Shown here one piece after another: positions 1 through 64,000 of a DNA stretch of 64,000 nt. The notes below the pieces were generated by a model. It was not told where the DNA came from. It ran no database searches and was given only the letters and a program-made list of their open reading frames with translations. How positions within the stretch are numbered: position 1 is the stretch's first letter; each line of letters starts with the position of its first letter. Location of the stretch: sequence record MG383452; one strand, written 5' to 3'. The position numbers were made by a program, and so were the translations under genes. Origin of the DNA: Escherichia phage FEC14.

Positions 1-615
1 TATAATATTGATTAAACGCTCTATCTTGACATTAAACATTTGTTGAAACATGACTGAGTATAGACACAATTGAATACTATAATCTTCTATCATGCTTCGA
101 GTTTTTAGGGTGTTGGATGTTTTGAAATCGATTATGCTTGGAATTCCTTCGTAAACCCCGATGAGGTCAACACGACCAGCAAGACCCAGGACTTCGCTAT
201 ATAATGGAATCTCTTGTGCATATATCTTGCTCATTTTGTTAAGGTAGGGGAAAACCTGTTTGAACATAAACACGTATTCCCCTGCAGCTTCCAGAACTTC
301 CTTCATTGGTCTGTTTTTGAGATACAACTCACAAGCCAAATGAAGTTTTTCCCCACGGTCTGCGCAACGATGTGTTTCTATATCAGCAGCTTCATGTCCC
401 AACTTGTCCCGCCAGGCTTCTAACCATGTGTGGTCACCAGTACGCCCTAACATGGTCGTCACTGAAGTTAGTTTGACTCCAGTGGGGGAAACATAGTGAC
501 GACCATTTTCGGTAGTTACGCAAGTCAGTTCCTTAAACGGCAAGGAATATTGCTGAAATGTGTGATGACGATTTTCAAAGTCATTAAGTTTGCGCAAAGC
601 CTGTAGAGAAACCAT
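1..615 (-). CDS. PD-(D/E)XK-type nuclease-like protein, partial (C-terminus beyond window start)
   Basis: Minus-strand frame open from ATG at 615 to the window edge. My translation contains GRVDLIG...IIDFKTS, a D...(D/E)xK nuclease-like motif. Start overlaps the stop of the upstream gene (TAATG). Confidence 0.45.
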   Translation of the reverse strand, partial: MVSLQALRKLNDFENRHHTFQQYSLPFKELTCVTTENGRHYVSPTGVKLTSVTTMLGRTGDHTWLEAWRDKLGHEAADIETHRCADRGEKLHLACELYLKNRPMKEVLEAAGEYVFMFKQVFPYLNKMSKIYAQEIPLYSEVLGLAGRVDLIGVYEGIPSIIDFKTSNTLKTRSMIEDYSIQLCLYSVMFQQMFNVKIERLINII

Positions 616-1070
616 TACATCCCATCCAAATATTTTCGCCAATCAATAGCATTCTTCACTTCATATCCGAGTTTGTTCAAACGATCTAAGCAACTTTCGA
701 TGAACTTGACTTTGGCTTTCTGCTCTTGAAGCATGCTAGACAATTCGATATAATCATCATCTGCTTTTACCCATACGTCTATATCAGATTTCAGGGGGCG
801 AACTTTTAATGGACGTTCAACATAAACGTTGGGTGGCAATTCCCCTGCATAAAATCGGCGTAAATAGAGATCTATTTGGCGGAATTTGCCAGTTAGATAC
901 TCCAGATATCTTCCTTCACGAATATAATGGCGTTGCACAGTCATCCACGAACGACCAATTTTCAATGACATTTGGTCTAAGTTCATGTCTTCAGGATTTA
1001 CCGAAATAAGAGGCTCCAATTCTGCCATTATATCTTCGGTTTTCATCGTTTCAAGTTTTGTTTCGCTCAT
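615..1070 (-). CDS. hypothetical protein
   Basis: 151-aa ORF with ATG start and upstream AGGGAA; 1-nt stop/start overlap with the downstream gene. Confidence 0.5.
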   Translation of the reverse strand: MSETKLETMKTEDIMAELEPLISVNPEDMNLDQMSLKIGRSWMTVQRHYIREGRYLEYLTGKFRQIDLYLRRFYAGELPPNVYVERPLKVRPLKSDIDVWVKADDDYIELSSMLQEQKAKVKFIESCLDRLNKLGYEVKNAIDWRKYLDGM

Positions 1071-1123
1071 GATTTATTCCCTGCTGTTTCAACTCTCTGT
1101 ATTATAACTCTCTGTATTATAAC

Positions 1124-1621
1124 TTATTGTTTATCAATTTCGCGGGTGACGCGAGTCGGAGTCAGTTTCAAATATTTGAACGTGACAGTCGTGACCAGTT
1201 GGGGAACCGCAGCATCCACATCCACCAATACGTTGTCCAAAGCTGTGGGACGGGCTTCTTCCAACAACAATTGTAGACCAACAGGGCGATTCATGTTATT
1301 AAGAAGGTCGATGGTGATGTCACGGCTAACAGCTAAATCAGATCCAGCATTGGACGCAATCCAATTGTAAATCTGTTCCCAGTTGTACCAACTCTCATCG
1401 ATAACGAACGTAAATACGATGGGGTCATACGTGAGACGTTCTGAAGGTATGGAGTTGAGCACATCGCCAGGGGATGGACCCTCGATACCTTCAGAATACA
1501 CTCCAGGAATACTGAAGTCATGTATTGAACGAGTAAGCAATATCAGGTCTCCGATAGTTAAGCGCCATTTATCGGAAGCCGCGAAATTAGGATTTTCGTT
1601 TTTGAATTGTACACCTGTCAT
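1124..1621 (-). CDS. hypothetical protein
   Basis: 165-aa ORF, ATG with AAAGGTG RBS. Confidence 0.5.
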   Translation of the reverse strand: MTGVQFKNENPNFAASDKWRLTIGDLILLTRSIHDFSIPGVYSEGIEGPSPGDVLNSIPSERLTYDPIVFTFVIDESWYNWEQIYNWIASNAGSDLAVSRDITIDLLNNMNRPVGLQLLLEEARPTALDNVLVDVDAAVPQLVTTVTFKYLKLTPTRVTREIDKQ

Positions 1622-1684
1622 GTTAGCACCTTTGCTGTGGAGAACGTTTTAGTGTTCCTGACACGCGGATTCAGAAAATGGATC

Positions 1685-2305
1685 ATGACGATGATAATGG
1701 TGCTTGCACTCACAAGTTGCCGTATCTTTGTCACGTCCGTCATTTCTGTAACCGACCTCTGGGATCCTGAAATCAGAACCATACCTGTTAACATCTCAGC
1801 CGACATTGATAAATGCAATAAAAATATTCTGAATCAAGTAGTATCTGATTTTCAGAACTTTCAGACTCTTCAAGCTGTTGGTTGTTTTGATGATAACAAC
1901 CAGTCACTGAGACCATACTGGAAAACCACGATTCCCCTATTGAGGAAAGGTGACGAAGGAAAGATCCCATATCTATCCGCAAGTATTTATTACTCTCAGA
2001 ATAATAGCATCATAGCGACTTTCAACCCTTCTTTCTTTGACAAACTCAGAAGGAATACTCAAGCAAGGGACGTAGAAATCACCAGAGACGTTGCAATATC
2101 ATTTCAGATAGTTAATAACACCAAATCTCCGATCCGAATTGCCACTCAGGGTGTTTTCGTTAATGGATCTGCTGTAGGTAATGAAATGAACATCTATGAA
2201 ATAAGACCAGGCGGTAAAGTATGGATTCGAATGAGTGATGTTGGGGTGAACTCCCTGGTGATGGAAGGTATCGAACCAGTGGGAGTTCTCCCCGCTAGAC
2301 ATTGA
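1685..2305 (+). CDS. putative lipoprotein, encoded antisense to the surrounding late genes
   Basis: Only long ORF in 1622-2305. Internal ATG at 1685 gives MTMIMVLALTSC, a signal peptide ending in a lipobox-like LTSC. Track ORF starts earlier at 1607. Confidence 0.4.
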   Translation: MTMIMVLALTSCRIFVTSVISVTDLWDPEIRTIPVNISADIDKCNKNILNQVVSDFQNFQTLQAVGCFDDNNQSLRPYWKTTIPLLRKGDEGKIPYLSASIYYSQNNSIIATFNPSFFDKLRRNTQARDVEITRDVAISFQIVNNTKSPIRIATQGVFVNGSAVGNEMNIYEIRPGGKVWIRMSDVGVNSLVMEGIEPVGVLPARH

Positions 2306-3034
2306 TTATTTCAGGGACTCTTTTAATTCTGGAGTCCCTATTTTATCAATAACGCCTCCAGCACAGAGATCTTTGGCCCATTCTTCAAGAACATTCGCAA
2401 AAGAGAAGTTTAGACATTCTTTGATCATACTTTCAATATGAGCAAGTTCTGCAGCTATCCCATCGGTGATATCGTTTATAACTCCATTGACGGCGGTTAT
2501 TGCCTCATTGATATGTCCTGTTACTTCAGCAGCCAATTGCTGTAGTTTTGCCATCTCTTCTGAGGCACCTTCCATAATCATGTCATACAATTCCGATATC
2601 TTGTTTGTTACGGTCTGTAGAGCACCTTCCATAGCATTCAGCCATTGGCGTCCTAAATCCTGAACAACACCAAAAGCCTTGTTGATCAAATCACAATTGT
2701 TTGGCTCTCGTGATATACCCTTCAGACCTGATTTGTATGACACGGAAGTACCGATGCGAGAATACGCGTCATTGATACTTTGGTCGCCATATGTGTTCAG
2801 TGTCGTTATCCCCGTGTTGGCGGTGCTATACATGGTGGTGGCTGCTGTGAGTTTTTCTGGTGTTAGTCCACCAGCCGCCATAGCCGCCTGCATCTCCGGA
2901 GTCGCGTTGGCAGTTATCAATGGTATATTGGTACTACCACTGGTGATTAAATCCTGTGAGGGTCCGGAGAGGGACGGAAGCGGGTTGCTAAATGCATTAC
3001 CAGAGGAAAGGACATCGTAGATTTGTGCGTTCAT
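2306..3034 (-). CDS. hypothetical virion-associated protein
   Basis: 242-aa ORF with ATG start, preceded by a late-promoter-like box and hairpin. Confidence 0.5.
   Translation of the reverse strand: MNAQIYDVLSSGNAFSNPLPSLSGPSQDLITSGSTNIPLITANATPEMQAAMAAGGLTPEKLTAATTMYSTANTGITTLNTYGDQSINDAYSRIGTSVSYKSGLKGISREPNNCDLINKAFGVVQDLGRQWLNAMEGALQTVTNKISELYDMIMEGASEEMAKLQQLAAEVTGHINEAITAVNGVINDITDGIAAELAHIESMIKECLNFSFANVLEEWAKDLCAGGVIDKIGTPELKESLK
2313..2339. terminator. bidirectional hairpin between convergent genes
   Basis: Inverted repeat agggactc / gagtccct flanked by T-rich tracts, between the 1685..2305 (+) and 2306..3034 (-) gene ends. Confidence 0.4.
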
Positions 3035-3062
3035 AAAATACCCCCAATTTTGGGGGTATTTA
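3033..3062 (-). promoter_or_regulatory. late-promoter-like box (TATAAATAcccc) plus 5' hairpin ending in GGGGGTATTTT before ATG
   Basis: Minus strand reads ccgtgatTATAAATAcccccaaaattgggggtatttt-ATG; inverted repeat aaataccccc / gggggtattt. Confidence 0.45.
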
Positions 3063-3270
3063 TAATCACGGAAGATGATAGATAAAATTCTCGCAGAACT
3101 TTTTGGTGTATTTCTTTAGAAATATAAATTTAGGTTCGCGTGGTGTATCTTTCAGATCATTTAGTGTGATATAACTGATTCGCGCCAGAAAGTACATGGT
3201 AAAAGCGACACAAAGAATCAAAATTAATTGCAGCATAGCTAACTCCATATGGGTGTGAAGGCAAACATAT

Positions 3271-3693
3271 TTATAACAATCGTTTGGTTTTGGGTTTGCC
3301 CATGAGAGTGATATTGACATTGACACCTGCTTTTTTCATGCGGGTAATCATGTCTTGCGTCCCAGTAGACGAACCATCCCATAATGCAATTCCAAAGACC
3401 TCAAGACCTTTTTGTTTGGCCAGGGTTGTAGCTTTGTCTAACATATCTTTGTTACGTTGGTTTCCTGCGCCTTTCCCATATATCGTGTGATAATTCTTAG
3501 GGATCTCCATTGGTGTAACATGAACATAATTGATTTCACACCAATCACGAGATATCAAGTCCACACCAACCGCTTCACCTTCTATAAAAGTTTCGATCTC
3601 GTGGGGATCTAACAGTTCATCCAGTTTGGCGAAGATTTTATCCCGCTCGGTTATTGAGCGGGAACCTGTAATGAGCACGACATATTTCTTCAT
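3271..3693 (-). CDS. hypothetical protein, possibly SLOG/DUF2493-like nucleotide-binding fold
   Basis: 141 aa from the internal ATG (track ORF starts at 3738). Pattern VVLITGSRS...GIALWDGSSTGT recalls Rossmann-like SLOG proteins. Weak call. Confidence 0.3.
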   Translation of the reverse strand: MKKYVVLITGSRSITERDKIFAKLDELLDPHEIETFIEGEAVGVDLISRDWCEINYVHVTPMEIPKNYHTIYGKGAGNQRNKDMLDKATTLAKQKGLEVFGIALWDGSSTGTQDMITRMKKAGVNVNITLMGKPKTKRLL

Positions 3694-3698
3694 AGAAC

Positions 3699-4016
3699 TC
3701 ACAGCGCCCCAAGATTGCTGATGACGTACAGGCTGCACAAGGGAGTCCCTGATGAACGAGGTTCTATGCTCATTCCCGAGAGGCGGATCAGTTCCAGCAA
3801 ACCGTCGGTGGTCTGATACGCACGAGTCGAACCGTTTGGACGATATAGCTCCAACTCGGTTCGCCCTTCCTTTAATGCGTTACGGATGCGAGTGAACACA
3901 CTGTGGGCTTGATATTTTTGACGTAGAATATCTAAACGGGTGATGAGATTTCGACTGCGGCTGCGACGTCCCGTTGACGAAACAACTAATTTCATTTCTG
4001 GTGTTTTACAAGCCAT
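3699..4016 (-). CDS. hypothetical protein (Arg-rich)
   Basis: 105-aa ORF, ATG with GAGGA RBS. Confidence 0.5.
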   Translation of the reverse strand: MACKTPEMKLVVSSTGRRSRSRNLITRLDILRQKYQAHSVFTRIRNALKEGRTELELYRPNGSTRAYQTTDGLLELIRLSGMSIEPRSSGTPLCSLYVISNLGAL

Positions 4017-4084
4017 GTTATAGTCCTCTATTTGTAGGGGTCGGGTATGATTTTAACATACCCGTTCAAATGGTTTAGAACAAA

Positions 4085-4549
4085 TTACAGATCTTGGCAC
4101 TGATCGCAATATTCGTCGTATGTGAATGTCTCATCACACAGACCGTCACGCATCATATTGGCCTTGGCTTCGCCAAATATTTTCAGGGTGATAACGTTGC
4201 CGCCTAAATCTTTACGAAGTTCGTTCGGCTTGGTTTCTATGAAGTCGAACACCACAAAGAACCCTTCGGTGACATATTTGATGGTTTTGTTGCTCAGCTT
4301 ACGAATGCCACCGTTCTTTTTGAAGATAGAGGTGCGGAGGTTTTCGAATTCAGCCAGGTTGTCATCGTGATTCTTGATAGCGTTCAGCATTGCGTCAAGG
4401 TCGATTTCAGGACGAAGCATTTTGACCTGATCTTCGCGGTCATAAGAAGTGAAAGATTCTATGTTGGTGATGCCCAGAGCGTTCTTAACAAACGCGTCAA
4501 ATTTGGTGAAATTGTTGAATGCCCAGACGGAGATTTTTACGGTTGTCAT
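4085..4549 (-). CDS. hypothetical protein
   Basis: 154-aa ORF, ATG with GAAGGAA RBS. Confidence 0.5.
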   Translation of the reverse strand: MTTVKISVWAFNNFTKFDAFVKNALGITNIESFTSYDREDQVKMLRPEIDLDAMLNAIKNHDDNLAEFENLRTSIFKKNGGIRKLSNKTIKYVTEGFFVVFDFIETKPNELRKDLGGNVITLKIFGEAKANMMRDGLCDETFTYDEYCDQCQDL

Positions 4550-4652
4550 GGTGTAGTTCCTTCATTTCAGAGTCAGTGTTGTGCTGCTTATGGAATGAAG
4601 TATACGGGGTTTATTGAAGAAGTAAACCCCGTTTATTGAATAAATTTTAAAT

Positions 4653-4889
4653 TTATTTGAAGCGATCAGGAAGAGTGTCGTGAACCTCAGCGCTCAGCAC
4701 CAGGAACTTGCCGTCTTTAGTAGGGAAGCAGTAGTCTTTCTTGATGTGGCGCATGTGTTCAGCCGTAGCCGCTACACAGTCGTTAGTCACGTCGGTCTTC
4801 TCACCTACCCACATACTGGTTTTGGTATTCAATGTACCTTGGAAGATAGTGCCCGTCAACGGGCTTGCTCCAATCTTTTTGATTCTCAT
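4653..4889 (-). CDS. hypothetical protein
   Basis: Start moved to the internal ATG with GGGAGA RBS; ATGA overlap with the stop of the upstream gene. Confidence 0.45.
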   Translation of the reverse strand: MRIKKIGASPLTGTIFQGTLNTKTSMWVGEKTDVTNDCVAATAEHMRHIKKDYCFPTKDGKFLVLSAEVHDTLPDRFK

Positions 4890-5260
4890 AATTTCTCCCA
4901 AGTCCATGTTTGCGCCTTGGCTTTTCCGACTACTGGAACGTTACGGTGCATGTTTCTGAAGCTGCCTGTCTGATAAAAACAGATCCTGATGCGTTCATTT
5001 TCGGTATGCTGTGCCCAAACATGATGACCGTCTGGGTATGGGTCGTGACCAGCGCTACCTCCTTGTAGAGCTGTTTTGGTAACGACATAATGCCCTTGCA
5101 TGTAACCGAAGAATCCCTCAGGGGTGATATAACCAGAGTCCGTTTGCCAATCTCCCTTGCAATTAGAATACAAGAAATGCTTAGGCACCTGAGTTTCAAT
5201 GGTCATTTCTTCTGTGAGAACGAACACATCGCCGACTTGAAGCAGTGGTAAATTGCTCAT
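4886..5260 (-). CDS. hypothetical protein
   Basis: 124-aa ORF, ATG start. Confidence 0.5.
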   Translation of the reverse strand: MSNLPLLQVGDVFVLTEEMTIETQVPKHFLYSNCKGDWQTDSGYITPEGFFGYMQGHYVVTKTALQGGSAGHDPYPDGHHVWAQHTENERIRICFYQTGSFRNMHRNVPVVGKAKAQTWTWEKL

Positions 5261-5271
5261 ATATTAATCTC

Positions 5272-5718
5272 TCACATGTTGCTGATTTTAAATAAAGTCG
5301 GAACATAGCACGGGTGTTGTTCACAGGACATGAAGGTATCAAAACGGGAACCTTTAACCAAGCCAGGCAGTTCGCCTTTCTTCAGGAGATCACGCACTAA
5401 CTCTTGCGTGTCATACCAACTTTTTGCTGGATTGGATTGGGCTTCTGAAACTCGGATTTTCAACTCCCCAGTCGAATAATATTTACCGCTTTCCTTCATA
5501 TAATAAAGGTTGACGGTCAGATATTGAGGAGAATCTATTTCTTCCCAACCGTTATCAACCAAGTCTTGGCGGTCATTGTCGTGACTTTGATAATCAATGT
5601 CACCGCTGGCCAATTTATAGCATTTGAAAATGCGAAAACCTTCGATAGGTGTATCGATGTCGCTACGAAAAAACTGGGAACGTCCTGGACTAATAAAGAT
5701 ATAATTTTGTTTAGACAT
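5272..5718 (-). CDS. hypothetical protein
   Basis: 148-aa ORF, ATG start. Confidence 0.5.
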   Translation of the reverse strand: MSKQNYIFISPGRSQFFRSDIDTPIEGFRIFKCYKLASGDIDYQSHDNDRQDLVDNGWEEIDSPQYLTVNLYYMKESGKYYSTGELKIRVSEAQSNPAKSWYDTQELVRDLLKKGELPGLVKGSRFDTFMSCEQHPCYVPTLFKISNM

Positions 5719-5793
5719 GATGTAGTTCTCTCTTCAAAGTGTTATGTTGTGACAGTTGGGTAATGATGGTTCATTACCCATTTATTGAAAACA

Positions 5794-6108
5794 TTAACAA
5801 TTATCTTTAGACTCGTCTTCACAATTTGGGTGATAAAACGTTCCCAGTTTAGTATGGATGACGTCCATGTGAGCATTGATTCTATCGATGAAATCGTCCT
5901 GCTCTCCTTGTATGTTAAGGATAGCACCAACAAGACCTGGATTGTGTGTTGATTTTTCTTCAGAATCAGATTCGGGAAATTCACCATCTAATTGTCGACG
6001 AATATTGATCACATTAGTGAGGATGTCAAAAAGACGTTCTTTTTGGGTGCGGGAATTAATGAGGATTTGTGACACGGATTGTTCAGAGGTAATATTTCGG
6101 GTTGTCAT
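5794..6108 (-). CDS. hypothetical protein
   Basis: 104-aa ORF, ATG with AGGAG RBS. Confidence 0.5.
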   Translation of the reverse strand: MTTRNITSEQSVSQILINSRTQKERLFDILTNVINIRRQLDGEFPESDSEEKSTHNPGLVGAILNIQGEQDDFIDRINAHMDVIHTKLGTFYHPNCEDESKDNC

Positions 6109-6195
6109 GACTGATACTCCTGTTGTAAGAAAGTTATATCGTACAACAGGAATTGTTATTGAACTATTCGCGTATTAAATCGTTACGATAAACAA

Positions 6196-6432
6196 TCACG
6201 TATTTTGAGAAACATATTTCAGATATGCGTATTTGTAACCTTCCTCGGTGAGTACACACAGATGTGTATCTCGACCTTTTGGTACGTTTTTAACATCAAC
6301 TCGTTTACAAAACCCCAGGGAGGCCAATTCGGCTTCTCCAGATTTAGCAGGTATTTCCCCAGCTTCACGAGGTCCAAACCAGAAAAGAACGAATAGAGTA
6401 TCGACTGCACCGCCAGATAATTGATGAGACAT
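6196..6432 (-). CDS. hypothetical protein
   Basis: Track ORF 6196..6516 trimmed to the internal ATG preceded by AAGGAGGT; the longer version would run through the terminator hairpin. Confidence 0.45.
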   Translation of the reverse strand: MSHQLSGGAVDTLFVLFWFGPREAGEIPAKSGEAELASLGFCKRVDVKNVPKGRDTHLCVLTEEGYKYAYLKYVSQNT

Positions 6433-6480
6433 TTTAACCTCCTTTGATAAATGAGGCTTTATTATCTTACATATCCCTAT

Positions 6481-6508
6481 AAAGAAAAACCCCGCCGAAG
6501 CGGGGTTT
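6481..6508 (-). terminator. rho-independent terminator downstream of the capsid gene
   Basis: GC hairpin accccgc-cgaa-gcggggt followed by a T-tract on the minus strand. The same hairpin sequence recurs near 12845 and 33080. Confidence 0.6.
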
Positions 6509-6526
6509 GTTATCAAAACCTGTCGC

Positions 6527-7849
6527 TTAGAACAGAGATTTGATCAGACCTTTGCGGAAATACGGGTTGCTGTCTTGAGCAATACCGTCAGCAGTCACGT
6601 AAACCTGCGGGTCTTGGTTAGCCGGAATCTGTACGAACGGGTTAGCACAGATGCCGTAACGGGTTTTGAACGCCATACGCGGAGCGAAGGTGGTTTCACC
6701 CTGGGTGCGGTACATTTCCAGCGGCACATACGGTGCGAAGAAGATACCGGCATCCAGCGCAGTTGCGCCTTTGTATGCCAGGGTGATATATTCTGCTACA
6801 GCATACGGGTCAACATAGACGCGCATGCCGTTGGACAGAACACCAGCGAAGGTCTGGCCAGTCGGGTCAACAGCCAGTTTAGTGTTTTCCTGCAGAACCG
6901 GAGCATAGTCCAGCATGCCAGACATCGCCAGAGCGGATGCCACGTTCGGAGAACACAGAACACGGTTGCCTTTACCACGACGGGTGTCAACACCGATACC
7001 GTTCGCTTCAACTTCCAGCATGAAAGTCAGGAACTTCCATTTTTCCAGCGCCCAACGACCGGAGATGTCCTGCGCGATATCAACAACACCGTTGGTGCCG
7101 AATTTTTTGAAGCGAACAGCACTGAAGTTCATGGTACGGATGAATTCACGGTTCATTTCCGCCTGAATTTCAGTTACCATCACGTCAGACAGGATATTAT
7201 CCACGTCTTCGCCGTGAATTGCCATCATGTCCTGACGCAGTTCATGGCTGTAATCAGCGTACAGGCCGCGAGACTTGGCAGTAACAGTCGCTTTCTGAAC
7301 AGTGATACCAACACGCGCCCAAGGGTTGGTGGTAGTACCCAGCAGTTCAGCATCACTTGACGGCATACCTTTACCGATAGTGGTCACGCCAGAGCCGGAA
7401 CCTTCGATCTCAGCCTGACTAAAGCCAGACGGGTCGCCAGCCTGTACAGTACCATCACCGGAATAGCCGGAATCGGCTTCCTGCATGAACAGTTCTTTAC
7501 GAGACTGTGCGGTGTTGGAACTGTCACCAACGCCCTGGCGAGCGCGCAGTGCAAAGATCTGACCGTCAGGACCAGACAGCGGCTGAACACCGAAGAAGTC
7601 CATCGCGATGTTGATCGGCGCCAGACGTTTTGCCATGTCGATCAGAACTGGCTGCCATTTACCGACAGTGCTGTTCACAGAACCAGGTGCGTCAGATTCG
7701 CCCAGGTTTTTTGCGTTCCATTCAGCCTGGTTCTGCATCAGACGGATGGTTACGTTTTCGGCAGACAGAGGTTGAATAGCTTCAGATTCTTTTTGGAGAA
7801 CTGGCAGCCACTGTTTGCGCATTTCTTCGGTTACAAGTTTCTTAGTCAT
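6527..7849 (-). CDS. major capsid protein (T4 gp23-like)
   Basis: 440-aa ORF immediately downstream of the scaffold/protease/portal block, in T4 gene order; GGAACGAG RBS; followed by a strong terminator. Confidence 0.7.
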   Translation of the reverse strand: MTKKLVTEEMRKQWLPVLQKESEAIQPLSAENVTIRLMQNQAEWNAKNLGESDAPGSVNSTVGKWQPVLIDMAKRLAPINIAMDFFGVQPLSGPDGQIFALRARQGVGDSSNTAQSRKELFMQEADSGYSGDGTVQAGDPSGFSQAEIEGSGSGVTTIGKGMPSSDAELLGTTTNPWARVGITVQKATVTAKSRGLYADYSHELRQDMMAIHGEDVDNILSDVMVTEIQAEMNREFIRTMNFSAVRFKKFGTNGVVDIAQDISGRWALEKWKFLTFMLEVEANGIGVDTRRGKGNRVLCSPNVASALAMSGMLDYAPVLQENTKLAVDPTGQTFAGVLSNGMRVYVDPYAVAEYITLAYKGATALDAGIFFAPYVPLEMYRTQGETTFAPRMAFKTRYGICANPFVQIPANQDPQVYVTADGIAQDSNPYFRKGLIKSLF

Positions 7850-7940
7850 GATGCTCGTTCCTTACATTGATATTCAGTTAAGTTGAAATTACTTAGTAGT
7901 TCAAAATCAAGCCCCCTTTCGAGGGCTGTGGCTGCTAAAA

Positions 7941-8780
7941 TTAGCCGTTCAGCAAAGCACTGATCTGGCGACGGACGGCTTCGTTGACTTCTTTGCCAAC
8001 TTCGTCTTTGTCGTCATCGTCATCGTCATCATCGTCGGCTTCACCTTCTTTCTTCGGTTTTTTACCTTCTTTGATGTCTTTTTCAGACTTGTCGCCATCC
8101 GGCTTGCCTTTTTCATTGTCTTTGCCGACTTTATCAGAGAAGTCATCTTTGCCTTCTACCAGGTTACGGAAGGTGCGCACACGGGATTCAAATTCAGACT
8201 CGGTCTGGAATTCAATACCTTCCAGCAGGTTGACAACAGTGTCTTTCTTGGTGTCAACCATGCCTTCACAAATGCGATCAATTACGTCGGTGCGCTGGCG
8301 TTTAGTCTCGCTTTCTTTGAGCTGAGCCAACTCTGTATTAGCCATATTGGCGCGTTGTTCTGCTTCAGCAAGGCGACTGGTGAGGGCGGCAATCTGACCG
8401 TCTGGGTCAGTAGCGAAACTCACACCTGCTTCTTTCAGCACGTTGGAGAAACCAGTGAGGAAGCGTTCAGCAGCTTCAGTTTTGATCTGAGCGTCAATAG
8501 CTGGGGCATTTTTGTTAGCCCATTCTTCAACCACCGCGTTGAGGAATGAGTCAACTTTCCCAGCCAATTGCAGAATGAAATTTTCTTTCAGGTCGGCGAT
8601 TTCTTTCTGGTGAGATTCTACCAAATTCAGGCGCTCGACGTTGCCAGCTGCTTCGGTTTCTTGGATAGCTTTCAGACGAGCCGCTTCAACTTTCGATTCC
8701 AGCAAATTGGATACTTTATCCAGGAAATCTGGGCTGATGCCGTTAACGCCTTCAAACAGATTTTGCAATTCAGGTTTCAT
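7941..8780 (-). CDS. prohead scaffold/core protein (T4 gp22-like)
   Basis: 279 aa, highly charged, with a poly-Asp tract (ADDDDDDDDKDE), located between protease and capsid genes. Confidence 0.6.
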   Translation of the reverse strand: MKPELQNLFEGVNGISPDFLDKVSNLLESKVEAARLKAIQETEAAGNVERLNLVESHQKEIADLKENFILQLAGKVDSFLNAVVEEWANKNAPAIDAQIKTEAAERFLTGFSNVLKEAGVSFATDPDGQIAALTSRLAEAEQRANMANTELAQLKESETKRQRTDVIDRICEGMVDTKKDTVVNLLEGIEFQTESEFESRVRTFRNLVEGKDDFSDKVGKDNEKGKPDGDKSEKDIKEGKKPKKEGEADDDDDDDDDKDEVGKEVNEAVRRQISALLNG

Positions 8781-8808
8781 GATAGTTTCCTTCTGAACGA
8801 TTTTTCAG

Positions 8809-8815
8809 TATTTAG
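8809..8815 (-). promoter_or_regulatory. late-promoter-like CTAAATA box
   Basis: Minus strand reads ctcaCTAAATActg about 30 nt upstream of the scaffold ATG. Confidence 0.4.
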
Positions 8816-8826
8816 TGAGCTGAAAT

Positions 8827-9495
8827 TCAGCCCAGATGATTCAATGCTGCATCAAGGCGGCGCAGGAAATCGTCTTCAACCTGGATATTGGTTTTCACCA
8901 ACTGGTCTACAACTTTCCCTTTAACATCACGAGGCATCCAAATACCCGAAGCCTCATCAAGCTGCCATTCAACAGATTCACTCACAGCCTTAACATAACA
9001 AACTTGTCCAGAAGGACGGTCGACTGCATCAACAGCGGTGAGCATAAAGCCAGGCTGAACGTCATCATAACCGTTTACTGACTTGGTCTCACCCAGGCCA
9101 CGTGTAGACACGGCCAGATTGAAGTCTGCTTCGGCCAATGCACGTATGATTTGGCCTTTTGGTGTATTTAAAATTCGCGCCCGACCGATGGCATTAGTGC
9201 CTTCCCAGCGAAGGGATTCGGTTTTGAGCGCTGCTTCCACCAGATTAGGGAAAGGATAGTCAGGATGTGTGACTTCACCGATTGCGCGACGATCTTGGAT
9301 ATACTCTTTGTCGTATGCTTCGACAGCAGGAATACCCACTTTCTGCAGATCATAGTTACGCCCGTTACGGTTGACTTGGTTACACATCACAAACGGACCT
9401 TCGATGAACATGGCCTTCCCACCAGTTGAGGTTGTGGCCTCACCGATTTGAAGATCCTTCCCTATCGCTGTGATCTCACGCAACAGTTTCATCAT
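8827..9495 (-). CDS. prohead protease (T4 gp21-like)
   Basis: 222 aa, position between portal/core and scaffold genes as in T4; AAGGAG RBS. Confidence 0.6.
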   Translation of the reverse strand: MMKLLREITAIGKDLQIGEATTSTGGKAMFIEGPFVMCNQVNRNGRNYDLQKVGIPAVEAYDKEYIQDRRAIGEVTHPDYPFPNLVEAALKTESLRWEGTNAIGRARILNTPKGQIIRALAEADFNLAVSTRGLGETKSVNGYDDVQPGFMLTAVDAVDRPSGQVCYVKAVSESVEWQLDEASGIWMPRDVKGKVVDQLVKTNIQVEDDFLRRLDAALNHLG

Positions 9496-9502
9496 AAACT
9501 CC

Positions 9503-9820
9503 TTACTTGTTCTTACTCAGTCCCATCATTTTGCGGAACTTCATAGCCTTTTTCTTGCGGCGCTCGATTTTACGTTGATAGCCCATTCCCATACGCTTTT
9601 TAGAGCGGAGAGCTTTGCGGTTGCCGATCTTGCGAACACGACGTTCGCTGGCGTCCATAACTTCACAACGTGAACCATCAGCCGACAATTTGAACCCAGG
9701 GGCACATTTCAAGCGGCGGCGGCGTTTACCACGAGCGTTCACTTTATCGATGACTCGCTGCTCGTCCATACGAGAGGCCAGGAAATCAGCGAACGTGGCG
9801 ATCTCTGTGATTTCCATCAT
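9503..9820 (-). CDS. small basic prohead core/internal protein (gp67/68-like position)
   Basis: 105 aa, Lys/Arg-rich, between portal and protease; AAGGAGA RBS. Confidence 0.4.
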   Translation of the reverse strand: MMEITEIATFADFLASRMDEQRVIDKVNARGKRRRRLKCAPGFKLSADGSRCEVMDASERRVRKIGNRKALRSKKRMGMGYQRKIERRKKKAMKFRKMMGLSKNK

Positions 9821-9828
9821 GCATCTCC

Positions 9829-9999
9829 TTACTGGCCGTTGTTGTTTGAATTCATATCAGCTGCGATAGAATCCAGAACATATGCTGTGCCTTGGTTTAA
9901 TAGTTCTTGACTACGTGCATCAAGTTCCATGTTGCATTCTGCAACAGCAGTTTCAGTGTCACCGTCAATTACTGCACGAACGATATCAATTGCGCTCAT
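9829..9999 (-). CDS. small hypothetical protein (about 56 aa, below ORF-track cutoff)
   Basis: My own translation of the minus strand gives an ATG ORF preceded by GGAGA; coordinates approximate. Confidence 0.3.
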   Translation of the reverse strand: MSAIDIVRAVIDGDTETAVAECNMELDARSQELLNQGTAYVLDSIAADMNSNNNGQ

Positions 10000-10040
10000 G
10001 ATTTTGATCTCCGAATTAATTTTCTATATTTAGTTGAACT

Positions 10041-11723
10041 TTAAATACTATCGTCTGTTGAACCGGAGAATGGGATAGTCTCAGGTTTAAACTTCAACGG
10101 ACTAACATCTGAACCGCTATAATTGCCAGTTTCATCTGCTTGAACCTTCGGATAGAGACCTTTCTTCTTCTCTTCCGCGATCTTCGTTTGTTGTTCTTTA
10201 ACTTCTTCATCAGACATACGCAATACATTTCTCATGACGTAGTCTATGGAGAAAATGGAACCAACAAATGGCTCAACAGTGTTCAATGAAGCCAGACGAT
10301 CATTCAAGATAGCGTTTTCTTGTTGTTCACGAATGTAACTATCGGATGTGAATTCAAACTTTATAAACGGTTTGATCTTCTCATTCCAATCCTTTTCATC
10401 CGTAACGCCTTTCAAAATTAACTGGCGGCGCAAGAATTCCATGAAGAAATGGGAGTAACGGCGTCGTAACCCAGCACAGAACTTGCTGAAGCGCAGCTCT
10501 TCCTGTGTAATCTCCGCAAGGTTAGAACCCCCAATGTTAATAGATCCTTCCTCTTGGAGGCGGCTCTTAGGGATCATTAGAGCATCATAGAGTTTTTCAC
10601 GGAAATAGTTCACGTGATCCATTTCGCCCAATTGATTCCCACCCCCAACAGTCGCAATCTCTGTAGCATTCTGACCTTCGCGGCGCGGCAACCAATAATC
10701 CTCTGCAATACCCATAAGATGGGCATTACCTGTTATCTTACCAGTGGTGCGGTCATATGCGTTGCGGTTTTTGAATTTACCCATCATCATGGTCATGTAT
10801 TCTTCAGCAGATTTCTTACCGAGAGTACCGACGTCAAGATAGAATGCGCGTTTCTCAGGGGCGCGAGTGATGGCATAAATTACAGTCGCATCTTCAGTCG
10901 TAACCAGGTTGTTCAACGGACGGATAGCAGGATTTAAAAGGCCTGGGACAATACCATTGGCCAATGGCTCTTCACCACTATCGATGTAAACAATGCTTTC
11001 GTCATCGAATACGAGTTCTTGCTGTGAAGGCTGGAAGTTCTGGGAAGTACCAGATTGGCCAGTGAATTGGTTTCGATTATAATTCGGGTTGTAATAATAC
11101 TTCAATGTTACAGATTCTATTGCTTCAATACCGCCTTCACGCATCGCCTTCTCAACGATATAGACAGGACGAATGCAACGAGAATCAAGCATAACCAATT
11201 TCTTGATCCCGCCTTTTTTATTCGTGGGATCAACGATGACATGATATGCTTGTCGACCGTCAACATACCATTTCCGGATCTTCTGATATGCTGTATTGTC
11301 AAAGTCCATCAAGTGCATAACTTCTTTGAAGCATTCGGTGATAGATTCTTTAACAGTATCAGATATCCCTTCAACTTTGTCAAGGTTTACTGTCACTGGA
11401 GTTTCATCTTCCTCACAGGTGACAACGTCATTAACAATGATGTCCACAGCTTTGCGGATTTCTGGCTGCTGGGCCATGGACTGATATTCTTCCACAACTG
11501 TTTTAACGCTGAGAAGTTCACTCTCAACGCCAACATAGTTGTAGGTGTTTGCACCGCCCTGAAGGATTATAGAACCGTCTTGAGCATCGTCCAGAGCAAC
11601 AACTGTCGCCTTGGTGAGCAACAATTCATCTTGTTTTTGGGCTAACTTATCGGTGTCGACTTTGGCATTGACTAAACCGCCGCCGCCAAACAAACCGAAG
11701 AACCCTGTGCCGTATCCAGCCAT
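10041..11723 (-). CDS. portal protein (T4 gp20-like)
   Basis: 560-aa ORF between tail tube and prohead genes in T4 order; GAGGA RBS. Confidence 0.7.
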   Translation of the reverse strand: MAGYGTGFFGLFGGGGLVNAKVDTDKLAQKQDELLLTKATVVALDDAQDGSIILQGGANTYNYVGVESELLSVKTVVEEYQSMAQQPEIRKAVDIIVNDVVTCEEDETPVTVNLDKVEGISDTVKESITECFKEVMHLMDFDNTAYQKIRKWYVDGRQAYHVIVDPTNKKGGIKKLVMLDSRCIRPVYIVEKAMREGGIEAIESVTLKYYYNPNYNRNQFTGQSGTSQNFQPSQQELVFDDESIVYIDSGEEPLANGIVPGLLNPAIRPLNNLVTTEDATVIYAITRAPEKRAFYLDVGTLGKKSAEEYMTMMMGKFKNRNAYDRTTGKITGNAHLMGIAEDYWLPRREGQNATEIATVGGGNQLGEMDHVNYFREKLYDALMIPKSRLQEEGSINIGGSNLAEITQEELRFSKFCAGLRRRYSHFFMEFLRRQLILKGVTDEKDWNEKIKPFIKFEFTSDSYIREQQENAILNDRLASLNTVEPFVGSIFSIDYVMRNVLRMSDEEVKEQQTKIAEEKKKGLYPKVQADETGNYSGSDVSPLKFKPETIPFSGSTDDSI

Positions 11724-11745
11724 GATCTAAGTCCTCAACATTTTC

Positions 11746-11770
11746 TTGTAATTAGTGAGGGGGAATAACA
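11746..11770 (-). other. intergenic GC hairpin between tail tube and portal genes
   Basis: Inverted repeat gggggaat-gtta-ttccccc; possible attenuator or RNA-stability element. Confidence 0.35.
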
Positions 11771-11790
11771 TTCCCCCAGCACCGAGGACA

Positions 11791-12324
11791 TTACAATGAC
11801 TTGTCAGAAACGGCTTGGAAATAACGCAAGTCGACAGTGAACTGTGTGTAAGAGTCCATTGCCGACATATCGAGTTCCAATTGGCCGAGGTTTTGAGGCC
11901 AGCCACCCTGCAAAGTCCATGTCTTAGTCACGTTGTCATTCGCGTCCAGAAGTTCCATGATGATATCACGGAAATAATCATCTGGATTCGCGCTGGCGCG
12001 GTTGTTTTCACTACCGTTGATGAATTGCTGCCACACTTCAAAAGCATTGTATGGAGCGTTGTTCACCACGTTAATGAACGTCACAGGAAGCGCTTCGAAA
12101 CGACGATCCCCTGGGAACGGAAGTTCACGACCACCCCAGGGCACCAGAATTTCGCCCAGCTGACCTGTTGGGGTGTTGGTGGTTACAGCCAGCAAGGACA
12201 CGTCACGAATTGTGTCGGAACCAGCAACAAAAGAAGGAAAGTTTACAGTCACACGCCAGCGGTGTTGGCGTTGTACGCCGCCCCCTCGTGACATGGCTGC
12301 GCGAAACTCATTGACTGTCGCCAT
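11791..12324 (-). CDS. tail tube protein (T4 gp19-like)
   Basis: 177 aa, adjacent to the sheath gene (separated only by the endonuclease insertion). Confidence 0.6.
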   Translation of the reverse strand: MATVNEFRAAMSRGGGVQRQHRWRVTVNFPSFVAGSDTIRDVSLLAVTTNTPTGQLGEILVPWGGRELPFPGDRRFEALPVTFINVVNNAPYNAFEVWQQFINGSENNRASANPDDYFRDIIMELLDANDNVTKTWTLQGGWPQNLGQLELDMSAMDSYTQFTVDLRYFQAVSDKSL

Positions 12325-12354
12325 TTTTATATCTCCAAATAAGAGTACACAATT

Positions 12355-12813
12355 CTAATTAGTCGTCAATCTTTTAATCTTCATGGAAGAAAGATCGAAA
12401 CCATGATGAACATTACTTGAAACAGGTTCGATTTCACACAATTCCCAACGGGGATCTATGAGAGAAACAAGACCAATGTGTTCACCTGTGGATGTCAATT
12501 TTGCTGCAGTTTTACCCAGCATATGACTTCCATCATTACCGCCTTTATTCATGTTGTAACCCATCTCATAAGAATTATATTGAGCGATGAGTTGCTTCTC
12601 TAATTCCCATTTATGGACTTCATCGGTCTGAGCAATTACAACGAAAGTAAATCCAGATGTTCCATACTTACGCATAGCATCATACAATTCACTTTGGACT
12701 CCATGATGAAAAGCATTCGCAAAATGCTGATCATATCTTCGTTGTGGGTCATTGGTCACACCGATGTAGACCTTTCCATTAGTTATCGTTTCAATTTTGT
12801 ATGCGTATATCAT
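12355..12813 (-). CDS. GIY-YIG homing endonuclease (free-standing)
   Basis: N-terminal YAYKIETITNGKVYIGVT...RRYDQH matches the GIY-YIG motif with conserved Arg and His; inserted between tail tube and sheath genes. Confidence 0.7.
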   Translation of the reverse strand: MIYAYKIETITNGKVYIGVTNDPQRRYDQHFANAFHHGVQSELYDAMRKYGTSGFTFVVIAQTDEVHKWELEKQLIAQYNSYEMGYNMNKGGNDGSHMLGKTAAKLTSTGEHIGLVSLIDPRWELCEIEPVSSNVHHGFDLSSMKIKRLTTN

Positions 12814-12837
12814 TCAATAACTCAAATCAATAAGACA

Positions 12838-12866
12838 AAGGAAAACCCCGCCGAAGCGGGGTTGGT
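12838..12866 (-). terminator. rho-independent terminator downstream of the sheath gene
   Basis: aaccccgccgaagcggggtt hairpin followed by a T-tract on the minus strand. Confidence 0.55.
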
Positions 12867-12871
12867 CATTT

Positions 12872-14767
12872 TTATGAAGCAGCAACGATGCCGCCACCGG
12901 ATTCGATTTCGCTGAACTCCATATCTGGTCGAACTGCAGCAAAATCCAAATAAATCCAGTTAATGCTGTACTCAGGCTTCAACCAAATACCAGCAACCAT
13001 TTGGTTTGCCGCAATGATATCAGCAGTGTTGTTGTCTTCATCACATTTGACTTTACCATCGTAAATCGCGCCCATATTTGCCAGCTGGCGAATATATGGA
13101 CGAACCGCATTGCTGAACAGACCACGTGTAAACGCGTCATTGTTCTCACCAAGATAGTATTTGGCGATTGCGGCGATGTTCTGCTCAGCCATGATGAACA
13201 GGCCACGAACGTTGATACGGTCAAACGCCGACGGGCGGGTCAGGCCAGTTTTGTCACCATACAGGACGATGCCTTCATTGGAGAAGGTTACGATGCTGTT
13301 GATCTGGTTGCGGTACAACACAGCACGTTCATCAGAAGATGCAGACCACGCCATTCGATTATAGTTGTTGTATTTACCACGGTTGTGGAACGCCGGAGAT
13401 TTGTAGATACCCGCGATTTCAATGCTTCGCGCCCAAACACCTGCGGTGCCACCACAAGCCGGAATCCAACGCATTTTGTCGTTGTACTTGTCGTACACAT
13501 ATGCCCAGTTATCATCCATGAAGAAATAAGAAGAGTCGCGAACAAGGCTTTCACGCCAAGCAACGACATCATCCATTTCACGACCACGGTTGCCAACAAC
13601 CGTATCACGGAGCGGGGATACGAAAGATACCGTATCTTTTCGCTCAGTAGATAAGTCGATCAATGCTTGTTGCTCAATCAGTTCTTCACAGTACGCAAAT
13701 ACTGGCTTCGCATCATATGCTTCAGCATTGTTCAAGACTTGGATAGCTGCCACGCGGTTGATGTTATAATCGTCTACGCCGCCTTCTAATTCAACAACAC
13801 CTGCGGCCAGAGCGGTAGCGAAGGTGTACACCCAATTTGATGTATCATTGATGACATCTTTGAAGTACGCATTCGCGCCATCGGACTTTTTGGAACCCTG
13901 TGTGTTCTGCATGAGTTCGTATTTTTCGATAATAGAACCAGATGCGCCAACAGTGGTAATCACGGCGGTTGCAGTCAGCCCCTTATCATCTGGAACAATA
14001 GCAGTAACTGTCTGGGGACCAATAGCTTTATGGGTCACGATGACAGTGTTGGACTTCACGACAACAGAAGAATAAACACTTGTCAGGGAAGTTAGTGCTG
14101 TACCGATTTTGGTTGCCAAATCGGCTGGAGTATCAGTATCCAGATATGCGATATCTTCACCTGCCACACTGATGGTGCCAGCAGCAGTAGCCGTACCAGA
14201 AACGGAGATACGGTCAACCTGACCGACCGCGCCAGCAGAGTCGGTAATGCGACCAACTTTGTCTACGACAACTACATGGAATTCACCAGACTGAGGTGCG
14301 TATGCAAAGTTATTACGGAATTCCCAAGTTGAGAATCCAGCAGCATCACAAACATTGATAGCAATATCATTACCCAGGGAACCTGGATAACGACCAGTCC
14401 AAGTGATGGACGCCGAAGGACTTGCTGTTTCAAAATCCAGTTTGTTTTTGATCGCAATCGCTGTCTGACCTTTGGTAACAGAGTTCTTGGCCAGAGGACC
14501 AACAACACGGGTCACCCATGCCATAGAGCTGTAAGACAAAAAGTCCGCGATTACGAGAAAATCGGTCGCAGTACTGTCGTTGGGTTTGAAGAATTTCTTC
14601 ACCAAACCTGTCTCACCACCAGTCACCAGCACTGGAAGTTCAACTTCACCCCATTGAAATTTTCCGACGGTCGCGCCCTGAACAACAACGGACGGGGACG
14701 TCTGAAGCGTGGCATCACGCTCAGTCCACTGAACGGACGGCGCAACGCTGAAGCTTTGAGTTGCCAT
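12872..14767 (-). CDS. tail sheath protein (T4 gp18-like)
   Basis: 631 aa from the ATG with GAAGGA RBS (track ORF starts at 14800); directly downstream of the terminase genes as in T4. Confidence 0.7.
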   Translation of the reverse strand: MATQSFSVAPSVQWTERDATLQTSPSVVVQGATVGKFQWGEVELPVLVTGGETGLVKKFFKPNDSTATDFLVIADFLSYSSMAWVTRVVGPLAKNSVTKGQTAIAIKNKLDFETASPSASITWTGRYPGSLGNDIAINVCDAAGFSTWEFRNNFAYAPQSGEFHVVVVDKVGRITDSAGAVGQVDRISVSGTATAAGTISVAGEDIAYLDTDTPADLATKIGTALTSLTSVYSSVVVKSNTVIVTHKAIGPQTVTAIVPDDKGLTATAVITTVGASGSIIEKYELMQNTQGSKKSDGANAYFKDVINDTSNWVYTFATALAAGVVELEGGVDDYNINRVAAIQVLNNAEAYDAKPVFAYCEELIEQQALIDLSTERKDTVSFVSPLRDTVVGNRGREMDDVVAWRESLVRDSSYFFMDDNWAYVYDKYNDKMRWIPACGGTAGVWARSIEIAGIYKSPAFHNRGKYNNYNRMAWSASSDERAVLYRNQINSIVTFSNEGIVLYGDKTGLTRPSAFDRINVRGLFIMAEQNIAAIAKYYLGENNDAFTRGLFSNAVRPYIRQLANMGAIYDGKVKCDEDNNTADIIAANQMVAGIWLKPEYSINWIYLDFAAVRPDMEFSEIESGGGIVAAS

Positions 14768-14810
14768 AATATCATTCCTTCTCGGTAGAGTTTCGCTCAA
14801 TTTGAAAGAT

Positions 14811-14817
14811 ATTTAGT
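14811..14817 (-). promoter_or_regulatory. late-promoter-like CTAAATA box
   Basis: Minus strand reads atcaCTAAATAtct about 45 nt upstream of the sheath ATG, between terminase stop and sheath start. Confidence 0.4.
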
Positions 14818-14819
14818 GA

Positions 14820-17030
14820 TCAATTCTTAAACCACTCATCCATGGTCATCCCTGACATTTCGTTGAAAACTTGAATACCCCCGAAACCAGGCAAATGCTC
14901 AGTTTCGGATGGGGTGTCTCCAACGACTAAACCACCAAATGGGAATACCTGCTGAGATTCAGTTGAAGACATTCGGTTTCTCATGTCCTGAGAAATACTT
15001 GTAGATGTCAAATCACTGAACCATTCTTGTTTAACTGCCCAAGAATATAAGACCAACGGCATGACACAGTCATCGTGACAACCGTCATCGGCTTCATACC
15101 GAGCGCCTTTGAACACAAATGTACTGAGTTCATCTATCGTGTCCTGGTCTTCTATCACCAACATTTCTTTCTCAATGAGCGCTTTCAGGTTAGCACAACC
15201 GATAGATCGGACTTTTCTGTTGGTATTGATACCAGGTTCCGGTTTACGTCCACCAATCCGTTTCCCCGTCCCTTTGTTATCTGTTGATGTGAATATGATT
15301 TCTGGATATTCTATCTCTTGATAAAGAATTGTAATAACCTGACCGCCGACGTCGTTGTTTGTTTCAACAAGGACAGGGCATTCCCCGTATTCGGTGCACA
15401 TATCAGCTATCGTGTATGCATACATCATAGGAGGTATCGTGTTATTCCTGTACTTGGCTGCTATAACATGCGGATATTCAGTTATATCCAGAATTGTTAA
15501 GACGGAATAATCTCCTTCCACCCCCTTCCCAGTGTCCGCAATCCCAAAGTAGAGACGTTGTGGGTCGTATTCCTTATAAATCTTGGTGAATTCATTAGGT
15601 TCCCGATACAACTTGGACGTCATTTTATCTAAGCATTTGGCCGGAATCAATGAACCCACGGAACCACGGAACTTAATGCCAAATTCTTGATCGAAACGAG
15701 CATCCCCCAGACGGGCACGTTGTTTGGTTTCCCAATCTGGATCTTTGGTATATGCCGGAACCTTATACCATGGGACTTCAGTTAGGTGGAAGTCGTTGTA
15801 TTGTGGATGGCGCGGATCTGCTTTGGTGACAATATCATAGAACAACCCTCGCTGGCCTTTCGGAGTACTTGTCAAAATACAGCGTGATGTATCGGCAGAT
15901 GCAATGGCTGGGAAAGTTGATTCCCAAAATTCAAAGTCGTTTTCGATAAACGCGACTTCGTCAACGTACAAGAGCGATACAGAACGACCACGGATGGAGT
16001 CCGAAGACGTGGCATAAGCGTATATCTTAGAACCATTCTCAAACTCTATCAGGGTAGAACCAAACTTCTCACAACCCTGCTGAAGGAAGAATGGGAGGTC
16101 CTGATACGCCTTCCTGATACGGTCAAGAATTTCAATCGCTTGTTTCTCTTTGTTTGCCAGTACCGCGATTTCTTTGTCTGAGTGGAACATCGCATACCAA
16201 AGAAGAAACGCAGCCACGACCGTGGTATTATGGCTGAGGAACCCATTCGTGTAATAACGTTGATCGCTGGACTTGACTTGCAAGTCATACATGTGGTGGT
16301 ACTCACCAGTCTCCCAGATCTCAGAGATGAATTCTATTCCCTCCTGGGTCATTATGGCATCTCCGGCCTCCATGTCTTTAGCAAATACTTCGCGCCCATA
16401 TTCATTGAAGAACATGTGCTCATCTGCGACATGAATTGTGCGTCCGGTTTCAGTCCTGACAACGTATTCAGCGTATTCTTTCGTTTTATGAGCGGCAATA
16501 ACCGGAACCCAGCCAGTGTCGGACTCAACAAAATATCGTTTCCCGAAACGGCTGTCTACAAACTTATTGTGGTTGCCAATGGTATTCAGTGGCACAGCAT
16601 GGTTCGGTCCTTCGAAGCGCTTGTGAAGCTCTTCTATGGTGAGATGCAACTCTTGTTGACTGATTGTATCATAGACATAAACAAGAGTATCACCACGGAC
16701 GCATTTACCGGACTGACGAGCCTGGACGACCGCATTGAATCGATAGTCCTGAAAGTCGTGGAACAACTGCTTCTGATAATCATGCATATCGAAAAGGATA
16801 AAGCCCTTATCGATCGTGGTTATCTTGTAATAGTTGGCGGCGAAGTAGTGTGCATCCATAGAACATTCAACGAATTCGTCTTCTTGTTCATCTGTCAGCA
16901 TTAACTCGACTCGAGGAGCACGCACAGAAGGTTTGCGCATGAACGTTTGGTCCATACGCAATTTCACATCGTCTATTTTGAACCCCGTTTTAATTGGGGC
17001 ATATTCTATATCACGCTTCTGATACGCCAT
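14820..17030 (-). CDS. terminase large subunit (T4 gp17-like) containing a mini-intein
   Basis: Walker A is split: ...VVQARQSGK | C...intein...HN | TTVVAAFLLW. After excision it reads QSGKTTVVA, which from memory matches T4 gp17. Walker B LLYVDE is present downstream. Confidence 0.85.
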   Translation of the reverse strand: MAYQKRDIEYAPIKTGFKIDDVKLRMDQTFMRKPSVRAPRVELMLTDEQEDEFVECSMDAHYFAANYYKITTIDKGFILFDMHDYQKQLFHDFQDYRFNAVVQARQSGKCVRGDTLVYVYDTISQQELHLTIEELHKRFEGPNHAVPLNTIGNHNKFVDSRFGKRYFVESDTGWVPVIAAHKTKEYAEYVVRTETGRTIHVADEHMFFNEYGREVFAKDMEAGDAIMTQEGIEFISEIWETGEYHHMYDLQVKSSDQRYYTNGFLSHNTTVVAAFLLWYAMFHSDKEIAVLANKEKQAIEILDRIRKAYQDLPFFLQQGCEKFGSTLIEFENGSKIYAYATSSDSIRGRSVSLLYVDEVAFIENDFEFWESTFPAIASADTSRCILTSTPKGQRGLFYDIVTKADPRHPQYNDFHLTEVPWYKVPAYTKDPDWETKQRARLGDARFDQEFGIKFRGSVGSLIPAKCLDKMTSKLYREPNEFTKIYKEYDPQRLYFGIADTGKGVEGDYSVLTILDITEYPHVIAAKYRNNTIPPMMYAYTIADMCTEYGECPVLVETNNDVGGQVITILYQEIEYPEIIFTSTDNKGTGKRIGGRKPEPGINTNRKVRSIGCANLKALIEKEMLVIEDQDTIDELSTFVFKGARYEADDGCHDDCVMPLVLYSWAVKQEWFSDLTSTSISQDMRNRMSSTESQQVFPFGGLVVGDTPSETEHLPGFGGIQVFNEMSGMTMDEWFKN
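16227..16703 (-). mobile_element. mini-intein (159 aa) inserted in the terminase P-loop
   Basis: Residues 110-268: starts with Cys (CVRGDTLV), has a T..H block (TGRTIHVADEH), ends in SHN followed by +1 Thr. Too short to carry a homing endonuclease domain. Confidence 0.8.
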
Positions 17031-17691
17031 CGTCTTCTTCCTTCACATCAACTGTTTCACCATCAATGATTTCATCTTCTGGTTGTTGTGCGGCCTTTGC
17101 TTGTGCTCTTTCTTCAGCGCGGCGGCGTGCATCTTCGATCGTCTTCAATAAATCGCGAGAAGATCGCGCCTTTTTCCCAACCGATACTGTTGTTGTTCCG
17201 TCTGGTGAAGTTGTAACATCCACTGTCGTGTCATCAACAGGTGGTTCTTTATCACCTGTTACTGCCTTGATGGTTTTCTGGTTTTCCATCAAGTCTTTAT
17301 TCAGACCTCGCATGAGTTCACCCAATTCACGGAAAACAGAAAATGCTCGCGGAGCTTCTGTGGATGCAGCCAATTTAGCGGCTTGTCCCATCATGAACAT
17401 TGTGGCTTCTTGCATGGCATATGTTGTGTCGCGTATCCGTTTGTAATCCGTTGTAGCATCAGTGTCCGCAAACTCAGGTACTTTGGATTCCTTGGAAGCA
17501 ATATCCTCCAATGAAGGCGGTTCAGGAATCGGCTGATACCCTTCCGGACGTTCACCAAACCATTCACCTGTATTTTCATCGAAGTCAATACCTGGACGAG
17601 GGGCGACAGCCTCCATTGCCTCCTTCCCAACTTCGTCTCGGGCAGTCACCGCATCAAGTGTGGCGAGTAACCTTTCTGACATATTGCTCAT
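17011..17691 (-). CDS. terminase small subunit (gp16 position)
   Basis: 226 aa from the ATG with GGAGGA RBS; overlaps the large terminase start; sits between gp15-like and gp17-like genes. Confidence 0.5.
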   Translation of the reverse strand: MSNMSERLLATLDAVTARDEVGKEAMEAVAPRPGIDFDENTGEWFGERPEGYQPIPEPPSLEDIASKESKVPEFADTDATTDYKRIRDTTYAMQEATMFMMGQAAKLAASTEAPRAFSVFRELGELMRGLNKDLMENQKTIKAVTGDKEPPVDDTTVDVTTSPDGTTTVSVGKKARSSRDLLKTIEDARRRAEERAQAKAAQQPEDEIIDGETVDVKEEDDGVSEA

Positions 17692-17693
17692 GA

Positions 17694-18392
17694 TCAATCC
17701 TCCGGATGATGTATGCCGTCTTTATCAACTCGGAACCATTCAGGAAGTTCCGACCATGGCATGTTCAAATCATTAGACATTTCAATAATTATCTCTTTGA
17801 TGACGTTTGGATCCCCACCGCCCGAACCATCATCAACCCAATAATCTTCTCCATAGATGTGACCATGTAATTGAAAATTGAATGAACAATCTATGTGTGG
17901 TGATTCTGTTGCGTCTCCTTCCCAGTTGTCAGAAATCGTGTGATTTACCAACATTATCTTCACGTTCTGATCTTGAGATAAAGTGTCGTTGTCCTTTATC
18001 TGACAGTCAACAGAAGGAGTGAACACAGAATAAATTTGTTCCAACACCTGTAGCATTTCGACCAGTTTCTTCGTTCTGATGTTATATTCAAAATCTATAA
18101 TGATCGGAATTCGTTGTTTGGACCGCGCAGTTGCAGTCGATATCTGATTATGATACGACTTGGTCACCTGTTTATTGATTTCGAACTGACCAAAGGACAT
18201 TGTTGCAAATGGCAGCATATTGGCTGGCACGTTCCTGTTGAGGTCATTACGGCGGCCAATGGCCATATGCAGCGGGATTTCCATCAAGCCACGTTCGGTT
18301 TTGACTTTTAAATCCGACATGATAGCGTTGAAAACATGGATATATTTCAACAACGATTCATGGTAGAAATATTTTTCAAATGGTCTGGCCAT
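17694..18392 (-). CDS. tail/neck completion protein (gp15 position)
   Basis: 232 aa; called from T4 synteny only. Confidence 0.45.
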   Translation of the reverse strand: MARPFEKYFYHESLLKYIHVFNAIMSDLKVKTERGLMEIPLHMAIGRRNDLNRNVPANMLPFATMSFGQFEINKQVTKSYHNQISTATARSKQRIPIIIDFEYNIRTKKLVEMLQVLEQIYSVFTPSVDCQIKDNDTLSQDQNVKIMLVNHTISDNWEGDATESPHIDCSFNFQLHGHIYGEDYWVDDGSGGGDPNVIKEIIIEMSNDLNMPWSELPEWFRVDKDGIHHPED

Positions 18393-18394
18393 GA

Positions 18395-19036
18395 TTATTC
18401 CCCGAAGTCTATCTTCATTTTATTGGGCGAAAGATCTTTCTCTATTTCGTCCGCAAATTGGTTATCCGTTTGCAGGCTGGCGTCTTTGTACACACCGTCT
18501 CCTTCCAGATCCTGCAATCGTTTATCGATATCGTCTATTTCAGATACACCTGTATCGAAATCTTCGTTACCGTATTGGAACAACGTACATGGTAGGGAAT
18601 ATGTGTACCATTTCCCAAATTGCATGAATTCTTCATCGTTGTTCGGGTTATTCACTTTAAATATTTTGTTAGCCATAGGCAGATATATCAAATCACCTTC
18701 TTGAGGCATTTGTTCAAGGCCTGGACCATTACCAATAACTTCTGAAAAACGACGACGAGCAATAGTGAAGGTCACTTCATCTTGTAATTGGATACCGCCG
18801 AACTTTTCCCACATCTGTGTGTTGAAGCCTTGATAATCCTGCATATACACTTCGATGTCAAACGCTTGGTCGAATTTGTGTTCGGCCTCGTTTAAAATTG
18901 GGTATTTTTCAACAATAGAACGTGGGATATACTTGACGTCAATCCCACGCAATTGTATCATCTCGACCACCAAGTCATCAATTAATTTTTGAGTACCTTG
19001 ATGTGCTGTATAGTTGAAATATTTTGAAGTAGCCAT
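18395..19036 (-). CDS. neck protein (gp14 position)
   Basis: 213 aa; called from T4 synteny only. Confidence 0.45.
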   Translation of the reverse strand: MATSKYFNYTAHQGTQKLIDDLVVEMIQLRGIDVKYIPRSIVEKYPILNEAEHKFDQAFDIEVYMQDYQGFNTQMWEKFGGIQLQDEVTFTIARRRFSEVIGNGPGLEQMPQEGDLIYLPMANKIFKVNNPNNDEEFMQFGKWYTYSLPCTLFQYGNEDFDTGVSEIDDIDKRLQDLEGDGVYKDASLQTDNQFADEIEKDLSPNKMKIDFGE

Positions 19037-19059
19037 GACTTTACCCTCAATTTTGAAGG

Positions 19060-19066
19060 TATTTAG
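19060..19066 (-). promoter_or_regulatory. late-promoter-like CTAAATA box
   Basis: Minus strand reads tgaCTAAATAcct about 25 nt upstream of the gp14-like ATG. Confidence 0.4.
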
Positions 19067-19097
19067 TCAATCATTAATTCTTTTGAGGAATTGATAA

Positions 19098-19310
19098 ATG
19101 AAGGTTGAAGATATTAAAGAAACTCGTGACGGAAGGCGTGTGAGAATTATCTGTGTAGATGCTAAAATCGCCGATGGTTCATATAACATTGTGGGTCTTA
19201 TCAAAGGCGAAAAGGATAATGATTTTATTGAATGGTGGGACGAAAAGAACGTGGTTGATGGTTATATTCTAGCAAATTCAGATCCTTCCGGACGCGACAT
19301 CAAGTTATAA
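19098..19310 (+). CDS. small hypothetical protein on the opposite strand
   Basis: 70-aa ORF with GAGGAA RBS and ATG, followed by a hairpin; embedded between minus-strand neck genes. Confidence 0.45.
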   Translation: MKVEDIKETRDGRRVRIICVDAKIADGSYNIVGLIKGEKDNDFIEWWDEKNVVDGYILANSDPSGRDIKL

Positions 19311-19314
19311 AAAG

Positions 19315-19336
19315 AAAGGCGGGATAACCCGCCTTC
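19315..19336. terminator. bidirectional terminator hairpin
   Basis: aaggcggg-ataa-cccgcctt between convergent gene ends. Confidence 0.5.
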
Positions 19337-19338
19337 TC

Positions 19339-20091
19339 TTATCCCATCATAAAATCGATAGGGTATTGCTGACCAGTACGCAATTCTTCCTCCAGCCGCT
19401 CTATCTCGGTCTCGGCCTCACTGAACATACTATCACCATCCAGTTCGATACCACCAGGGAGACGGATGCCTCTTGCCTTCTTAAGCACCTCTGCCCAACG
19501 GCGCTTGACCAATGCAGTCGCATACGCTTTCAACCACATATCATTCCATGCTTCAGCGTTTTCTTCCGATTCGGGGTCGATATTTTGATAACAACGAAAA
19601 GCCAGAGTTTCATCAACAATGGCAGCAAACTGCGGGTAAAGGCGTCGCTGGAACTTCTTGTACACAAAATTACGGCGAACATTTAAGACGCTTGTGATAT
19701 CCGACAGGCGTTGTTGCATGGAAACATAATCAATGAGACGAATAGAAACCAGCGCTGCTTTGGGGACAAGCATTGCTTGAGCCATTTGCCATTGAGGAGT
19801 TGCCCAGTTTCCGATTGACTCAATAGGAGGTCCAGGGATAACTTCAATCACATCGTCAATATCATCGGGAAATTCTATATATCCCTTGTCGATATCTTCT
19901 TGTTTAACTTGGTACAGGAAGAACGCATCTTGGCTACCATCACGATGATATTCCCAAAATTTCTGCAGAGCATCATCGACTGCATCTTCGACTTGTGAAC
20001 TGTCAAGGTTAATTTGGATCACAGGAGCGCCCAATTTACGCAAGACATAATTCATAAAAGATTTTTTGTCTCGAATCTTATTGACGGCCAT
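19339..20091 (-). CDS. neck protein (gp13 position)
   Basis: 250 aa from the internal ATG with AAGGGGAA RBS (track ORF starts at 20148). Confidence 0.45.
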   Translation of the reverse strand: MAVNKIRDKKSFMNYVLRKLGAPVIQINLDSSQVEDAVDDALQKFWEYHRDGSQDAFFLYQVKQEDIDKGYIEFPDDIDDVIEVIPGPPIESIGNWATPQWQMAQAMLVPKAALVSIRLIDYVSMQQRLSDITSVLNVRRNFVYKKFQRRLYPQFAAIVDETLAFRCYQNIDPESEENAEAWNDMWLKAYATALVKRRWAEVLKKARGIRLPGGIELDGDSMFSEAETEIERLEEELRTGQQYPIDFMMG

Positions 20092-20419
20092 TGTTATTCC
20101 CCTTTTGCTGCAAATCAGATACAGTAATCCGCAGTGTGCGAACATCATCTGAAAGACTGCTGCTATTGAGTTTTAACTCAGCCATGTTTTGTTTGACATA
20201 TGCGAGGTCAGTATTCATGATCGCCATACGTTCACTCATGTCATTCACTTTCTGAAGAACTTGATCCATCTTGTTGGAATCTCGTTCCAATACATTCACG
20301 CGCGTTTCCATCCCGCCCATGAACCAAAGGAACGATGCTGCCGAGACCAATGCAGAAGCCACGACGGCAGTTAAGATACCACGGATGTCAAGCCCCGTTC
20401 TTTCAGCTTGCGTCGCCAT
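20078..20419 (-). CDS. hypothetical membrane-anchored coiled-coil protein
   Basis: 113 aa with a hydrophobic N-terminal segment (ILTAVVASALVSAASFLWF); strong AAGGAGGT RBS. Confidence 0.45.
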   Translation of the reverse strand: MATQAERTGLDIRGILTAVVASALVSAASFLWFMGGMETRVNVLERDSNKMDQVLQKVNDMSERMAIMNTDLAYVKQNMAELKLNSSSLSDDVRTLRITVSDLQQKGNNNGRQ

Positions 20420-20651
20420 TCTGACCTCCTTCGGGGATTTCGATCCCCAACTTTTCGGCCATCATTTTGATTGTCGCCTCCAGATTAGATATCTGGTTTG
20501 ATTGTTCAACAATGGTGGCTTCACGAGTTTCATTGCGTTGACGGGCTTGCAATGCAGCCATGCCAGCGGCGTGATCGGTGCAAATAATCGCGCCAGGGCA
20601 AGAACTGCTTCTCAACATGGATGCGTGCCCCTGTACTTTCACTCCACGCAT
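20403..20651 (-). CDS. hypothetical protein
   Basis: Internal ATG with GAGGA RBS; the track ORF starts at 20690. Confidence 0.4.
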   Translation of the reverse strand: MRGVKVQGHASMLRSSSCPGAIICTDHAAGMAALQARQRNETREATIVEQSNQISNLEATIKMMAEKLGIEIPEGGQNGDAS

Positions 20652-20703
20652 ATCTTTATCCTCTATTGGTTTGGTGGGCTTTACGCCCACCTTTCAACAT
20701 TAT

Positions 20704-23700
20704 TTATGCCAGAGCAATAAGACGGAAGTCTTTAAATGAAGGAGGAGCAACGCGGTTCCCCCGTACAAGCGCTCGGACTTTCAGGCCAACAAACGGGTTA
20801 TTGCTCGCCACAGTCTTGTCATACTCATATTCAAAGAATGTGGAACCGTCGTTAACCAGAGGCGAAGTTGGGGTGACGTCTTCCCAAGCCACACTATCCA
20901 TCTCTTGCCCTGCTCGTAGAAGTTTCACCTGCACCTTCATCGAAGACTGAGATGGGAGCATTGCACCAAAGAACAACTTCACAGTAGAACACGGATTATC
21001 AAATCCGATGTCCTTTGTCACGTATTTGAAGACATCTTCAAATGGATCCACACCGTATGAGTTGAAGATTACGCTCAGGTCATCGCCATCAATCATTGGA
21101 GCAGTGTACACGTTGTTTTCACTACGCGTCATGGTGGCTCGGATTTGGAAATCCCCGACCTGACGATAGATACCTTCAGTCGGCAATGCCACGTCAGTGT
21201 CAGTTTCAAACTCAGCCCAATCAGACATAGAATTTGAAGTGGCATCGCGATAACGGTATTCCAATTTCAGAATTGAACCTTCCAGAGCCGAATTGGTAAC
21301 GCTGGCATAGAACATATCAACCAGATAATTGCCCAAGAAAGAAGCATTATCTCCACCGATTTGTCCATTGCTGTCTGCTGCCGTACCGACGTCAATCTTG
21401 AATGAAGTATAGCTCGCATCTGTCACAGTAAACGTTTTGTTAAGTTGTTCAGGAGTAAAGCCACAACCGCCTGTCAATTCAGAAAGAGTGACATTGTTCC
21501 CAGCAACCAAACCATGACCAGGTGCAAACACAGTCACAACAGAAGACCCGCTTACGCAGTTCAGAGTGTTCAATCCCAACGGACGTTGTTTTGGCCCGAG
21601 CTTCGGATCAAATGTTACAACGTTCTGTCCAGCCGCAAAGTTGCAACGATATATGCGGAATTTCATATCGGCCATTTGGTTCGGAGACCATGTAGAACCG
21701 TTTGAAGAAGTGAAGAACACCCCTGTATACGGTTGTTTGGCGATATATTCGTTGGACAGAAGGTTTTTCTTGCCCATTTCCGCGATATACGCGTTGTAAT
21801 CCTGAGTATTCGCCAACAAAACGATAGCAAACTCAGTCGATGCTTGCAGATACACCGGATAATCAAAGGTGAACTTCGTACCGCCGGAAGAGTCTGTAGA
21901 GATCGTCACTTCAGACGGGTTCAAAGTTTTACGAGTAATGACTGTATGAGAAGGTAAGCCATTCTCCATCTCGCGAATTTCCAGAGTGATCGGAACATCA
22001 CGTGACTTGGTAGAGAAGAATACTTCCACGCCTTCGATATACTCGCCGCCATTCTTAGTCGCCACCATAAACGATTGGGCAATCGGATCACGCCATTGAT
22101 CAACAACCACTTCAGAAGTAGAAGTTTCGGTGCGAGTACTAGCAGTGTAACCCAGGACACGAGTGTTGACAAAGGTCTTTTGAATACCTTGTTTCTTACC
22201 GAAAGATTTATGAACAATTTCTGCATTGGTCAGTGTATCATCCGCAGATTTACTGTCAACAGGGCTATCCGTTAAGCGGAACACGTTGTCACCTGTGTTG
22301 AACTTGATTGTATCGTTCTGTGGAACGCGGAATACACCTTTAACAGCACCATTGGCATCAGTGGTGATTGGGTCACCGAAATTACCACCATTCGGTTTGC
22401 AATACAGATTGACGTCACGACCAGAGAAGAACGCATACATACGAGTGAAAGGTCGCAGTCCAGATGCGTCGAAAGAAATATCGATCTCGCGCATGTATGG
22501 GATAACTTGCGTCTCCACAATCTGTTCGCCAGTCATGGTCGTGGTTGTTTTGTCCGTGTATGTATATGTGGTGACATCACGGGCAGAAACAGTCGTGCGG
22601 TAACGATATCCCCACCACACACCACCAGCACCATGCGGCTCCCAAACACGATCAGAAACAGAAACAGTCCGCCATGTTCCGTACACTGAACCTTCTTGTA
22701 CAGTACCACGGGTGTTGATCGTTTCATTGATAATACGCGGTGCAACATAATAGTTTTCGAACCAGTAGTCTGTGGTCGGGTTAATCTTCAAGAAACCTTC
22801 CCAATTGAATACTGCATACGGGTTAACGTTGATCGTCGTCGTCGCATATTCTTGGTTCACTGAGATTTCAGGCGTGTAATTGCAAACCACCATCCCATCC
22901 ATCACTTTGTTCCAGCCAACAGGAGTCATGTCAACAACGTTCTGTTGTACAAACGGGCGTAGACGTCCGTTTTCGGTATCGATAGAACCCATCCAATCTT
23001 CAGACAAGTCATCAATCAACCGGAAGTCTTTGAACGGATCAGCTGCAATACCATTTTTGAAACGAGGATTACCCGTGATGGGGTCAAACACTTGCTGTGT
23101 CATCGCTGAAGATTCCAGCTGTGACAGAGAGGTATAGTATTCAACATTGGAAATACGGGTTTCCAGTTTACCGATATCGCGCATTGTATAACGACGATTA
23201 TCAATAGTTCGAATTTGGATATCATCAATATTCGGTGTATACGGCGGGATCAACAATTCATACAAACGCATGGCGTTCGCTGGGATTGCTGGAGAAGCCA
23301 GATTATTAGAACTGATGCCTCGAGCCACACCAAACACGCCGTTGTCTGCCAGATAAATCGCGTCGATACGCGGCAGATAATATTCTGTGTCCAGAATAAC
23401 TGCAGTGTTTGGACGTACCATATCTGTGTCAGAAGTTCCGTTGGTGATTTTCGGACGGAAATCTAAACTATCTGCCAGGCCGTACACCGCGCCTGATGTA
23501 GAAGATGTATAATTCGGGATATCTTTATAATCCATCGAAGTATACGAATCAGCAGAGAAGAAATCACCGGAACTGTGGGCGAAGTATTGATACACCACTG
23601 TATACGTCCCTGAGATTGCTCCAGCGCTGGATAACAAGTTAGACTTGTAATACCCTGCATCACGCTGTCCGCCATCTAGGACGAAGCTGGAGGTCACGTC

Positions 23701-25542
23701 TGCGCCAGTATCGTTTTTGACCGATACCAATTTCCAACCATCGTGATTCGCCAAAGGACGGCTGGTCTGCGATGTGAACGTCACTGTTTCAGTTGTTTCA
23801 GTGATGGTCTTCGTTTTAATTGTGGCCGTGGTACGAATCATCAGCGCCAGCAAATTGATTGACTGGTTAGCATTACCACTACCCAGAGAAATCTGCAGCG
23901 CCGAACCGACCGGAGAACCAGTCAAAGACAAAGAGCCAGAGATATCGAACTGCGCTTCCGAACCATCTGATTTCGCTGCAGAGTACAACGAAAATTCTGG
24001 GGAAAAACTATATCCCAGCGGGGCTGAAATAGAACCAGAACCGCTGCTGTCTAGCGTCACCTTATAAGTTCTGAGGACTGTGTAGTTGATATCCACGGAA
24101 CCTGTTGGCGCTAATGTTTTAACACCGAAGACCGGAAGAGAGAAGATCAGGTCTACCATAGAACTCTGGTTAAACTGGTTGGATTCCAGTTCAGCAGAAA
24201 ACATGGTGATCCCACTTTCTTCATAAGACACTTTGGTGATAGTGGACGCGTCCCCAGTCACAACTAAATCACGCATATACAGGCGGAATTCAGTTGAATT
24301 GCGTTCAGCGGATATACACAACGCCGTGGCTTGAGTAGCGCCGGATGCGTTCAATAACTTGTATCGCACAGTGCGAGATATTACTGGAACACCTTTGGAG
24401 TTCTTGGTGACCAGATAATTCCCTGTAGCAACTGCGACAGGCGTGTTATTCAGGACATCGGTATCCCGTGCCTTGTCAACGATCACCAACTCTTCCCCGA
24501 CGTTTTCGATACGACGACCGCGAACATAGGAAATACCTGGTTTCATTACAGACACGAATTTACTTTCGTCGCCGCCATCAGCAGCATTGAATACACCACC
24601 GTTGTTATTGACTTTCAGGTGTTCGCGGATGTCGATCTGATGCGTTGAAACGTTGTAATCGCCGTTGGTTTCATACGTCCGTTGAGCCAACGTGTCTTCC
24701 AGAATATTATAGGTGGACTGAGTCACCATAGACTGGATTTTACCATCACGAACTTTGGCCAGTTCAACAAAGTCTTCAACCACAGCATCATAATCAAATC
24801 GAGATAAGACCAGATCTATTCGAAGACGATGAGCGCCTGGGGCTTTGGAGTTAATCGTTCCCTGAGCATTTGAATAAAGGGATTCGTCTTCAGATTCAGT
24901 CACGATGGTTTCAGTGACTTTAAATCCGACGCGGTGGGAAGACGTGTTCGAAGTTTTATCAACGATAAGAGTCGCGTCATCAACGTCTAGGAACATCCCA
25001 CGAATGAAGTAAACGCCTTTCGTCATACGAGCAACGATAGAACCAGTTACAGCAGCCGCGATCCCATAACCAATACGAATGAAATTATCATTCACGTCGT
25101 AAGTCTGGAAATACAGATTATCGTTAACATGGAATCCGTCAGCATTACCCGCTTCAGTCATCTCAAGGATGGCCAACATCGTATCAGGAGCAGACAGATC
25201 ACGTTCAAGAGACAACACACGCGCTTTGGCGTTATTGTCTTTCCCCAAAACGTAGAGTTCAGAAATACCTTCCAGATCGGTGAATTCAGTACCACCCGCC
25301 AAAGTGAATTTCAAAGAGACTGCGGCATTGGTGATCGTCAGACCGCCAGGGATAACCATAGAACCATCTTTGAACAGATGGTTGCCCAGTTTTTCAATTT
25401 GATCCTGAAGAATAGTCTGCATCTGGTTCAGTTCGCGAGTCTGAACCTTGATAGGCATCGGACGAAAAAGAATCCGTGAAAAACGTTTCCCAGGATTCCA
25501 GTCATCCCAATACGGGCGACGGTTTAAATTTGTAGATTGCAT
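20704..25542 (-). CDS. large virion structural protein (1612 aa), putative baseplate/tail-fibre-associated
   Basis: Single uninterrupted 4.8-kb ORF with GGAG RBS and a late-promoter box, immediately downstream of four tailspike genes. Confidence 0.55.
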   Translation of the reverse strand: MQSTNLNRRPYWDDWNPGKRFSRILFRPMPIKVQTRELNQMQTILQDQIEKLGNHLFKDGSMVIPGGLTITNAAVSLKFTLAGGTEFTDLEGISELYVLGKDNNAKARVLSLERDLSAPDTMLAILEMTEAGNADGFHVNDNLYFQTYDVNDNFIRIGYGIAAAVTGSIVARMTKGVYFIRGMFLDVDDATLIVDKTSNTSSHRVGFKVTETIVTESEDESLYSNAQGTINSKAPGAHRLRIDLVLSRFDYDAVVEDFVELAKVRDGKIQSMVTQSTYNILEDTLAQRTYETNGDYNVSTHQIDIREHLKVNNNGGVFNAADGGDESKFVSVMKPGISYVRGRRIENVGEELVIVDKARDTDVLNNTPVAVATGNYLVTKNSKGVPVISRTVRYKLLNASGATQATALCISAERNSTEFRLYMRDLVVTGDASTITKVSYEESGITMFSAELESNQFNQSSMVDLIFSLPVFGVKTLAPTGSVDINYTVLRTYKVTLDSSGSGSISAPLGYSFSPEFSLYSAAKSDGSEAQFDISGSLSLTGSPVGSALQISLGSGNANQSINLLALMIRTTATIKTKTITETTETVTFTSQTSRPLANHDGWKLVSVKNDTGADVTSSFVLDGGQRDAGYYKSNLLSSAGAISGTYTVVYQYFAHSSGDFFSADSYTSMDYKDIPNYTSSTSGAVYGLADSLDFRPKITNGTSDTDMVRPNTAVILDTEYYLPRIDAIYLADNGVFGVARGISSNNLASPAIPANAMRLYELLIPPYTPNIDDIQIRTIDNRRYTMRDIGKLETRISNVEYYTSLSQLESSAMTQQVFDPITGNPRFKNGIAADPFKDFRLIDDLSEDWMGSIDTENGRLRPFVQQNVVDMTPVGWNKVMDGMVVCNYTPEISVNQEYATTTINVNPYAVFNWEGFLKINPTTDYWFENYYVAPRIINETINTRGTVQEGSVYGTWRTVSVSDRVWEPHGAGGVWWGYRYRTTVSARDVTTYTYTDKTTTTMTGEQIVETQVIPYMREIDISFDASGLRPFTRMYAFFSGRDVNLYCKPNGGNFGDPITTDANGAVKGVFRVPQNDTIKFNTGDNVFRLTDSPVDSKSADDTLTNAEIVHKSFGKKQGIQKTFVNTRVLGYTASTRTETSTSEVVVDQWRDPIAQSFMVATKNGGEYIEGVEVFFSTKSRDVPITLEIREMENGLPSHTVITRKTLNPSEVTISTDSSGGTKFTFDYPVYLQASTEFAIVLLANTQDYNAYIAEMGKKNLLSNEYIAKQPYTGVFFTSSNGSTWSPNQMADMKFRIYRCNFAAGQNVVTFDPKLGPKQRPLGLNTLNCVSGSSVVTVFAPGHGLVAGNNVTLSELTGGCGFTPEQLNKTFTVTDASYTSFKIDVGTAADSNGQIGGDNASFLGNYLVDMFYASVTNSALEGSILKLEYRYRDATSNSMSDWAEFETDTDVALPTEGIYRQVGDFQIRATMTRSENNVYTAPMIDGDDLSVIFNSYGVDPFEDVFKYVTKDIGFDNPCSTVKLFFGAMLPSQSSMKVQVKLLRAGQEMDSVAWEDVTPTSPLVNDGSTFFEYEYDKTVASNNPFVGLKVRALVRGNRVAPPSFKDFRLIALA

Positions 25543-25575
25543 TTTGATGCTCCATCTAGTGCCATTTTATAGAGA

Positions 25576-25582
25576 TATTTAG
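25576..25582 (-). promoter_or_regulatory. late-promoter-like CTAAATA box
   Basis: Minus strand reads gtataCTAAATAtctc about 35 nt upstream of the 1612-aa gene ATG. Confidence 0.4.
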
Positions 25583-25681
25583 TATACAGCCAACAAACAG
25601 ATAGAAATAAAAACCCAGTTCCTCCACCTGATAGTTTTGAACTTCCAGTTCCTGTCAGGTTAACGAGACATAGCAAAAGAA

Positions 25682-25700
25682 AGCCCCCTTATTGGGGGCT
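25682..25700 (-). terminator. terminator hairpin downstream of tailspike 1
   Basis: agccccc-ttatt-gggggct with flanking T-tracts. Confidence 0.5.
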
Positions 25701-25706
25701 TGTATT

Positions 25707-27941
25707 TTAGATTGTTACGTTAGCAATACTTTCCGTGAACCAACCAGATGGAGTCTTAACTAAAGTAACCATCATCTTAGTTGCATAGTCTACCCTCAAA
25801 GCAGTAAAGGCTCCTGCCACATTAAAGTGGAATCTGTCCGTTACAGTAGGCAATGTTGTATCAGCACGTTTAAGCACTACCCCACCACCAGATGAATCAG
25901 AGATAACTGTCACACGCTGGCCCATATATCCACCGCTAAACCCACTAAGGGTAAGAGTAATACCGGAACCAGTGACTAATACAATATCAACACCATCTAC
26001 AGGAATAGATGCTAGGGTCTGAGTTGTAGTGTACTTATCAACAGCATTCTGACTAACCCCCAATTGCTGAATCTTAACTGGAGTACCGTTGCGGTTGAAG
26101 TTAATTAGGTTGGAGTCTTTGTTTACGTAAAAAGAGTAGTTAGGAATAGCGCCGGATGCGAGCATTGCTGTTTCATCTACTGACTCTAATTCTCGCAACT
26201 CTTTGTGATAGCGGTTGTAGTTTCTGTTCTGGATATACTTAGCATTCCATTGAGTAAACCAAATACCACCAAAACCACCTGATTCAGATGTAGAGATTAC
26301 ATAACCATCATCACCACCAGGCATTGATGCGATGTACCCAACAGAATCACTTGTGTTGATATCCCCAGTAGGAGCTAACCCCCAAGTAACTAGGTCACGA
26401 CTAATCCATACTCGGTAGTTAGTACGACCAATAGAATTATCACCTACACCATTAGCACAAGTAAACGCCCAAGTAAGAACACCATTAACCCCATCAAAAA
26501 TAGGAACCAGGTCACCCTTACTATCCGATGTAACTAAATCAGATAAGTGCTGCCAGTTCTTAAACTGATGATCACTGATATAGAATTTCTGAAGCCCTTT
26601 AAGGTCTGTGGTGTGGTAAGCACGAGAGTTCATCACCATACGACCATCCGGCAAAAGGTTCAGTCCGACTTCCCCACCAGATTCTTCGGAACTAAGTACG
26701 TAGTCCATGCTGTACTTAATGTCATACTTCATGATGGTAAGGAAAGAATCAACCCGTGAACCAGTGACGGTAGACACAATCATTGCCATCTTACCATCCG
26801 GTAAAACAACTGGTTTAGTTGGTGAAGTCCAGATAAAATCTGCCGTTGCTGGCTTAAGGGTAGCAGTAATGTTAGCTGGTGTACGCCATATAGTAGGAGC
26901 TTCCGCATCACAGTAGGTAACATATATCTGGGATGATGTATTAGGGTCATTGCCTGGCTGTGAGTATCCCCAACCCAACTGGCCTTTGCAGGAAGTAAAG
27001 TAACAGTATACCCGACCATCTACTGGGTTATACACAGCAGCAATCTCACCGTTCTGATACGTAGCCCCAAAGTTAGCTACCACTACCTTAGCCGACCAAG
27101 ACCACCCATTATCAATGGAGTATTTCATAACGATATTACATTGCTGATCTGGAGTAGCACCAATATCTGTATTGTTACCATGCAACTCATTACAGAAAAT
27201 CATCAGAGTACCATCACCAGTTTTAACAATCTGGGGCATACGGTAGAAGACGGTATCCGTAGGGTTAAGTTTATCAATAGCAACGTCTGGAGCAGACCAT
27301 GCTAAGTTTTTACCAGAGTGACGCTGAACGCCACGGATATGGTGATAAACATTAGGAATAACGGTTCTCACCATATTCTCTTGGTTCTGCCATGCAGCTT
27401 CTTCGGCAAATTCTTCTTCAATGGTTTTGCCATTAGCCAGTACTACCATGGATGCACCACTGGTACTGTTAAGCTGTTCCTTCAGATAAGAAGCACCCAA
27501 GCCAATCCAATTATCATCACTGGATGGTAAAGAGTTCTGAGGTACAACTTTAGGTAATGAACCATTCCAACGATACTGGATACCATTGTGGGTAAGTACA
27601 TCATTCTTTGTGGATACTATTGCACCAGTAGTAAAAGAACCAGGTAATACATTATATTCATTGCGTTGGGAAGCTAGTTCGCCCAGGTCTACAGAACCCC
27701 CAGAGTGTACAAGCAGAGCACTGGCGCTAAGGCTAATAGCCGTGGTTCCTGCTGGAATATCTACAGGCAAGGAATACGCTCTCTGTGTTTCCTTGTCATA
27801 AATAACCTTATATCCAGACAAGGACTGTCCTGATTTCGCATAAACGACTTCCGACTTTTTACACCCAAATTTACGAGCAATACTGTCTTTGTTCGATTCT
27901 TTTGAAGTAGAACCTTTTGGTTGAGCAAATTGCGGATTCAT
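25707..27941 (-). CDS. tailspike protein 1, with sialidase-like (BNR/Asp-box) domain
   Basis: N-terminus MNPQFAQPKGSTSKESNKDSIARKFG... is a module shared with the other tailspikes. Asp-box-like motifs YSIDNGWSW and SRDLVTW are present. Confidence 0.7.
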   Translation of the reverse strand: MNPQFAQPKGSTSKESNKDSIARKFGCKKSEVVYAKSGQSLSGYKVIYDKETQRAYSLPVDIPAGTTAISLSASALLVHSGGSVDLGELASQRNEYNVLPGSFTTGAIVSTKNDVLTHNGIQYRWNGSLPKVVPQNSLPSSDDNWIGLGASYLKEQLNSTSGASMVVLANGKTIEEEFAEEAAWQNQENMVRTVIPNVYHHIRGVQRHSGKNLAWSAPDVAIDKLNPTDTVFYRMPQIVKTGDGTLMIFCNELHGNNTDIGATPDQQCNIVMKYSIDNGWSWSAKVVVANFGATYQNGEIAAVYNPVDGRVYCYFTSCKGQLGWGYSQPGNDPNTSSQIYVTYCDAEAPTIWRTPANITATLKPATADFIWTSPTKPVVLPDGKMAMIVSTVTGSRVDSFLTIMKYDIKYSMDYVLSSEESGGEVGLNLLPDGRMVMNSRAYHTTDLKGLQKFYISDHQFKNWQHLSDLVTSDSKGDLVPIFDGVNGVLTWAFTCANGVGDNSIGRTNYRVWISRDLVTWGLAPTGDINTSDSVGYIASMPGGDDGYVISTSESGGFGGIWFTQWNAKYIQNRNYNRYHKELRELESVDETAMLASGAIPNYSFYVNKDSNLINFNRNGTPVKIQQLGVSQNAVDKYTTTQTLASIPVDGVDIVLVTGSGITLTLSGFSGGYMGQRVTVISDSSGGGVVLKRADTTLPTVTDRFHFNVAGAFTALRVDYATKMMVTLVKTPSGWFTESIANVTI

Positions 27942-27960
27942 AATAAGAATCTCCTGTTTT

Positions 27961-28000
27961 TCTCTAGTAAATACCCTCCGAAGAGGGGTATATTTTTAAA
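27961..28000 (-). promoter_or_regulatory. intergenic hairpin upstream of tailspike 1 (variant of the tailspike promoter-hairpin element)
   Basis: taccctc-cgaa-gaggggta hairpin, then AGGAG RBS and ATG on the minus strand. Confidence 0.35.
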
Positions 28001-30761
28001 TAGAAGAATCCAATATACGGTAACTAATTAACTTAGTAGGGTCTACAGGATTAATCAGGTTGTAGTACCGTGAAGCTACATAATCATTCTCAGAAGAGAA
28101 CATACCAACATACACTTTAGCACCTACACCAGAACAGGCATCCCCACCAGCATTGCTATCCGAGAAGAATGTTAATGAAGAAGTTAATCCGAATATAGAA
28201 TTAAATGGTACAGCTAAATAAGCGCCTCGGAATGACCGTCTGATTCTCTTACCCGTCTGAATATTAAGAATACTCCACCAGAAATATCCAGGTTTAGCAC
28301 CAATAGCTATATGATATGGCACACCACTTTGTAGTTTAAGGTCGTTAGGTAAATCCCCAGATAAAATTTGGGTTGTACCATCGCCCCCCAATAGCAAAGC
28401 AATTGTTTGTTTTCCAGAAGCGTCTATAACTAATTGAAGATGAAGACTGTTGGATGTATCACTAAACCCTGAACCAATGGCCATGAAGTTAAATACTTCA
28501 GCTCCAGATATGGTGGGTACTACAACAGCAGCCATGGTAATACCTTCTGGACCTGCTGTTCTTGAATACAGTAATTTATCTTTGTTGGCTTGTGATAGTC
28601 TCAGACCATTTACTTGCCCTACAGAAGATGGGACACTTACATAAACAGGTGTAGTGCTAACACCATCAAATGTAGGGGTCTCGTTCATGGTTTGCAAACC
28701 AGTCTTGGAATAATTAACCAATCCGTTAATGCTCAGGTCGGAATTGGTGGGGTTGATAATATTGTTATCACCAATAAAGTTAATGCCCATATAACCAGTC
28801 TCAACCACACCATTAATGGTGACACTACAATCATTAGACAGGAACTGAAAATTGCCTGCACTAGAGTTAGCACCTGAACCACTATTCGCGGCATAATTGA
28901 GTCCTACGAATCCGTTGATAACTGCATCACTTTTGTTAAATACGATGTTGTAGAAAGTGTTGTTAGCATTGATGCCGTTACGATTGGTGTTCAATCCGTT
29001 CATGGAAATTGAATATGACTCGCTAATCTCAATACCATTCCCGCCACAATCTTGTACCTCAATACCATTAATAACCATATTCTGGCTGTTATTAATAGTA
29101 ATGCCTGGAAACTGTCCTACTGTACCATAAGGTTGCCAGTTAGCCCAAATGAATTTACCGCCAATAATACGACCATTACCACAACCATCAAGAACTAGAC
29201 ATTGTTTACCGCAGGTATTAACCTGGATATTTGTCCAAGTCCAATCAGTAGTAGCACAACGGACACCCACCTGATTGATGTGGTTGACTAAAAGAGAATC
29301 TGTAGTAACACTAAAGTTACCACTATCAATATTTAACCCATATTCATCAAAACCTGCTATATGGACCTTAGAAATACACAAGTCCCGTCTTGGGTCTGCG
29401 GTAGTGTGGAACGGATAATCGGCTGAGAGACCTGAAGGAGTTTCTACATAGATACCTGTTGTGCCCGCAGTAAATGACGTGCCTTGTTGTGCACCTGTGC
29501 CATATACCCCAAAGGCGTCTAATACAATAAGGGAGCATGTATCTTTTATGGTAATACAATTCCCAGTAGCAGAAGGCAACTGATGCAACCTTGAGTAATG
29601 TAATCCAGACCCATAAATAGACGACGTATTATATTTTAACTGGATATTGCTAACGTAATGTACACCAGTTAATTGTGTGGCCTTACCACTATCCACACAA
29701 GATTGTACTGGAATAGTATCATCATTAGAACCACCCAAAGCACCAAACATGAATGGGTTAACTCTATCAGCATTAACACGTAACCATGCTGCGCCGCCAA
29801 CAGTTTTGATCACAGTACCGTTATTATCAGTCTTTCCTGTACCATCAATTAACGCACGGAATACCCCTCCACCAAGAAGAGTACCCGCAGTGTGTTGCTT
29901 AAGAATAATGCGTTGTCCATCCATAGTGGGTTCAGTATTCCTGAGATCAGCAACAGAATGGCATTCTCCAATATACTTGGCACCATCATTGCGCCCCAGA
30001 GTGTTTATCACATTAATAAATGAATCTTCTAAAGGCAACAAATCAACCTGCACATCACCTGGGTTGTAATTCAATTTCCCAGCAGATACAGAAGAAATGA
30101 CAGAACCATCAGGAATGGTTGGTAAACCATAACTGGTTTGCGTCGCTATATCATAAACAACTTTCTTCCCATCCAACAAAGATATGGTGTCCGTACTAAC
30201 GATGACTTCAGAGTCTTTTACATTAGCAGAACGGGCGATTTCTTGAATACTTCGGTCAAACGCCGGACTGATATTCGGTTGTTTAACAGACATTTCAGCG
30301 ACTACCCAAACGCCTGCAGTCAGTGCAGTTTGCAAAGACACTTTCCCTGTCGTGCTGTTATAGGAATATTCAATTTCGGGTGTTTTGTACTCGCCACCGA
30401 TATAAAGAGATTGGACACCATAGGATGTGAAATCAGGAGTGAACTCGGTTTCACCCCCTACGGCTTGAAATTTGTATATGCGGATACCTTTGGCTGTATC
30501 TTCTGGCGAAAGAATTTTATCGAATAAGCAATACACAACATCGCCTTTGGACAATGCGCGCCCGAGATTCAACGTATTTCCTTCGATTTCAAAGTTGTCT
30601 AACGGAACTTGCATACCACCGTTGATTGTGACTACGCCAGTGACAGGATAGAACGGCAAGGAAAGGAAAGTTTCTCCACCAACATTTGATTTATACGTGA
30701 AAGGAATCTGGTGGGGAGCTGTGATTACGCCGCCGAATAATTCTTCTACATTTCTGGTCAT
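27996..30761 (-). CDS. tailspike protein 2 (right-handed beta-helix-like)
   Basis: 921 aa from the ATG preceded by GGGGTATTTTCAA, matching the start context of the other tailspikes. Gly/Asn-rich repeats (GGKFIWANW...NGIEVQDCGGNGIEI) typical of beta-helix fibres. Confidence 0.7.
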   Translation of the reverse strand: MTRNVEELFGGVITAPHQIPFTYKSNVGGETFLSLPFYPVTGVVTINGGMQVPLDNFEIEGNTLNLGRALSKGDVVYCLFDKILSPEDTAKGIRIYKFQAVGGETEFTPDFTSYGVQSLYIGGEYKTPEIEYSYNSTTGKVSLQTALTAGVWVVAEMSVKQPNISPAFDRSIQEIARSANVKDSEVIVSTDTISLLDGKKVVYDIATQTSYGLPTIPDGSVISSVSAGKLNYNPGDVQVDLLPLEDSFINVINTLGRNDGAKYIGECHSVADLRNTEPTMDGQRIILKQHTAGTLLGGGVFRALIDGTGKTDNNGTVIKTVGGAAWLRVNADRVNPFMFGALGGSNDDTIPVQSCVDSGKATQLTGVHYVSNIQLKYNTSSIYGSGLHYSRLHQLPSATGNCITIKDTCSLIVLDAFGVYGTGAQQGTSFTAGTTGIYVETPSGLSADYPFHTTADPRRDLCISKVHIAGFDEYGLNIDSGNFSVTTDSLLVNHINQVGVRCATTDWTWTNIQVNTCGKQCLVLDGCGNGRIIGGKFIWANWQPYGTVGQFPGITINNSQNMVINGIEVQDCGGNGIEISESYSISMNGLNTNRNGINANNTFYNIVFNKSDAVINGFVGLNYAANSGSGANSSAGNFQFLSNDCSVTINGVVETGYMGINFIGDNNIINPTNSDLSINGLVNYSKTGLQTMNETPTFDGVSTTPVYVSVPSSVGQVNGLRLSQANKDKLLYSRTAGPEGITMAAVVVPTISGAEVFNFMAIGSGFSDTSNSLHLQLVIDASGKQTIALLLGGDGTTQILSGDLPNDLKLQSGVPYHIAIGAKPGYFWWSILNIQTGKRIRRSFRGAYLAVPFNSIFGLTSSLTFFSDSNAGGDACSGVGAKVYVGMFSSENDYVASRYYNLINPVDPTKLISYRILDSSI

Positions 30762-30770
30762 TTGAAAATA

Positions 30771-30810
30771 CCCCATAAAGGATTTGCCAATATGGGGTAT
30801 TTAGGCTGAA
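30771..30810 (-). promoter_or_regulatory. late promoter CTAAATAcccc fused to a 5' hairpin whose 3' arm GGGGTATTT precedes the ATG
   Basis: Minus strand reads cagcCTAAATAccccatattggcaaatcctttatggggtattttcaaATG; inverted repeat taccccata / tatggggta. Confidence 0.5.
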
Positions 30811-30866
30811 CTAATAAAATTTATAATAAGATCCCCCCGCTTTTGGCGAGGAGGGATGGTTGTTAA

Positions 30867-32999
30867 TCATATCAATCCGTAAATGACATTGTGTATTGCG
30901 ATACCACCAACAATAGAGGAAACATTGAAATTAATTTCAGCTTTGTAAGCTCCTGGCGGAACGCAATCCACCAAAGCATAAAAGTTGAACGTGTTTCCTA
31001 CTGGGATGTTATATCCTATGGAATCCGCGACAGCATTTCCTTGCTGGTCCAGGAATCTAATTGATGCCAGGGTGGTGGTTGTATTTTTAGCCCAAAAACC
31101 AAGTTGAAAATAACGCCCAGGCTCACAGTCAATGATTGTCTGGGTGAAATTAGCCGCTGCACCCACTGATGGTACGGATAAGACAAAAGAAGTTGAAAAC
31201 ATTAAATCATTAGGGACATCATTTCCTACAGTAGCGGTGACAACGCCGGATCCAGTTTGTGACAGCGCCCAGTTAGATATATTATTAAACTGTCCTGAAC
31301 CGTTACTAATACTGTTTATATGAGGGCTTACAATGCATCCTAAATCCCAGTTACTTGTGATAAATCCTGCGCGTGGATAGCAACCTCTAGACATTACTTT
31401 TTTACTTAATCCGCCTATCAACTGCCTTGTGGCAAATCCAGTAGCAATCGTTGTATTCCCATAGAGTGGTAGCGAACAATTATTTAGAATAACAACCCCA
31501 TCCCCGTTGTTTACAATAGGTACTGTAGAATAATCATTTGGCAACAGTATCGTCGAATCACTGATGCTTAATCGTGAACTACCATCCACAGTAAACCCAA
31601 CGAAACTCTGACCTGGTTGATACTCAATGTTACCGTTTGTGAAAACCATAGTTGCGTTATCAGATAACGCGACAACAGGGTCAAAATATCCTGATTTTTT
31701 ACCTGCTGGCAGAGAGCAGCTATCGAATATAAATTGACCATTAACAAACGTGAAAGGTCCACCGTTGTCAACCATCCAACAATGATTAAATTTTATAACC
31801 TCACCGGAATTCGCTGGTGAATTGAAAATAACAGAATTTGTAAAACTTCTGGACAACGTACATTTATCAAAAAGAATACGATATGCATTATCAAGAAACT
31901 CAATTCCGGCAGTTGAGATAAACCCGCAATTAGATATTCTTAACTCTGAGACTTCTCCACTGGTAGAACCACCGATCGCCAATTTCCTGGTCCCTTTTCC
32001 AACAAATGACACTCCAGTCATTAACGCAGTTGCGTTAATTACATCTCTATTGGTGTAATCCGTGTCTGTATTAACAATGGTTAGATAGTAGCCGCCCGTT
32101 GCAGATGCAGATTCTATTAGAGTACATTTATTTTTTCCAATAAGTGCACCTTTTGCTATATCAAAAATAATCGGTGTTGTTATCTCACCAGAAACAGGGA
32201 CTACACAGTCAAATCCGACGGCATTTATTTTATTGATGAATATAGCCAAATCTCCGGTTCCTGTATAACCAGCTTCGTACACATCCACCACACCGTTGAA
32301 TAATTTCCTTTTCCAAACGACACCATTGCCTTGGAAAGTAACGATATTATCTACCACAGTATCTGAGTTAACAGCCACCATAACACCGCCACCAAGATTA
32401 AACCCGTCAACATACGAATCAAGAATTATAGAATCACCAATTAATCCTGCTATTGATGATAATTCAGAAACTGATGATACGGTTCCTATATAAGATAAGC
32501 CATTCGGTTTATTTAAATTACTTTTCAGAGATGCAACACCAACACTCAACCATGCACCTAAACCAACGCCACCAGATGTTTCAGGTGTTGAGCCAGCATC
32601 GACAGTTTTAGGAAGTGAACCATCCCATCGATATTTTTTATCATCGTGAACAAGAAGTTCATTTTTCACATTAATGATATGGCCGAAATTAAAAGAACCA
32701 GGTAAAGTCACATATTCTTCGCGGCTTACTGCTAATTCCCCAAGGTCAACAGAGCCAGCGGAATGAGTGAGGATGGCTTGTTCGTTCAGGCTTATCGCAG
32801 TCGTTCCTGAAACAATACCCGAAGGAAGAGAATAAGCCCGTTGGGTAGACTCATCATAAATTACTTTAAATCCACCGAGATCAATACCGACAGTGAAATA
32901 AATGACTTCGTCTTCTTTGACACCGAAATTTCGAGCGATAGATTGTTTGTTAACTTCTATGGAAGTGGAGCCGCGTGGTTGATTGAATTGAGAAATCAT
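30867..32999 (-). CDS. tailspike protein 3
   Basis: N-terminus MISQFNQPRGSTSIEVNKQSIARNFG... is paralogous to the tailspike 1 N-terminal module; beta-helix-like body. Confidence 0.7.
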   Translation of the reverse strand: MISQFNQPRGSTSIEVNKQSIARNFGVKEDEVIYFTVGIDLGGFKVIYDESTQRAYSLPSGIVSGTTAISLNEQAILTHSAGSVDLGELAVSREEYVTLPGSFNFGHIINVKNELLVHDDKKYRWDGSLPKTVDAGSTPETSGGVGLGAWLSVGVASLKSNLNKPNGLSYIGTVSSVSELSSIAGLIGDSIILDSYVDGFNLGGGVMVAVNSDTVVDNIVTFQGNGVVWKRKLFNGVVDVYEAGYTGTGDLAIFINKINAVGFDCVVPVSGEITTPIIFDIAKGALIGKNKCTLIESASATGGYYLTIVNTDTDYTNRDVINATALMTGVSFVGKGTRKLAIGGSTSGEVSELRISNCGFISTAGIEFLDNAYRILFDKCTLSRSFTNSVIFNSPANSGEVIKFNHCWMVDNGGPFTFVNGQFIFDSCSLPAGKKSGYFDPVVALSDNATMVFTNGNIEYQPGQSFVGFTVDGSSRLSISDSTILLPNDYSTVPIVNNGDGVVILNNCSLPLYGNTTIATGFATRQLIGGLSKKVMSRGCYPRAGFITSNWDLGCIVSPHINSISNGSGQFNNISNWALSQTGSGVVTATVGNDVPNDLMFSTSFVLSVPSVGAAANFTQTIIDCEPGRYFQLGFWAKNTTTTLASIRFLDQQGNAVADSIGYNIPVGNTFNFYALVDCVPPGAYKAEINFNVSSIVGGIAIHNVIYGLI

Positions 33000-33005
33000 G
33001 ATAAT

Positions 33006-33045
33006 ACCCCATAAAGGATGACCAATATGGGGTATTTAGTCTGAA
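33006..33045 (-). promoter_or_regulatory. late promoter CTAAATAcccc plus hairpin plus GGGGTATTATC-ATG
   Basis: Minus strand reads cagaCTAAATAccccatattggtcatcctttatggggtattatcATG. Confidence 0.5.
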
Positions 33046-33069
33046 CTAATCAAATTTATGAACAAAGGT

Positions 33070-33100
33070 ATAATAAGAACCCCGCCGAAGCGGGGTTCTT
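33070..33100 (-). terminator. terminator hairpin downstream of tailspike 4
   Basis: gaaccccgccgaagcggggttc followed by a T-rich tract. Confidence 0.55.
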
Positions 33101-33101
33101 A

Positions 33102-36100
33102 TTATGATTCTATAATTTTATAGGATAGAGAAACATTACCATCAACTGGAGCAGCATCGATTCCTGTCGGTCTTGTTGCGGTCTTAACCATGACACCAGC
33201 GATAGTTTGTCCAGCAGTTGCACCAATATACTTAGAGCAATTTACTGAATAAAATAATTGCCTGTATTCAATATTACCTTGAACCTCACTTAGAACAACA
33301 TAGGCCGCACCAGCATTAACTGAACAGTTTGTGTGTATGTTTACCTTCTCCCCTGTGGACACTCTGAACATATGACCACCATCTGTAGATATTCCAGAAA
33401 GGCCGATTAGTGATAATGTGCCACCTGCTTTAATAAGGAAACTACTACCAGAATTTGCTTTTAAGCTCCCAGGACCTTCAAACACCACCATCGGCAGTTC
33501 TGTGTTAGATGTAATAACTGATTCTCCAGCATTAAGGTAAACACTTTTACACCTAAAAAGCTGGCATATTTTCGCAATATTAGTTAATTCACGTATAGGT
33601 TTAGTTCCATTGGTCCCCCAGTTATAATTATTACCATTCACTGGGTCTATATAAAGAGTATCTGCTTTTACACCAACAACATCTTTGATATAGAAAATGT
33701 CACCAACTTCCCCAAATTGGAATTGACTTCCCATGTTTGTACAGTCCAGTACCAATGTGGGGTAATTACCAGTACCCCTAACGAGTTTTACGCCACTTAC
33801 TGGCATTTGTCCTCTAACAACATTTCTGGCAGTTTCTGGGCAGTTTTTAAGGAAGTACATACTATCTAGATCAGGGTCTTGTCCTGAAAGACCCACTCCT
33901 GACAACGTAACATCCGAACTGGTATTGATAAGATAGAAACTATGTTTTTTCTTCCCGCCAGATGACTCAATATGGGGTTTATCAACCATAAATAAACCAT
34001 AGGAATCAGTATCTCGACCAGCGTGAACAAAGTCGAAGGATGCTTGTTCGATGATTGGGCTATTAAACTTAACCTCTGAACCTGCAAACTGAGTGACGGC
34101 AACATCACCTACCTCAGTAAATCCTGCTGGTTTATACACCGCTTGTTCCAACTCACCATTAGTATTACCAAGGCGAGAAATGTAAGCATTGTTTACAGCA
34201 GCACCGCCATTAGAGTCAATGAACACTGCGCCCTGAGTTTTATACAGGATACGTAGATTTTCATGAACAGAACCCCATGATGCTGACTGCAACAATCCTA
34301 CTCTTGGCAGTCTTGCTGTTGTAATATCGCTCCCTGTATTCTCCCCAATGGATAACCCTTTTGTAGTGCAACCTGCCCCACCTATCCATTTAACACCAAC
34401 CTTTACACCTGGTGCTGTAATCAGGTTAAGGTTACTAATATCAATTTTTCTGGCACATGTTACAGCGTCCCCATTATCAATATCTAACCCAGTAGGATAA
34501 TAATCTACATCTTTATTGAGTTTGTATGAACCATCAGGCTGTTTACGGTACACCATTAAGCTGATTGCTGCTGTATTCTTATCTACTGGGTCATAAAACA
34601 ATCCTTGCTTACACTCACGAGTAAAAAAGTTTGGTGCAGGCATTTCAATTGAAACACCTGGAGGTATGTATAGCGTCTCTGTGAAACGGTATAACTTGGT
34701 CAGGTTAATTTTTACTGCTACTTTCTCCATGTACGAGTTTACAGCCGCAGCATCAGGAAGTGTTTCAGGAACGTTGTTTATGTCTGAAAGCATTTCTTTT
34801 AATTTTGAAGTATCGTCAGCTATTCCGTCGCCTACCGCATTGTACTGTTCAGGTGTGCGTACAGTTAATACATTATTTAGCGTCCCGTGCGGATGAACTC
34901 CAATCAACGATCCATTACCGTTTGCCAGTTGTGTTCTCAATGAGGCATCACCAACACTAATCCATGCGCCAACACCAACGCCGCCTGTTGTCGCAGGAGT
35001 TGAGCCAGGAGCAACGGTTTTAGGAAGTGTACCATCCCAACGATACTTTCCATCCGTGTGAGTGAGTAATTCATTTTTAACATTGATGACAGCACCAGAA
35101 TCAAATGTCCCAGACAATGTTACGTATTCTTCACGAGATACAGCTAATGCGCCCAGATCAACACTACCAGCAGAATGCACAAGTACAGCCGAAGAACTAA
35201 GGCTGACTGCCGTGGTTCCAGTCGGTAGCTCTGGAATAAAATATGATCTCTGTGTTACTTTATCATAGATAACTTTATATCCACTTAACACAGCACCAAC
35301 ACTAAAATAAATGACCTCTGTATCTTTAACATTGGTTACACGAGCCACTTCCCGCAAAGTATAATCAATTTGATTATAGATGTTTGGCGTTCCATTGATA
35401 ATTACAACAACTTCATCCTCCGCATCCAGTTCTTGCGCAAGAGTGATTTTACTGGTTAATGGATCGAATGTGAACCCCAGATTTTTATACTGGCGACTTC
35501 CGTTTATATCAATGGCCGGAACATCATCAACAACGATGTCTAGCGTTATTTCGGTTTCGCCACCGATAGCGGATCCGCCATTGTAAATCCAGGTGATTGC
35601 AGAAGCGCCCGAACCCCCGCCGCCAGTGCCCAATTGAATAGGAGTATATTCAATCACCTGAAGTTCTGTGTTGGCTGGCAAAGAAGGACTGAAAGTGATT
35701 ACATTCCCATCTAGTGAATATTTGGATTCCGCAAGACGTTTTCCGTCAGTATACACGTCCACGATTGTTGGTGGAGTATTGAGAGTGACAGCACTTGTTT
35801 CAGACGCCAAAATTTGTGTAAAGATTTCACGACTGTAGACACGGCCTTGGCCAAGACCGACGCCGGATGTGATAACCCAACCTTGTTCAGGTCCAGACCA
35901 AGTGAACGTTGCTGATACGTTATCAGTTGTTATAGCCATGTCTTCAGTGGAGCCATACAAATTATTTCCAGAAGGAGACACGGTCAATGGGTAAGTGGCA
36001 AATTTCCCATAAGCATCACAAATAGTAACGGAATCCCCAATACGCGTAGGGGAAGGGAGAACCACTGTAGATGTCCCTGTGGTATTATTAATGAGATATC

Positions 36101-36392
36101 CACGACCTTCTAACAAATTGCTAGAGGGAGCGTGAGGGAGCGTTTCCCAGCGTATTCCACCACCCCCCAAAGACAACCAACCACCGTTTTCGTAATAACC
36201 TTCAAATTCATCACTATCAGGATTGTAACGCACAGAAGATGGAAGACCTGTAACTTCAGTATCTTCAGGAAATGTCATTACGGCACCAGGGGAATGCTCA
36301 ATAGTGCCGGAGTTGTTGAAGCCTTTTATGTTCGAAGACTCAGAAGTTTCTAAACCCAAAGGGAAAAGAGGCTGTGTTGGTTTGTTGGCCAT
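33102..36392 (-). CDS. tailspike protein 4 (1096 aa) carrying an internal copy of the shared tailspike module
   Basis: Residues about 335-480 (VKDTEVIYFSVGAVLSGYKVIYDKVTQRSYFIP...) repeat the N-terminal module of tailspikes 1 and 3. Confidence 0.7.
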   Translation of the reverse strand: MANKPTQPLFPLGLETSESSNIKGFNNSGTIEHSPGAVMTFPEDTEVTGLPSSVRYNPDSDEFEGYYENGGWLSLGGGGIRWETLPHAPSSNLLEGRGYLINNTTGTSTVVLPSPTRIGDSVTICDAYGKFATYPLTVSPSGNNLYGSTEDMAITTDNVSATFTWSGPEQGWVITSGVGLGQGRVYSREIFTQILASETSAVTLNTPPTIVDVYTDGKRLAESKYSLDGNVITFSPSLPANTELQVIEYTPIQLGTGGGGSGASAITWIYNGGSAIGGETEITLDIVVDDVPAIDINGSRQYKNLGFTFDPLTSKITLAQELDAEDEVVVIINGTPNIYNQIDYTLREVARVTNVKDTEVIYFSVGAVLSGYKVIYDKVTQRSYFIPELPTGTTAVSLSSSAVLVHSAGSVDLGALAVSREEYVTLSGTFDSGAVINVKNELLTHTDGKYRWDGTLPKTVAPGSTPATTGGVGVGAWISVGDASLRTQLANGNGSLIGVHPHGTLNNVLTVRTPEQYNAVGDGIADDTSKLKEMLSDINNVPETLPDAAAVNSYMEKVAVKINLTKLYRFTETLYIPPGVSIEMPAPNFFTRECKQGLFYDPVDKNTAAISLMVYRKQPDGSYKLNKDVDYYPTGLDIDNGDAVTCARKIDISNLNLITAPGVKVGVKWIGGAGCTTKGLSIGENTGSDITTARLPRVGLLQSASWGSVHENLRILYKTQGAVFIDSNGGAAVNNAYISRLGNTNGELEQAVYKPAGFTEVGDVAVTQFAGSEVKFNSPIIEQASFDFVHAGRDTDSYGLFMVDKPHIESSGGKKKHSFYLINTSSDVTLSGVGLSGQDPDLDSMYFLKNCPETARNVVRGQMPVSGVKLVRGTGNYPTLVLDCTNMGSQFQFGEVGDIFYIKDVVGVKADTLYIDPVNGNNYNWGTNGTKPIRELTNIAKICQLFRCKSVYLNAGESVITSNTELPMVVFEGPGSLKANSGSSFLIKAGGTLSLIGLSGISTDGGHMFRVSTGEKVNIHTNCSVNAGAAYVVLSEVQGNIEYRQLFYSVNCSKYIGATAGQTIAGVMVKTATRPTGIDAAPVDGNVSLSYKIIES

Positions 36393-36397
36393 TTGTA

Positions 36398-36436
36398 ATA
36401 CCCCTAAATGTATTCATGTCATCTAGGGGTATTTAG
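36398..36436 (-). promoter_or_regulatory. late promoter CTAAATAcccc plus hairpin plus GGGGTATTACAA-ATG
   Basis: Minus strand reads aaaaCTAAATAcccctagatgacatgaatacatttaggggtattacaaATG. Confidence 0.5.
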
Positions 36437-36438
36437 TT

Positions 36439-37629
36439 TTAGAAAGAAGCTGCAATAGAATAGTCGACAGAACAAGCAGTTGTCGTGTTTGCATTAACAA
36501 CGGAAATTCTCAATTTACCACCCACCACAGCCCCTGTGAACGTCACTGTACCGCTCGTACTTTTCTGAACCAACAACTCTGTTTTGATCGTTCCGTCACG
36601 AGTTATGGTTACTCGATATGTGTCAACAACGTTACCTGTCCCCCATTGCGCAGTTACCAGTATTTGACAAAGGTTCACCAAATCAAAATCTGGAAGAGCC
36701 GTCGTTCCAGAAGCCGAAACCGTGTATGACGACAAATTCGTTTTGGTACGATAAACGGCGTTCCCCAAACTATTGTCGATAGAGGTCATCTTGGCATTAT
36801 ACGTTGATACACTAACTTTATCACTGGAAAGAGAACTGATGCTGTTATCCAGAGATGTCATCTTCGTGTTGTACGTGCTAACCTCGACTTTATTACCCAG
36901 AGACGTATTGATATTGGAGATACTCAAATCCAATGACGCCATCTTAGTGTTGTAAGTCGAGGTGTTGACTTTCCCGTTCAACGACGTGTTGATGTTATTA
37001 ATCTGGGACTCTAAACTCAGCATATCTGCATCATACGCTGTCGTTGTCACATATCCATTAAATCGGTTATCTGCAAACAACGCATCAAAAAATGCAGTCA
37101 TTGTCCAATAACGCGCTCCAGAATCTGTTTGCACTGGAACTGAAGTCGGCAACGTTGGTCCGGTATACGCAGACAATCTGGTGAAATCCAAATTGAATTT
37201 GTAATATCCGGATGTCAACAACTCCCCAGCCAAACCAGAACCAGGCGGGGTAGTGTCTTCACTGACGCCATGCTTTCTCAACATGCTCAGGTTAACACCA
37301 TCTGTCGAGTTCGTTGGTTCATCTGTGATTGAAACGGATTTTCCAGCAGGGACTTGTATACCCCCATTGGTCACCAACAAAGCATTGAAAGTCTTTTTGC
37401 CATTGATTGTTTGTTCACCACTATCTGTCCGAATAACTTTGTTGGCCAAAGTATCATTGATTGTGTCAACAGATCTTTTCAACTCGTATGTCAGGCGAGC
37501 AGACGGTGGAAACAATGGGTCGCTGACTTCAAAATCATCAATGACGTCGTTTTTACTTACTTTGTCGTCAACAGAACCCAATATCTGATCTATCTGCTGA
37601 CCTGTATATTGACTCAGGAAATCGGCCAT
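36439..37629 (-). CDS. tail fibre-like protein with internal tandem repeats
   Basis: 396 aa with repeated ...STYNTKM(A/T)SLD.SISN... units and an AAGGAG RBS. Confidence 0.55.
   Translation of the reverse strand: MADFLSQYTGQQIDQILGSVDDKVSKNDVIDDFEVSDPLFPPSARLTYELKRSVDTINDTLANKVIRTDSGEQTINGKKTFNALLVTNGGIQVPAGKSVSITDEPTNSTDGVNLSMLRKHGVSEDTTPPGSGLAGELLTSGYYKFNLDFTRLSAYTGPTLPTSVPVQTDSGARYWTMTAFFDALFADNRFNGYVTTTAYDADMLSLESQINNINTSLNGKVNTSTYNTKMASLDLSISNINTSLGNKVEVSTYNTKMTSLDNSISSLSSDKVSVSTYNAKMTSIDNSLGNAVYRTKTNLSSYTVSASGTTALPDFDLVNLCQILVTAQWGTGNVVDTYRVTITRDGTIKTELLVQKSTSGTVTFTGAVVGGKLRISVVNANTTTACSVDYSIAASF
36785..37010 (-). repeat. about 57-bp tandem repeats (3-4 copies) inside the tail-fibre gene
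   Basis: Repeated DNA units ...catcttggcattatacgttgatac... / ...catcttcgtgttgtacgtgctaac... / ...catcttagtgttgtaagtcgaggt... corresponding to 19-aa protein repeats. Confidence 0.5.
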
Positions 37630-37631
37630 TT

Positions 37632-38486
37632 TTAGCTCCTTGTGCTTTCTAGGAATACAGTAAATCCAGCAGGATGAAAATGCTGACGGAAGACGCGCTC
37701 AAACACACCTTCAAAATCAGATACGTCGCCTGGGACTCCTATAACATAAGTGTATTCATCATAATAGTAATCATCACGCATCCCTGTCGTGCCGTCACAT
37801 TCAAAATTTCCGTCCAGACCGCCTATGTCTTCTTTCGTAAAATAGACGCTGACTGGACAACCGAAATATATCCAAAAGAACAATTCAATCGCTTTCTTTG
37901 TTCCACGTATTTTATAGATGTGTTTCAACAATTTCAGCCAACGCGGATGATCCAGAGTTCTCCGTTTCGTTCCTTCGATATAAACAGAGAACGTATCGCC
38001 CGTGGCCGTCAATAAAGAATCCGAACCGACTGGGATAAAATGTCCAAATTCTTGAAATGATTTATCAACAGTTCGTTGGAAACCAAAATCATTATACCAG
38101 TCATCTATCTGTTTGTTCTTATCTTCTATTGACAATAGCGGCCTTCCGTCGGCATCTAAAAGTTCTTCGGCATCCAGAGCCATCATGTTCTCAAAGGTAC
38201 GAACCAAGAATTTATCAGACAAATAATCCTTGGCCTCTGAGCCTGGAGTCTTGTCAGCCTTTAAATCAATCAGCTGTTTAACCGGAGAATCTTCACTCTC
38301 GGGATTCATCCAACTAGACGTATCTGCCAGATATGCCAAGATCTCTTCTTGAGTGAACCCCTGCTGTCTATACAGCCAATTGAAGAACGTGTCCATAAAT
38401 TCTATGAACAGAGGGAAATCATTCTGGTAGAACAACGGGGTTTCATACTTAACCCCGTTGTGTCCATTATTAAGATCTTTGGACAT
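37632..38486 (-). CDS. putative baseplate component
   Basis: Internal ATG (MSKDLNNG...) chosen; sits between the baseplate wedge-like and tail-fibre genes. Confidence 0.4.
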   Translation of the reverse strand: MSKDLNNGHNGVKYETPLFYQNDFPLFIEFMDTFFNWLYRQQGFTQEEILAYLADTSSWMNPESEDSPVKQLIDLKADKTPGSEAKDYLSDKFLVRTFENMMALDAEELLDADGRPLLSIEDKNKQIDDWYNDFGFQRTVDKSFQEFGHFIPVGSDSLLTATGDTFSVYIEGTKRRTLDHPRWLKLLKHIYKIRGTKKAIELFFWIYFGCPVSVYFTKEDIGGLDGNFECDGTTGMRDDYYYDEYTYVIGVPGDVSDFEGVFERVFRQHFHPAGFTVFLESTRS

Positions 38487-40251
38487 AGCGCACCTCTGGC
38501 GTAACAACCACATCACCAATCTTGAATACTTGGTTTTGTGTAGCCTGTATGTTCTGGTTCAGTCCATCCGGTAACACGACTATGGTCACCCCTTCAGGGT
38601 TATAGTTAGAGACCGTGATCTGCTGAAGGTCTACAACCCCATTTGCATAATCCACAACCCCTGTTTTTTGAACTAAAAACTCTTTTGTCGTGTCATTGTT
38701 ATTCACTTTATACATGTTCAAATCGCCATTATTGTCGCGCATGTAGTAAGTGAAATCCACCTCGGCAGGAAGCGGTTTGAACCCCGTTATTTTCACAGAA
38801 CCAGGTTTGATACTTCGTCCATAACTGAATGTGAAACTGTCTAAGACTCCATAATCAGGTTTGAAATGGCGTTTATAACCAACCGAAGTAATATTCGAGT
38901 TAATAGAACGCTCCATTTTTGTAATTGCTTCCTGCAATATTTCTTTGTCAAACAATTGATCAAATCCGCCGAGATTATTTTCACCCCATTTAACGATACT
39001 GTTTCCAACAACAACTTTCATCTGTTCTTCAACGTAGACTGTAGAAGTAGGATCCCAAAATATAGTCGTTGAGACTTGGATATATGTGATCTCGGAGTCT
39101 ACTACTTTGGGGGTAATAGATCCCACATTATACTTGTCCAGAGCAGCAACGATATCGGCCTTCTCAGCGTCCGAAAGTGTCTCACCAACAGAAGGTATAA
39201 CAGCGATGTAAACATAGCCAGAATCAGGAGGAGACAGCGTGTCACCACCATATGATTTAGCTCGGGAGACGTTGGAGAATAACCTTTCAGTCAATACACC
39301 ATAATCTGTTTCTGTAACCGCCGCACCATCAGCCTGATAAGCTAAAGGAGCCAACCGTTTAGTGTCCTCAATAGATTCTGGATCGTCTCCACCTGCGCTA
39401 CGTTCGGAAACCAATTCTACGTCGACCTGGTTAAACCCGCCTATGGATGACGCTGATGACAGGCTTGTAATATCATTCCCATCAGCACCAGAAGTTTCTA
39501 AGTATTGAAGGAATATGACGTTCCCATCTTCTACTCGACGCGAAAGATAACCATCTCCGAATTCAAACACATACAGACCATCAATACCCAATTCTACGAA
39601 ATACAGGTAGGCATATTGGCTCAGATCAAATGGACTGTTGTAACGTTGATATGTCGTCGAAACGTCGGAAGACTCTGATTCTTGTACTTGCACGACCATA
39701 TGATTGATATCGACATTCCCAGAAGGAATCGTATATGTTGAAATCGCGCTTCCTTCAACATCATATGTCTTGTACAACCAATTCCCCTGTACCAACTTTA
39801 CATTGTTGAACATGTAATAACCGTCTGCAGTCAACGTTGCCGACACTGGTTTCTCAACAGTAAAGTTGTAGGAACTGCCGTCTTTTGCCCCAACGAACAT
39901 TACGCGCCGATCCATGATGATCTCATTGGGGGCTGTGCTGGCGTCATAAGGCGTAACTTTGATGTTGACATACATGTATGCTGCCCGATAGTTGTCAGGC
40001 GTGTAGGAAAGAAATGCAGCAGATAAACCGACGTTTGAACGTTGATTTGCTGTCTTCAAATGGCCTTCACCATTAAGCATGTTTTGCATAAAGGCTATGG
40101 CGTTCGCGTCAGATGCCAACAAACGAATAATCGCACTAAGACCAGAACCTTCAAAGTCATAATCTTTAAAGGTGGGATCAGCTTTCATTCGCTGTTTAAT
40201 AATGTATTCAAATGCTCTGACGTCGAGTGAAGGAACTGTTTGCGTGGCCAT
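38470..40251 (-). CDS. baseplate wedge-like protein (gp6 position)
   Basis: 593 aa from the ATG with GGAGA RBS; the track ORF start at 40302 is a non-ATG codon that overlaps the promoter box. Confidence 0.45.
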   Translation of the reverse strand: MATQTVPSLDVRAFEYIIKQRMKADPTFKDYDFEGSGLSAIIRLLASDANAIAFMQNMLNGEGHLKTANQRSNVGLSAAFLSYTPDNYRAAYMYVNIKVTPYDASTAPNEIIMDRRVMFVGAKDGSSYNFTVEKPVSATLTADGYYMFNNVKLVQGNWLYKTYDVEGSAISTYTIPSGNVDINHMVVQVQESESSDVSTTYQRYNSPFDLSQYAYLYFVELGIDGLYVFEFGDGYLSRRVEDGNVIFLQYLETSGADGNDITSLSSASSIGGFNQVDVELVSERSAGGDDPESIEDTKRLAPLAYQADGAAVTETDYGVLTERLFSNVSRAKSYGGDTLSPPDSGYVYIAVIPSVGETLSDAEKADIVAALDKYNVGSITPKVVDSEITYIQVSTTIFWDPTSTVYVEEQMKVVVGNSIVKWGENNLGGFDQLFDKEILQEAITKMERSINSNITSVGYKRHFKPDYGVLDSFTFSYGRSIKPGSVKITGFKPLPAEVDFTYYMRDNNGDLNMYKVNNNDTTKEFLVQKTGVVDYANGVVDLQQITVSNYNPEGVTIVVLPDGLNQNIQATQNQVFKIGDVVVTPEVRYVQRS

Positions 40252-40291
40252 GATAATCTCCATCACCTGAGTTTGAATATGGTGTTGAAGA

Positions 40292-40298
40292 TATTTAG
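40292..40298 (-). promoter_or_regulatory. late-promoter-like CTAAATA box
   Basis: Minus strand reads ttggCTAAATAtcttc about 45 nt upstream of the ATG at 40251. Confidence 0.4.
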
Positions 40299-40368
40299 CC
40301 AACGGGAATCAAAACGCTCGCGCGCGTTTAATTTATTCGAATATACTCGCGAGGGGGCTGACGCCCTC

Positions 40369-40618
40369 GCTCGTAACACCGCCTTGACAGGCAGTCCCAT
40401 TCCACAGCCATGGAGGCTGCTTCTCGTTGTTCGTTAACACTCACAACTCGAAGGGCACCGCGTTAAGATACAGTTTCTTGATGTTGTAGAAAAGCTCGTA
40501 ACACCGCCTTGACAGGCAGTCCCATTCCACAGCCATGGAGGCTGCTTCTCGTTGTTCGTTAACACTCACAACTCGAAGGGCACCGCGTTAAGATACAGTT
40601 TCTTGATGTTGTAGAAAA
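40369..40618. repeat. 125-bp direct tandem repeat, two near-identical copies
   Basis: gctcgtaacaccgccttgacaggcag...gatgttgtagaaaag occurs twice head-to-tail, preceded by hairpin gcgaggg-ggctgacg-ccctcgc; lies in the divergent intergenic region 40303-40728. Confidence 0.8.
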
Positions 40619-40728
40619 GTAGTTTTTACCTATTAATAAATCACGCTCCTATTTTGTTGGCCTTTAATTCAATAACACTTGTACGAATATAATAGTTTGG
40701 ACAAACAACCGTTATCAAGGAACCTCTC

Positions 40729-41301
40729 ATGCATATCAACACTGCTGTATTAAAACATATCATCCCTTTGTTAGAAAAATATGAAGGGAAAGTAATGTCT
40801 GAAGTGCCATTTGAGAAAATTCGCACCGAAATAAAGCGTCTGACAAATAAAGATGTCAATTACCGTCGTGTCCTTTCTTCTGGGGTAGAACTTGCAAAGT
40901 CTGACTTCAAAACATCTTCGACATTCTCTTTTAATATCGATGCCACTGCGACACTAATGGGTGAATTAATGCAGTCAACACAATCTCGCCGTGACCGCTT
41001 TCGTCATTTATGTGTTGCTAATGATTTACCGATCACCCGCGTTGGAATCAAATTGGAGGCAATCCGTTCTGACACTTGCTTCACGATAAATTATATTGTC
41101 GAGCCAGGCTCTCAACACATTTATTTTGCCGCCGTGATCGGTTTCTACGGCACCTCCATCAATGGGTGGGCTGAGCGCGTTGAATTAAAAGAGACACTGA
41201 ATAAACACAGCACTCCTTCCACTCATTATATGTCACAGGCCGCCGCCCGTGAATATGTGTATCTGATTGAGCGCGATGTGAAGTTAAAAGTGGTAAAATA
41301 A
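40729..41301 (+). CDS. hypothetical protein
   Basis: 190-aa ORF, AAGGAA RBS and ATG; first gene of the rightward cluster. Confidence 0.5.
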   Translation: MHINTAVLKHIIPLLEKYEGKVMSEVPFEKIRTEIKRLTNKDVNYRRVLSSGVELAKSDFKTSSTFSFNIDATATLMGELMQSTQSRRDRFRHLCVANDLPITRVGIKLEAIRSDTCFTINYIVEPGSQHIYFAAVIGFYGTSINGWAERVELKETLNKHSTPSTHYMSQAAAREYVYLIERDVKLKVVK

Positions 41302-41358
41302 CGCTTTATTCAATAAATAATTGTAGTAAAGTTAGTTGCATGGAAGGGAGGGAACACT

Positions 41359-41505
41359 ATGTTTTACATGATGTTACTCCTCATCCTCCTGATCGGGATT
41401 ACCTGCTCTCTCCTGGGTCTACCTGATCAGTCCGGTAAACAGTTGCCCACTTCGGCGCATCCGGTTTTGAGTGAAGGTTCGTCCGCACTGCTGTGGGCAG
41501 TGTAG
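41359..41505 (+). CDS. small hydrophobic peptide (about 48 aa)
   Basis: Strong GGAAGGGAGGG RBS then ATG; my translation gives MFYMMLLLILLIGITCSLLG... Below ORF-track cutoff. Confidence 0.3.
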   Translation: MFYMMLLLILLIGITCSLLGLPDQSGKQLPTSAHPVLSEGSSALLWAV

Positions 41506-43775
41506 CTCAAAGGGGAGAGGACTTTTCAAATTAGCTGGGCTGCGGTAAAGTATTAAACATGAGGGAAATAACACAGTGGGAGTCGGGTTTGCAGCCCAAA
41601 ACCAGTTAACCCCTAGTCTCAGGGGCTTGTGTGAATAGAGGCGTAATAGCCACCTCGCTGGTGTCAGTGGACGCACTTGACCGTCGGAGAACGAAACTCC
41701 CTGTTGTAGCGTGATTAGCTCAGAAAAACGAGAGCACCCCGTTGGCAAGTCGACACCAACATATAAGGGGAGGTCGGGGGCGCTAATCTCCATCACGCCG
41801 ACAACATTATGAATCTTCATAGAGGGTTCATAATGTTGCGTCAAAGGGCAACAAGAGGATTCCTGTTGGTTGAATTAACTTGATTCATAGTTCCTGCTGA
41901 TCTTCCCGGATTCAGAAGAACACCGACAGGACGAGGCCGGATGCGTAAGTTCCGGCAAATCGATGGTGAGGTGGTGAGGTGGTGCATTGGTGACACGGGG
42001 TAGCGCTCAGAAGTTTGGTTCGATTCCGCACCCTCTCCAACAAAAATAAAAGGTTTTATCAATAACGGGTTACAAAGTATAGTTAACTCACTGAACGGCA
42101 AGCTGTTTGAGTCCTGGCCACTCATAGCGATGTGAGACCAAGACAGGTAGGTTTAGGACTCAAACAGGTTTTCGTTCTCGTTGCTTGCGACTTTGCGGGT
42201 TTTTAGAAACTGACCACAAAGATAAATGCAAACGATAACACGTTCCTGGCAGTAGCTTAACAGCCATACACCAGTGAGGTCTTCCGATTCCTCATCACCA
42301 AATTCGGCGCACTAAAATAGACGGGAGGGTGTGATTAATAATCTCCCGTCGACAATGAGCGGAGCGTGTACTTAATAGGTCGATGGGAGCAGACTACTTC
42401 TGAGAAATCAGGAGCGTACATGAGAAGGTTCGAGTCCTTCCTCCAATCCCAACGCCGTTATATCTGACTGTCCAAAGGGGATAAGCTCCTGAGTAGGCAG
42501 AGGTGGGTTGCCTAAGTCAGATGGGATGTAAGGTCAGCGCTGGCCAAGCATTTGGGTTCGACTCCCTAAAACGGCTCCATATCTTTGAGGGCATTCCGCG
42601 TCAGACGCGAGACTGTATGGAGTTTCAGGAGAAAGGCAACTTAAATCCGAGGCAGTAATGCCCTATGAAATATCGGAGCCTGTTGTACACTGAGTGCCCT
42701 CAAAGATGTGTCTCACAGCGCATCAGTTTGCAGTTATGCAAGCTTCAATAAGTTAAAACGCGCCTCGGGCGTTATGGGATAAAGCCTTAAACAGTGGAAT
42801 CCCCAGGGCTAGCAATCCCTGTCAAAGAAGTAGCCGTGTGGGGGGGTTTGCCCCCACAACGCAAATCGAAGTTCTCTGGGTATATCTTTTAACCCTCAAG
42901 GTCTGTACACAGAAGTGGCCGTCCCATGAGTAAGTTAGGCGATATACAACATGTTGGGTCGAACCTGTTAAGCCCAGAGAACTTCGATTTGCGTACTTGA
43001 GAGAGCGTTGTATGAAATAGGGCAATGCCTTGCAGACCTCGACGCCTACACATTCTAGACACTGGTGGGCGCTGGCGAAGATCTCAATATAAGCTGGTCA
43101 TCAAGGGTAGCTCCCTGACTAGACGAACAATGAGAGGCCGAACTAAGGGGAAACCCGAGACAGGCGCAGTATTCTCGAGTTCGCAAAACAGTGATCATCT
43201 GACAAGTGTGATCACTCTTCGATAGAGACATTACATCGTGGCCATCAACCACATCCTCGCTCTAGTGATGAGTGGTGTTATGTTTCTGTCGGCCAGCCTC
43301 GTTTGGTCCGAGCGATAGAGGACAAGTATTCGGTGTGACGAAGACATTGAATGCGAGTTGTGACATTTGGTTGCAACTTTGATGGCTCTGGATTTCATAA
43401 ACCATGTCTATGGGTGACGCGGGATCTTTAGTACCAGAGCCATCAAAGTTGTGTCCAACCCGATCTTGCAAGCCCGTATCCCTGTATGGTCAAGACTTGC
43501 AAGTGGAAAGCCCTGGAAAAATAAACGCCTGTGGTGAGGCTACGGTGCAAGCCAAAGACCCACAGAAGCGCGTTGCCGTGAGGCGCACAAACAGGCATGC
43601 ATGAACTGATCATGTACAAACGGGATAAAGGGTTGAGAGACCTTGGTTGGTCACACAATAAATTATGGGGCGATAGTTTAAGGGACAGCTGTCCGGACAG
43701 CGAGTCCCCAGAGAGAACAGGCTGGCGGCCAAACCAGCAAGGAGAGGTGAAAATCCTCAGACCCCGCCAAATTTT

Positions 43776-43851
43776 GGCCCCGTAGCTCAGTGGTTAGAGC
43801 AGTCGACTCATAATCGATTGGTCGCTGGTTCAAGTCCAGCCAGGGTCACCA
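43776..43851 (+). tRNA. tRNA-Met (anticodon CAT)
   Basis: Folds by hand into a cloverleaf: acceptor ggccccg/cagggtc, D-arm gctc-agtggtt-agagc, anticodon loop ctCATaa, T-arm gctgg-ttcaagt-ccagc, 3' CCA encoded. Confidence 0.8.
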
Positions 43852-43858
43852 CTAAATA
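43852..43858 (+). promoter_or_regulatory. CTAAATA late-promoter-like box on the plus strand
   Basis: ctaaataaacc immediately 3' of the tRNA-Met CCA end, about 35 nt upstream of the small ORF ATG at 43889. Confidence 0.35.
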
Positions 43859-43888
43859 AACCAGTTGTTCAATAAACAATTGGTGAGT

Positions 43889-44089
43889 ATGATGAAAACG
43901 TTCGGTGATTTTCTTACTGAGTGGGATGGTCTCGCTACCGACAACAAAGAGATTGTTGAGTTTGTTGAAAAGCGAGGCGATAAGTGGGTTGTCCTTGACC
44001 ACACCAAGACTAAAGTTCTTGGGACACATGACACCAAAGCTGACGCGGACGCCCAATTAAGGGCGATCGAAGCGAATAAACATAGTTGA
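43889..44089 (+). CDS. small hypothetical protein
   Basis: ATGATG start with GGTGAG upstream; lies between two tRNA genes. Confidence 0.4.
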   Translation: MMKTFGDFLTEWDGLATDNKEIVEFVEKRGDKWVVLDHTKTKVLGTHDTKADADAQLRAIEANKHS

Positions 44090-44102
44090 AGGGTTCTATA
44101 TT

Positions 44103-44237
44103 ATGAAGAATATTTGGGTGGTAATTTCCAACAGAATTCGCGCTAGTTGGGAAGGTCGGATGGTGAGCATCAAGAACGGGTCTCATCCAAAAACTTACGA
44201 TCGTTATGATCCTGCCCTGGGTCTTCATGCAGAATAA
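44103..44237 (+). CDS. small hypothetical protein (about 44 aa)
   Basis: Short ATG ORF from my own reading of the plus strand; below ORF-track cutoff. Confidence 0.2.
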   Translation: MKNIWVVISNRIRASWEGRMVSIKNGSHPKTYDRYDPALGLHAE

Positions 44238-44263
44238 AGAGTGTTTACGAAAGTAAGAATAGA

Positions 44264-44339
44264 GACGATGTAGTTCAGTCGGTAGAACGGCGGTCTGTTA
44301 AATCGTATGTCGCAGGTTCAAGTCCTGCCATCGTCGCCA
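44264..44339 (+). tRNA. tRNA-Asn (anticodon GTT)
   Basis: Acceptor gacgatg/catcgtc pairs perfectly; D-arm gttc-agtcggta-gaac; anticodon loop ctGTTaa; T-arm gcagg-ttcaagt-cctgc; CCA encoded. Confidence 0.8.
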
Positions 44340-45006
44340 GGATTATGTCGGGCCTTGCAGGATGGAATAGAGATCCTGTTTTGATGTCCAGGGGAGTCTA
44401 GTATTCAAAGTGAACATATGATAGCTTTGAAGAAACACAAACTAAAGATTGGGGTTTGAATCCCCCGCCCGACGACAAACAATGGGTGTGAAACGAAAGC
44501 AAGTAAGCACGAAGTACGCGAACGACAAGTTCTCTCGAGCGACGTCTAATAGCCGAACGGAATCTGAACCCGACGAAAGTAACGCCCACCAAATTCAGAG
44601 TGTAGAGGCTACAGTAGTGCGCACCTCACGGAAAGCTACACCGGACACTCTGATACAAATCTATCACTGCGTGGATTAGCTGAGGAAGGATGGCCGATGT
44701 CCTCAAGCGTGGCCCAGCACGTGGTGGTAGACCAAACACAGTAAGCGTTGCAGCCAGCTGTGTATAAAATGGGGTGACTCCACATCGAAAACGATGCCCC
44801 AACTTCCAGAAATGGTCGGGCGCGAAGCCTGTAAAGTTCCAGGAGATCGAACCAGAAGGCACTGGTGCCAGTTAACCAATCGGCGCTGATAAGCGCGGGG
44901 AGTTGGGCTACGGCAGATCAAATGCACAATCGGGTGTGAAGCCCGTCCTAATTTCGCGGGAGCCATAGGGGTTGGCCAGTAGCTGACTGCTCTCCCGCTC
45001 CAAATT

Positions 45007-45095
45007 GGAAGGTTGCCCGAGAGGTTTAAGGGACTCGACTGCTAATCGAGTGGGGCTTTTAGCCCCCGAAGGTTCGAATCCTTCACCTTCCGCCA
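45007..45095 (+). tRNA. tRNA-Ser (anticodon GCT), long variable arm
   Basis: Acceptor ggaaggt/accttcc; anticodon stem ctcga/tcgag with loop ctGCTaa; 17-nt variable arm tggggcttttagccccc; T-arm gaagg-ttcgaat-ccttc; CCA encoded. Confidence 0.8.
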
Positions 45096-45098
45096 AAT

Positions 45099-45184
45099 TG
45101 CTTCATAGCTCGAGTGGTAGAGCGCAGGAAAGTTTCGAGAGAACAAGGTGCCTGAGGTCACTGGTTCGAATCCAGTTGAAGCAA
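45099..45184 (+). ncRNA. tRNA-like element with non-canonical anticodon region
   Basis: Acceptor tgcttca/tgaagca (7/7 pairs), canonical D-arm and T-arm actgg-ttcgaat-ccagt, but the 35 nt between them do not fold into a standard anticodon arm by hand. Confidence 0.3.
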
Positions 45185-45479
45185 TCAGAATAATGAGTGT
45201 GACTTCCTGAAGATGAAGAAGGTGTGCATGCCGACTTCATAACAATCTGGGGTTAAGGAAGTTAAGAAAGTCGCAGGATATGCAAGTGAAATGCAAATAG
45301 CTTTCAACGTCCTGACGATTTCGGGTTCGATTCCCGACGCACTCTCCCAAACGCCTAATACTAGAAATTGCTGTGAGTAGTCTTTCCATCCCCACGATGG
45401 TTTAACCATAGCCCGATCAGGAAGATCGGGCTTCTTTTTGTCTATAATAAATAGATCTGGCTTGTAAAGGAGGTCTATT

Positions 45480-45713
45480 ATGGCAACTGCTAAGATCACA
45501 CCAAACGCAAGTACATGGACGCAAGTCTCAGACGGCACATCTTTGAAAACTCTTCAAGTGACTCACGGTTCTGTGTATCTGTGTGATAGCCCCAGCGCTC
45601 CAACGGGTAATAACGCGCATATCATATATCAAGGAAATATGGTCGTTTTAACCCCGCCGACGGTGGGATGGGTTAAGGCAATTAATTCTGATGCGACAGT
45701 TATCGTTTCTTAA
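45480..45713 (+). CDS. hypothetical protein
   Basis: 77-aa ORF, AAGGAGG RBS. Confidence 0.5.
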   Translation: MATAKITPNASTWTQVSDGTSLKTLQVTHGSVYLCDSPSAPTGNNAHIIYQGNMVVLTPPTVGWVKAINSDATVIVS

Positions 45714-45722
45714 GGAGGGAGT

Positions 45723-46241
45723 ATGGCTATTTTGACATCTCCCTATTTGGGGAATATGCTTCAGACCCACCGCATTAAAACAGAAGTCAGATTTTCTGGA
45801 TTGTCACAACTGCTAACTTCTGGGGCAACTGGAATAGATTTGTTAACTGTGTTGGATGGAAAGACACCAAACCTTTCTTCTCCTACTGGTTTGGCTCCGT
45901 TCTTTAAATTATCAGATCACAAATTTCATGCGTTTCCCTATGATTCTATTCTTCCTGTGAAGGTTAATATTGTCGGATCATGGTCTGGGTCTACTTCTAA
46001 TAGAACCATGATATTAGATTTTGTGGGTTCTGTGGGGAACCAGTTATCAAGAAGTCGTGATGCTAGCGTACCGCCGCCGGACACTTTGTCTTTCATTACG
46101 TTCTTCAGTGTTGACAAGGATGGGAACCTGGCGACCAACGGGGCGCAAATGAAACTGTACTCTTATGGTGGTGACTTTACCATTACCGAGGTCGTGTTGA
46201 TCGCTGAGCAGGTTGTCCCACTCTATATGACTAGTATTTGA
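45723..46241 (+). CDS. hypothetical protein
   Basis: 172-aa ORF, AAGGAGGGAG RBS. Confidence 0.5.
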   Translation: MAILTSPYLGNMLQTHRIKTEVRFSGLSQLLTSGATGIDLLTVLDGKTPNLSSPTGLAPFFKLSDHKFHAFPYDSILPVKVNIVGSWSGSTSNRTMILDFVGSVGNQLSRSRDASVPPPDTLSFITFFSVDKDGNLATNGAQMKLYSYGGDFTITEVVLIAEQVVPLYMTSI

Positions 46242-46312
46242 TTTGTTCAATGAGGAAGAGGGGTTTAAAATTTAACCGTTTATAAACCCCTTCATTGATT
46301 TGAGGAAACAAC

Positions 46313-47014
46313 ATGCGTAATGTTACGATTTGGGATTACAACGATGTCGTTTGTGACCTGCCTCCATTTGCTCGCCTGTACACATACAAAGGGAACAAAC
46401 GTACTCTGAATGAGTTCTTGTATCCGGCATATATCTATCGGGACGGGCATCTTGCTCCGCGATCACTTGAAGAAACTGGTGTGTGCACTCCTTTTGATAT
46501 CAACAAGAAAGGGCAAGCGGTATTCATTGGTTATTCCAGCGAAGACGACATGGTAAATGGTCGACGCGGTCTGTATATGGTGTTCAATACATTTGAGCAA
46601 GCCGTGAATTGGTTATTCAAAAATGGTTATGATTTCTATGGTGAAGAGAGTTCTACTGCTCGCCGCCGTAAAGTAAAGAATGTTGATTTCTACGCAGAGC
46701 GCAAGAAATATCTGGATATCGCTCATCAATATGAGCAATCTAAGAAATCCGTTCTAATCAAACCATGCGTTACGGTCGGTGAAGAAGTGAGTGTCGTGGA
46801 CAATTCCTATTTGGATCAGGCAATTAAATCTTTGAAGCCAACTCCTCTGGCCAGTGGTGCTCCGGTTGTTAAACATGACAGTTCAATCCCGACACCGCCT
46901 ACTCCTCCGGCCAGTCGTGTTCTGAATGATCAGGGCGCTCCGGTAAAACAAAAGGTCGAGAAGCCGACTTTCATGGATAACATGATGAAGTTCCTTCGTC
47001 TGTTCAAGAAGTAA
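46313..47014 (+). CDS. hypothetical protein
   Basis: 233-aa ORF, GAGGAAA RBS. Confidence 0.5.
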   Translation: MRNVTIWDYNDVVCDLPPFARLYTYKGNKRTLNEFLYPAYIYRDGHLAPRSLEETGVCTPFDINKKGQAVFIGYSSEDDMVNGRRGLYMVFNTFEQAVNWLFKNGYDFYGEESSTARRRKVKNVDFYAERKKYLDIAHQYEQSKKSVLIKPCVTVGEEVSVVDNSYLDQAIKSLKPTPLASGAPVVKHDSSIPTPPTPPASRVLNDQGAPVKQKVEKPTFMDNMMKFLRLFKK

Positions 47015-47083
47015 TCCGAGATTCTCCTTTTCTATACTCCTGTAGATACGCTATGATAAGCCAATGCCTACAGGAGAAATAGA

Positions 47084-48277
47084 ATGAACAAAACCATCTT
47101 CGATACCCTTTCCCTCGACCGTAATCTGGTTCACTGGGAAGATTATCTCTACAAACACACCCCTTGCGAACTCATTGCCAATCCAGAAACCAATCAGCAG
47201 GTTTGGTTCAAACGTGAAGATTACTTCGCGCCTTTGTCATGCTATATGAATGGCAAGCAGGGGATCAATGGCAGCAAACTCCGTCAGGCCATCTGGCTCA
47301 TGATGGAGCATCTGAAAGCGGGAGGATCCCCAGATCTTATCCATGGTACTGTCGTTGGTAGTCCGCAGTCCCCTATGGCGACGGCAGTCTCACGGCATTT
47401 CGGCGGCAAGACAACCACTGTGCTGGGTGCCACTAAACCAACCACATGCATGAATCATGATATGGTTTCAATGTCAGCATGGTTTGGTAGTGAGTTCAAC
47501 TTTGTTGGATCTGGTTACAATAGCACCATTCAGCCGCGCTGTAAGAAACTCATTGAACAATTAAATCCAAAGGCGTATTATCTGGAATATGGCATTACAT
47601 TGGATCATACCGTTCATTCACCAGAACGCATTGCTGGATTCCATATGCTGGGCGGGGAGCAGGTTGCCAACATCCCTGACCATATTACCGATCTAATTAT
47701 CCCTGCTGGTTCTTGTAACTCATGTACAAGCATCCTGACCGGACTGGCAATGCATCCGAAACCAAATCTGAAGAATGTCTATCTGATCGGGATTGGACCA
47801 AACCGATTAGATTTCATTGAAAGTCGTTTGCGCATTATCGGTAAGCAAGCAAACCTCCCTCACATAACTGATTTCACTCGTCGCTATCACGACAACCCAG
47901 ACTATGTGTATGGTAAGAAGGATCTCCAGCATGCCTCTAAGAGCGTTTCGCTGGCTGGCCTCCTAAGTGGTATCAGGCCAAAGAACGAGCCGGATATCGT
48001 GCTTCCTCGTTTTGAGGTACACCATTGGGATCTTCATACCACTAATTGGGTTCGTTACAACGACCTCATGGATTACCAGTGGGGAGATATTGAGTTGCAT
48101 CCTCGTTATGAAGGGAAGGTGATGACATGGATACAGGAACACAAACCAGAATTGCTTAATGAGAACTCATTGTTTTGGATCGTGGGTAGCAAGCCATATC
48201 TGGAAGCGATGAAAGCTGCTTGTCCTGAATTATCAATACCTGAACATGTCCCTGTGAATGAGTTTGTCCCCAGCTAA
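47084..48277 (+). CDS. putative PLP-dependent enzyme (ACC-deaminase / D-cysteine-desulfhydrase-like fold)
   Basis: N-terminal WFKREDYFAPLSCYMNGKQGINGSKLRQ resembles, from memory, the conserved region of that family that carries the PLP-binding Lys. AGGAGA RBS. Confidence 0.45.
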   Translation: MNKTIFDTLSLDRNLVHWEDYLYKHTPCELIANPETNQQVWFKREDYFAPLSCYMNGKQGINGSKLRQAIWLMMEHLKAGGSPDLIHGTVVGSPQSPMATAVSRHFGGKTTTVLGATKPTTCMNHDMVSMSAWFGSEFNFVGSGYNSTIQPRCKKLIEQLNPKAYYLEYGITLDHTVHSPERIAGFHMLGGEQVANIPDHITDLIIPAGSCNSCTSILTGLAMHPKPNLKNVYLIGIGPNRLDFIESRLRIIGKQANLPHITDFTRRYHDNPDYVYGKKDLQHASKSVSLAGLLSGIRPKNEPDIVLPRFEVHHWDLHTTNWVRYNDLMDYQWGDIELHPRYEGKVMTWIQEHKPELLNENSLFWIVGSKPYLEAMKAACPELSIPEHVPVNEFVPS

Positions 48278-48283
48278 TCCATC

Positions 48284-48316
48284 CTAAATACCCCATACGA
48301 CCAGTGTGGGGTATCT
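48284..48316 (+). promoter_or_regulatory. late promoter CTAAATAcccc plus hairpin plus GGGGTATCT-ATG (plus-strand copy of the tailspike element)
   Basis: atcCTAAATAccccatacgaccagtgtggggtatctATG. Confidence 0.45.
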
Positions 48317-48766
48317 ATGAAAACCTTTCTAGAATTTTATCGCGAATCAACGTTACCTGATTTTACGAATATCGTTTTGTATCATGGGTCTAATGTTGAA
48401 TTCGATATCTTTGATTTTGAAAAATTTGGCCAGACTGACTCTGGTACGATGGGTGCTGGGTTTTACCTGACGGGGGATCCAGAAAAGGCACAGATCTACG
48501 CAGAAAATGCCGTGCGCTATCGTCAATCTGGTGAACCTATTGTCATGGCATTTCGTGTCAAGGCCAAGAAGACTCTTGTAATAGATTCCAACAATGTTTC
48601 GGTGTGGGAAAATAAAATGCGTGAGTTGGGGATAAAGCCTGGTAAGATACATGATAATGTGAAAGAACTTATCAACAAAGGGTTCGATTCCATAGCCTCT
48701 ATGAGTGCCAATAACGTTGAGGAAATGGTGGTGTTTAAGCCAGGGCTGGCGACCAGAGAAGCCTAA
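48317..48766 (+). CDS. hypothetical protein
   Basis: 149-aa ORF directly after the promoter-hairpin element. Confidence 0.5.
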   Translation: MKTFLEFYRESTLPDFTNIVLYHGSNVEFDIFDFEKFGQTDSGTMGAGFYLTGDPEKAQIYAENAVRYRQSGEPIVMAFRVKAKKTLVIDSNNVSVWENKMRELGIKPGKIHDNVKELINKGFDSIASMSANNVEEMVVFKPGLATREA

Positions 48767-48801
48767 ATAGTCCAAAGCAGTTTATTCAAGAGGACATTAC
48801 C

Positions 48802-49260
48802 ATGCCAATTTCGAAATTATTTGAAGCGGATTCCCCAGCAGACATGCCTATTTGGACTGGTGTTCAAGACGGGACTACGATTGAATTCTTTGAGCGCGGG
48901 GAAACAGGTGCTGAAGAGATTTATGCTTCCGTGCAAGGGACAGACGTCGTCCGCGCCGCCGTAGCTCTTGCTACATTTTTAGAGGACGCCCCGATTGACG
49001 GTATCCCGTTTGAAGCCCATGTGGACCCAGAAGACCCGACGTCTATCATCATTACAGTCCAGGGTGCTGAATATACATCTTACAGTATTGAGCACGATGA
49101 AGAAACAGGAGCGCTGTTTATAGCCACGGATCTTCAATTGGAAGATGACGAAATTGAATATCTGAAACAGAATGGTCGTCTCCCTGAATATTCTGATGAA
49201 GAATTGGATTCAGCGTTTGACAACGTAGACGATGATGACGATTTCTGGGACGGGAAATAA
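48802..49260 (+). CDS. highly acidic hypothetical protein
   Basis: 152 aa, very rich in Asp/Glu with a C-terminal DNVDDDDDFWDGK; AAGAGGA RBS. Confidence 0.5.
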   Translation: MPISKLFEADSPADMPIWTGVQDGTTIEFFERGETGAEEIYASVQGTDVVRAAVALATFLEDAPIDGIPFEAHVDPEDPTSIIITVQGAEYTSYSIEHDEETGALFIATDLQLEDDEIEYLKQNGRLPEYSDEELDSAFDNVDDDDDFWDGK

Positions 49261-49287
49261 ACAAGGGGGGCTATTGCCCCCTTGTTT
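49261..49287. terminator. bidirectional terminator (perfect palindromic hairpin)
   Basis: caagggggg-ctatt-gcccccttg between convergent genes. Confidence 0.6.
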
Positions 49288-49831
49288 ATGCTTTGACCTT
49301 TCTTGTTGGATATTGGTTAAAAATTTTGCCGAGTTTCGACACGTTGATGATCGTGTGTGTCTTCCAATATTCAATTCCCTCTGGTGTAGTCACTTCCAGA
49401 ATCGAATAATCCCAGATATGGGAACCCTTTAAGATTGCATCACTGTGCCCACCGATTTTATTTTCTAGTTTAATGATGAATGCTTCATATTGAAATGCAG
49501 CGTTACGACGAGCTTCATCAATAAATCGTTTTTGACGGTCTGGGTCGCGCTTAACAATTTCTGGTTTACCAGGCTGATATGTTGAAGAAACGAGTTGAAC
49601 CAATGAATGATACAATGTGTGTTTAGATTTCATGCTCACGTAATCTGGATGACCAAGTCTTATCCCTACGCTGGACGGCCATGGAGCACAAGCATTAATA
49701 TCCCAGCCGTGAGATTCTAAATCTTCCATGACTTTGTTAATAATATTCGTTGCCGACATGACTGCGGCGTCTTCAGCCTGGGACAACAGAGGCTCAACTG
49801 CGATACGGACAGGAGTTTTTGGCATATTCAT
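49286..49831 (-). CDS. hypothetical protein
   Basis: 181-aa ORF, ATG start. Confidence 0.5.
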   Translation of the reverse strand: MNMPKTPVRIAVEPLLSQAEDAAVMSATNIINKVMEDLESHGWDINACAPWPSSVGIRLGHPDYVSMKSKHTLYHSLVQLVSSTYQPGKPEIVKRDPDRQKRFIDEARRNAAFQYEAFIIKLENKIGGHSDAILKGSHIWDYSILEVTTPEGIEYWKTHTIINVSKLGKIFNQYPTRKVKA

Positions 49832-49881
49832 GATATAGTCCTTCAGTTTTCAAGGTAAGCCCCCGAAGGGGCTTTGTCATA

Positions 49882-50439
49882 TTAGAGGCGGGAATCCAAC
49901 CATGCGTTCTTTTCATTCTGCCATTCCCAAGCGGCCTGACCACCTGCCATGATAACTTCCAGAGAAGGAGTATTGTCATCCTCGCCGCCGTGAAGATCTG
50001 GATCAAATCCATCATCTTCCGGATCATCTTCACATTCGTTCTGATATGCGGAATATTCAATATAATGCGCTTCGGCTTCGCAATCCATGTCTCCCAGAGC
50101 AGTCTCAAGAGTCATTTTACCTTCGGCAATCAGCTCAGCCGTTGCGTCGTCCAGACCTGCGTCTTTCGCTTCAACAAAGAGTTCATGACGTTTCTGGAAG
50201 AGAAAGAATTGCATGGCGGCAGAACGTGAATCAAAGAATTCTTGACGAGGAGCGGTGATATCACGCCCATCAATTTTACTTACCATCACGACACGAGAAC
50301 CGTACTCAACCAGGAAGCGACCGCCTTTTACGGGGTTGCTGCCGTCAACTGTGCCCAAAGTGGTGATTACACGGCCTTCTTCGGTGCCGAACAATACAGT
50401 TTTGCCGGATTTGGATTGAGCGATAATTTCGATTGCCAT
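49882..50439 (-). CDS. hypothetical protein with acidic C-terminus
   Basis: 185 aa from the internal ATG with AAGGA RBS; the track ORF extends upstream to 50619. Confidence 0.45.
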   Translation of the reverse strand: MAIEIIAQSKSGKTVLFGTEEGRVITTLGTVDGSNPVKGGRFLVEYGSRVVMVSKIDGRDITAPRQEFFDSRSAAMQFFLFQKRHELFVEAKDAGLDDATAELIAEGKMTLETALGDMDCEAEAHYIEYSAYQNECEDDPEDDGFDPDLHGGEDDNTPSLEVIMAGGQAAWEWQNEKNAWLDSRL

Positions 50440-50534
50440 GATGTATTTCCTTCTCTTCAGATTGTTGTTTGTTCGTACTACAATTAGAAGTATACGCCAG
50501 TTATTGAAGAAGTAAACTTTATTCAATAAATATT

Positions 50535-50747
50535 TTAATAAATTTTGAATTCTGCTCCTTTGTACACTGCTTTCCCTCGTTCTATGAGGCCGTCGGGGAC
50601 AACCACCTTTGTGGGCCATCCGCCGTCCGGTGCTTTGACAGTCAGGCGTGTCTTATGATCACCCAGCTGAATCTGTTCGTAAATCCTTCCTCTCACTATC
50701 GTCGCCCCGCCTTGGGTAACGAGCAATCTCTTGTTTACCACTTTCAT
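50535..50747 (-). CDS. hypothetical protein
   Basis: 70-aa ORF. Confidence 0.4.
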   Translation of the reverse strand: MKVVNKRLLVTQGGATIVRGRIYEQIQLGDHKTRLTVKAPDGGWPTKVVVPDGLIERGKAVYKGAEFKIY

Positions 50748-50788
50748 TCCTTAACACCAAAAGAAAGGGGAGTTTCCTCCCCTCTAAC

Positions 50789-51361
50789 TTATTTCTTCAG
50801 ATCAGGCCACGCACCAGAGGTCGCAGTAGACCCAGCTGGGGGAGCAGACTCAAGATCGGGAGAACCCGACTGAGTAACAACAGTGGGATCTTTGTTAACC
50901 ACTTTGACCCCAAACTGCTTGAGAGCATCCACAGCTTGCGCCTTCCGGCTGTTGCTTTTGTAATGGTTATACCCCTTGATACCGAATGATGCACTAATTG
51001 CTGTCAATAACGAATAGGTATACCATTCAGGTGCGGTATCGAGCGCCTGGAGGCCGCCGATTACTGCTTTGATGAAATCCCCTTTATGATACTCATCAGG
51101 GAACAGAATTAGTTCCACAACCGGAGCAGTCATGACGAGGATAGCGGGTACGGCCAACACGATAGTCCAGAATTCGTCTTTCCAAGACCCGCCGACTTCG
51201 GTGATCTTAGACAGCTCCCAATCTGAGGAGGACTTGATAGCCTCTAGCTTGACATCGTGTTTTGCCTGAACAACTTCCCGCTTGTATTGGATCAAATCAG
51301 TCCCGAGGTTCCAGAGTTGCTTTAGCGCCCCTGGGATAATACTCACAAAGGGGATTGCCAT
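50789..51361 (-). CDS. hypothetical membrane protein
   Basis: 190 aa from the ATG with perfect AAGGAG RBS; hydrophobic segment FWTIVLAVPAILVMTAPVV; divergent from the DNA polymerase gene. Confidence 0.45.
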   Translation of the reverse strand: MAIPFVSIIPGALKQLWNLGTDLIQYKREVVQAKHDVKLEAIKSSSDWELSKITEVGGSWKDEFWTIVLAVPAILVMTAPVVELILFPDEYHKGDFIKAVIGGLQALDTAPEWYTYSLLTAISASFGIKGYNHYKSNSRKAQAVDALKQFGVKVVNKDPTVVTQSGSPDLESAPPAGSTATSGAWPDLKK

Positions 51362-51440
51362 AATAAACTCCTTGGTCATTGAACGTTCCTCGGCTAAATT
51401 ACGGGGACGTGCTAACGGCACGGTTAACCGGAGACAAACA

Positions 51441-54437
51441 ATGACTGTTTTCTATACGAACGTTGCCCGACAGGGTAACGACCTTCTGATTCGTATTGCA
51501 GACGACAACGGCAATCGCCGTATGTTGCGTAAGAAATTCGAACCCACCTTGTATTTACCCACAGCCGATTATTCCAAAGTTGAAAAGATTGGCCTCCTCA
51601 ATGAACCGTTGGTGTCTAAAAAATTTGCGTCAATGCGTGACGCCGACAACTATCTGGAGGAATATAAGGAGGTCGAAGGCGCTGCCGTTTACGGACAAAC
51701 GGATTATGCATATCAATTCATAGCGCATAGTTTTCCTGGGATGATTACCCCCGATTACTCAAATATTCACATCGCCAACGTGGATATCGAAGTTTTCTCG
51801 GCTGGGTGGCGCGATGGAGAAATGACTAAAGGCCCATTTCCTCACGCGACGATTGAATCCCACACGTTTAAGGGGAGCGAGGCGCGTGTTCGCCGATTCC
51901 ATAAGCAAGTGTTGGCCAACCATGATTTCGTTCGAGAGCATTTCCCAGGTTCCTTTATTTCCAACAACGTGACTGACCAGTTCCCTATCATTGATAGTAA
52001 TGGTAAGATCACACAGAACATGAATGCAGCCTTCCCTATTACGCTCATCCAGCTTCAAGACATGAACACCAACAAGTTCTATGTCTGGGGTATGCCGTGC
52101 TCTAAGGATCGCCATAAATTCAAATATGATCCAAATGATGAAGAGATAGGTGGTCTTGAGGTTGAATACAAAGAATACACTACTGAACAAGAACTTCTTC
52201 GCGCTTTCTTAGATTATTGGTCTGAACGTCAATTTGATGGTTGGACTGGCTGGAACATCGAAACGTTTGATAGCCCGTACTTGGTTGAACGTATTACGCA
52301 GGTTCTCGGCGAAACCCAGGCAGAGCGCCTCAGTCCTTGGGGCAAACTCAAGAAACGTTTCATCAAAGACCGTAAAGGCGACGTGACTTCTTATCAATTC
52401 GTGGGTTGTCCTATGATGGACTACATGCAAGTTTACAAGAAACACACGTACACAACCCGCGAAAAATACTCACTGGATTGGATCGCTTATTGTGAACTCG
52501 GTGAGAAGAAGTTGGATTATAGTGAAAGCAAGTCATTGTATGATCTATATTTTAATGATTATTGCAAACACACCCGATATGGTATCAAAGACGTCAAACT
52601 CGTGTGGCGTTTAGAACAAAAGCTGCGTTTGATACAGCTGATGTTCGTATTGGCGTATCGCACCAAATCTAACTATGAAGACGGTCTTGGGACTGTAGCA
52701 CCATGGCTGGCGATGTGTTACTATCGTCTTTATGAAAAGGGGATTGTCCCTAAAATACAGCGTGTGTATGATGGTCCAACGGACTTTGAAGGCGCATATG
52801 TCATGGAGGTTGCACCAGGGATATATTTCTGGGTATTCTCTGAGGACTTAAACTCCCTGTATCCCCACATCATACAGCAATACAACCTTGGTCCTGAGAC
52901 TATCGTATCTGACAAGCACACACGTCGCGATATCATTGAGTCCATGTGTGAGGAATTAACCAAAGCGATGAATGATATGACAACGCCTATGAACAAGCGC
53001 CGTCATCTCAAAAATCTTCACGACAAGCTGCAGCGTGCTATTGATGAACGCATACAAGTTGTTGATGAATTGGTCGCGCTGGGTGAATTCCATTTTGAAA
53101 CATTACGTCGATATAACGTTTCGTTTACCCCGAACGTTCAGTTCTTCAGTAATGAGAAGATGTCCTTCCTTTCCGAAATTATGCGAGGCATATACGCTGA
53201 CCGTAAAGGAGAGAAAGCAACTGGCCTGAAGTATGAGCAATGGGCTGGTTGGTGTAAGGAAATGTCTAAAGGTGATTTCCACCTTGAATCCGCCATGAAG
53301 TCTCGTTTCTACGATCCTGAATGGTATGAAGAACACAAGCATATCGACCTTGATCACCTGACTGAAGTCATGCACAAGTGGGAAGATTTGGGAGTTGCCC
53401 AAGATACGTTACAACAAGGTCTGAAGATCTTGATGAACGCAGGATATGGTGCAATTTCTAACGTCTGGTTTAAAGAATACTTCAACATCAACATCGCTGA
53501 AGCAATTACCACTTCCGGCCAGCTGATCAACAAATGGAATAAACGACACACCGACGATTACCTCAACAAACTCTGTGGCACCACTGGTCAGGATTTTGTT
53601 ATCGCGGGTGATACTGACTCCAACTACATTTGCATTGAACGCCTGGTCAAGCAATTGTGGCCTGAAGAAAAGGACCATCACAAACTCGTTGATAACATTG
53701 ACCAATGGATCAAAGAGAATTACCAGCCAAAAACCAGTGAATGGGCGCAGTTGTTGTGTAATACCATGAACGGGTTTGAGCAGCGCATGGTCTGGGAACG
53801 TGAGGTCATCGCATCGTCTGCTGTATGGCGAGCCAAGAAGATGTATTGTATGGCAGTATACGATAGCGAAGGCATCAAGTATGAGAAACCAAAGATCAAA
53901 TTCAAAGGTCTGGAAGCGCGTAAATCAACCACTCCTGAGTGGTGTCGTGAGCGTCTGGTTAAATGTTATGAGAAAGTCCTGCTCGGTACTGAGGCAGAGG
54001 TTCAGGAATTAATCGCTGGATACAAAAAGGAATATATGGAACTCACCGTGGATGATATCGCTCAGGCATCTGGTGTGAGCGATATTGAGAAGTGGTTAGA
54101 CGCGAACGGGAATTACATCAGCGGTACGCACTTTGCTGCCAAGGCTTGTATTATGTACAACAAGTTGATCGATAAGCACGAAGATCTCGGTCTTCCCCCT
54201 ATCGAATCCGGTGATAAGGTTAAAATCATCAACCTGAAACCTGGCAATCCTGTGGGGAATGATCGCATAGCCTTCCCTGACTTCCTTCCTCCAGAATTGG
54301 GATTGGATAAATGGGTGGATTACCACACCACGTTTGAAAAGACCTTTATAGAGCCAATTCAGTCTATCTTGGATGTGGTTGGTTGGTCTCATAAACGTCG
54401 AGTTAACCTGTTGTCCATGATGGGCAAGAAAGGTTGA
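51441..54437 (+). CDS. DNA polymerase, family B (T4 gp43-like)
   Basis: Exo I DIEV, motif A DLNSLYPHII, motif B KILMNAGYG, motif C IAGDTDS. Start set at the ATG with GGAG RBS (track ORF begins upstream at 51282). Confidence 0.85.
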   Translation: MTVFYTNVARQGNDLLIRIADDNGNRRMLRKKFEPTLYLPTADYSKVEKIGLLNEPLVSKKFASMRDADNYLEEYKEVEGAAVYGQTDYAYQFIAHSFPGMITPDYSNIHIANVDIEVFSAGWRDGEMTKGPFPHATIESHTFKGSEARVRRFHKQVLANHDFVREHFPGSFISNNVTDQFPIIDSNGKITQNMNAAFPITLIQLQDMNTNKFYVWGMPCSKDRHKFKYDPNDEEIGGLEVEYKEYTTEQELLRAFLDYWSERQFDGWTGWNIETFDSPYLVERITQVLGETQAERLSPWGKLKKRFIKDRKGDVTSYQFVGCPMMDYMQVYKKHTYTTREKYSLDWIAYCELGEKKLDYSESKSLYDLYFNDYCKHTRYGIKDVKLVWRLEQKLRLIQLMFVLAYRTKSNYEDGLGTVAPWLAMCYYRLYEKGIVPKIQRVYDGPTDFEGAYVMEVAPGIYFWVFSEDLNSLYPHIIQQYNLGPETIVSDKHTRRDIIESMCEELTKAMNDMTTPMNKRRHLKNLHDKLQRAIDERIQVVDELVALGEFHFETLRRYNVSFTPNVQFFSNEKMSFLSEIMRGIYADRKGEKATGLKYEQWAGWCKEMSKGDFHLESAMKSRFYDPEWYEEHKHIDLDHLTEVMHKWEDLGVAQDTLQQGLKILMNAGYGAISNVWFKEYFNINIAEAITTSGQLINKWNKRHTDDYLNKLCGTTGQDFVIAGDTDSNYICIERLVKQLWPEEKDHHKLVDNIDQWIKENYQPKTSEWAQLLCNTMNGFEQRMVWEREVIASSAVWRAKKMYCMAVYDSEGIKYEKPKIKFKGLEARKSTTPEWCRERLVKCYEKVLLGTEAEVQELIAGYKKEYMELTVDDIAQASGVSDIEKWLDANGNYISGTHFAAKACIMYNKLIDKHEDLGLPPIESGDKVKIINLKPGNPVGNDRIAFPDFLPPELGLDKWVDYHTTFEKTFIEPIQSILDVVGWSHKRRVNLLSMMGKKG

Positions 54438-54469
54438 TTCAATAAACCAAAGGGGGATATAATTCCCCC
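54434..54469 (+). promoter_or_regulatory. sigma70-like promoter overlapping a hairpin (-35 TTGATT, 17-nt spacer, -10 TATAAT)
   Basis: ggTTGATTcaataaaccaaagggggaTATAATtccccc; the -10 sits in the loop of the gggggatataattccccc hairpin, directly after the polymerase stop. Confidence 0.4.
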
Positions 54470-54497
54470 TGTTATCCCTTTGACAACAGGTATTGTT

Positions 54498-54842
54498 ATG
54501 AAACTCAATAAGATTCTTCTGGTGTGTGCTCTGGCTTTCTCTACCACTGCATGCTCTACCCTTCTGGACGTTGCGTCTACTGTTGACCTCGATGCGCCGA
54601 CGTTCACCAATCAGCAAGCGGTGAATAAGATGGAAGACACCATCAAGGCACATGCGGCTTTGGACAACACCGCTCCTGGTCCGTTGCAAACTGTTTGCAA
54701 TTATGATGATTCCATCCAGGAAGATGAAACCTATCACTGCACCACTTACGTGAAGGAATCTTCTGTGGTTCTGTATGCAGATTGCACAGAAGAGCAATGC
54801 ACCGCAACTGGTTATGATCAAGTGGAGAAGTCTGATGAATAA
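54498..54842 (+). CDS. putative lipoprotein
   Basis: MKLNKILLVCALAFSTTAC: signal peptide ending in Cys with a lipobox-like context. Confidence 0.45.
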   Translation: MKLNKILLVCALAFSTTACSTLLDVASTVDLDAPTFTNQQAVNKMEDTIKAHAALDNTAPGPLQTVCNYDDSIQEDETYHCTTYVKESSVVLYADCTEEQCTATGYDQVEKSDE

Positions 54843-55617
54843 TCATGTTGGTCTGTATGATGCCAATTCTAAAATCGGTGGAATGTATCGTATCCTGGTA
54901 GACGTAGACTTGACTTTGGTTGATAGCCTCTCCCCTTGGGTGGATTGGTTTAATATTTCCAATTCAAAAGCTGCTGCGGAAAACATGGGTTGCCATGATT
55001 ATCCCAATGATTTCCAGCGTATCACCAAAGAGTGCTATATGGCTCATGCTGGTGATTTGGCGATCCTCATGCGGGAACGCGCTCACCCAGCATGGTTGAC
55101 ACGCCGTGTGTTTGTTGCTGGTCAATGGATGGATTCACCTACAGGACGTGATCCTATGGATTGGTGGCGCATGCCGGACCTGTATGCCAAGATGAACCCG
55201 CTTCCAGGCGCTTACGAGTTCCTGGTGAATCTGAAGAAGATCCTTCTCGAAGACTTTGAAAATGTTGAATTGATCGCAGTATCTAAGTGTGAGCCAGAAC
55301 ACGAGCGCAGCAAGCGCCAGTTTGTCTATGACAAGTTCCCTGGCATCTTCAACGGGTTCGTCAGCACCGACGAAAAGCATCTTTTGGCAGGTGATGTTTT
55401 AATTGATGATAACCCGAAATACGTTGAACCCTGTGCGATGAACAATATTTTTGTCATCTTTGTTCCCCAGGGAAATTATGAAAAACTGGATCTTTCGAAC
55501 TCGGAAGATATGCTTTATATTAAACCAGTCGAAGGCCAGAACCACTTCGACTTCCTGAACCGCAATATTGTCGAAGTGGTGAACCGCCTGATTGGCCATT
55601 ATCAATACGTCCATTGA
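54835..55617 (+). CDS. HAD-superfamily hydrolase-like protein (possible nucleotidase)
   Basis: ILVDVDLTLVD matches HAD motif I (DxDxT). ATG overlaps the upstream stop (ATGAATAA). Confidence 0.4.
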   Translation: MNNHVGLYDANSKIGGMYRILVDVDLTLVDSLSPWVDWFNISNSKAAAENMGCHDYPNDFQRITKECYMAHAGDLAILMRERAHPAWLTRRVFVAGQWMDSPTGRDPMDWWRMPDLYAKMNPLPGAYEFLVNLKKILLEDFENVELIAVSKCEPEHERSKRQFVYDKFPGIFNGFVSTDEKHLLAGDVLIDDNPKYVEPCAMNNIFVIFVPQGNYEKLDLSNSEDMLYIKPVEGQNHFDFLNRNIVEVVNRLIGHYQYVH

Positions 55618-55627
55618 GGAGGACATC

Positions 55628-55933
55628 GTGCAAGAACAATCCAAGTTTGGGGAAACCCCAGACAAGCGTTCCGGTGATAGCGATATGGATGGCGTTATTA
55701 TCCATGTGAACAACTTCATTCGTAAACAAACCACACCCACTTCCGTTGGTGCGGCGCTGGAGTTAAAGCGTGTTCTGATAGAAAACGGTATGGCACCAGA
55801 TGACGATGAAATTTTCTATAACTTCGACGACCAGTATAAAGTGAAGTTTGTAGAAAACGATCGCCCACAGGTTGCTGTTTTCTGGTCTCCCTGGTTGGGC
55901 GGTGTGAGCTGGCGTATTGAGGAAGATGCATAA
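55628..55933 (+). CDS. hypothetical protein (GTG start)
   Basis: GAGGAGGA RBS 6 nt upstream of GTG; the track ORF begins at a non-ATG codon at 55592. Confidence 0.4.
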   Translation: MQEQSKFGETPDKRSGDSDMDGVIIHVNNFIRKQTTPTSVGAALELKRVLIENGMAPDDDEIFYNFDDQYKVKFVENDRPQVAVFWSPWLGGVSWRIEEDA

Positions 55934-56838
55934 TGGCTAAAATAATTGTAGTGAAAGGAACAAGTGGCGTGGGCAAGGGTACGAGAGTAGTCCAGTTCAT
56001 CGAATGGCTCCGCACTAAGCTGGAGCCTACTGAACTCACCTACACCATTGGTGACAAGACGCGCCCATTCGGCCTGAAATTCGAAGAGCTGAAGTTAATC
56101 TTCGTCGGCCAGTATACTGTGTCCAACAAATCCGGTCTGGCTTCCTGGACTTCCATGGATGCTATTCATGCTGCCACAGGCTCGGGTGATATCGCCCGTG
56201 ATCTGGTCAAAGGCTGGCTGGCTCAGGGTTACACTTTGGTGTGCGAGGGTGAACCCCTCATGCTATCGGATAAATGGCGTCCTGAATGGATGTTCAAGAA
56301 CTATCCGATTGAATCTCTGGCGTTGCTTTATTTTGCATACCCAGACCGCTATCAGTATGATGCGCGCATCCGTGGTCGCTCTGGTAAGGAAGCGGGGGAC
56401 TCCGGCTGGTCACGCAACGAATCTTACTCCAAGGAGTTTGAGAAGTCGAAGACTGAAATGCTGGCGCTGGGTTGGGAAGTGGTGGTCAATGATTACAGCG
56501 GTCAAGACGTGTTGTATCGCCAATCGTCTACAAACACTCAAGAATTCAAAACAGGAAATGATAGCGAATTAGCCATGATGCCGTTTGATGCACCTTTGTG
56601 GGTGATTGGCAACGCTATTCATCATCAAATGCGTGGTGAGTTTCACGCCATGGGTCTGGACATCAAAGATTTCTACGGATTCTGTGAAACTGACCCAATG
56701 ACGCGTGAAGTCGGTGGGGATGATCCTCTAGCGCATCGAGTCCCTGAGAAGGCGACCAAATCTAAAACCAAGGCGAGCGCCAAGGGAGAGGTAACAAAGT
56801 CCTCTGTATCCCTTCTCGGCCTGTTGAGTAAGGGTTAG
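55933..56838 (+). CDS. P-loop kinase-like protein (candidate DNA/nucleotide kinase)
   Basis: Walker A VKGTSGVGKGT near the N-terminus; 301 aa; GAGGAAGA RBS. Confidence 0.55.
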   Translation: MAKIIVVKGTSGVGKGTRVVQFIEWLRTKLEPTELTYTIGDKTRPFGLKFEELKLIFVGQYTVSNKSGLASWTSMDAIHAATGSGDIARDLVKGWLAQGYTLVCEGEPLMLSDKWRPEWMFKNYPIESLALLYFAYPDRYQYDARIRGRSGKEAGDSGWSRNESYSKEFEKSKTEMLALGWEVVVNDYSGQDVLYRQSSTNTQEFKTGNDSELAMMPFDAPLWVIGNAIHHQMRGEFHAMGLDIKDFYGFCETDPMTREVGGDDPLAHRVPEKATKSKTKASAKGEVTKSSVSLLGLLSKG

Positions 56839-56840
56839 AA

Positions 56841-57044
56841 ATGAAACAGATGTCTAAATATTTTGTGTTCGTCGGATTGGTGATGTGTATCACAGCTGTG
56901 CTTGTCGGTGTCATGAAATATTTGGGCATCGTTGAGTTGGATTCAACCGAAATATTGAACGTTTACGCGTTATATTATTTGGGGGGTGCTATCTTATTAA
57001 CGCCTTTCGTCTATAACATAATTCAGAGTTTCAAAAGGAATTAA
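56841..57044 (+). CDS. small membrane protein
   Basis: 67 aa, mostly hydrophobic (two predicted helices). Confidence 0.45.
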   Translation: MKQMSKYFVFVGLVMCITAVLVGVMKYLGIVELDSTEILNVYALYYLGGAILLTPFVYNIIQSFKRN

Positions 57045-57045
57045 A

Positions 57046-57432
57046 ATGAAAATCCTCATTCCACGCAACGTTGTCGCTGTTGCTATTGATTACCGTGGTG
57101 ATGCGAAGATGATTAACGCTGTCCGTTATTATCCGGAACAGAATAAAATCGTCCCACAATTTCAACTGAATACCAATCCTTCTTCTAAGGATTTCGGTTC
57201 TTGGCGTCAGGTGGGTTTGGCTCGTACCCAAGTCAATGCCCAGCATTTTATTTCCGAAAAGACGAAAACCGCCAAGCAAATTTGGTTGGTGACGAATGAT
57301 CGTCGTTTCCTGCCTATCTGGTCTCTGGGACAGCCCGTAGTAAGCCCCGAAGAAATTCAGCTGGCTCCCGAAGCTGAGCCTGAAGTTGTTTCTCCTGTAG
57401 AGGAAGCGAAAGATGAAAATCAAGCAGGTTGA
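57046..57432 (+). CDS. hypothetical protein
   Basis: 128-aa ORF, AAAGGAA RBS. Confidence 0.5.
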   Translation: MKILIPRNVVAVAIDYRGDAKMINAVRYYPEQNKIVPQFQLNTNPSSKDFGSWRQVGLARTQVNAQHFISEKTKTAKQIWLVTNDRRFLPIWSLGQPVVSPEEIQLAPEAEPEVVSPVEEAKDENQAG

Positions 57433-57598
57433 TTTTATCTTCATGATGTTGATGTTCGTTATCTTTACGGTTTCGCTGGTCGGCGTCATGGTCACAGAAG
57501 GGGTGCAACAGCGCCCATTCTTGGTGATATGTCCTGTATCGATCGCCACTTTCTTCTATCTGGCGTTCCGTGTTGAACTCGGGAGTAAAATCGGATGA
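57413..57598 (+). CDS. small membrane protein
   Basis: 61 aa, hydrophobic; GAGGAAG RBS. Confidence 0.45.
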   Translation: MKIKQVDFIFMMLMFVIFTVSLVGVMVTEGVQQRPFLVICPVSIATFFYLAFRVELGSKIG

Positions 57599-58830
57599 TA
57601 CACATTTCTAAAATGCCGCAGGGATATAAAGCCCCTGAAAAATGGAAATACCCGATTGATCTGGCAGTAGATTATCGTAAGCCAGAAAATCGCATGTACC
57701 TGCTCAAGGCATGGGTGGAGGCGCTATCCTACACTGAAGAGCATAACCAGCAAGTCCGTCTGATGGATTATGCCATAGAGGTTACAGAAGGCATCACACA
57801 GCTCGAGAAGATCGAGCGCAAGATTTGGATGGCCTTTTTGTGGGGTTGTTGCTATAATGGGATTGGACCATGGACAATTTACAGTGAATTTCCTGTACCC
57901 CCACAATCTCCGAAAGAGTTTCAGCGATTTTCTGATTGGTATAACCTGAACTTTGATCGTATGCGCTTCGATACAGATTGTCGTTATCGTAAGTCGAAGA
58001 TGATTCCGTGCGTTCAGTCCTATATCGATTGGTTGGGTGGTAAAACCCAAATGGATTCTTTTCGTTGGATGTTGGAATGCACTACCAAGGAAGACCAGTT
58101 CACTGAACTGTGGAATACGGCGATGTCATGGAAATACTTCGGTCGCCTGAGCGCATGGAACTTCCTGGAAGCCCTGAACATGGTCTTCGGTAACATATGG
58201 GATATAGACGTCCCTGGTTTCATGTTGCGTGACCGTGATGGTAGCGAATCCAATCGTAACGGCGCGGCATTCTTATCCAACCGTGATGATTGGGTGACCA
58301 AGCACGGGAAGAAAAAGATCAACGGTTGTCCTATTACAGACGAAGAATGTGATATACTCGAAACCGACCTTGAGAAAGCGTTTCAGGAATGCGTTGAAGA
58401 GTTTGGCCACATCACGTTTATCAATCGTCTGAACTTTGAGACCTCCGGTGCTTGTTGGCTGAAGAAATTCTTCCGACTGAAGAATACCCGTTACATCGGG
58501 TGGGACGCCGAGCGTACATGGGACGAGATCGATTATATGGAACGTATTTGGCCTGAATACTCCTGTAAGGCATTATGGGAAGCCCGTTCACTCTGGCTAC
58601 CAGATACCCTGTTGTGCGAAAAAGCTCCTGCAGGGCACGTTCCTGGCGTCCAGAAGTGGAAGATGCCTGTGTTCTTTGAGACGGGTGTTCCTCTACATAT
58701 ATGGCATTTACAGCAGGGTACGCGTTGGGAACCATCTGAGGTTTACACTAATCTGAAAATGCCCGTCCGAAAGATAGAGGACAATCCGAAGTCGACCAGT
58801 GTAAACCTCATGTCTTTGTTGAAGCGCTGA
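57595..58830 (+). CDS. hypothetical protein (411 aa), candidate DNA-modification enzyme
   Basis: Large Trp/Cys-rich ORF two genes downstream of the P-loop kinase. I see no motif; the function is a guess from context only. Confidence 0.45.
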   Translation: MIHISKMPQGYKAPEKWKYPIDLAVDYRKPENRMYLLKAWVEALSYTEEHNQQVRLMDYAIEVTEGITQLEKIERKIWMAFLWGCCYNGIGPWTIYSEFPVPPQSPKEFQRFSDWYNLNFDRMRFDTDCRYRKSKMIPCVQSYIDWLGGKTQMDSFRWMLECTTKEDQFTELWNTAMSWKYFGRLSAWNFLEALNMVFGNIWDIDVPGFMLRDRDGSESNRNGAAFLSNRDDWVTKHGKKKINGCPITDEECDILETDLEKAFQECVEEFGHITFINRLNFETSGACWLKKFFRLKNTRYIGWDAERTWDEIDYMERIWPEYSCKALWEARSLWLPDTLLCEKAPAGHVPGVQKWKMPVFFETGVPLHIWHLQQGTRWEPSEVYTNLKMPVRKIEDNPKSTSVNLMSLLKR

Positions 58831-58866
58831 TATAAATATCCTCACCTATAAAGTGAGGATATTATC

Positions 58867-59034
58867 ATGTTACAAGATCTGTTGGTGTACGCGCTTCCTG
58901 GCGTTGTTGTCGGCTTCGTAGCTGGCGCTCTGGTCTTCCGTAAACACGCGCAAGACGGTGAAGTGATTGTTCAGAAGGGTAAAGACATCCTGGAACAAAT
59001 CGAAGCCAAACTGGACGAGCTGAAGAAAAAGTAA
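58867..59034 (+). CDS. small membrane protein (about 55 aa)
   Basis: My translation gives MLQDLLVYALPGVVVGFVAGALVF... followed by a charged tail; below ORF-track cutoff. Confidence 0.35.
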   Translation: MLQDLLVYALPGVVVGFVAGALVFRKHAQDGEVIVQKGKDILEQIEAKLDELKKK

Positions 59035-59050
59035 TCTGATTGCGATTGCG

Positions 59051-59100
59051 TTCTTCAATAAAGGGGAATGGGTTATTATTAGCCCGTTCCCCTTTCTTTT
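59051..59100 (+). promoter_or_regulatory. composite terminator-promoter (TTCTTCAATAAA box, hairpin with -10 TATTAT in the loop, T-tract)
   Basis: cgTTCTTCaataaaggggaatgggtTATTATtagcccgttcccctttcttttt; 17-nt spacing between TTCTTC and TATTAT. Confidence 0.4.
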
Positions 59101-59115
59101 TGCAAGGATTGATTT

Positions 59116-59307
59116 ATGACACCTCAATACAAAATATTGGTCACCAGCCGTTGTTATGCTTATGGACAGGGTGAAGCAATATCAGTACACACAGTTGTAG
59201 TTGATTTTGAAAACAAAGAACAAGCAGATTTGGCATTCTATAATATGCAGCAGAGCACGGCTCCTGCCGATATTGGCGTTAAACAAGTTTATACGAAATT
59301 ATACTGA
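59116..59307 (+). CDS. hypothetical protein
   Basis: 63-aa ORF, AAGGA RBS. Confidence 0.45.
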   Translation: MTPQYKILVTSRCYAYGQGEAISVHTVVVDFENKEQADLAFYNMQQSTAPADIGVKQVYTKLY

Positions 59308-59318
59308 GGTCCTATATC

Positions 59319-59540
59319 ATGGCAATGCAACGAATTGAAGACATGTCTGTGCTCGATATGGAAGCGACATTTGGCGACTATTTTGAATCTACCCCGAAAC
59401 AAGAAAAGGGTCATCTGGTAGTGTCGGAAGAGTTCGCACAAAAAGTTCAAGATACGCTTCCGACTAAATTGAACGGTGGGCAAGGCGGTTTCCGTCGCGG
59501 TGAACTGAATATCATCTGTGCCGGAGGGATTACGAGATGA
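59319..59540 (+). CDS. hypothetical protein
   Basis: 73-aa ORF. Confidence 0.45.
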   Translation: MAMQRIEDMSVLDMEATFGDYFESTPKQEKGHLVVSEEFAQKVQDTLPTKLNGGQGGFRRGELNIICAGGITR

Positions 59541-59923
59541 AGCGCCCCGAATACAAACAATATTTGTACGATCTGTTCATGAAAGAAACAGACGGCGTGT
59601 TACATCCTAAGAAAGCGACTATTGTTAAATTGCATTCTGAAGGTGATTTGTCTATAGCATATATCCGAAAAGAACTCGATTTGATGGGAATCGAATACGA
59701 AGACCACATCACGGATACACGTGCTTTAAAAAGAGAAACAGCAATCGTTCTTCATACCGTTGCAACAATTATGCATCGCCACCATGTTTCTTTTGACGAT
59801 GCAATAACTCCACAGTACCACGAAGAGCGCTGGGGACTGTTGTTGCAAAACGGTGCCAATCCCGAGCACAAAGATCAACTCCTTGGAATGACCAAGGCTC
59901 AACTTGTGGATGGTGTGTTATGA
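59537..59923 (+). CDS. hypothetical protein
   Basis: 128-aa ORF, GGAGGG RBS; ATGA overlap with the upstream stop. Confidence 0.5.
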   Translation: MKRPEYKQYLYDLFMKETDGVLHPKKATIVKLHSEGDLSIAYIRKELDLMGIEYEDHITDTRALKRETAIVLHTVATIMHRHHVSFDDAITPQYHEERWGLLLQNGANPEHKDQLLGMTKAQLVDGVL

Positions 59924-61029
59924 TCTACCTCCTGTTTGGTGTGCCACTGATACTAGCCATCCTGTTTGTGGTCTACCACCGCAAGACCCATGAGCCGAAA
60001 GAGACTCTGATGGCGACCGCGATTGTAGTGGTGCTGTCCTGTCTTATCCAGGCGGGAGCATACGCTGCATTTTCCCTGGGTAGTTCGGGAGATGTTGAAA
60101 TTTTGAATGGGTACGTTACTGACAAGCAACGAAATAAGGTGGGTTGTAGCCATTCTTATGAATGTATGTGCTATTACACAACTTCTTGCTCTGGTTCAGG
60201 AAATAACCGATCTTGTACACAAACGCGTCATTGCAGCACATGCTATGAGCACTCTTATGACGTTGATTGGGACGTATTAACAACCGTCGGTGATCTGAGC
60301 ATTGACCGTATTGATCGTCAGGGTACTACAGAGCCTCCGCGTTGGGCACAAGTTAAAATCGGGGAACCTGCGGCACGTGAACATTCATATATGAATTATG
60401 TGCTGGGCAACAAAGATTCATTATTCTCTAAATCTGACCAGCAATTCGCCGAGAAGTTCAAAGAGCATATCCCTTCATATCCGAGGGTGTATGATTATTA
60501 CCGAGTAACTCGTGTTCTGAATATGTCAGGGATGGACATTCCTGTTGATTACTGGAATGATTATCTGAACAATACTCTGAAAACATTAGGTGCTTCACGT
60601 CAAGTTAATATCGTTTGGGTTGTGACTTCTGGCCAGCCTGTTGAATATTTTCAGGGACTTCTATATGCATGGTCTGGCGGTAAAAAGAACGATGTTATTG
60701 TAGTCACCGATATTTCAAAGGATATGAAAATTAATTGGGGTAAGTCTACGTCATTTGCCGACGGCATGAACAACATGGAACTCCATTCTCGTAACGGACT
60801 TTCATTGACTGGGAAACCAATGGGCATATCAGTATTCCAAGAAGTTGCAGTCAATATAAGCAAAGGCTATAACCGCGTTGAAATGAAGGAAATGGATTAT
60901 CTGAAATGGCGTGACCTCAAGACATGGGAAGTGATTATCGTCGTTTTATTAGGTTGTGTTCCGTTTACCGCAATTTTCATATTAGGCCATATGCAGTACA
61001 ATGGTCGCACTTACAAACGTTTGTTTTAA
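59920..61029 (+). CDS. membrane protein with Cys-rich extracytoplasmic domain
   Basis: Hydrophobic segments at both ends (LLFGVPLILAILFVV... and ...VIIVVLLGCVPFTAIFILG) and a Cys-rich stretch CSHSYECMCYYTTSCSGSGNNRSCTQTRHCSTCYEH. Confidence 0.5.
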   Translation: MIYLLFGVPLILAILFVVYHRKTHEPKETLMATAIVVVLSCLIQAGAYAAFSLGSSGDVEILNGYVTDKQRNKVGCSHSYECMCYYTTSCSGSGNNRSCTQTRHCSTCYEHSYDVDWDVLTTVGDLSIDRIDRQGTTEPPRWAQVKIGEPAAREHSYMNYVLGNKDSLFSKSDQQFAEKFKEHIPSYPRVYDYYRVTRVLNMSGMDIPVDYWNDYLNNTLKTLGASRQVNIVWVVTSGQPVEYFQGLLYAWSGGKKNDVIVVTDISKDMKINWGKSTSFADGMNNMELHSRNGLSLTGKPMGISVFQEVAVNISKGYNRVEMKEMDYLKWRDLKTWEVIIVVLLGCVPFTAIFILGHMQYNGRTYKRLF

Positions 61030-61044
61030 CAAGAGGAAGTAAAG

Positions 61045-61614
61045 ATGTCGCAGCGTAAAGGTATTTCAATTGGTTGGATCATCGGTTTGGCGATTCTGGC
61101 TTTTGTTGTAATCTGTGTTGGTAGTTCCGTCAGTTATTTCAACGACTTCAACCGCACTGAGCAGCAGGTCAAGAAGTTCAACAAAGACTCCGAGAACTAC
61201 CTGAGCAACTACACGCTCAAAGTTCAGGAAACGGCGCAGATTCCTGACATGTACAAAGACGGCCTGAAGGAAGTGATCAAAGGTACATTCGAAGGGCGTT
61301 ATGGCGCTGATGGTTCCAAGGCTGTGATGCAGTGGATCCAGGAACAGAACATTCAGTTCGATTCCAGCCTGTACAAAGAGATCCAGGTTGTCATCAGCTC
61401 AGGCCGCGATGAGTTCCGTATCAGCCAGACCAAGAAGCTGGATATCTGTGCGATGTACGAGACCAAGCTGGCTCAGTTCCCTGGTTCGTTGATTGCTGGC
61501 GTGTTTGGATACCCGCGCATCGATCTTGACAAGACCTGCCAGGTGGTGAGCGATACCCGTACCCAGGCTGCGTTCGACGCCGGAATTCAGAAACCGATCA
61601 GCTTTAAAGGCTAA
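61045..61614 (+). CDS. LemA-like membrane protein
   Basis: N-terminal TM helix; C-terminal YETKLAQFPGSLIAGVFGYP resembles, from memory, the conserved C-terminal motif of the LemA family. Confidence 0.45.
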   Translation: MSQRKGISIGWIIGLAILAFVVICVGSSVSYFNDFNRTEQQVKKFNKDSENYLSNYTLKVQETAQIPDMYKDGLKEVIKGTFEGRYGADGSKAVMQWIQEQNIQFDSSLYKEIQVVISSGRDEFRISQTKKLDICAMYETKLAQFPGSLIAGVFGYPRIDLDKTCQVVSDTRTQAAFDAGIQKPISFKG

Positions 61615-61663
61615 TTCACAGTTAGCTCCAGGTGGAGCTAACCAAACCGAGTAAGGTGCTGTT

Positions 61664-61861
61664 ATGCCCACTGATAAATTTAGCTCTGTGTACACGACGC
61701 CTGCCAAGGAAACTTTGGTGAGCTTAGACCCCAGGGGAGTGGTGATAAAGCAGGTTGGGAGTGACGACAACGGGCGTCTTTATGACACCATTCTGTTGGA
61801 CATTGAATCTGCAAAGCATTTGCATGCTGTCCTTGGTGAAATTCTTAACTTAAAAGGCTGA
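61664..61861 (+). CDS. hypothetical protein
   Basis: 65-aa ORF. Confidence 0.45.
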   Translation: MPTDKFSSVYTTPAKETLVSLDPRGVVIKQVGSDDNGRLYDTILLDIESAKHLHAVLGEILNLKG

Positions 61862-61865
61862 TATC

Positions 61866-62294
61866 ATGAGCGTGAAACTGACTGAAGAAACTGCGTTGAC
61901 TTTGGTCCAACAGCAGATGTTCCTCGACGAAGTGGTTATCTCTGCGATCAAGCAGGGGATCATCCGTGACGACACACTGATCAACCGCCCGGAGATGATC
62001 CATCACCTGGTGGTGTGCCTGGGTGAAGCCAATCACCCTCGCAAGAAGATCGTGTTGTTCACTGATGGTGTGATTCATCCGAGCGGGAACTGCGCGTTCT
62101 TGGATGTGGTTGAACATCCGAACACGAAGGGTAAAGAGATCAAGACCTCTGTTCCGGTGACCCCATACACTGAGGGTGTTGACCAGCTGTCTTGGTTTGA
62201 GACGATCAACACCATCTATGTGATGGCGGTGGGTGGTCGACCTGTCCAAGACCTGCGCGGCGCTATTAAACCAGAGCCGAAAACTGAAGTCTAA
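61866..62294 (+). CDS. hypothetical protein
   Basis: 142-aa ORF. Confidence 0.5.
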   Translation: MSVKLTEETALTLVQQQMFLDEVVISAIKQGIIRDDTLINRPEMIHHLVVCLGEANHPRKKIVLFTDGVIHPSGNCAFLDVVEHPNTKGKEIKTSVPVTPYTEGVDQLSWFETINTIYVMAVGGRPVQDLRGAIKPEPKTEV

Positions 62295-62297
62295 TCG

Positions 62298-62343
62298 TTC
62301 TTCAATAAAAGGGGATAGGGTATTATTGCTCTATCCCCTTTTT
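62298..62343 (+). promoter_or_regulatory. composite terminator-promoter (TTCTTCAATAAA box, hairpin with -10 TATTAT, T-tract)
   Basis: cgTTCTTCaataaaaggggatagggTATTATtgctctatcccctttttc; same architecture as at 59051. Confidence 0.4.
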
Positions 62344-62344
62344 C

Positions 62345-62728
62345 ATGGACAGGAACATGACAGACAAGCCAAGAAAGATTGCGATTGTTGGAGCCGGACT
62401 GGGCTCTCGTACTATGGCCATTATCCTTCAAGAAAAGTTGAAAGGTGTTGAAGTAGAATGTATCAGTGTAGACGATATTCCTAAACGTCGTTGTGAACCA
62501 GGTGAACGCATGATAATTTGTGATGATCTGGTAGAAAGTGAACGCAAAACATTGGTATCTCAAGCGGTGGCTCAGTTACGGAAGGCAGATATTTCGTATT
62601 GTGAAGCAGAAGCCGATTACAGGGACATAATTGCGTCACAACGTTATCAAAAGCCGCCGCGCCTATATGGAGCCGCCCAACATAAACGTCAGGCTAAGAA
62701 ATATAAAAATCGGAGTAAACGAAAATGA
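62345..62728 (+). CDS. hypothetical protein with N-terminal GxGxxG-like motif
   Basis: KIAIVGAGLGS near the N-terminus, but the protein is too short for a full Rossmann domain. Start could be the second ATG at 62357. Confidence 0.4.
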   Translation: MDRNMTDKPRKIAIVGAGLGSRTMAIILQEKLKGVEVECISVDDIPKRRCEPGERMIICDDLVESERKTLVSQAVAQLRKADISYCEAEADYRDIIASQRYQKPPRLYGAAQHKRQAKKYKNRSKRK

Positions 62729-63171
62729 CTACTCAAAAACCAACTTATGAGGAATTGGCCACTGCGTTGATCCACATGGATGATGCCTTCCAAGATCTCT
62801 TTGGCCAAGTATGCTCTAATCCAGTGATGAATGCTTGGGGCAAGCCCGTTAACTTTGCTGTTATGAACAAACACCGCGAACAGGCAAGTTCAACTATTAG
62901 CAATTTGCGTCAAACGATGGATGTAAAACAACCAAGCATCCAACGGTATCTTGAAAACTTCGATGAGTATTCTTTCAAAGACCTTCTGTTCAAAGATCTA
63001 GTCGAGCAAGAGCAACGCAGACAGAGTAAGAACTGCTCTGAAGTACAATCTTCTGATGAAATTCGCCAGAACATAGAACAAGAATTCGACAATGCATACG
63101 ATCCTATCGGTTTGGCTGTTATGATCGTAAAAGCTCTGTCGTATGCATCAAAAGGAGAAACAAATGTCTAA
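62725..63171 (+). CDS. hypothetical protein
   Basis: 148-aa ORF, GGAG RBS; ATGA overlap. Confidence 0.5.
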   Translation: MTTQKPTYEELATALIHMDDAFQDLFGQVCSNPVMNAWGKPVNFAVMNKHREQASSTISNLRQTMDVKQPSIQRYLENFDEYSFKDLLFKDLVEQEQRRQSKNCSEVQSSDEIRQNIEQEFDNAYDPIGLAVMIVKALSYASKGETNV

Positions 63172-63370
63172 ACCATTATCTGCTGCGGCTGTAGCAACCC
63201 TTGCTTTGTCCGCCATGGCTGAAGATATGACGCATAATGGTCGTCTCTGGGATGATCATCGTTATGCACAAGGGTGTACCCCTGGGGAACCTGGGCATGC
63301 TCGTCCTTCCGTCAGTCGTCCTAAAAAGGCCAAGACCCATGGAAAGAACAAAAAGAAACGCCGTAAATGA
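63164..63370 (+). CDS. small hypothetical protein with basic C-terminus
   Basis: AAGGAGA RBS before the internal ATG; ends KKAKTHGKNKKKRRK. Confidence 0.4.
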   Translation: MSKPLSAAAVATLALSAMAEDMTHNGRLWDDHRYAQGCTPGEPGHARPSVSRPKKAKTHGKNKKKRRK

Positions 63371-63539
63371 TGTCATCCCCGAATATCGCCTTCACGCATT
63401 ATCGGAAGGTGAACCCAGATCATCACGATGTCATGTTATGTTTCAAGAAGGTAAAATGATGGCCGATGAAATCCTCTTCCTTCGAGCAGAGGTGATCCGT
63501 TTAAGTAACAATAAACCCCCAAAGAAATGAGGATATGTC

Positions 63540-63893
63540 ATGAGTTCTATTGAACAGCTGATCACACCACAATATGTTTACAGCAATATTGTAGAGCACC
63601 TCCGCTCTCAATTGAATGTGAAGCAGTTGAACAGCTCTGAATTGAGTGGTTTAGAAATAACAGAAGTTGAAGTTGCGGCCTTCGGTAGTCGTTATCATTT
63701 TGTTGTCAATCACACTCAGGTTGAACAAGTCACTTCGAGCATTATTGACCTCGGCGCAACGAAGCCTTCCCGCGCAGAGCCGAAATCTGTGACACGCAAT
63801 ATTGTGGGTTATCTGGAAGAGACGTTAGAGCCAGGTGCCACCCACCCGATATTCAATTTCAACGCCACCGTTGTAAACGTTCAGGGAAGTTAA
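63540..63893 (+). CDS. hypothetical protein
   Basis: 117-aa ORF, GAGGA RBS. Confidence 0.5.
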   Translation: MSSIEQLITPQYVYSNIVEHLRSQLNVKQLNSSELSGLEITEVEVAAFGSRYHFVVNHTQVEQVTSSIIDLGATKPSRAEPKSVTRNIVGYLEETLEPGATHPIFNFNATVVNVQGS

Positions 63894-63902
63894 TCCTGAT
63901 TA

Positions 63903-63930
63903 AAGCCTCCGATTGGAGGCTTTTCTATTG
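63903..63930 (+). terminator. rho-independent terminator
   Basis: aagcctcc-gatt-ggaggctt hairpin followed by ttctatt. Confidence 0.45.
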
Positions 63931-64000
63931 AACCACCCGCCAGTATCATAACCTTACCCAATAATGTGTTCTTCTTTGATCTGAACAGGAATTCTATACT

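Follow-up and report, generated by a model that had tools for sequence, protein, structure and literature searches.

The DNA module repeated in the tailspike genes of Escherichia phage FEC14 codes for the tailspike head domain

Tailspike heads and exchangeable bodies

In the tailspikes of P22-like podoviruses a short neck links a conserved N-terminal head-binding domain to an enzymatic body that is hypervariable and exchanged horizontally (summary in PMC3966878). The tailspikes of phage FEC14 follow the same logic of a conserved attachment domain, a short neck and an exchangeable body, but they have another fold and other partners: gp10-like XD domains of sister tailspikes would be the docking sites of the FEC14 heads, of which a single genome carries several paralogous versions that belong to a branched complex.

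For phage CBA120, which has the same cluster and gene order as FEC14, structures of the heads of TSP1-4 are available (PDB 4OJ5, 6NW9/5W6F, 5W6H and 6W4Q) (Chen et al., 2014, PMC3966878; PMC8825819), with D1 at residues 12-96, D2 at residues 97-154 and the neck at residues 155-165 (PMC3966878). In CBA120 the heads are N-terminal in TSP1 and TSP3 and follow XD3 in TSP4, and TSP2 has TD1 only. The TSP1 head binds XD3 of TSP4, the TSP3 head is required for binding to the TSP2:TSP4 complex, and ultracentrifugation has established both the binding of heads to XD3 and their trimer formation (PMC8825819). The CBA120 tailspikes are also the subject of Plattner et al. (2019), as cited in PMC8432352.

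The repeat of the head domain and its link to the swapping of host-recognition domains are already known from the model of Sørensen et al. (2021, PMC8432352), which deals with the same phenomenon in the same genome. Bodies were found there to be shared across tailspike positions in Kuttervirus, with FEC14 among the examples: its TSP3 is the sole TSP3-3, similar to TSP4-2 and predicted to be specific for O78, and its TSP4 is TSP4-7, similar to TSP1-1 and predicted to be specific for O21. Protein alignments led to the proposal that exchange takes place at GTTAVSL, where TD1 ends (aa 65/391) (PMC8432352). Engineered chimeras joined after Ala157 of TSP3 are functional (PMC9965104), and tsp exchange and deletions have been obtained in the laboratory (PMC11414711). 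The present analysis demonstrates the domain identity of the repeat, the divergence of its copies and the positions of the junctions. Only the last of these is an addition, and a small refinement of PMC8432352: two junctions resolved at the DNA level lie approximately 57 codons beyond GTTAVSL, in the YRWDG(S/T)LPKTV codons of TD2.

The tailspike gene cluster of FEC14

The DNA analysed is a stretch of 64,000 nucleotides of sequence record MG383452 (the window). By ORF calls, four tailspike genes on the minus strand, TSP1-4, fill positions 25707-36392 (Table 1). The gene order (VrlC-like gene, TSP1, TSP2, TSP3, TSP4, orf215-like gene) is syntenic with the reference genomes, including orf210-213 of CBA120 at approximately 95% identity, and among the 250 records found by megablast CBA120 covers 79% at 95.2%. 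This synteny and the high identity to reference genomes make the locus a member of the four-tailspike clusters of Kuttervirus. The true start of TSP2 is probably 5 codons downstream of the ORF start, at 30761, as in the annotation of orf211 of CBA120 (921 aa).

FEC14 differs from CBA120 in the placement of its bodies and is itself a product of body exchanges: the O78-type body is on TSP3 (in CBA120 on TSP4) and the O21-type body on TSP4 (in CBA120 on TSP1). TSP3 is a natural chimera that joins a TSP3 head to the O78-type body of PhaxI/CBA120 TSP4. In DNA, the heads of TSP3 and TSP4 share 93-98% identity with their CBA120 counterparts, whereas the TSP1 head is of another subtype, with approximately 60% DNA identity to that of CBA120 TSP1, and is joined to a sialidase-like body.

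Table 1. Positions of tailspike genes, head-module copies, junctions and hairpins in the window
Feature	Position	Strand	Description and basis
TSP1 gene	25707-27941	-	ORF, 744 aa; protein identical to FEC14 ATW66765.1 (exact protein look-up); head module, then GH33 sialidase-like body (sialidase matches in PDB and NCBIfam)
TSP2 gene	27996-30776	-	ORF, 926 aa; O157-type body (literature); 94-95% identity to CBA120
TSP3 gene	30867-32999	-	ORF, 710 aa; protein identical to FEC14 ATW66763.1
TSP4 gene	33102-36392	-	ORF, 1096 aa; protein identical to FEC14 ATW66762.1; anchor-XD1-XD2-XD3, head module, body of CBA120 TSP1 (Salmonella O21) type (sequence comparison)
Module copy 1, TSP1 head	27447-27941	-	TD1/D1 ~aa 1-96, TD2/D2 ~aa 97-154, then start of neck; tblastn, PDB matches, PF18668, motif positions
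GTTAISL codons, copy 1	27729-27749	-
YRWNG codons, copy 1	27561-27575	-
Module copy 2, TSP3 head	32493-32999	-	Repeats, blastn/blastp, PDB, PF18668, motifs, tblastn
GTTAISL codons, copy 2	32787-32807	-
YRWDG codons, copy 2	32619-32633	-
Module copy 3, internal TSP4 head	34908-35387	-	~aa 336-495; repeats, blastn/blastp, PDB, PF18668, motifs, tblastn
GTTAVSL codons, copy 3	35199-35219	-
YRWDG codons, copy 3	35031-35045	-
Module copy 4, partial (TD1 only), TSP2	29973-30281	-	~aa 166-268; blastp, tblastn, PDB 6W4Q
TSP3 crossover interval	32619-32627	-	9 nt, TGGGATGGT, gene nt 373-381, W-D-G of YRWDG; informative sites
TSP4 chimera transition zone	34972-35081	-	Gene nt 1312-1421; blurred over ~110 nt
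Hairpin ATACCCC..GGGGTAT	30768-30800	-	Ends just before probable TSP2 start
Same hairpin	33004-33035	-	Directly upstream of TSP3 start
Hairpin of same type	36398-36432	-	Directly upstream of TSP4 start

Copies of the repeated module

The initial annotation described a DNA module of approximately 450 bp, repeated in TSP1, TSP3 and TSP4 and regarded as a paralogous protein module still recognisable in DNA. The repeat is real by blastn, by repeat search and against codon-shuffled controls, its paralogous nature is supported, and the coordinates given for it were right to within approximately 40 nt. Of the strings then quoted, ccatcccaacgatac is present within 35019-35078 of the TSP4 copy, where it reverse-complements the YRWDG codons, and gtacaagcagagcactggc is present within 27672-27762 of the TSP1 copy. 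The sole omission was a diverged fourth copy in TSP2, which is of half length and visible as protein alone (34-41% identity by blastp/tblastn); at the DNA level it gave no blastn match at E<1e-3. When the whole window was searched by tblastn with the heads, the three copies and the partial TSP2 copy (34-35% identity) were retrieved, and no further head copies were found.

The three copies are 64-68% identical in DNA and 49-62% in protein, with blastn E values of 1e-30 to 1e-55 (TSP1/TSP3, 64% over 403 nt, E 1e-37; TSP1/TSP4, 66% over 268 nt, E 3e-30; TSP3/TSP4, 68% over 401 nt, E 1e-55) and blastp E values of 4e-39 to 6e-55. The repeats are in register, with 244 nt at 74% between TSP3 and TSP4 and with three-copy families of 91, 60 and 44 nt at 63-84%, spaced by 5058 and 2412/2409. 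In a dot-plot of 25700-36400 against itself (90-nt), the three diagonals expected at offsets 2409/2412, 5058 and 7467/7470 are the only ones to appear. Local alignment scores between the copies are 84-137, whereas codon-shuffled controls score 11.3-11.6 +/- 1.3-1.6 (z 47-79) and alignments of the copies to 31 further 480-nt segments of these genes reach 14 at most. No exact run is longer than 16 nt (TSP1/TSP3), 11 nt (TSP1/TSP4) or 13 nt (TSP3/TSP4).

The module as tailspike head

The repeated module most likely codes for the tailspike head D1-D2 (TD1-TD2) and the start of the alpha-helical neck, and serves in the branched four-tailspike complex of Kuttervirus; to this explanation, including a role of the module in body exchange, we give a probability of about 0.85. 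Residues 1-167 of TSP1 match the CBA120 heads by phmmer (4OJ5, 5.5e-48; 6NW9/5W6F, 2.3e-50; 5W6H, 1.6e-40), and the TSP1 head copy matches PDB entries 4OJ5, 6NW9, 5W6H and 9D84 with E values of 1e-40 to 1e-52. The match to the CBA120 TSP2 structure (6W4Q) is confined to TD1, residues 161-242 of 6W4Q aligning with residues 7-89 of the TSP1 head. PF18668 (Tail_spike_N, TSP1/Gp66 N-terminal domain) matches TSP1, TSP3 and TSP4 over the TD2 part with 34.6, 88.9 and 81.2 bits, all above the gathering cut-off of 25. Its model comprises approximately 70 residues (TD2), whereas the FEC14 module adds TD1, and TSP2 gave no match to it, as expected of a TD1-only protein. The heads lie at aa 1-165 of TSP1 and TSP3; TSP4 has its head behind the anchor and XD1-3, and in TSP2 the first half of the head (TD1) follows XD2-XD3. 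By homology to the heads of CBA120 TSP1, TSP3 and TSP4, the module is an Ackermannviridae tailspike head.

Since the heads of TSP3 and TSP4 are 93-98% identical to their CBA120 counterparts, we infer that the FEC14 head forms a trimer and binds XD3 of a partner tailspike. The head would be a trimeric knob with which, as known from the literature on docking, TSP1 and TSP3 may attach their spikes to XD3 of TSP4 and TSP2; in TSP4 it sits between XD3 and the spike body, and TSP2 retains TD1 alone. The module's reason for being is structural, namely the assembly of the branched complex, and it is not a recombination device. Assembly depends on the head, which is why its conservation among phages is high for a given position; being conserved and ending at a domain boundary, it is a fixed handle beside which receptor-binding bodies exchange.

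Age of the copies

Identities among the copies at the three codon positions are approximately 0.6, 0.66 and 0.41, and with dS of 1.3-1.8 and dN/dS of 0.22-0.36 the synonymous sites are near saturation. As paralogs the copies are old and subject to purifying selection, and their DNA similarity of 64-68% is a by-product of this selection on an old domain, with no sign of recent duplication or gene conversion. In identity matrices that cover 26 heads of 10 genomes, the grouping of TD1 and of the TD2 core follows position and not genome. Same-position identity is 93-100% within TSP3 and within TSP4 (TD2 core of TSP4, 91-100%). TSP1 heads split into separate subtypes, those of FEC14 and CBA120 being only approximately 60% identical, and therefore conservation by position holds for TSP3, for TSP4 and within the TSP1 subtypes, not for all TSP1 heads. 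Between positions the identity is 57-84%, a range that covers TSP1/TSP3 for TD1 and all three positions for the TD2 core, TD1 values with TSP4 being out of register and unusable. Copies within one genome are not closer to each other than same-position copies of different genomes.

Junctions of natural recombinants

Upstream of the TSP3 crossover interval all informative sites are of the Se-E-TSP3 type and downstream all are of the PhaxI-TSP4 type; PhaxI is 99.7% identical over positions 30780-32633 of the window, that is, over the TSP4-type part downstream of the crossover. Phage ST2 has three TSP genes, of which one is a hybrid of a TSP4 head and a TSP3 body. It changes parent inside a 16-nt tract just 3' of YRWDG, CACTTCCTAAAACTGT, and is from there on 99.94% identical to TSP3 of AR2819; the tract includes the longest exact TSP3/TSP4 match of the FEC14 genome. 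The TSP4 transition zone is CBA120-TSP4-like upstream and CBA120-TSP1-like downstream, and for want of close parents it could be narrowed no further. In sampled megablast rows for the TSP3 head, similarity stops at the end of the head (32533 or 32537) in 48 of 60; in those for TSP4 it stops at the end of the head (34933-34946) in 46 of 60 and at the XD3/TD1 border (35341) in 8 of 60. Natural exchange junctions thus lie inside or at the edge of the module.

In the identity matrices the stretch past YRWDG tracks the spike body, not the gene position. The TD2 core of CBA120 TSP1 is 78-81% identical to all TSP4 heads in the 10 genomes, whether TSP4-7 or not. In our reading, GTTAVSL, at which the published similarity starts, reflects the general protein similarity of TD2 among the paralogs.

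How receptor-binding bodies may move

Efficient substrates for exchange are the heads of relatives at the same position (93-100% identical for TSP3 and TSP4). Co-infecting relatives would thus exchange bodies frequently, through ordinary homologous recombination of the copies at one and the same position, and rare exchange between different positions might proceed via an identity island of approximately 30 nt coding for YRWDG(S/T)LPKTV in TD2; this mechanism we infer from end products only. Tentatively, since we consider the odds to be somewhat against it, this short stretch, and neither GTTAVSL nor the whole 450-bp module, may be the true hotspot at the DNA level. If so, 9-16 nt of identity would let a receptor-binding body move among the TSP1, TSP3 and TSP4 positions, could also fuse two tailspike genes with the loss of one, and would provide a predictable and engineerable breakpoint for the evolution of host range in Ackermannviridae.

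It had been supposed that the three copies within one genome, being direct repeats in neighbouring genes, recombine with each other and thereby swap receptor-binding domains. Bodies shared across positions do occur, the ST2 fusion resembles a repeat-mediated deletion, and in laboratory constructs a duplicated stretch of tsp led to recombination or gene loss (PMC11414711), although these events used identical engineered XD2 sequence and not diverged heads. Part of the supposition stands, in that the junctions are in the module. It should be noted, however, that direct repeats delete the intervening DNA instead of swapping it, deletion and fusion being what is seen in ST2, and that the two sharp junctions are in islands of 9 and 16 nt. 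Efficient exchange of the RecA or UvsX type usually needs roughly 20-30 nt of perfect identity, a length reached by none of the exact runs between the FEC14 copies. With 64-68% identity, near-saturated synonymous sites and runs of 11-16 nt, the copies are therefore ill suited to classical homologous recombination across 450 bp, and we consider such recombination within one genome unlikely. That gene conversion among the heads of one genome maintains their DNA similarity is most improbable and largely refuted by the identity matrices: despite 76% identity over 400 nt between TSP1 and TSP4 of CBA120 (66% in FEC14), grouping by position is strict in the 10 genomes, within-genome pairs never exceed 84%, and dS is high. 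The 3' end of TD2 is common to different positions in several genomes, which is because body swaps carry the end of TD2 along.

It is also conceivable, if doubtful, that the junctions gather at the end of TD2 solely by selection against domain-breaking chimeras, with illegitimate joining and no part for microhomology. Engineered neck fusions are functional (PMC9965104), both sharp junctions are within D2, where the paralogous halves are interchangeable, and unrelated phages without this head have bodies of 80-88% nucleotide identity to the O78 body, which shows that bodies are also acquired where the heads are not homologous. But purely illegitimate joining would seldom preserve frame and register, and both sharp junctions coincide exactly with the longest identity tracts common to the parental paralogs, TGGGATGGT and CACTTCCTAAAACTGT; only these two junctions are sharply resolved, and the real parents may have had longer common identity than the relatives compared. 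Selection for foldable chimeras could fix surviving junctions at that spot regardless of DNA homology.

Hairpins flanking the tailspike genes

The regions upstream of TSP2 and TSP3 are 95% identical over approximately 60 nt. The hairpin upstream of TSP2 (Table 1) is a flanking element outside the head module.

The tailspike gene cluster

Exact matches of three of the four ORFs to FEC14 proteins identify the cluster as the tailspike genes TSP1, TSP2, TSP3, and TSP4 (see table). In a megablast search the cluster region matched 250 phage records, almost all of the genus Kuttervirus (Ackermannviridae), the best match being orf210-213 of phage CBA120 (79% coverage, 95.2% identity). The same contiguous combination of four tailspikes was found in no record of the phage collection, FEC14 itself being absent from the megablast matches there. 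The 926-aa TSP2 sequence is absent from the protein collection, and the CBA120 orf211 annotation (921 aa) is 5 codons shorter. At window 30761-30776, the first ATG of this ORF is within the 3′ arm of an upstream hairpin; the start codon actually used is probably the ATG at 30761.

Coordinates of the tailspike genes, the module copies and the intergenic hairpins in the window
Feature	Position	Strand	Remarks
TSP1	25707-27941	minus	744-aa ORF; protein identical to FEC14 ATW66765.1 (exact-sequence look-up)
TSP2	27996-30776	minus	926-aa ORF
TSP3	30867-32999	minus	710-aa ORF; protein identical to FEC14 ATW66763.1 (exact-sequence look-up)
TSP4	33102-36392	minus	1096-aa ORF; protein identical to FEC14 ATW66762.1 (exact-sequence look-up)
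Module copy, TSP1	27447-27941	minus
Module copy, TSP2	29973-30281	minus	half-length
Module copy, TSP3	32493-32999	minus
Module copy, TSP4	34908-35387	minus
Hairpin copy	3038-3059
Hairpin copy	30768-30800
Hairpin copy	33004-33035
Hairpin copy	36398-36432
Hairpin copy	48288-48314

The repeated module

The initial annotation had described a paralogous module of about 450 bp, recognizable at the DNA level, in TSP1, TSP3, and TSP4, and this is borne out by repeat search, blastn, and controls. A self dot-plot of 25700-36400, the check proposed with the claim, gave the three expected diagonals and no others, and the repeat search of the window found families in register, spaced 5058 and 2412/2409 nt apart. 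In blastn, TSP1 and TSP3 aligned over 403 nt with 64% DNA identity (E 1e-37), TSP1 and TSP4 over 268 nt with 66% (E 3e-30), and TSP3 and TSP4 over 401 nt with 68% (E 1e-55); the three copies are 49-62% identical as proteins over about 160 aa. Chance similarity is ruled out by the controls, since local alignment scores between the copies were 84-137 vs about 11 ± 1.5 after codon shuffling, and 31 other pieces of the same tailspike genes scored at most 14. TSP2 carries a half-length copy that is 34-35% identical and detectable at the protein level only (tblastn, whole window), no DNA-level copy being found in TSP2 at blastn E<1e-3; tblastn revealed no further copies in the 64-kb window.

The repeated module is the tailspike head. 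Residues 1-167 of TSP1 match the solved CBA120 structures of TSP1 (4OJ5, 5.5e-48), TSP3 (6NW9, 2.3e-50), and TSP4 (5W6H, 1.6e-40), the match to CBA120 TSP2 (6W4Q) being limited to residues 7-89, and PF18668 (Tail_spike_N) exceeds its cut-off in TSP1, TSP3, and TSP4. The CBA120 TSP1 structure shows a head made up of D1 (12-96) and D2 (97-154), then a neck helix (155-165) and a beta-helix body (PMC3966878); in later papers D1 and D2 were renamed TD1 and TD2, of which TSP2 has only TD1 (PMC8432352). According to ultracentrifugation, the head of TSP1 binds XD3, one of the domains ahead of the head in TSP4, and TSP3 needs its head to bind the TSP2:TSP4 complex; the TSP4 head is not needed for partner binding, since all complexes still form with the headless TSP4 fragment N335 (PMC8825819).

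The copies are old paralogs held by protein-level selection, as follows from their identity by codon position (about 0.6, 0.66, and 0.41), from dS values of 1.3-1.8 with dN/dS of 0.22-0.36 (Nei-Gojobori, core), and from their grouping: in a set of 26 heads drawn from 10 genomes, both TD1 and the TD2 core cluster according to position, i.e., by the TSP gene that carries the head, and never by genome. Heads at the same position are 93-100% identical within TSP3 and within TSP4 (TD2 core of TSP4 91-100%), and the usable identities between positions are 57-84%; TD1 comparisons with TSP4 were left out as out of register owing to a one-codon indel. Recent duplication or gene conversion is ruled out by the high dS and by the clustering by position.

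Some observations on head diversity may be added. Other TSP1 subtypes have in common with the window only gene nt 1-150 and the intergenic region (megablast). An apparent same-position TSP1 breakpoint at window 27540 (blastn vs CBA120, S117, Se-E, and PhaxI) was dropped as an alignment-extension artefact, because in a sliding comparison the FEC14 TSP1 head is only about 60% identical in DNA to that of CBA120 over its whole length. A 1057-aa TSP4 subtype (AR2819, L006 8825-11998; ECML-4, L007 9151-12324) has neither GTTAxSL nor YRWxG, and its similarity to the window ends at 35341, the XD3/TD1 border (8/60 sampled records). Some TSP4 proteins are thus headless or have another type of head. In the Pectobacterium podophages CB1, CB4, and Nepra, about 100 nt are 80-81% identical to window 32526-32627, at the 3′ end of the coding region for TD2 and in the same stretch as the junctions described below.

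Junctions between heads and bodies

It had also been proposed that the repeats are substrates for homologous recombination that would swap receptor-binding domains. The link to body swapping stands; the substrate and the within-genome outcome as stated do not. The longest exact runs between the copies in the FEC14 genome are 16, 11, and 13 nt, and the 450-bp repeats are therefore weak substrates for classical homologous recombination. Exchange is nonetheless linked to the module by genome comparison. FEC14 TSP3 proves chimeric when compared with Se-E TSP3 and PhaxI TSP4: the informative sites are all TSP3-type to gene nt 372 and all TSP4-type from nt 382, which places the crossover within TGGGATGGT (window 32619-32627), the W-D-G codons of YRWDG. 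Past the crossover the gene is 99.7% identical to PhaxI TSP4. FEC14 TSP4 similarly resembles CBA120 TSP4 up to about nt 1310 and, from about nt 1421, CBA120 TSP1.

Salmonella phage vB_Sen_ST2 (L005, OR710291.1) has three tailspike genes instead of four. A hybrid gene for 1024 aa (L005 6678-9752) has the anchor, XD1-3, and head of TSP4 in front of an AR2819-type TSP3 body; the body of TSP4 and the head of TSP3 are gone. The hybrid is TSP4-type to nt 1360 and AR2819-TSP3-type from nt 1377, with 99.94% identity to AR2819 TSP3 over 1710 nt from there on. The crossover falls within CACTTCCTAAAACTGT, directly 3′ of YRWDG. It is the deletion or fusion product expected from direct-repeat recombination. 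PhaxI also has a three-TSP arrangement, without TSP3, and here the deletion could have occurred either via the head repeats or via the 95%-identical repeats upstream of TSP2 and TSP3.

Two natural cross-position junctions, i.e., between different TSP genes, those of FEC14 TSP3 and of ST2, fall within one 25-nt span in the YRWDG-LPKTV codons of TD2. The 90 nt past YRWDG track the spike body and not the gene position: for example, the window TSP3 is 100% identical there to PhaxI TSP4, and AR2819 TSP3 is 99% identical to ST2 TSP4. In a spread megablast sample, similarity to other kutterviruses stops at 32533/32537 in the TSP3 head in 48/60 rows, and in the TSP4 head at 34933-34946 in 46/60 rows and at 35341 in 8/60. 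Efficient substrates in co-infection would be the same-position TSP3 or TSP4 heads, which are 93-100% identical between phages. BSP101 and S8 were rejected as carriers of the FEC14-type TSP3 chimera: they have the O78 body on their TSP4, and their 98% coverage is made up of two joined pieces.

Exchanged bodies and published precedents

The TSP1 body (25707-27431) has relatives among GH33 sialidases and BNR/Asp-box proteins (PDB 8GN6, 8FEB at 1.1e-9), and the comparison with NCBIfam neuraminidase gave 8e-10, far below the cut-off. This relatedness in sequence suggests that its fold is probably not the beta-helix reported for CBA120 tailspike bodies. The FEC14-type TSP1 subtype occurs in 14 records at 99-100% identity. 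The O78-type body of TSP3 (window 30867-32633) shows 78-88% nucleotide identity to spike or fibre genes of unrelated E. coli phages, several of them isolated on O78 hosts (PD06/PD114, vB_EcoS_PJ16, ASO78B, AVIO78A, Bp4, and EC1-UPM), and this body therefore moves between phage families.

It should be noted that the feature is already known. Bodies common to TSP1-1/TSP4-7, TSP3-3/TSP4-2, and TSP3-1/TSP4-8 were described by Sørensen et al. (2021; PMC8432352), who also proposed a conserved head site as the recombination site and listed FEC14 as the sole TSP3-3 phage (predicted O78) and as a TSP4-7 phage (predicted O21). Chimeras engineered with the fusion just past the head are functional (PMC9965104), and exchange and deletion of tsp genes have been observed in the laboratory (PMC11414711). 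Our sole point of difference from the published account is the site: that of Sørensen et al., derived from protein alignments, is GTTAVSL at the end of TD1, whereas the junctions resolved here at the DNA level are in TD2, about 57 codons further downstream. CBA120 TSP1 resembles all TSP4 heads in its TD2 core (78-81% identity), TSP4-7 or not, which would explain why similarity at the protein level seems to begin before the junction.

Tailspike bodies set the O-antigens and hence the E. coli and Salmonella serotypes open to these biocontrol and diagnostic phages. That the conserved head is a handle for natural and engineered body exchange with the branched complex kept intact is established knowledge; the increment is the position of two junctions in the 25-nt span, which could help in choosing fusion points and in recoding repeats so that engineered phages are more stable.

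Intergenic elements

A palindromic hairpin, ATACCCC-(loop)-GGGGTAT, is present in 5 copies in the window vs 0 expected (100 shuffles), with z-scores of −3.3 to −8.7 when folded as RNA. Three copies end 3-6 nt ahead of a tailspike start codon (that of TSP3, that of TSP4, and the probable one of TSP2), and the G-run in the 3′ arm is at the position expected for a ribosome-binding site; TSP1 has a plain AGGAG instead. The hairpin may serve in translation or processing of the tailspike mRNAs. No known RNA family was found at the intergenic hairpins, the Rfam matches in the window being three plus-strand tRNA genes for Met (CAT), Asn (GTT), and Ser (GCT) at 43776-45095, and a scan of the cluster for sigma-70 promoters was not above shuffled expectation.

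The regions upstream of TSP2 and TSP3 (30763-30824 and 32999-33059) are 95% identical over about 60 nt, hairpin included, and form by far the best-conserved direct repeat of the cluster; recombination across them would remove the whole TSP3 gene. A GC-rich terminator-like stem-loop (33070-33105, 30833-30853, 27974-27987) is present after each tailspike gene, with 16 pairs in the case of TSP4, and after each stem-loop comes the motif TCTTATTAT, whose 4 occurrences in the window are all in the tailspike cluster.

Follow-up and report, generated by a model that had tools for sequence, protein, structure and literature searches.

Hairpins Spanning the Late Promoter Box and the Shine-Dalgarno Sequence in a ViI/CBA120-Like Phage: A Probable Translational Switch of the T4 e/49 Type

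Several gene starts of Escherichia phage FEC14 (MG383452) are preceded by a CTAAATA box that runs into CCCC, followed by an inverted repeat that ends just before the ATG. An initial annotation of this DNA had listed six of them and proposed that the start of the transcript would fold into a hairpin, with the 3' arm of this hairpin supplying the Shine-Dalgarno (SD) sequence. The question raised by these loci is which RNA would carry the hairpin, the late mRNA itself or RNA reading through from upstream, and what follows for translation. We addressed it in the window (the whole stretch of 64,000 nt) and in related phage genomes. At least eight late genes in the window carry a promoter-box hairpin over the ribosome binding site (RBS), specifically three tailspike genes, a neck gene, a baseplate wedge gene and others.

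The Phage and the Genes Behind the Elements

The part of the window between 28000 and 37000 shares 95.5% identity with Escherichia phage CBA120; of the 274 phage records that it matches, nearly all are ViI-like enterobacterial phages (Ackermannviridae, Kuttervirus). Judged by sequence, the window belongs to a ViI/CBA120-like phage of the genus Kuttervirus (Ackermannviridae). Gene identities follow the CBA120 annotation: the sites at 30771, 33006, and 36398 precede the tailspike genes TSP2, TSP3, and TSP4 (orf211-213), the site at 3033 precedes an orf171-like gene and the site at 48284 an orf229-like gene. The genes lying directly downstream of the sites include late (virion, lysis) genes, namely those for tailspikes 2-4, the neck protein gp14 and the gp6 wedge, and in CBA120 also the endolysin gene. 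The gp55, gp33, and gp45 genes are located outside the window. CBA120 carries orf120 (late sigma factor), orf084 (late promoter regulator), and orf163 (gp45), and homologues of gp55, gp33, and gp45 are present in CBA120, ViI, and AG3 (PMC3184105).

Anatomy of the Promoter-Hairpin Sites

The shared architecture holds for five of the six starts in the initial annotation, each time on the strand of the downstream gene. The site at 3062 (3032..3064, minus strand) belongs to the orf171-like gene (2306-3034). Its box (TATAAATA) spans 3064-3057, the 5' arm (AAATACCCCCA) 3061-3051, and the 3' arm (TGGGGGTATTT), which holds the SD sequence, 3046-3036, with the ATG at 3034-3032 (dG -16.6 kcal/mol, z -2.75) and the stop codon of the upstream ORF at 3068-3066 on the same strand.

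The three tailspike sites are also encoded on the minus strand. At TSP2 (site 30803; 30759..30805; orf211 equivalent), the box cCTAAATA is found at 30805-30798 and the stem is formed by a 5' arm at 30802-30791 and a 3' arm at 30777-30766 (TATGGGGTATTT; dG -18.8 kcal/mol, z -5.65). The longest ORF of TSP2 begins at an in-frame ATG at 30776, within the hairpin 3' arm; the ATG at 30761-30759, with an SD sequence in front, is the likelier start. At TSP3 (site 33038; 32997..33040; orf212 equivalent), the box aCTAAATA (33040-33033) is followed by arms at 33036-33026 and 33013-33003 (dG -19.6 kcal/mol, z -5.22) and by the ATG at 32999-32997. The TSP4 site (36435; 36390..36437; orf213 equivalent) has the box aCTAAATA at 36437-36430, a stem of 14 bp with one G.U pair (36433-36420 / 36410-36397; dG -19.1 kcal/mol, z -6.73), and the ATG at 36392-36390, while the upstream ORF stops at 36441-36439. 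The leaders of TSP2 and TSP3 share about 65 nt. The fifth of these sites, 48285 (48283..48319, plus strand), precedes the orf229-like gene of 149 aa with the box cCTAAATA at 48283-48290, a stem of 11 bp with one G.U pair (48288-48298 / 48304-48314; dG -18.0 kcal/mol, z -4.74), and the ATG at 48317; the upstream stop is at 48275-48277.

Listing all 42 TAAATA hexamers and folding those upstream of gene starts yielded further sites that are new with respect to the initial annotation. Site 19065 (19034..19067, minus strand) precedes the neck gp14-like gene (18395-19036, with the ATG at 19036) and consists of the box aCTAAATA at 19067-19060, a 5' arm at 19061-19054 (TACCTTCA), and a 3' arm at 19049-19042 (TGAGGGTA) that is the SD sequence (dG -9.2 kcal/mol, z -3.45). 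The site of the gp6 baseplate wedge gene (40249..40299, minus strand) has the box gCTAAATA at 40299-40292 and the ATG at 40251-40249. Here, an outer helix (40292-40286, ATCTTCA / 40262-40256, TGGAGAT, the latter being the SD sequence) encloses an inner helix of 4 bp (dG -11.6 kcal/mol, z -3.57). On the plus strand, site 58833 (58831..58869) precedes a membrane-type ORF of 55 aa (58867-59034, orf249 equivalent, ATG at 58867), with the box TATAAATA at 58831-58838 and a stem of 11 bp (58835-58845, AATATCCTCAC / 58853-58863, GTGAGGATATT, SD sequence GAGGA; dG -14.4 kcal/mol, z -5.09); the ORF upstream of it ends at 58830. A borderline site, 45448 (45446..45482, plus strand), is found before an orf225-like gene of 77 aa. 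It has the box AATAAATA at 45446-45453 and a stem of 9 bp (45450-45458 / 45471-45479) that overlaps an AGGAGG SD sequence, with the ATG at 45480.

The box is thus TATAAATA at 3064-3057 and 58831-58838, CTAAATA at six sites, and AATAAATA at 45446. At all nine window sites, as well as before the endolysin and resolvase genes of CBA120, the stem starts at box position 2-5 (in gp6, at the last box base), and AAATA or ATA of the box pairs with TAT(TT) of the 3' arm. Stems measure 8-14 bp across the sites and, beginning inside the box with AAATA against TATTT, 11-14 bp at the five sites listed initially, where 9-10 bp had been estimated. Loops of 4-13 nt have unrelated sequences between sites, and 0-5 nt separate the 3' arm from the ATG. 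At all nine window sites and at the endolysin and resolvase genes of CBA120, the 3' arm contains the whole of the best duplex with the 16S 3' end, 3-7 nt before the AUG (UGGGGUA, UGAGGG, UGGAGA, GUGAGGA, and others), confirming that the 3' arm supplies the SD sequence. G.U pairs make up eight out of 142, and at eight out of 12 sites folding is better for the sense than for the antisense strand; as G.U pairs give the sense strand its better folding, a sense RNA is favored over a DNA palindrome.

The sixth start of the initial annotation, described as a variant on the minus strand at 27961-28000, was rejected, since no TAAATA box is present and the next ATG downstream, 35 nt away, has an AGGAG to itself (TSP1 start at 27941). 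Its hairpin (27974..27987, minus strand) is terminator-like, with CCCTC-TTCG-GAGGG followed by TATTTACT, and is located directly after the TSP2 stop. A terminator scan calls this hairpin along with similar ones after TSP4, TSP3, and TSP1. The hairpin after TSP4 (33105-33070, minus strand) lies upstream of the TSP3 promoter and hairpin, and the one after TSP3 is at 30853-30833 (minus strand). Two more are found at 19336-19315, upstream of the neck site, and at 45410-45432, just upstream of site 45448, so that a terminator-like hairpin lies upstream at four sites (19065, 30803, 33038, and 45448). Given these hairpins between the genes, each tailspike gene forms a terminator-bounded cassette. The upstream genes are co-oriented at eight out of nine sites (tRNA genes at 45448), with the terminator-like hairpins intervening at the four sites named; the gp6 site has no co-directional upstream gene and faces a divergent intergenic region.

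Folding Statistics and Association With the Box

The motif search suggested along with the initial annotation was run within the window: TAAATACCCC-N(3-30)-GGGGTAT has five matches, with a mean of 0.00 expected from 100 dinucleotide shuffles. Exact copies of TAAATACCCC also number five. One-mismatch matches to TAAATACCCC on the opposite strand turned out to be the 3' arms of the hairpins, and the complementarity therefore reaches into the box. The hairpins fold better than their own dinucleotide shuffles (-9 to -19.6 kcal/mol, z -2.75 to -6.7). This does not apply to every late leader, as the box-bearing leaders of the scaffold, orf192-like, orf209-like, and orf230-like genes do not fold significantly better than dinucleotide shuffles.

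When ungapped hairpins of at least 9 bp are counted, seven out of 131 in the window have a 5' arm starting in a TAAATA box, with 0.30 expected (p = 3e-8). The same association is found in the whole CBA120 genome (10/283, p = 7.5e-11), where all but one of the ten have an ATG within 0-7 nt. An Rfam 15 scan of the window at the gathering threshold gave no match at the hairpins, only three tRNAs.

Conservation of the Stems in Relatives

Conservation was compared across Kuttervirus, Agtrevirus-, Limestonevirus-, and Miltonvirus-like genomes; the single-protein scans of IMG/VR covered within-family relatives. None of the 13 pairs in the stem of the resolvase gene is broken, two of them show compensatory double changes (AU to GC, AU to UA), and the loops vary between 8 and 15 nt. 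This pair count leaves out two contigs (L190 and L196) in which MAFFT misplaced a base-pair insertion and which were described from their folds; in four contigs, the folds show the stem enlarged by one G:C pair, with an insertion on each side. In the endolysin stem, three pairs vary, by G.U wobbles, with one broken cell. Phage phiMAM1 has lost one G.U pair from both sides of the TSP4 stem and retains the gp6 hairpin with a different sequence (GCTCTAA/TTGGAGT). At the orf229-like, TSP, and orf171-like sites, loops change or gain indels and the stems stay. The helix thus appears to be conserved by structure rather than by sequence alone at the resolvase, TSP4, gp6, and endolysin genes. The z-scores, the association with the box and the compensatory pairs of the resolvase stem all support the view that the inverted repeat pointed out initially is a real, selected hairpin.

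The element is not present everywhere. Some close relatives have a neck-gene leader with no hairpin, and phiMAM1 lacks it at the neck gene and several spikes. In one tail-spike gene of phiMAM1, the hairpin overlaps the box and the SD sequence is located just outside the stem. In Vibrio phage D509, which has 38% neck-protein identity and is too distant to help, structural genes are preceded by CTAAATA boxes but by no clear SD hairpins.

The Late Promoter Box and the Predicted Transcript Start

The late promoter of T4 consists of a TATAAATA box at -13..-6 (PMC2988020; PMC1524935). Its consensus has A(-13) variants (PMC2988020), the first position or two being open to change, and the predicted late promoter of phage Aeh1 is CTAAATA from -12 (PMC1524935). 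In the ViI-like phages, CTAAATAcCcc has been published as one of two ‘unique regulatory motifs’ of Viunalikevirus/Ackermannviridae (Adriaenssens et al. 2012, as quoted in PMC7283392), has five full copies in EspM4VN (PMC7283392) and has been used as a ‘known late gene promoter’ (PMC9965104). The late-promoter likeness noted in the initial annotation agrees with this published motif and with Aeh1, and on sequence grounds the box holds as a T4-type late-promoter element. The published accounts consulted present the motif as linear and make no mention of a stem-loop (PMC7283392, PMC9965104, PMC3184105).

Directly downstream of the T4 late box, A+T preponderates (PMC2988020). Such an A+T-rich segment is absent at the hairpin sites, where CCCC, CCTTC, or TCCTC is found instead, while late-type boxes with no hairpin are followed by other, more A+T-rich bases. 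CCCC follows the box only at hairpin sites where GGGGTAT lies downstream (5/5 in the window). Because of this restriction, and because T4 prefers A+T at this place, the ‘cCcc’ tail of the published motif is best explained as an anti-SD arm rather than a promoter determinant.

Given the T4 position of the box (-13..-6) and a 5' arm that begins within it, RNA from the late promoter would be devoid of the 5' arm. An RNA starting about 6 nt after the box is predicted to lose 6-10 of the 8-14 pairs and to fold at about 0 to -5 kcal/mol. We compared the energy needed to open the region -15..+5 in a read-through RNA beginning 60 nt upstream with that in a late RNA starting at the fourth, sixth, or eighth nucleotide after the box. 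The opening energy was used in place of the mean unpaired probability, a measure dominated by pairing with the downstream coding sequence. At eight out of nine sites, opening costs 13-21 kcal/mol in the read-through RNA versus 4-12 in the late RNA, a predicted drop of 7.5-16 kcal/mol; control box-bearing late leaders with no strong hairpin gave 6-9 versus 3-7 kcal/mol. The exception is site 45448, where the late RNA gains nothing (9.1 versus 9.4-11.7), and for this reason it was kept only as borderline. A hairpin formed by the start of the late transcript, as proposed initially, is not supported in view of this predicted loss of pairs and the analogy with T4 gene e; most likely, the hairpin is a feature of read-through RNA and not of the late mRNA 5' end.

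Proposed Mechanism and Alternatives

The best explanation, which we consider probable, is a switch of the T4 e/49 type, in which the RBS would be closed on read-through RNA and open on RNA from the embedded late promoter. The -10-like box of a gp55/gp33-dependent late promoter and the next 4-10 nt would form the 5' strand of the hairpin, and the gene's own SD sequence its 3' strand. RNA reading through from upstream would hold both strands, fold and hide the RBS, whereas RNA from the gene's own late promoter, starting about 6 nt after the box, would miss the 5' strand and leave the RBS free. Efficient translation would in this way depend on the gene's own late promoter.

The geometry, the folding statistics, the SD sequence within the 3' arm, the conservation and covariation of the stem, and the identity of layout with T4 e and 49 are direct observations. 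From these we infer where transcription starts, that read-through RNA exists, and how translation is affected. Our confidence stops at probable because the start-site step rests on T4 geometry and because upstream terminators and late-gene neighbors blur the rationale. Specifically, the terminator-like hairpins upstream of 19065, 30803, 33038, and 45448 may leave little read-through, and the genes upstream of the tailspikes are late structural genes themselves, which weakens a rationale of early silencing. The G+C-rich CCCC beside the box could itself affect promoter strength.

The arrangement of the neighboring ORFs bears on the alternative that the main role is translational coupling in polycistronic late mRNAs, with the downstream start closed until an upstream ribosome opens the hairpin and the promoter being secondary. 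A distance of 1-7 nt separates the stop of the upstream ORF from the box at 3062, 36435, 48285, and 58833, close enough for a terminating ribosome to reach the stem base, which it could melt to give translational coupling, not silence, on polycistronic RNA. As the main role, coupling is nevertheless unlikely: at five sites, no upstream ORF ends close to the box (because of terminators, a 270-nt gap, or a divergent region), and the constant overlap of the 5' arm with the late-promoter box stays unexplained. It is compatible with the T4 e/49-type switch as an added effect.

The organization of the tailspike genes as separate cassettes and the TATTTT after several 3' arms would suit hairpins that act mainly as terminators or attenuators of the upstream gene, fused to the next promoter and insulating the cassettes transcriptionally. 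We regard this as rather improbable, since the terminator scan, with its criterion of a stem plus a T-run, calls none of the nine element hairpins and dedicated terminators are found just upstream at four sites. Moreover, the loops measure 9-13 nt in three stems, interruptions occur in the tails (TATTATC, TATCTATG, TATTACAA), and the 3' arm, always coincident with the SD sequence, ends 0-5 nt ahead of the ATG, a placement that is no requirement of a terminator.

Coupled stabilization and translational control had been suggested in the initial annotation. The translational part is likely, given the SD sequence in the 3' arm, while stabilization of the late transcript is unsupported. It would require a late transcript beginning with the 5' arm or upstream of it, so that the late mRNA carries the hairpin at its very start, is thereby shielded from decay and has its SD sequence partly masked, which would tune translation. 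The hairpins are indeed stable (-9 to -19.6 kcal/mol) and at the very start of the leaders, and searchable literature yielded no mapped transcript 5' end for any Ackermannviridae phage. The 5' arm, however, begins in a -10-type box, and transcription cannot be initiated upstream of the -10 element that RNA polymerase itself uses; for T4 gene e, whose geometry is the same, the late RNAs are described as having no 5' strand. In addition, a helix of 11-14 bp over the SD sequence, costing 13-21 kcal/mol to open, is hard to square with abundant late structural proteins. We therefore consider a stabilizing role improbable to a marked degree.

An inverted repeat that overlaps a promoter box, with some near-perfect palindromic copies (3062), could also act on the DNA, either as the site of a dimeric regulator or as a cruciform modulating the late promoter. 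The spacing between the arms varies from 4 to 13 nt with unrelated loops, though, and the arms differ between sites (CCCCATA, CCTTCA, TCCTCAC, TCTTCA). Orthologues vary by G.U-compatible transitions and compensatory pairs with no half-site sequence kept, and the 3' arm is tied to the position of the SD sequence and AUG, making a DNA-level function very unlikely.

Least probable, and disfavored, is a by-product in which a pyrimidine-rich tract required after the late box happens to complement the SD sequence with no selection for structure: weak complementarity does occur at other late genes (14815, TCTTTC/GAAGGA; 25581, CTCTAT/ATGGAG; 48764, GTCC/GGAC), but the strong stems exceed a CU tract plus SD sequence (CATA/TATG, TAGATG/CATTTA, CATAC/GTGTG, TCAC/GTGA, and also AAATA/TATTT), z-scores reach -6.7, orthologues have compensatory changes and paired indels, and CCCC follows the box only where GGGG lies downstream (5/5).

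Implications for Late Gene Expression and Engineering

About eleven genes per whole genome carry such an element, eight or more of these sites being located in the window, and the module of box-CCCC...GGGG-AUG recurs in unrelated lineages of the T4 superfamily (marine myovirus gp13, RusA-like resolvases, and other lysozymes). One could go further and see in the hairpin gate a genome-wide organizing principle of late expression in Ackermannviridae and beyond, applying to some eleven genes per genome and to every exchangeable tailspike cassette. The published CTAAATAcCcc would then be partly an RNA-structure signal, and the element a portable promoter/anti-SD/SD cassette by which late genes exchanged horizontally are insulated from the transcription around them. 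We put this forward as a tentative possibility that is more doubtful than not; it contrasts with T4, where hairpin gates occur at a handful of genes.

The layout is real and conserved and represents a kind of switch that is already known (T4 e, 49). As this mechanism has been known from T4 since the 1980s, the field's view of late gene control is unchanged. What is gained is a testable account in which the translation of tailspike, neck, baseplate, lysis, and resolvase genes is tied to their own late promoters in ViI/CBA120-like phages, a reinterpretation of the tail of the published family promoter motif as an anti-SD arm, and a flag on annotated start codons placed inside the hairpin. ViI/CBA120-like phages are being rebuilt with chimeric tailspikes and with reporter genes under this ‘late promoter’ (PMC9965104). 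In such engineering, copying the box with no partner arm, or the reverse, could change expression.

Comparison With T4 and Other Known Systems

Stabilizer hairpins of bacterial mRNAs, e.g., in the ompA leader, are stable stem-loops at the start of the leader that must sit at the extreme 5' end of the transcript and contain no SD sequence. The elements of the window differ from this type in that the 5' arm overlaps a -10-type box and the 3' arm is the SD sequence. PeSL (promoter-early stem-loop) cassettes of T4-type phages reportedly combine an early sigma-70 promoter with a terminator stem-loop in hyperplastic regions. They resemble the window elements as promoter plus stem-loop modules repeated at gene boundaries, whereas the window box is of the late type and the window stem contains the SD sequence.

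The closest likeness is with T4, in which the genes e, 49, soc, and I-TevII were inspected for layout. The leader of gene e (TATAAATAccttcTATAAATActtaGGAGGTATTATG) has a 5' arm (AAUACCUUC) that begins in the first late box and a 3' arm that is the SD sequence. As in the window, a late box is combined with a C/U-rich 5' arm and with a 3' arm holding the SD sequence and UAUU just before the AUG (TATAAATAccttc...GGAGGTATTATG); compare the neck gene of the window (CTAAATAccttcaaaattGAGGGTA) and the endolysin gene of CBA120 (TAAATAccttcgca...tgcGGAGGTATTT). The stem begins within the box, and the late RNA would lose nine out of 11 pairs. According to the reviews, long transcripts of gene e form an inhibitory helix with about 100-fold lower lysozyme synthesis than structure-free transcripts (PMC3014915; PMC2988022; McPheeters et al. 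1986 as reviewed). Transcripts from the late promoter are described there as devoid of the 5' portion of the helix and well translated, the inhibitory helix being confined to the longer early transcripts (PMC3014915), and related phages are said to retain a late promoter where the 5' strand is encoded (PMC3014915; PMC2988022). Unlike the window sites, which have one box per hairpin, T4 e carries a second late box in the loop. Further differences are that the window box is mostly CTAAATA, that there are many sites per genome, and that tailspike, neck, and wedge genes are included.

The same reviews describe additional helices that sequester the SD sequence and/or the AUG at soc, 49, I-TevI/II/III, segB, and Aeh1 mobE, all of the class in which a late promoter provides the way out of RBS sequestration (PMC3014915; PMC2988022). 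The leader of gene 49, AATAAATAcccttatct-attta-aggtaaggg-TTTATTATG (AATAAATAcccttatct...aggtaagggTTTATTATG), has the same layout and was picked up by our detector. At soc and I-TevII, unlike in the window, the box precedes the arm or is part of the loop, and pairing may involve the AUG instead of the SD sequence; the homing-endonuclease cases are tied to intron and mobile-element biology that is irrelevant to the window sites. Aeh1 shares with the window a predicted late box that is also CTAAATA.

The parallel extends to the genes themselves. The two strongest extra sites in CBA120, both outside the window and both 13-bp versions of the hairpin, precede the endolysin gene orf102 (AAATACCTTCGCA/TGCGGAGGTATTT) and the RuvC-like Holliday-junction resolvase gene orf087 (AAATACCCATAAC/GTTATGGGTATTT). 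The latter pairs CTAAATAcccataac with gttatggg much as T4 49 (endonuclease VII) pairs AATAAATAcccttatct with aggtaaggg, and the two CBA120 genes can be regarded as functional counterparts of T4 e and 49. A scan of IMG/VR with the motif of the initial annotation further matched a T-even e (lysozyme) homologue (L084), another lysozyme, RusA-like resolvases, and gp13 of marine T4-like phages, each with box, hairpin, and ATG.

Occurrence of the module and start codon assignment

The module of late-promoter box, hairpin, and ATG was also found in metagenomic viral contigs from IMG/VR that do not belong to the Ackermannviridae. The element TATAAATACCCCTAGG..CTAGGGGTATTTTTTATG precedes a gp13-type head-tail adaptor gene in a number of these contigs (loci L042, L086, L093, L108, and others), while CTAAATACCCCGAAAGGGGTATTTTTTATG precedes a RusA-like resolvase gene in other contigs (L039, L060, L074, and L138). 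Given its presence before these two gene types in non-Ackermannviridae contigs, the module is widespread in T4-like phages. One tail-spike gene of phage phiMAM1 (L201 30040-30104) carries a box-overlapping hairpin (AAATAATCG/CGATTATTT) with a 3' arm that stops just 5' of the Shine-Dalgarno (SD) sequence (GCGGAGA), leaving the SD outside the arm. The SD-sequestration model, in which the hairpin hides the ribosome-binding site in read-through RNA, does not explain this hairpin.

In-frame ATGs lie within the hairpin at window position 30776 (minus strand) and at positions 3703, 9041, and 36783 of the Agtrevirus locus L034. Such hairpin-internal ATGs are chosen as starts by the longest-ORF rule and in GenBank record PQ306799; the true starts are likely located 12-45 nt downstream, behind the SD.

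Sequence context of individual genes

The tailspike genes TSP2 and TSP3 also have about 30 nt 5' of their boxes in common (30806-30835 and 33041-33070, minus strand). This stretch, ..ATAAATTT(T/G)ATTAGTTCAG(C/A)CTAAATA.., is kept in the Agtrevirus (L034 8981-9005) and contains a second, imperfect TAAAT-type box. It could represent the border of a duplicated cassette or a second promoter.

The orf171-like gene (2306-3034, minus strand) has a promoter/hairpin at its start. The only match of its protein is to phrog_289 (‘GTP-binding domain’) and covers just residues 259-500 of the 500 positions of that family, i.e., its C-terminal half. In phage CBA120, a small, separate ‘GTP-binding domain’ gene, orf174, is located just upstream. 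What is one gene in other phages may have been divided in two here, and the promoter/hairpin would then mark the point of division.

The divergent promoters of gp6 (baseplate wedge, minus strand) and the orf218-like gene (plus strand) must be located in the intergenic region between them. In this region, a 125-nt segment is repeated in tandem without a mismatch (40369-40493 and 40494-40618); the corresponding spacer of CBA120 is shorter by 125 nt and thus holds a single copy. Elsewhere, three tRNA genes (43776-45092, plus strand) lie upstream of the orf225-like cassette, and an ORF flanked by the genes for tail sheath and tail tube (12355-12813, minus strand) occupies the position at which CBA120 has orf195, annotated as a GIY-YIG homing endonuclease.

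A 55-aa ORF (58867-59034, plus strand) directly follows the box/hairpin at 58831-58863. Its predicted product has a hydrophobic helix at the N-terminus, is highly charged at the C-terminus (MLQDLLVYALPGVVVGFVAGALVF...KLDELKKK), and is holin-like in shape; its sole match is phrog_3879, a family labelled as unknown function. No holin was identified in CBA120 (PMC3184105). The leader of this ORF would be gated in the same manner as that of the endolysin.

Follow-up and report, generated by a model that had tools for sequence, protein, structure and literature searches.

Several compact phage elements invite comparison with the locus described here. The T4 gene 32 pseudoknot operator and the putL and putR sites of HK022 are compact hairpin or pseudoknot RNAs located upstream of phage genes, the HK022 put RNAs being made of two stem-loops and containing neither a pseudoknot nor G.A motifs. 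The PeSLs of T4-type phages are short, repeated intergenic stem-loop cassettes that are able to mediate recombination; as reportedly described by Arbiol et al. in 2010, they combine a strong sigma-70 promoter with a terminator and are present in dozens of copies in hyperplastic regions. The oriE, oriF and oriG origins of T4 lie beside baseplate genes, at main transcriptional divergences that coincide with shifts in compositional skew, and use promoter-derived primer RNAs (PMC3016281). No sequence motif is common to them, none of them is known to code for a structured RNA with covariation, and the repeats of oriE are short (12 nt) and numerous.

The Ackermannviridae are a phage family widely used in the biocontrol of Salmonella, E. 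coli O157, Klebsiella and Dickeya. Their early promoters and late promoter consensus have been reported as unidentified, and their divergence points must hold unknown promoters (Kutter et al. 2011, PMC3184105). A search of the literature for a transcriptome or non-coding RNA report on this family found none.

We analysed a 64,000-nucleotide stretch of the Escherichia phage FEC14 genome (record MG383452; referred to as the window), in which an original prediction had singled out a 125-bp tandem duplication between divergent genes. Covarying helices, a pseudoknot and family-wide conservation lend support to one of the roles it had proposed, a small structured RNA, as far as the underlying unit is concerned. 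The repeat itself is real in the sequence, yet incidental or artefactual. The unit belongs to an unannotated, highly conserved structured RNA motif of the Ackermannviridae, found beside baseplate (gp6, locus A; gp5, locus B) and clamp (gp45, locus C) genes, and this motif provides a concrete handle on early and middle gene control and on replication origins in the family.

Compared with the systems above, the motif resembles the gene 32 and put RNAs in that several related copies per genome are oriented toward genes, with a terminator-like hairpin following here; it differs from such leader RNAs in having no sequence or Rfam similarity to them and in lying upstream of the putative late promoter, not within an mRNA leader. 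A likeness to PeSL-mediated recombination is suggested by the A-type flank of the Mansal B locus, but the FEC14 unit, unlike PeSLs, carries no promoter, and there are three loci per genome, beside core genes. As at the T4 origins, the main divergence, the skew shift and the baseplate genes come together at locus A and a non-coding transcript is plausible (PMC3016281); unlike at oriE, the conserved state is a single 150-nt element.

A perfect tandem duplication in the FEC14 window

Tandem Repeats Finder (TRF) reported positions 40369-40619 as one array with a period of 125, 2.0 copies, 100% matches, no indels and a score of 502. By direct string comparison the two 125-mers are identical and one additional base, a G, also agrees, leaving 1 bp of ambiguity or microhomology at the copy-to-copy junction. 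The perfect head-to-tail duplication is thus confirmed; the original wording is inexact on one point, 'near-identity': the copies are fully identical. Chance cannot account for an exact repeat of 125 bp. No further copy of the unit turned up when the region was compared by BLAST with the remainder of the 64-kb window. The array is preceded, as predicted, by a GC hairpin (GAGGGGGCTGACGCCCTC, 40351-40368), and it lies between the leftward gp6-like gene and the rightward gene that starts at 40729; the element within it points to gp6. The features of the region are collected in the table.

Features of the region around the tandem array (positions of the window; hp, hairpin; R1, covariance model built from locus A)
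Feature	Position	Second copy	Strand	Basis and remarks
gp6-like baseplate wedge gene	38470..40251, ATG at 40251		-	translation; carries the gp6 annotation in CBA120 and numerous further records
late-promoter-like motif CTAAATATC of the gp6-like gene	40290..40298		-	
terminator-like hairpin AAACGC-N6-GCGTTT	40312..40329		.	pattern scan; between element and putative late promoter
hp0 tail hairpin	40346..40373		-	tandem G.A pairs; alignments of loci A, B and C, read by eye
copy L, 125-bp unit	40369..40493		-	TRF; R1 match 40360-40464, minus, 130.1 bits
hp1	40378..40395	40503-40520	-	ACUGCCU-GUCA-AGGCGGU; 7 pairs, 100% paired
pseudoknot 3' strand GGAAUGGG	40396..40403	40521-40528	-	AUGG pairs with hp2 loop CCAU
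hp2	40405..40419	40530-40544	-	CAGCC-UCCAU-GGCUG
hp3 rod-like hairpin	40420..40453	40545-40578	-	11 pairs, 100% paired, loci A and C
copy-to-copy junction GTAGAAAAG/CTCGTAAC	40486-40502			
copy R, 125-bp unit	40494..40618		-	TRF; R1 match 40485-40589, minus, 122.7 bits
right-hand block GTAGAAAAGTAGTTTTTACCTATTAATAA	40611..40639		.	A-run/T-run hairpin and invariant tail; nearly invariant columns in alignment A1
divergent rightward gene	40729..41301		+	CBA120 orf218 homolog, PHROG 3788, hypothetical

Contained in the duplicated 125 bp are hp3, hp2 together with its pseudoknot, hp1 and one half of hp0. On its left side the duplication stops at the base of the GC hairpin, cutting hp0, and on its right side inside the loop of the A-run/T-run hairpin of the right-hand block, which is therefore not duplicated. 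In RNA sense, copy L comes downstream (3'); its native downstream context is retained, with hp0 complete, and the native upstream block is missing. Copy R comes upstream (5') and retains the native upstream context, but is without the 3' half of hp0, as the new junction reads GUUACGAGC/UUUUCUAC. In the predicted fold of the array, the self-complementary hp2 arms of the two copies would be able to pair with each other.

Copy number of the unit in related phages

The region is 99.9% identical to that of the Kuttervirus phages SFP10, CBA120, S117 and others (Ackermannviridae, CBA120/SFP10-like); over 22 kb, the best match in the phage collection was CBA120, with 96.6% identity. A 1601-base query covered 1476 bases in the best relatives, which is exactly 125 fewer. 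When a 100-base query centred on the junction was used, it aligned as two pieces on one 126-bp stretch in every match listed (40 of 221), and the unit gave a single-piece match in those records that were sampled among the 275 containing it. The 31-nt junction sequence was not found in IMG/VR, GTDB (one genome per species) or the JGI metagenomes, and the region was without a match in E. coli complete genomes and PLSDB plasmids. The copy number in related genomes is thus one, and the relatives without the repeat that the original prediction had named as an argument against the locus do exist as far as the duplication is concerned.

Since the junction is found nowhere else and about 275 related records have one unit, the duplication is private to the FEC14 genome, and the single copy in these relatives also means that the repeat is not a conserved array. 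Judged from these comparisons, the duplication would be either a very recent event confined to this genome or an overlap left untrimmed in the assembly, and not an evolved array of promoters, operators or iterons. The proposed selection to maintain both copies is contradicted by the single-copy relatives, given which nothing suggests selection for two. At locus A the element is found once upstream of gp6 in every Kuttervirus, Agtrevirus, Limestonevirus and Taipeivirus phage examined.

The unit is part of a conserved non-coding element

In the alignment, the 125-bp unit makes up most of a conserved block of ~150 nt that passes both limits of the duplication (...CTACTCGCTTC/GCTCGTAAC...GTAGAAAAG/TAGTTTTTACCTATTAATAA, with slashes at the limits). 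Compared with the 126-bp unit, Limestonevirus phages of Dickeya show 90.5% identity, Taipeivirus phages of Klebsiella 83-84% and a Serratia phage 89%; across four genera the element is 83-100% identical. Whole genomes in the Ackermannviridae are only ~59% identical between genera (PMC3296691). Substitutions in the aligned element have no codon periodicity, its loops contain indels of 1-2 nt, and the ATG of its only small ORF, which sits in the hp2 loop, is missing in Taipeivirus; on these grounds a coding role was rejected and the element is taken to be non-coding.

Rfam 15 yielded no match to the element, neither in the window with a cutoff of E<=1 nor, with E<=5, at loci A and B of other phages, and permissive searches returned chance-level matches only. 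The element is apparently an undescribed RNA motif.

Predicted folded modules on the minus strand

We favour reading the element as a structured RNA of the minus (gp6-sense) strand and infer that it acts as RNA. From 5' to 3' on this strand the modules are hp3, hp2 with the pseudoknot, hp1 and hp0. The rod-like hp3 (CUUC-GA-GUUGU-GA-GU-GUUA-AC-GA-ACAAC-GA-GAAG) has two internal loops made of tandem G.A pairs, a stable motif that is well known in RNA. Compensatory changes affect four pairs of hp3, with the outer stem varying between CUUC/GAAG, CUUU/AAAG and AUAC/GUAU and an inner pair between U-A and C-G, while all four G.A positions, and thus both motifs, are invariant (alignment A8). A third variant of the inner pair, A-U, is found in the metagenomic relative L214.

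The stem of hp2 is invariant at locus A and becomes AUGCC/GGCAU at locus B, which amounts to two compensatory pairs. The AUGG located four nucleotides 3' of hp2 pairs with its loop to give an H-type pseudoknot of 4 pairs, paired in 17/17 sequences. One of these pairs is A-U in 10 sequences and C-G in 7, across loci A and B and two subfamilies; the C-G state is found at locus A of Taipeivirus, at locus B of Taipeivirus and at locus B of the Aglimvirinae phage CRW-SP2. In hp1 a U.G pair is conserved in 15/17 sequences, the closing pair toggles between A-U and G.U, and two pairs show compensatory changes. Seen from the opposite strand, the TTGACA hexamer is the hp1 loop plus one stem pair.

The tail hairpin hp0 has the form C-GA-GC-GAA-GC-GA-G, its pairing being read from the alignments by eye. 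In Kuttervirus its loop is expanded by an insertion, the GC hairpin that precedes the array (GAGGGC-GUCA-GCCCCCUC). Two further helices were considered and dropped: one between the variable segments on either side of ATACAGT, in the 3' half of the unit, lacks a common register, and a closing helix GUGCCC/GGGAC competes with the better-supported pseudoknot.

Statistics of pairing and choice of strand

Pairing was counted formally for hp3, hp2, the pseudoknot and hp1, which the counts support, in three alignments and compared with shuffled alignments and with slid registers. Alignment A5 holds 17 sequences and covers hp2, the pseudoknot and hp1 at loci A and B; its paired cells amount to 96.9%, against a shuffled mean of 86.3%, the pseudoknot helix and hp1 are each 100% paired, and five pairs have compensatory (double) changes; slid registers give only 27-54% pairing. 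In A6, the full element at locus A (11 sequences), 99.3% are paired versus 96.1% in the shuffles, and in A8, which contains hp3 at loci A and C (7 sequences), 100% versus 88.3%, with four covarying pairs. In each case 0/500 shuffles reached the observed value; these statistics overstate significance, as the alignments consist of a small number of close relatives and several of the covarying pairs may go back to one or two events. Across A5, A6 and A8 slid registers reach 23-64% pairing.

The strand can be read from the same alignments. On the minus strand there are 32, 13 and 3 G.U cells in A5, A6 and A8 (total 48) and only 2 A.C cells, both of which were traced to MAFFT misplacement in Magnus and May. 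Read on the plus strand, A5 is 85.8% paired, which equals the shuffle level, and the tandem G.A pairs become U.C/C.U mismatches. In the minus-strand pseudoknot, L1 is 1 nt and L3 spans a 5-bp stem with 4 nt, whereas on the plus strand L3 is 1 nt; by established stereochemical rules, the loop lengths would fit the classical H-type geometry on the minus strand only. Counter to the minus strand, the A-run/T-run hairpin at the right edge shows plus-strand G.U pairs (A1 and A4, read by eye); this hairpin may be no RNA helix at all. Taken together, the retention of helices through compensatory changes, beyond what shuffled and slid controls give, and the strand asymmetry support a structured non-coding RNA.

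Paralogous loci and gene context

The covariance model R1 finds two complete minus-strand copies in the window (130 and 123 bits), and is ready for use in annotating Ackermannviridae genomes. Two shorter, modular paralogous loci, both outside the FEC14 window, are conserved family-wide. Locus B, which R1 finds in all genera tested, precedes the gp5-like hub/lysozyme gene and contains hp2 with the pseudoknot, hp1 and hp0 (35-57 bits), and locus C lies upstream of the gp45 sliding-clamp gene and contains hp3 and hp0 (25-47 bits). All three loci are oriented toward their downstream gene. The A-type flank of the Mansal B locus suggests exchange between paralogs. R1 detected no element beside gp6 homologs at ~30% protein identity and none in L027/L028, although a diverged homolog is visible there by eye (gp6 66-67% identical), in which hp1 is replaced by GGUCA...UGACC and hp2 is lacking.

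The motif CTAAATA(Y)C is found ten times in the window, each time 30-50 nt upstream of a start codon, and looks like a late promoter of Ackermannviridae. Since the element lies upstream of the putative late promoter of gp6, the repeat would be absent from late gp6 mRNA. The terminator-like hairpin between the two is present in Kuttervirus and is not conserved in other genera. At locus B, a covarying hairpin (GGAAGC/GCUUCC or GGAUGC/GCAUCC) followed by a U/A-rich run lies between the element and the late-promoter-like motif, and a terminator-like hairpin is also found 3' of the element at locus C; such a hairpin is conserved at locus B only. No conserved promoter for a minus-strand RNA was found at locus A by sigma-70 scans and motif recurrence searches, and one candidate (40718->40689) was set aside, as it is not conserved in other genera.

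Possible functions of the element

Our best guess, made with low confidence, is that the element is a cis-acting leader or a small RNA. Such an RNA would start at a non-late promoter further upstream, would run in the sense of the gene that follows and could influence read-through or expression of the downstream gp6, gp5 and gp45, and the repeated tandem G.A motifs would be possible sites for one common protein. A guess of the attenuator type is weak, because the terminator-like hairpin is conserved at locus B only. We tentatively entertain the broader possibility that the gp6, gp5 and gp45 loci form a new Ackermannviridae-specific modular RNA family that controls pre-late expression of these core genes or primes replication near them, with the duplication as a natural dosage variant. 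RNAs of this kind might work as leaders, by processive antitermination or attenuation, or as primers for an origin at the main divergence point.

Two readings at the level of DNA were weighed. If the units were duplicated early promoters or operators, as originally proposed, the TTGACA in each would serve as a sigma-70-type -35 that drives the divergent genes, or the unit would be a site at which they are repressed. The hexamer is indeed perfect in both units, and the region is flanked by divergent genes with early promoters that were reported as unidentified (PMC3184105). However, as had already been noted, no -10 accompanies it at the proper spacing (16-18 nt), a consensus scan of both strands found no promoter in the unit, and the promoter-like motifs of both flanking genes are outside it. 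Moreover, the hexamer is not conserved, being CTGTGC or CTATGC in PH4, Magnus and May, its bases covary within hp1, and the relatives are single-copy. A promoter or operator role is thus very improbable.

The other reading takes the element as an origin, a primosome site or a protein-binding site with hairpins in single-stranded DNA, which the duplication would double. It, too, is improbable, if less so. G.T wobbles and sheared G.A pairs form in DNA as well, and CGAG motifs recur in the element with a spacing of ~10 nt (read by eye). Locus A is at the cumulative GC-skew minimum (~40 kb) and at the main transcriptional divergence, locus C is likewise in a divergent intergenic region, and T4 oriE, oriF and oriG are at such points, oriE with an early promoter and direct repeats (PMC3016281). 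Against it, covariation in a pseudoknot and a strong bias of G.U pairs to one strand are what one typically sees in RNA, locus B does not lie at a divergence point, and the hairpin sequences drift while pairing is kept, which counts against sequence-specific protein sites. An origin with iteron-like repeats, in the form in which it had been proposed, is not supported: there are just two copies of the 125-bp unit here and one in each of ~275 related records, and with a single copy in relatives there is no iteron array. Given its position at the main divergence and the turning point of GC skew, as for the T4 origins, an origin-associated role of the locus A element may be retained as a minority reading.

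Origin of the duplication

We consider it probable overall that the array is an incidental, very recent duplication of a conserved structured RNA element. The recent duplication that had been suggested is one of two live options for how the second copy came about, the other being an assembly artefact; we infer that the chance of a biological event, as opposed to an assembly leftover, is about even, and that of an artefact somewhat short of even. A biological duplication would have occurred very recently by illegitimate recombination or template switching and would be selectively unimportant. T4-like phages readily form tandem duplications, which speaks against an artefact, and a biological origin agrees with the microhomology of 1 bp and with limits that lie at hairpins. 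Under either option the duplication alone matters little, being a one-off event or a flaw in the genome record to be corrected.

According to the artefact explanation, which deserves serious weight, the duplicate ends of a circular contig were left untrimmed and were joined by rotation or wrapping, for example when the start of the record was set at rIIA as in CBA120/Vi01, and the phage is truly single-copy. The copies are 100% identical, the repeat is unique with respect to ~275 relatives and the public contigs searched, and its limits run through the modules hp0 and hp4. Phages of the CBA120 type have genomes that are circularly permuted and whose ends are random (PMC3184105; PMC9409062, PhageTerm table), and a study with Kuttervirus among its isolates reports that SPAdes gave genomes of the circularly permuted kind identical contig ends of 77 bp (PMC9409062). 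The FEC14 repeat is like such terminal k-mer overlaps in the exactness of its copies, in a length within the k range (125 is odd and <128, hence a legal k-mer length) and in a genus whose genomes assemble as circles. The coordinates of the window, when aligned to CBA120, also fit a CBA120-like record orientation, as would be expected of a rotated record. The repeat differs from the documented overlaps in that 125 is not among the default k values of 21/33/55/77/99/127 and that the repeat is internal, at least 23 kb from either end of the window, so that an extra rotation or wrapping step is needed. Both limits are at hairpin features, which also suit a biological template switch. A fixed genome end or pac site was rejected as the cause of the repeat, since PhageTerm shows random permuted ends in Kuttervirus (PMC9409062).

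Two other assemblies end within the same ~150-bp element, namely the rabagast record, which was opened inside hp3, and the metagenomic contig L214; this adds to the case for an artefact in FEC14, and the motif offers an explanation of why assemblies of these phages often break there.

Paralogous copies of the element

Two modular paralogs of the element, which itself lies upstream of the gp6-like baseplate wedge gene (locus A), are present in CBA120, both outside the window: locus B precedes the gp5-like hub/lysozyme gene and locus C the gp45 clamp gene. Both are conserved across Ackermannviridae. In Salmonella phage Mansal the B locus (L202, 360-468) has a flank of the A-locus type, GAGCGAGGGCGTCAGCGAGTA, which suggests ectopic exchange or gene conversion among the paralogous copies.

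The paralogous repeats also seem to act as break points of assemblies. The rabagast record (MT074469, its ends being L208 and L209) was opened within hp3, the rod-like hairpin module of the element, ending in ...GGTGCCCTT and starting with CGAGTTGTGAG..., and the IMG/VR metagenomic contig 3300014888_000016 (L214:1-60) begins at the same motif.

Promoter-like motifs and flanking gene blocks

To the right of the repeat, two -10-like hexamers lie back to back and overlap. The plus-strand TATAAT would serve the divergent orf218-like gene, while transcription from the minus-strand candidate, TATTAT with a -35-like TTGATA, would cross the repeat in the gp6 direction. This minus-strand candidate promoter is not conserved in other genera. 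The window contains ten copies of a further motif, (C/A)TAAATA(Y)C; each has a start codon 30-50 nt downstream, and in many cases a short hairpin comes after the motif. This is apparently the late-promoter consensus of Ackermannviridae, which had not been identified according to Kutter et al. 2011 (PMC3184105).

Cumulative GC skew is lowest at about 40 kb, exactly where the long leftward block of late and replication genes diverges from the rightward block. The latter includes a tRNA cluster and, between the upstream orf219-like ORF and an HNH endonuclease plus this cluster, about 2.2 kb without an annotated gene. Within this stretch there is a weak match to tmRNA_permuted (E = 0.084); in CBA120, a long hairpin matches a miRNA model (E = 0.008). 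TRF also reported two further short tandem arrays in the window.

Positions of features (window coordinates unless another record is named)
Feature	Position	Strand	Detail
Locus B paralog	CBA120 NC_016570 ~46409-46507 (L002)		
Locus C paralog	CBA120 NC_016570 ~90673-90732 (L003:40673-40732)		
-10-like hexamers	40688-40694 and 40713-40718, with the -35-like TTGATA	both	
(C/A)TAAATA(Y)C	3063, 14816, 19066, 25582, 30804, 33039, 36436, 40298	minus	
(C/A)TAAATA(Y)C	48284, 58832	plus	
Region of the GC-skew minimum	38000-42000		
Gene-free stretch	~41506-43700 (CBA120 134233-136402)		
tmRNA_permuted match	42110-42260		
Long hairpin	CBA120 L001:6433-6526		
tRNA Met-CAT	43776-43851	plus	
tRNA Asn-GTT	44264-44339	plus	
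tRNA Ser-GCT	45007-45095	plus	
TRF array	1091-1124		15 bp x 2.3 copies, 100% identity
TRF array	4588-4641		22 bp x 2.4 copies, 78% identity

Follow-up and report, generated by a model that had tools for sequence, protein, structure and literature searches.

A tRNA-Ile-like phage gene with a conserved hairpin module in the place of the anticodon arm

The element and its locus

The window (the whole stretch of DNA analysed, 64,000 nucleotides of Escherichia phage FEC14, record MG383452) carries an 86-nt element at 45099-45184 on the plus strand, located between a tRNA-Ser gene and a longer RNA referred to here as el2. The element, its parts and its neighbours are as follows.

45007..45095, plus strand: tRNA-Ser(GCT), the upstream neighbour (ARAGORN, Rfam)
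45099..45105, plus strand: 5' strand of the acceptor stem, TGCTTCA, with 7/7 pairing to 45177-45183; same in the tRNA-Ile(GAU) of phage ECML-4
45108..45123, plus strand: D-arm, consisting of the GCTC stem strand, the 8-nt loop GAGTGGTA with G18 and G19, and GAGC (Rfam tRNA alignment)
45125..45154, plus strand: 30-nt module in place of the anticodon stem-loop (MFE fold; alignment of 12 alleles on two scaffolds; unique in the window)
45155..45159, plus strand: variable loop AGGTC, same as in the ECML-4 tRNA-Ile(GAU)
45160..45176, plus strand: T-arm, consisting of ACTGG, TTCGAAT and CCAGT (Rfam alignment)
45177..45187, plus strand: 3' strand of the acceptor stem, TGAAGCA, discriminator A (45184), then TCA, where relatives have CCA
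45195..45349, plus strand: el2, an RNA of about 155 nt, the downstream neighbour (sequence reading)
45410..45442, plus strand: strong intrinsic terminator closing the tRNA-Ser/element/el2 unit (9-bp stem with 6 G-C pairs, then a T-run)

The sequence of the element is as the first-pass annotation had read it. The acceptor stem TGCTTCA/TGAAGCA with its 7/7 pairs, the D-arm GCTC-GAGTGGTA-GAGC, the T-arm ACTGG-TTCGAAT-CCAGT and a CAGG/CCTG stem enclosing 22 nt were all confirmed, as was the lack of a 5-bp stem with a 7-nt anticodon loop between the D- and T-arms, where the Rfam alignment places 22 nt against 9 in the model. That the element is a tRNA-like gene is supported by Rfam family RF00005 (tRNA), which covers 45099-45184 end to end over model positions 1-71 (48.7 bits, gathering score 29, E 7.5e-9), a match obtained only in the permissive 'evalue' mode; its alignment contains the acceptor stem of 7 bp, G18 and G19 in the D-arm, and TTCRA in the T-arm. 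The interior of the CAGG/CCTG stem, however, for which no structure had been proposed, is not featureless and contains a UUC/GAA helix with a GNRA loop. With default Rfam settings (gathering thresholds, fast filters) the element was not reported, the tRNAs listed for the window being those for Met, Asn and Ser. ARAGORN, which had been suggested as a check, also missed it and called only tRNA-Met, tRNA-Asn and tRNA-Ser in the window; on the copies in relatives, it returned 'tRNA-???' with a 2-nt anticodon. Two mechanically predicted open reading frames, 45005-45193 (+) and 45103-45240 (-), cross the element; they overlap tRNA genes and are unsupported.

A 3-nt spacer, AAT, separates the CCA of tRNA-Ser from the element, and 10 nt separate the element from el2. 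This spacing is that of other tRNAs in such clusters, from which we infer co-transcription as well as RNase P and 3' processing. El2 has an acceptor-like stem of 7 bp (GAGTGTG/CGCACTC), a T-arm (TCGGG-TTCGATT-CCCGA) and a loosely tmRNA-like layout, and is conserved in Klebsiella Taipeivirus, directly 3' of tRNA-Gln. Its alignment with E. coli ssrA is weak; BLAST searches of E. coli genomes with el2 gave no match, and ARAGORN called no tmRNA at this position.

The tRNA region of the window matches 283 phage records. Its best matches, with 98-99% identity, are to Vi01/CBA120-like members of Kuttervirus (Ackermannviridae) that infect Salmonella and E. coli, and the window itself belongs to this genus. 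The element is labelled 'tRNA-OTHER / tRNA-Undet' in GG32 and ST-W77, 'tRNA-Leu(aag)' in SilasIsHot and 'tRNA-Pro' in Agtrevirus SP-9-14; it is unannotated in the records of S8 and CBA120, and in pSb-1 it lies under a 'hypothetical protein'. Having one gene labelled Undet, Leu, Pro or 'hypothetical protein' is an annotation problem that deserves to be flagged. To annotators, the locus has been no more than an undetermined tRNA. Rfam holds no family matching the 30-nt module, and no description of the element was found in the literature, including searches for literal sequences.

Relationship to tRNA-Ile(GAU)

In the Kuttervirus phages ECML-4 and PS5, the slot of the element, 3' of the CCA-AAT of the previous tRNA and 5' of the same downstream RNA, is occupied by a canonical tRNA-Ile(GAU) with the same flanks. 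Written part by part, the two genes read as follows.

ECML-4: TGCTTCA TA GCTC AGTAGGTA GAGC G TTCCC-CTGATAA-GGGAG AGGTC ACTGG-TTCGAAT-CCAGT TGAAGCA A CCA
Window: TGCTTCA TA GCTC GAGTGGTA GAGC G CAGGA-AAGTTTCGAGAGAACAAGGT-GCCTG AGGTC ACTGG-TTCGAAT-CCAGT TGAAGCA A TCA

The two genes do not differ in the acceptor stem, D-stem, G26, variable loop, T-arm or discriminator. The 17-nt anticodon stem-loop of ECML-4 corresponds to the 30-nt module in the window, with the junctions exactly at 26/27 and 43/44; the sequence of the D-loop differs as well, the window's having one extra nucleotide. This comparison identifies tRNA-Ile(GAU) as the parent of the element. Since a 17-nt arm has been swapped at 26/27 and 43/44 and the ancestral stem is gone, the event was a replacement of the whole arm and not an insertion into the loop. 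The earlier suggestion that a tRNA had received an insertion in its anticodon loop was thus right as to tRNA origin, but not as to the insertion, the entire 17-nt stem-loop having been replaced.

About a dozen Kuttervirus records carry the canonical tRNA-Ile(GAU), including those of ECML-4, PS5, Mooltan, Matapan, GEC_vB_GOT, GEC_vB_N6, SeF3a, AKM_ssTn, phage 241, STML-13-1 and UTK0004, and it is also present in the N4-like phage Jgk1. PLL1 and ChubbyThor have neither this gene nor the chimera, as we call the tRNA-Ile body with the module. Overall, chimeric and canonical genes stand at roughly ten to one in Kuttervirus records. The first-pass annotation had held that an ordinary tRNA, or nothing, at this position in related genomes would argue against the element. 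Such a situation is found in a minority of relatives only (ECML-4 and PS5; PLL1), and the ordinary tRNA-Ile in these phages reveals the origin of the element rather than refuting it.

The perfect tRNA body, the A73 discriminator and the CCA encoded in most relatives, together with the annotators' calls of tRNA-Leu(aag) and tRNA-Pro, would be in keeping with a working tRNA, either with the extra 13 nt as an intron or with a long arm that still decodes. We nevertheless hold this to be extremely improbable. When excisions retaining the CAGGA/GCCTG stem were enumerated, none yielded a 7-nt loop with U33, position 33 being A or C in every case. As no excision restores an anticodon loop, the element cannot decode or act as a spliced pre-tRNA. 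An intron-containing tRNA was rejected on these grounds and on the absence of the ancestral TTCCC/GGGAG stem; with the original anticodon stem gone, there is no insertion to be removed. The arm as it stands does not combine the 5-bp stem, 7-nt loop, U33 and purine 37 of an anticodon arm. Instead, its terminal loop is a 4-nt GNRA, and the 'tRNA-???' call with its 2-nt anticodon also speaks against decoding. A search of the element against the Rfam intron families up to E=10 gave no match, be it to a group I intron or another family, and a group I intron would need far more than the extra 13 nt. Bacteria are not known to have an enzyme that splices bulge-helix-bulge introns. Identity as a tmRNA was likewise rejected: the 3:70 pair is C-G and not G:U, there is no tag open reading frame, and ARAGORN calls no tmRNA.

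The hairpin module and its second scaffold

The module is made up of the following parts, all on the plus strand.

45125-45128 with 45151-45154: outer stem
45129-45133: 5' internal loop AAAGT
45134-45136 with 45141-45143: inner stem TTC/GAA
45137-45140: GNRA loop GAGA
45144-45150: 3' internal loop CAAGGTG

Its consensus is CAGG-ARAGY-UUC[GNRA]GAA-CAAGGUG-YCUG, in which a 4-bp stem leads through a purine-rich, asymmetric 5x7 internal loop to a 3-bp UUC/GAA helix with a GNRA cap. The MFE fold of the whole element is a cloverleaf in which this arm is closed by CAGG/CCUG and contains UUC[GAGA]GAA; the folding z-scores are weak, the whole element scoring -1.05 and the isolated arm about 0. Within the 64-kb window, the 30-nt core is found a single time, and 100 shuffles contained no copy.

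Among 12 distinct alleles from both scaffolds, 25/30 module positions are invariant. Variation falls on positions 2 and 3 of the tetraloop, on the last stem pair, which is either G-C or G-U, on the internal loop's second residue, which faces a U and is A, G or U, and on the Y residue preceding UUC. The tetraloop is GAGA in the window, GGAA in Agtrevirus and HK620, GAAA in the N4-like L104, VLCpiP4b and L010, and GGGA in L026, which are all GNRA sequences. All changes are transitions, bar one A-to-T in allele L014, and three alleles are present on both scaffolds. No covariation was detected in the two hairpin stems among these alleles; since the stems never co-vary, the inner structure is proposed on the basis of thermodynamics and the GNRA pattern. 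Part of the invariance is due to ascertainment, as some scans required TTCG..AGAACAAGGTG. Scans with the module interior wholly or half free, and one with the anticodon stem also unconstrained, recovered no tRNA-Ile body whose module had diverged. When 626 kb of unrelated viral loci were searched with a covariance model of the module, no diverged copy turned up, and the GTDB representative genomes contained no match to the module.

The second scaffold was found in coliphage HK620, where a 34-nt block (GCGCAGGAGAGCTTCGGAAGAACAAGGTGCCTGT) is identical at 34/34 positions to the Agtrevirus allele. The block lies between the late promoter/qut site and the late terminator tQ, a region in which P22-like phages often carry tRNA genes (PMC8022706). 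Here, the module is an arm of a four-way junction that is not a tRNA, and takes the place that an anticodon arm would have: GUGGUG-AAU-GCGCA[GGCUGA]UGCGC-[module]-GCCGG[AGAUCAGCG]CCGGC-CACCAC. Rfam contains no family for this junction. The junction with the module is also present in HK633, swi2, SopranoGao, ZCKP8 and ZC2, in dozens of IMG/VR and metagenome contigs and, in full, in 97/5426 complete E. coli genomes; in E. coli genomes, the module occurs only at unannotated, apparently prophage-like sites. The outer helix of the junction shows a compensatory difference between lineages (GGTGTGGTG/CACCACA versus GATTGGATG/CATCCAATC). The loops of arms 1 and 3 are complementary, GCUG(A) with (U)CAGC, with no covariation, and could form a tRNA-like elbow. 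In other phages (Taipeivirus UPM2146 and Magnus, Klebsiella phage 6991, N4-like IME11 and Erwinia phiEt88), the junction arm that holds the module is filled by unrelated inserts, 40-178 nt in length.

A conserved RNA lies upstream of the junction, at a distance of about 150-300 nt, in HK620 and in four out of five further junction-bearing phages that were examined (UPM2146, Magnus, 6991 and IME11); the upstream region of Erwinia phiEt88 aligned poorly, with no tag frame and no Rfam match. The conserved RNA has a tmRNA-type tag frame after AUAAAU, encoding tags such as ANEEMYLAVA*, ANDNTFLAVA* and ANDDVVLMAA*, and gives sub-threshold matches to the Rfam family 'tmRNA_permuted'. In VLCpiP4b, which carries the chimera, a 41.5-bit match to 'tmRNA_permuted' lies about 100 nt downstream of it, beyond two more tRNA-like genes, and the junction is shrunk to a small hairpin. 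These observations indicate that the HK620-like junction lies inside a phage permuted tmRNA-like RNA. Judging from the junction and from VLCpiP4b, the module thus resides either inside a tmRNA-like RNA or in a tRNA body beside such RNAs.

The recurrence of an identical 34-nt block in unrelated genomic contexts, along with signs of small mobile insertions nearby in some relatives, raises the question of whether the 30 nt act as DNA, for instance as a protein-binding or recombination site, with the RNA context being incidental. We consider this very unlikely: in both contexts, the block makes up precisely one helical arm of an RNA structure, is on the strand that is transcribed and occupies a phage tRNA-gene slot (PMC8022706), the variable sites obey an RNA logic (GNRA, G-U), and there is no repeat or partner site in the window.

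Conservation, spread and possible function

Conservation was assessed in an alignment of 12 Kuttervirus copies (11 haplotypes) extending from tRNA-Ser to the next gene, in which the proportions of variable sites were as follows.

Element: 1/86
tRNA-Ser: 4/89
el2: 13/156
Terminator: 2/33
Spacers: 10-32%

The sole polymorphic site of the element in these copies is 45112, the extra first nucleotide of the D-loop, which is G or C. All 23 pairs of the cloverleaf and hairpin are standard in 9/9 distinct alleles. The T-stem is invariant in all type-A chimera copies and in the canonical tRNA-Ile genes, and the T-loop varies only between TTCGAAT and TTCAAAT in the same set. At the 3' end, A-CCA is encoded in CBA120, SP-9-14, L104 and VLCpiP4b, and A-TCA in the window and several other Kuttervirus copies.

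A remnant of true decay lies in the same cluster at 44957-45003. It retains both acceptor strands and the CCA and has lost 37 nt, from the 3' side of the anticodon through the T-arm; its counterpart, an 84-nt tRNA-like gene, is intact in CBA120. The element shows neither raised substitution nor broken stems nor truncation relative to its neighbours. That it might be a decaying tRNA pseudogene, as had also been suggested, is contradicted by its being the least variable segment of the locus in Kuttervirus and by its retention in three phage families. The tRNA features that are relaxed in Kuttervirus copies, namely the polymorphic D-loop nucleotide and, in many of them, TCA for CCA, fit an RNA that is freed from selection as a charging substrate yet selected as a folded object.

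The chimera is present over at least 80% of its length in at least 138 phage records. Beyond Kuttervirus, it occurs in Agtrevirus (SP-9-14, L109 and L111), in N4-like Kaypoctavirus (VLCpiP4b and the 72-kb contig L104/L150), in N4-like Gamaleyavirus (pSb-1, L155 and L158) and in the 111-kb coliphage EP_H11. At the locus of the pSb-1 chimera, the Gamaleyavirus phages Bp4 and IME11 have a canonical tRNA-Ile(AAU). pSb-1 shares with them the flanks, the acceptor stem GCCCACT/AGTGGGT and the T-arm, and has a Kuttervirus-type D-arm, module and variable loop. This combination of a Bp4/IME11-type backbone with a Kuttervirus-type interior implies that the segment has moved by recombination, the partners being tRNA-Ile genes sharing TAGCT and GGTCACTGGTTCRAATCCAGT. 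Five acceptor pairs that are changed on both sides were rejected as covariation, as they reflect a recombinational swap to another tRNA-Ile backbone. The chimera family is young and spreads by recombination, so that near-identity across phage families may partly be due to recent transfer and not to long-term selection.

The chimera might be regarded as a neutral or selfish cassette that enters tolerant RNA arms by gene conversion and that landed in a dispensable tRNA-Ile too recently to have decayed. Its recombination between tRNA-Ile backbones and the three alleles common to both scaffolds agree with such a cassette, as do the hypervariable, apparently dispensable nature of the arm that the hairpin occupies in the tmRNA-like RNA, the relatives with a plain tRNA-Ile or without the gene, and the D-loop insertion and TCA for CCA in Kuttervirus as relaxed tRNA features. 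However, the element is less variable than a bona fide tRNA, indeed the least variable part of the locus, and its substitutions cluster at structurally tolerant sites. Moreover, the replacement is exact at the helix junctions in two unrelated scaffolds, as selection for a folded product would give, the real decay nearby (the 37-nt deletion at 44957-45003) looks different, and the chimera prevails about ten to one over the canonical gene in Kuttervirus records. In light of this, we think a neutral cassette unlikely.

Instead, we consider it probable that the element is a non-decoding carrier derived from tRNA-Ile, of which the portable hairpin is the selected part, most likely by virtue of binding a host factor of Enterobacterales. 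The element would be transcribed together with tRNA-Ser and the downstream tRNA-like RNA, excised in the fashion of a tRNA, with RNase P generating its 5' end and trimming plus CCA repair its 3' end, and would fold into the tRNA L-shape. The tRNA body would then serve as a stable, correctly processed carrier showing the hairpin at the tip of its long arm, and the hairpin, as the functional part, would bind or decoy a host factor that handles tRNA-shaped RNAs. Candidates for this factor are a translation or RNA-processing protein or ribonucleoprotein, or a tRNA-targeting defence nuclease. A host rather than a phage target is suggested by the lack of a shared proteome among the carriers of the module and its scaffolds, which comprise Ackermannviridae, Schitoviridae, EP_H11, lambdoid and P22-like phages, and Klebsiella siphophages. 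Of the three options offered by the first-pass annotation, that of a tRNA-derived regulatory RNA comes closest, in that a tRNA-derived non-coding RNA fits best, any regulatory role being putative.

Going further, Enterobacterales phages may display one hairpin on two tRNA-shaped carriers, the tRNA-Ile body in lytic phages and the four-way junction in a tmRNA-like RNA in temperate ones, so that RNA by itself would decoy or inhibit a host factor, for example a tRNA-targeting defence nuclease or a component of translation or ribosome rescue. We put this forward as a tentative possibility; if true, it would constitute a new class of phage RNA effector. The tRNA clusters of phages are commonly interpreted as supplements for codon usage or against nucleases, their odd members being filed as 'tRNA-OTHER' and ignored. 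Here, such a member has a clear natural history: it is retained, more conserved than a real tRNA and passed among three families. If the hairpin binds a host factor, the element would be a natural counterpart of the laboratory tRNA scaffold and a compact, RNA-only means by which phages manipulate enterobacterial hosts. The phages provide natural isogenic-like pairs, ECML-4 and PS5 with a plain tRNA versus most other Kuttervirus phages, which makes this directly testable.

Small stable RNAs named species 1 and 2 (rnaC/rnaD), with acceptor-like ends, are encoded in the tRNA cluster of phage T4. They resemble the element as non-tRNA RNAs among phage tRNA genes, but are not related to it in sequence, and in the element a complete tRNA body has had a single arm exchanged. 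The canonical phage tRNA-Ile(GAU), as in ECML-4, PS5 and Jgk1, shares locus, flanks, body and discriminator; its TTCCC-CTGATAA-GGGAG arm has given way in the element to the 30-nt hairpin, which has no anticodon. The HK620-type junction has the identical hairpin arm, but its other three helices are not tRNA arms, and the arm elsewhere holds inserts of 40-178 nt. In design, the element equals the engineered 'tRNA scaffold' of Ponchon and Dardel, in which the anticodon stem-loop is swapped for a cargo and the acceptor, D- and T-arms are kept for cellular processing and stabilisation (PMC3401473, PMC3753655): the tRNA body is intact, only the anticodon arm is exchanged, and the cargo is also found on a non-tRNA junction. 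In contrast to the engineered scaffold, the element is natural and phage-encoded and has its cargo on a second natural scaffold as well; stabilisation by its tRNA body is a prediction. The tRNA-Other of Bacillus cereus, a pseudo-tRNA with a non-translational role (PMC3399842), is likewise tRNA-derived and non-decoding and bears the same annotators' label, but its anticodon arm is of normal size, its gene lies on the chromosome, and its sequence shows no relationship to that of the element. Non-decoding tRNA-derived RNAs and stable RNAs of phage clusters are thus known; a natural tRNA scaffold that shares its cargo with a phage tmRNA-like RNA would be a new form of such RNAs.

YrlA (RF02553) combines a tRNA-like D/T module with a long irregular helix that binds the protein Rsr, but differs in topology, as its two ends lie within the long helix. 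YrlA identity was rejected because the match, at 33.9 bits against a gathering score of 69, was driven by the T- and D-arm parts. E. coli K-12 is not known to have Rsr. Several likenesses of the hairpin itself were also discarded. Mimicry of the sarcin-ricin loop would rest on CGAGAG, which is common to the window allele only, the others having GGAA, GAAA or GGGA; no SRP match was obtained in Rfam up to E=10, which speaks against SRP RNA domain IV, and boxB did not match the module. Two further stretches, those of RNase P CR-I (AGGAAAGU) and of 16S rRNA at 1499-1506 (AACAAGGU), resemble parts of the module; these were dismissed as being at chance level for 8-mers and unconserved among alleles. 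CsrB-like CAGGA(N)G and Hfq-type (ARN)n motifs can be seen in the module sequence.

An RNA downstream of the element and a phage tmRNA-like RNA

Directly 3' of the element, whose tRNA-Ile body carries a hairpin module in place of the anticodon arm, lies a second RNA, el2.

45195-45349, plus strand: el2, RNA of about 155 nt

The ends of el2 pair as a 7-bp acceptor-like stem (GAGTGTG/CGCACTC), followed by the tail TCCCA, and the RNA contains a T-arm, TCGGG-TTCGATT-CCCGA. It is kept in Klebsiella Taipeivirus immediately 3' of tRNA-Gln (L008 626-784), where the changes in the acceptor are compensating. Its layout loosely resembles that of a tmRNA, with AAGGTGTGCATGCC in el2 versus AAGGTGCATGCC in ssrA. 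G3:U70 is absent from el2, no clear tag frame was found in it, neither ARAGORN nor Rfam makes a call at 45195-45349, and BLAST of el2 against E. coli gave zero matches.

A conserved tmRNA-like RNA is encoded by diverse enterobacterial phages, among them P22-like phages, Taipeivirus, N4-like phages and Klebsiella siphophages.

HK620 (L138) ~268-666: tmRNA-like RNA
L143, L144, L145, L146 ~1150-1650: tmRNA-like RNA
L140 457-679: tmRNA-like RNA

Its tag frames read ANEEMYLAVA*, ANDNTFLAVA* and ANDDVVLMAA*, and in most copies the 3' part forms a four-way junction, one arm of which is hypervariable. Rfam tmRNA_permuted scores it at 20-41.5 bits, below the threshold of 47, and ARAGORN fails to detect it.

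Deletion and insertion around the element

Comparison with CBA120 revealed a tRNA-like gene remnant upstream of the element.

44957-45003, plus strand: remnant, GCGGGAG...CTCCCGC-T-CCA

This is what a deletion left of the 84-nt tRNA-like gene seen in CBA120 (L004 220-303), which ARAGORN names tRNA-Ile(gat); about 37 nt, from the 3' side of the anticodon through the T-arm, are missing. In other relatives (S8, ST-W77), tRNA-Tyr and additional sequence occupy this region.

At the element's own position, ChubbyThor and PLL1 have an insert of ~170-190 nt.

ChubbyThor (L166) ~400-600: insert
PLL1 (L167) ~415-600: insert

Within it lies a T-arm, GTGGG-TTCAACT-CCCAC, and the repeat ATCATCGC flanks it on both sides; SP-9-14 has TTGCGATGATCGCAAATCA unbroken. 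It has the look of a small insertion, either mobile or a tRNA-like RNA. At the PLL1 locus, tRNA-Ser is also absent.

Expanded arms and non-canonical genes in other phages

Since tRNA bodies on other viral contigs (L170, L190, L197, L202, L221) have expanded anticodon arms with different cargo, tRNA-scaffold cargo may be more general.

L170 ~3964-4017, minus strand: tRNA body with expanded arm

This arm reads CCCC-UACCCGGG-ACCC[GCAA]GGGU-GCAU-GGGG, its inner hairpin being capped by GNRA, as in the element's module. Contigs of 53-100 kb carry a family of expanded arms with TCACA/TGTGA around ~24 nt.

The tRNA clusters of N4-like phages hold further non-canonical members.

L104 (N4-like contig of 72 kb), flanked by tRNA-Ser 7748-7837 and tRNA-Gln 7598-7674 on the minus strand of the locus: non-canonical member
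L146 2104-2179: non-canonical member
L140 ~360-440: non-canonical member

They comprise a mini-helix, GAGAGT...ACTCTC-A-CCA, whose interior spans 50 nt; a tRNA output by ARAGORN as 'tRNA-???' with a 2-nt anticodon, which by our own reading has a 4-bp stem and an 8-nt loop; and a tRNA-like gene whose D-arm is aberrant.

The N4-like phage pSb-1 has a CDS that overlaps a tRNA-like gene.

L007 (pSb-1) 308-643: gp97, annotated 'hypothetical protein'

The 5' part of this CDS is probably a mis-annotation: its start falls within the tRNA-like gene at 294-378, and the Bp4 annotation at this locus gives a tRNA only.
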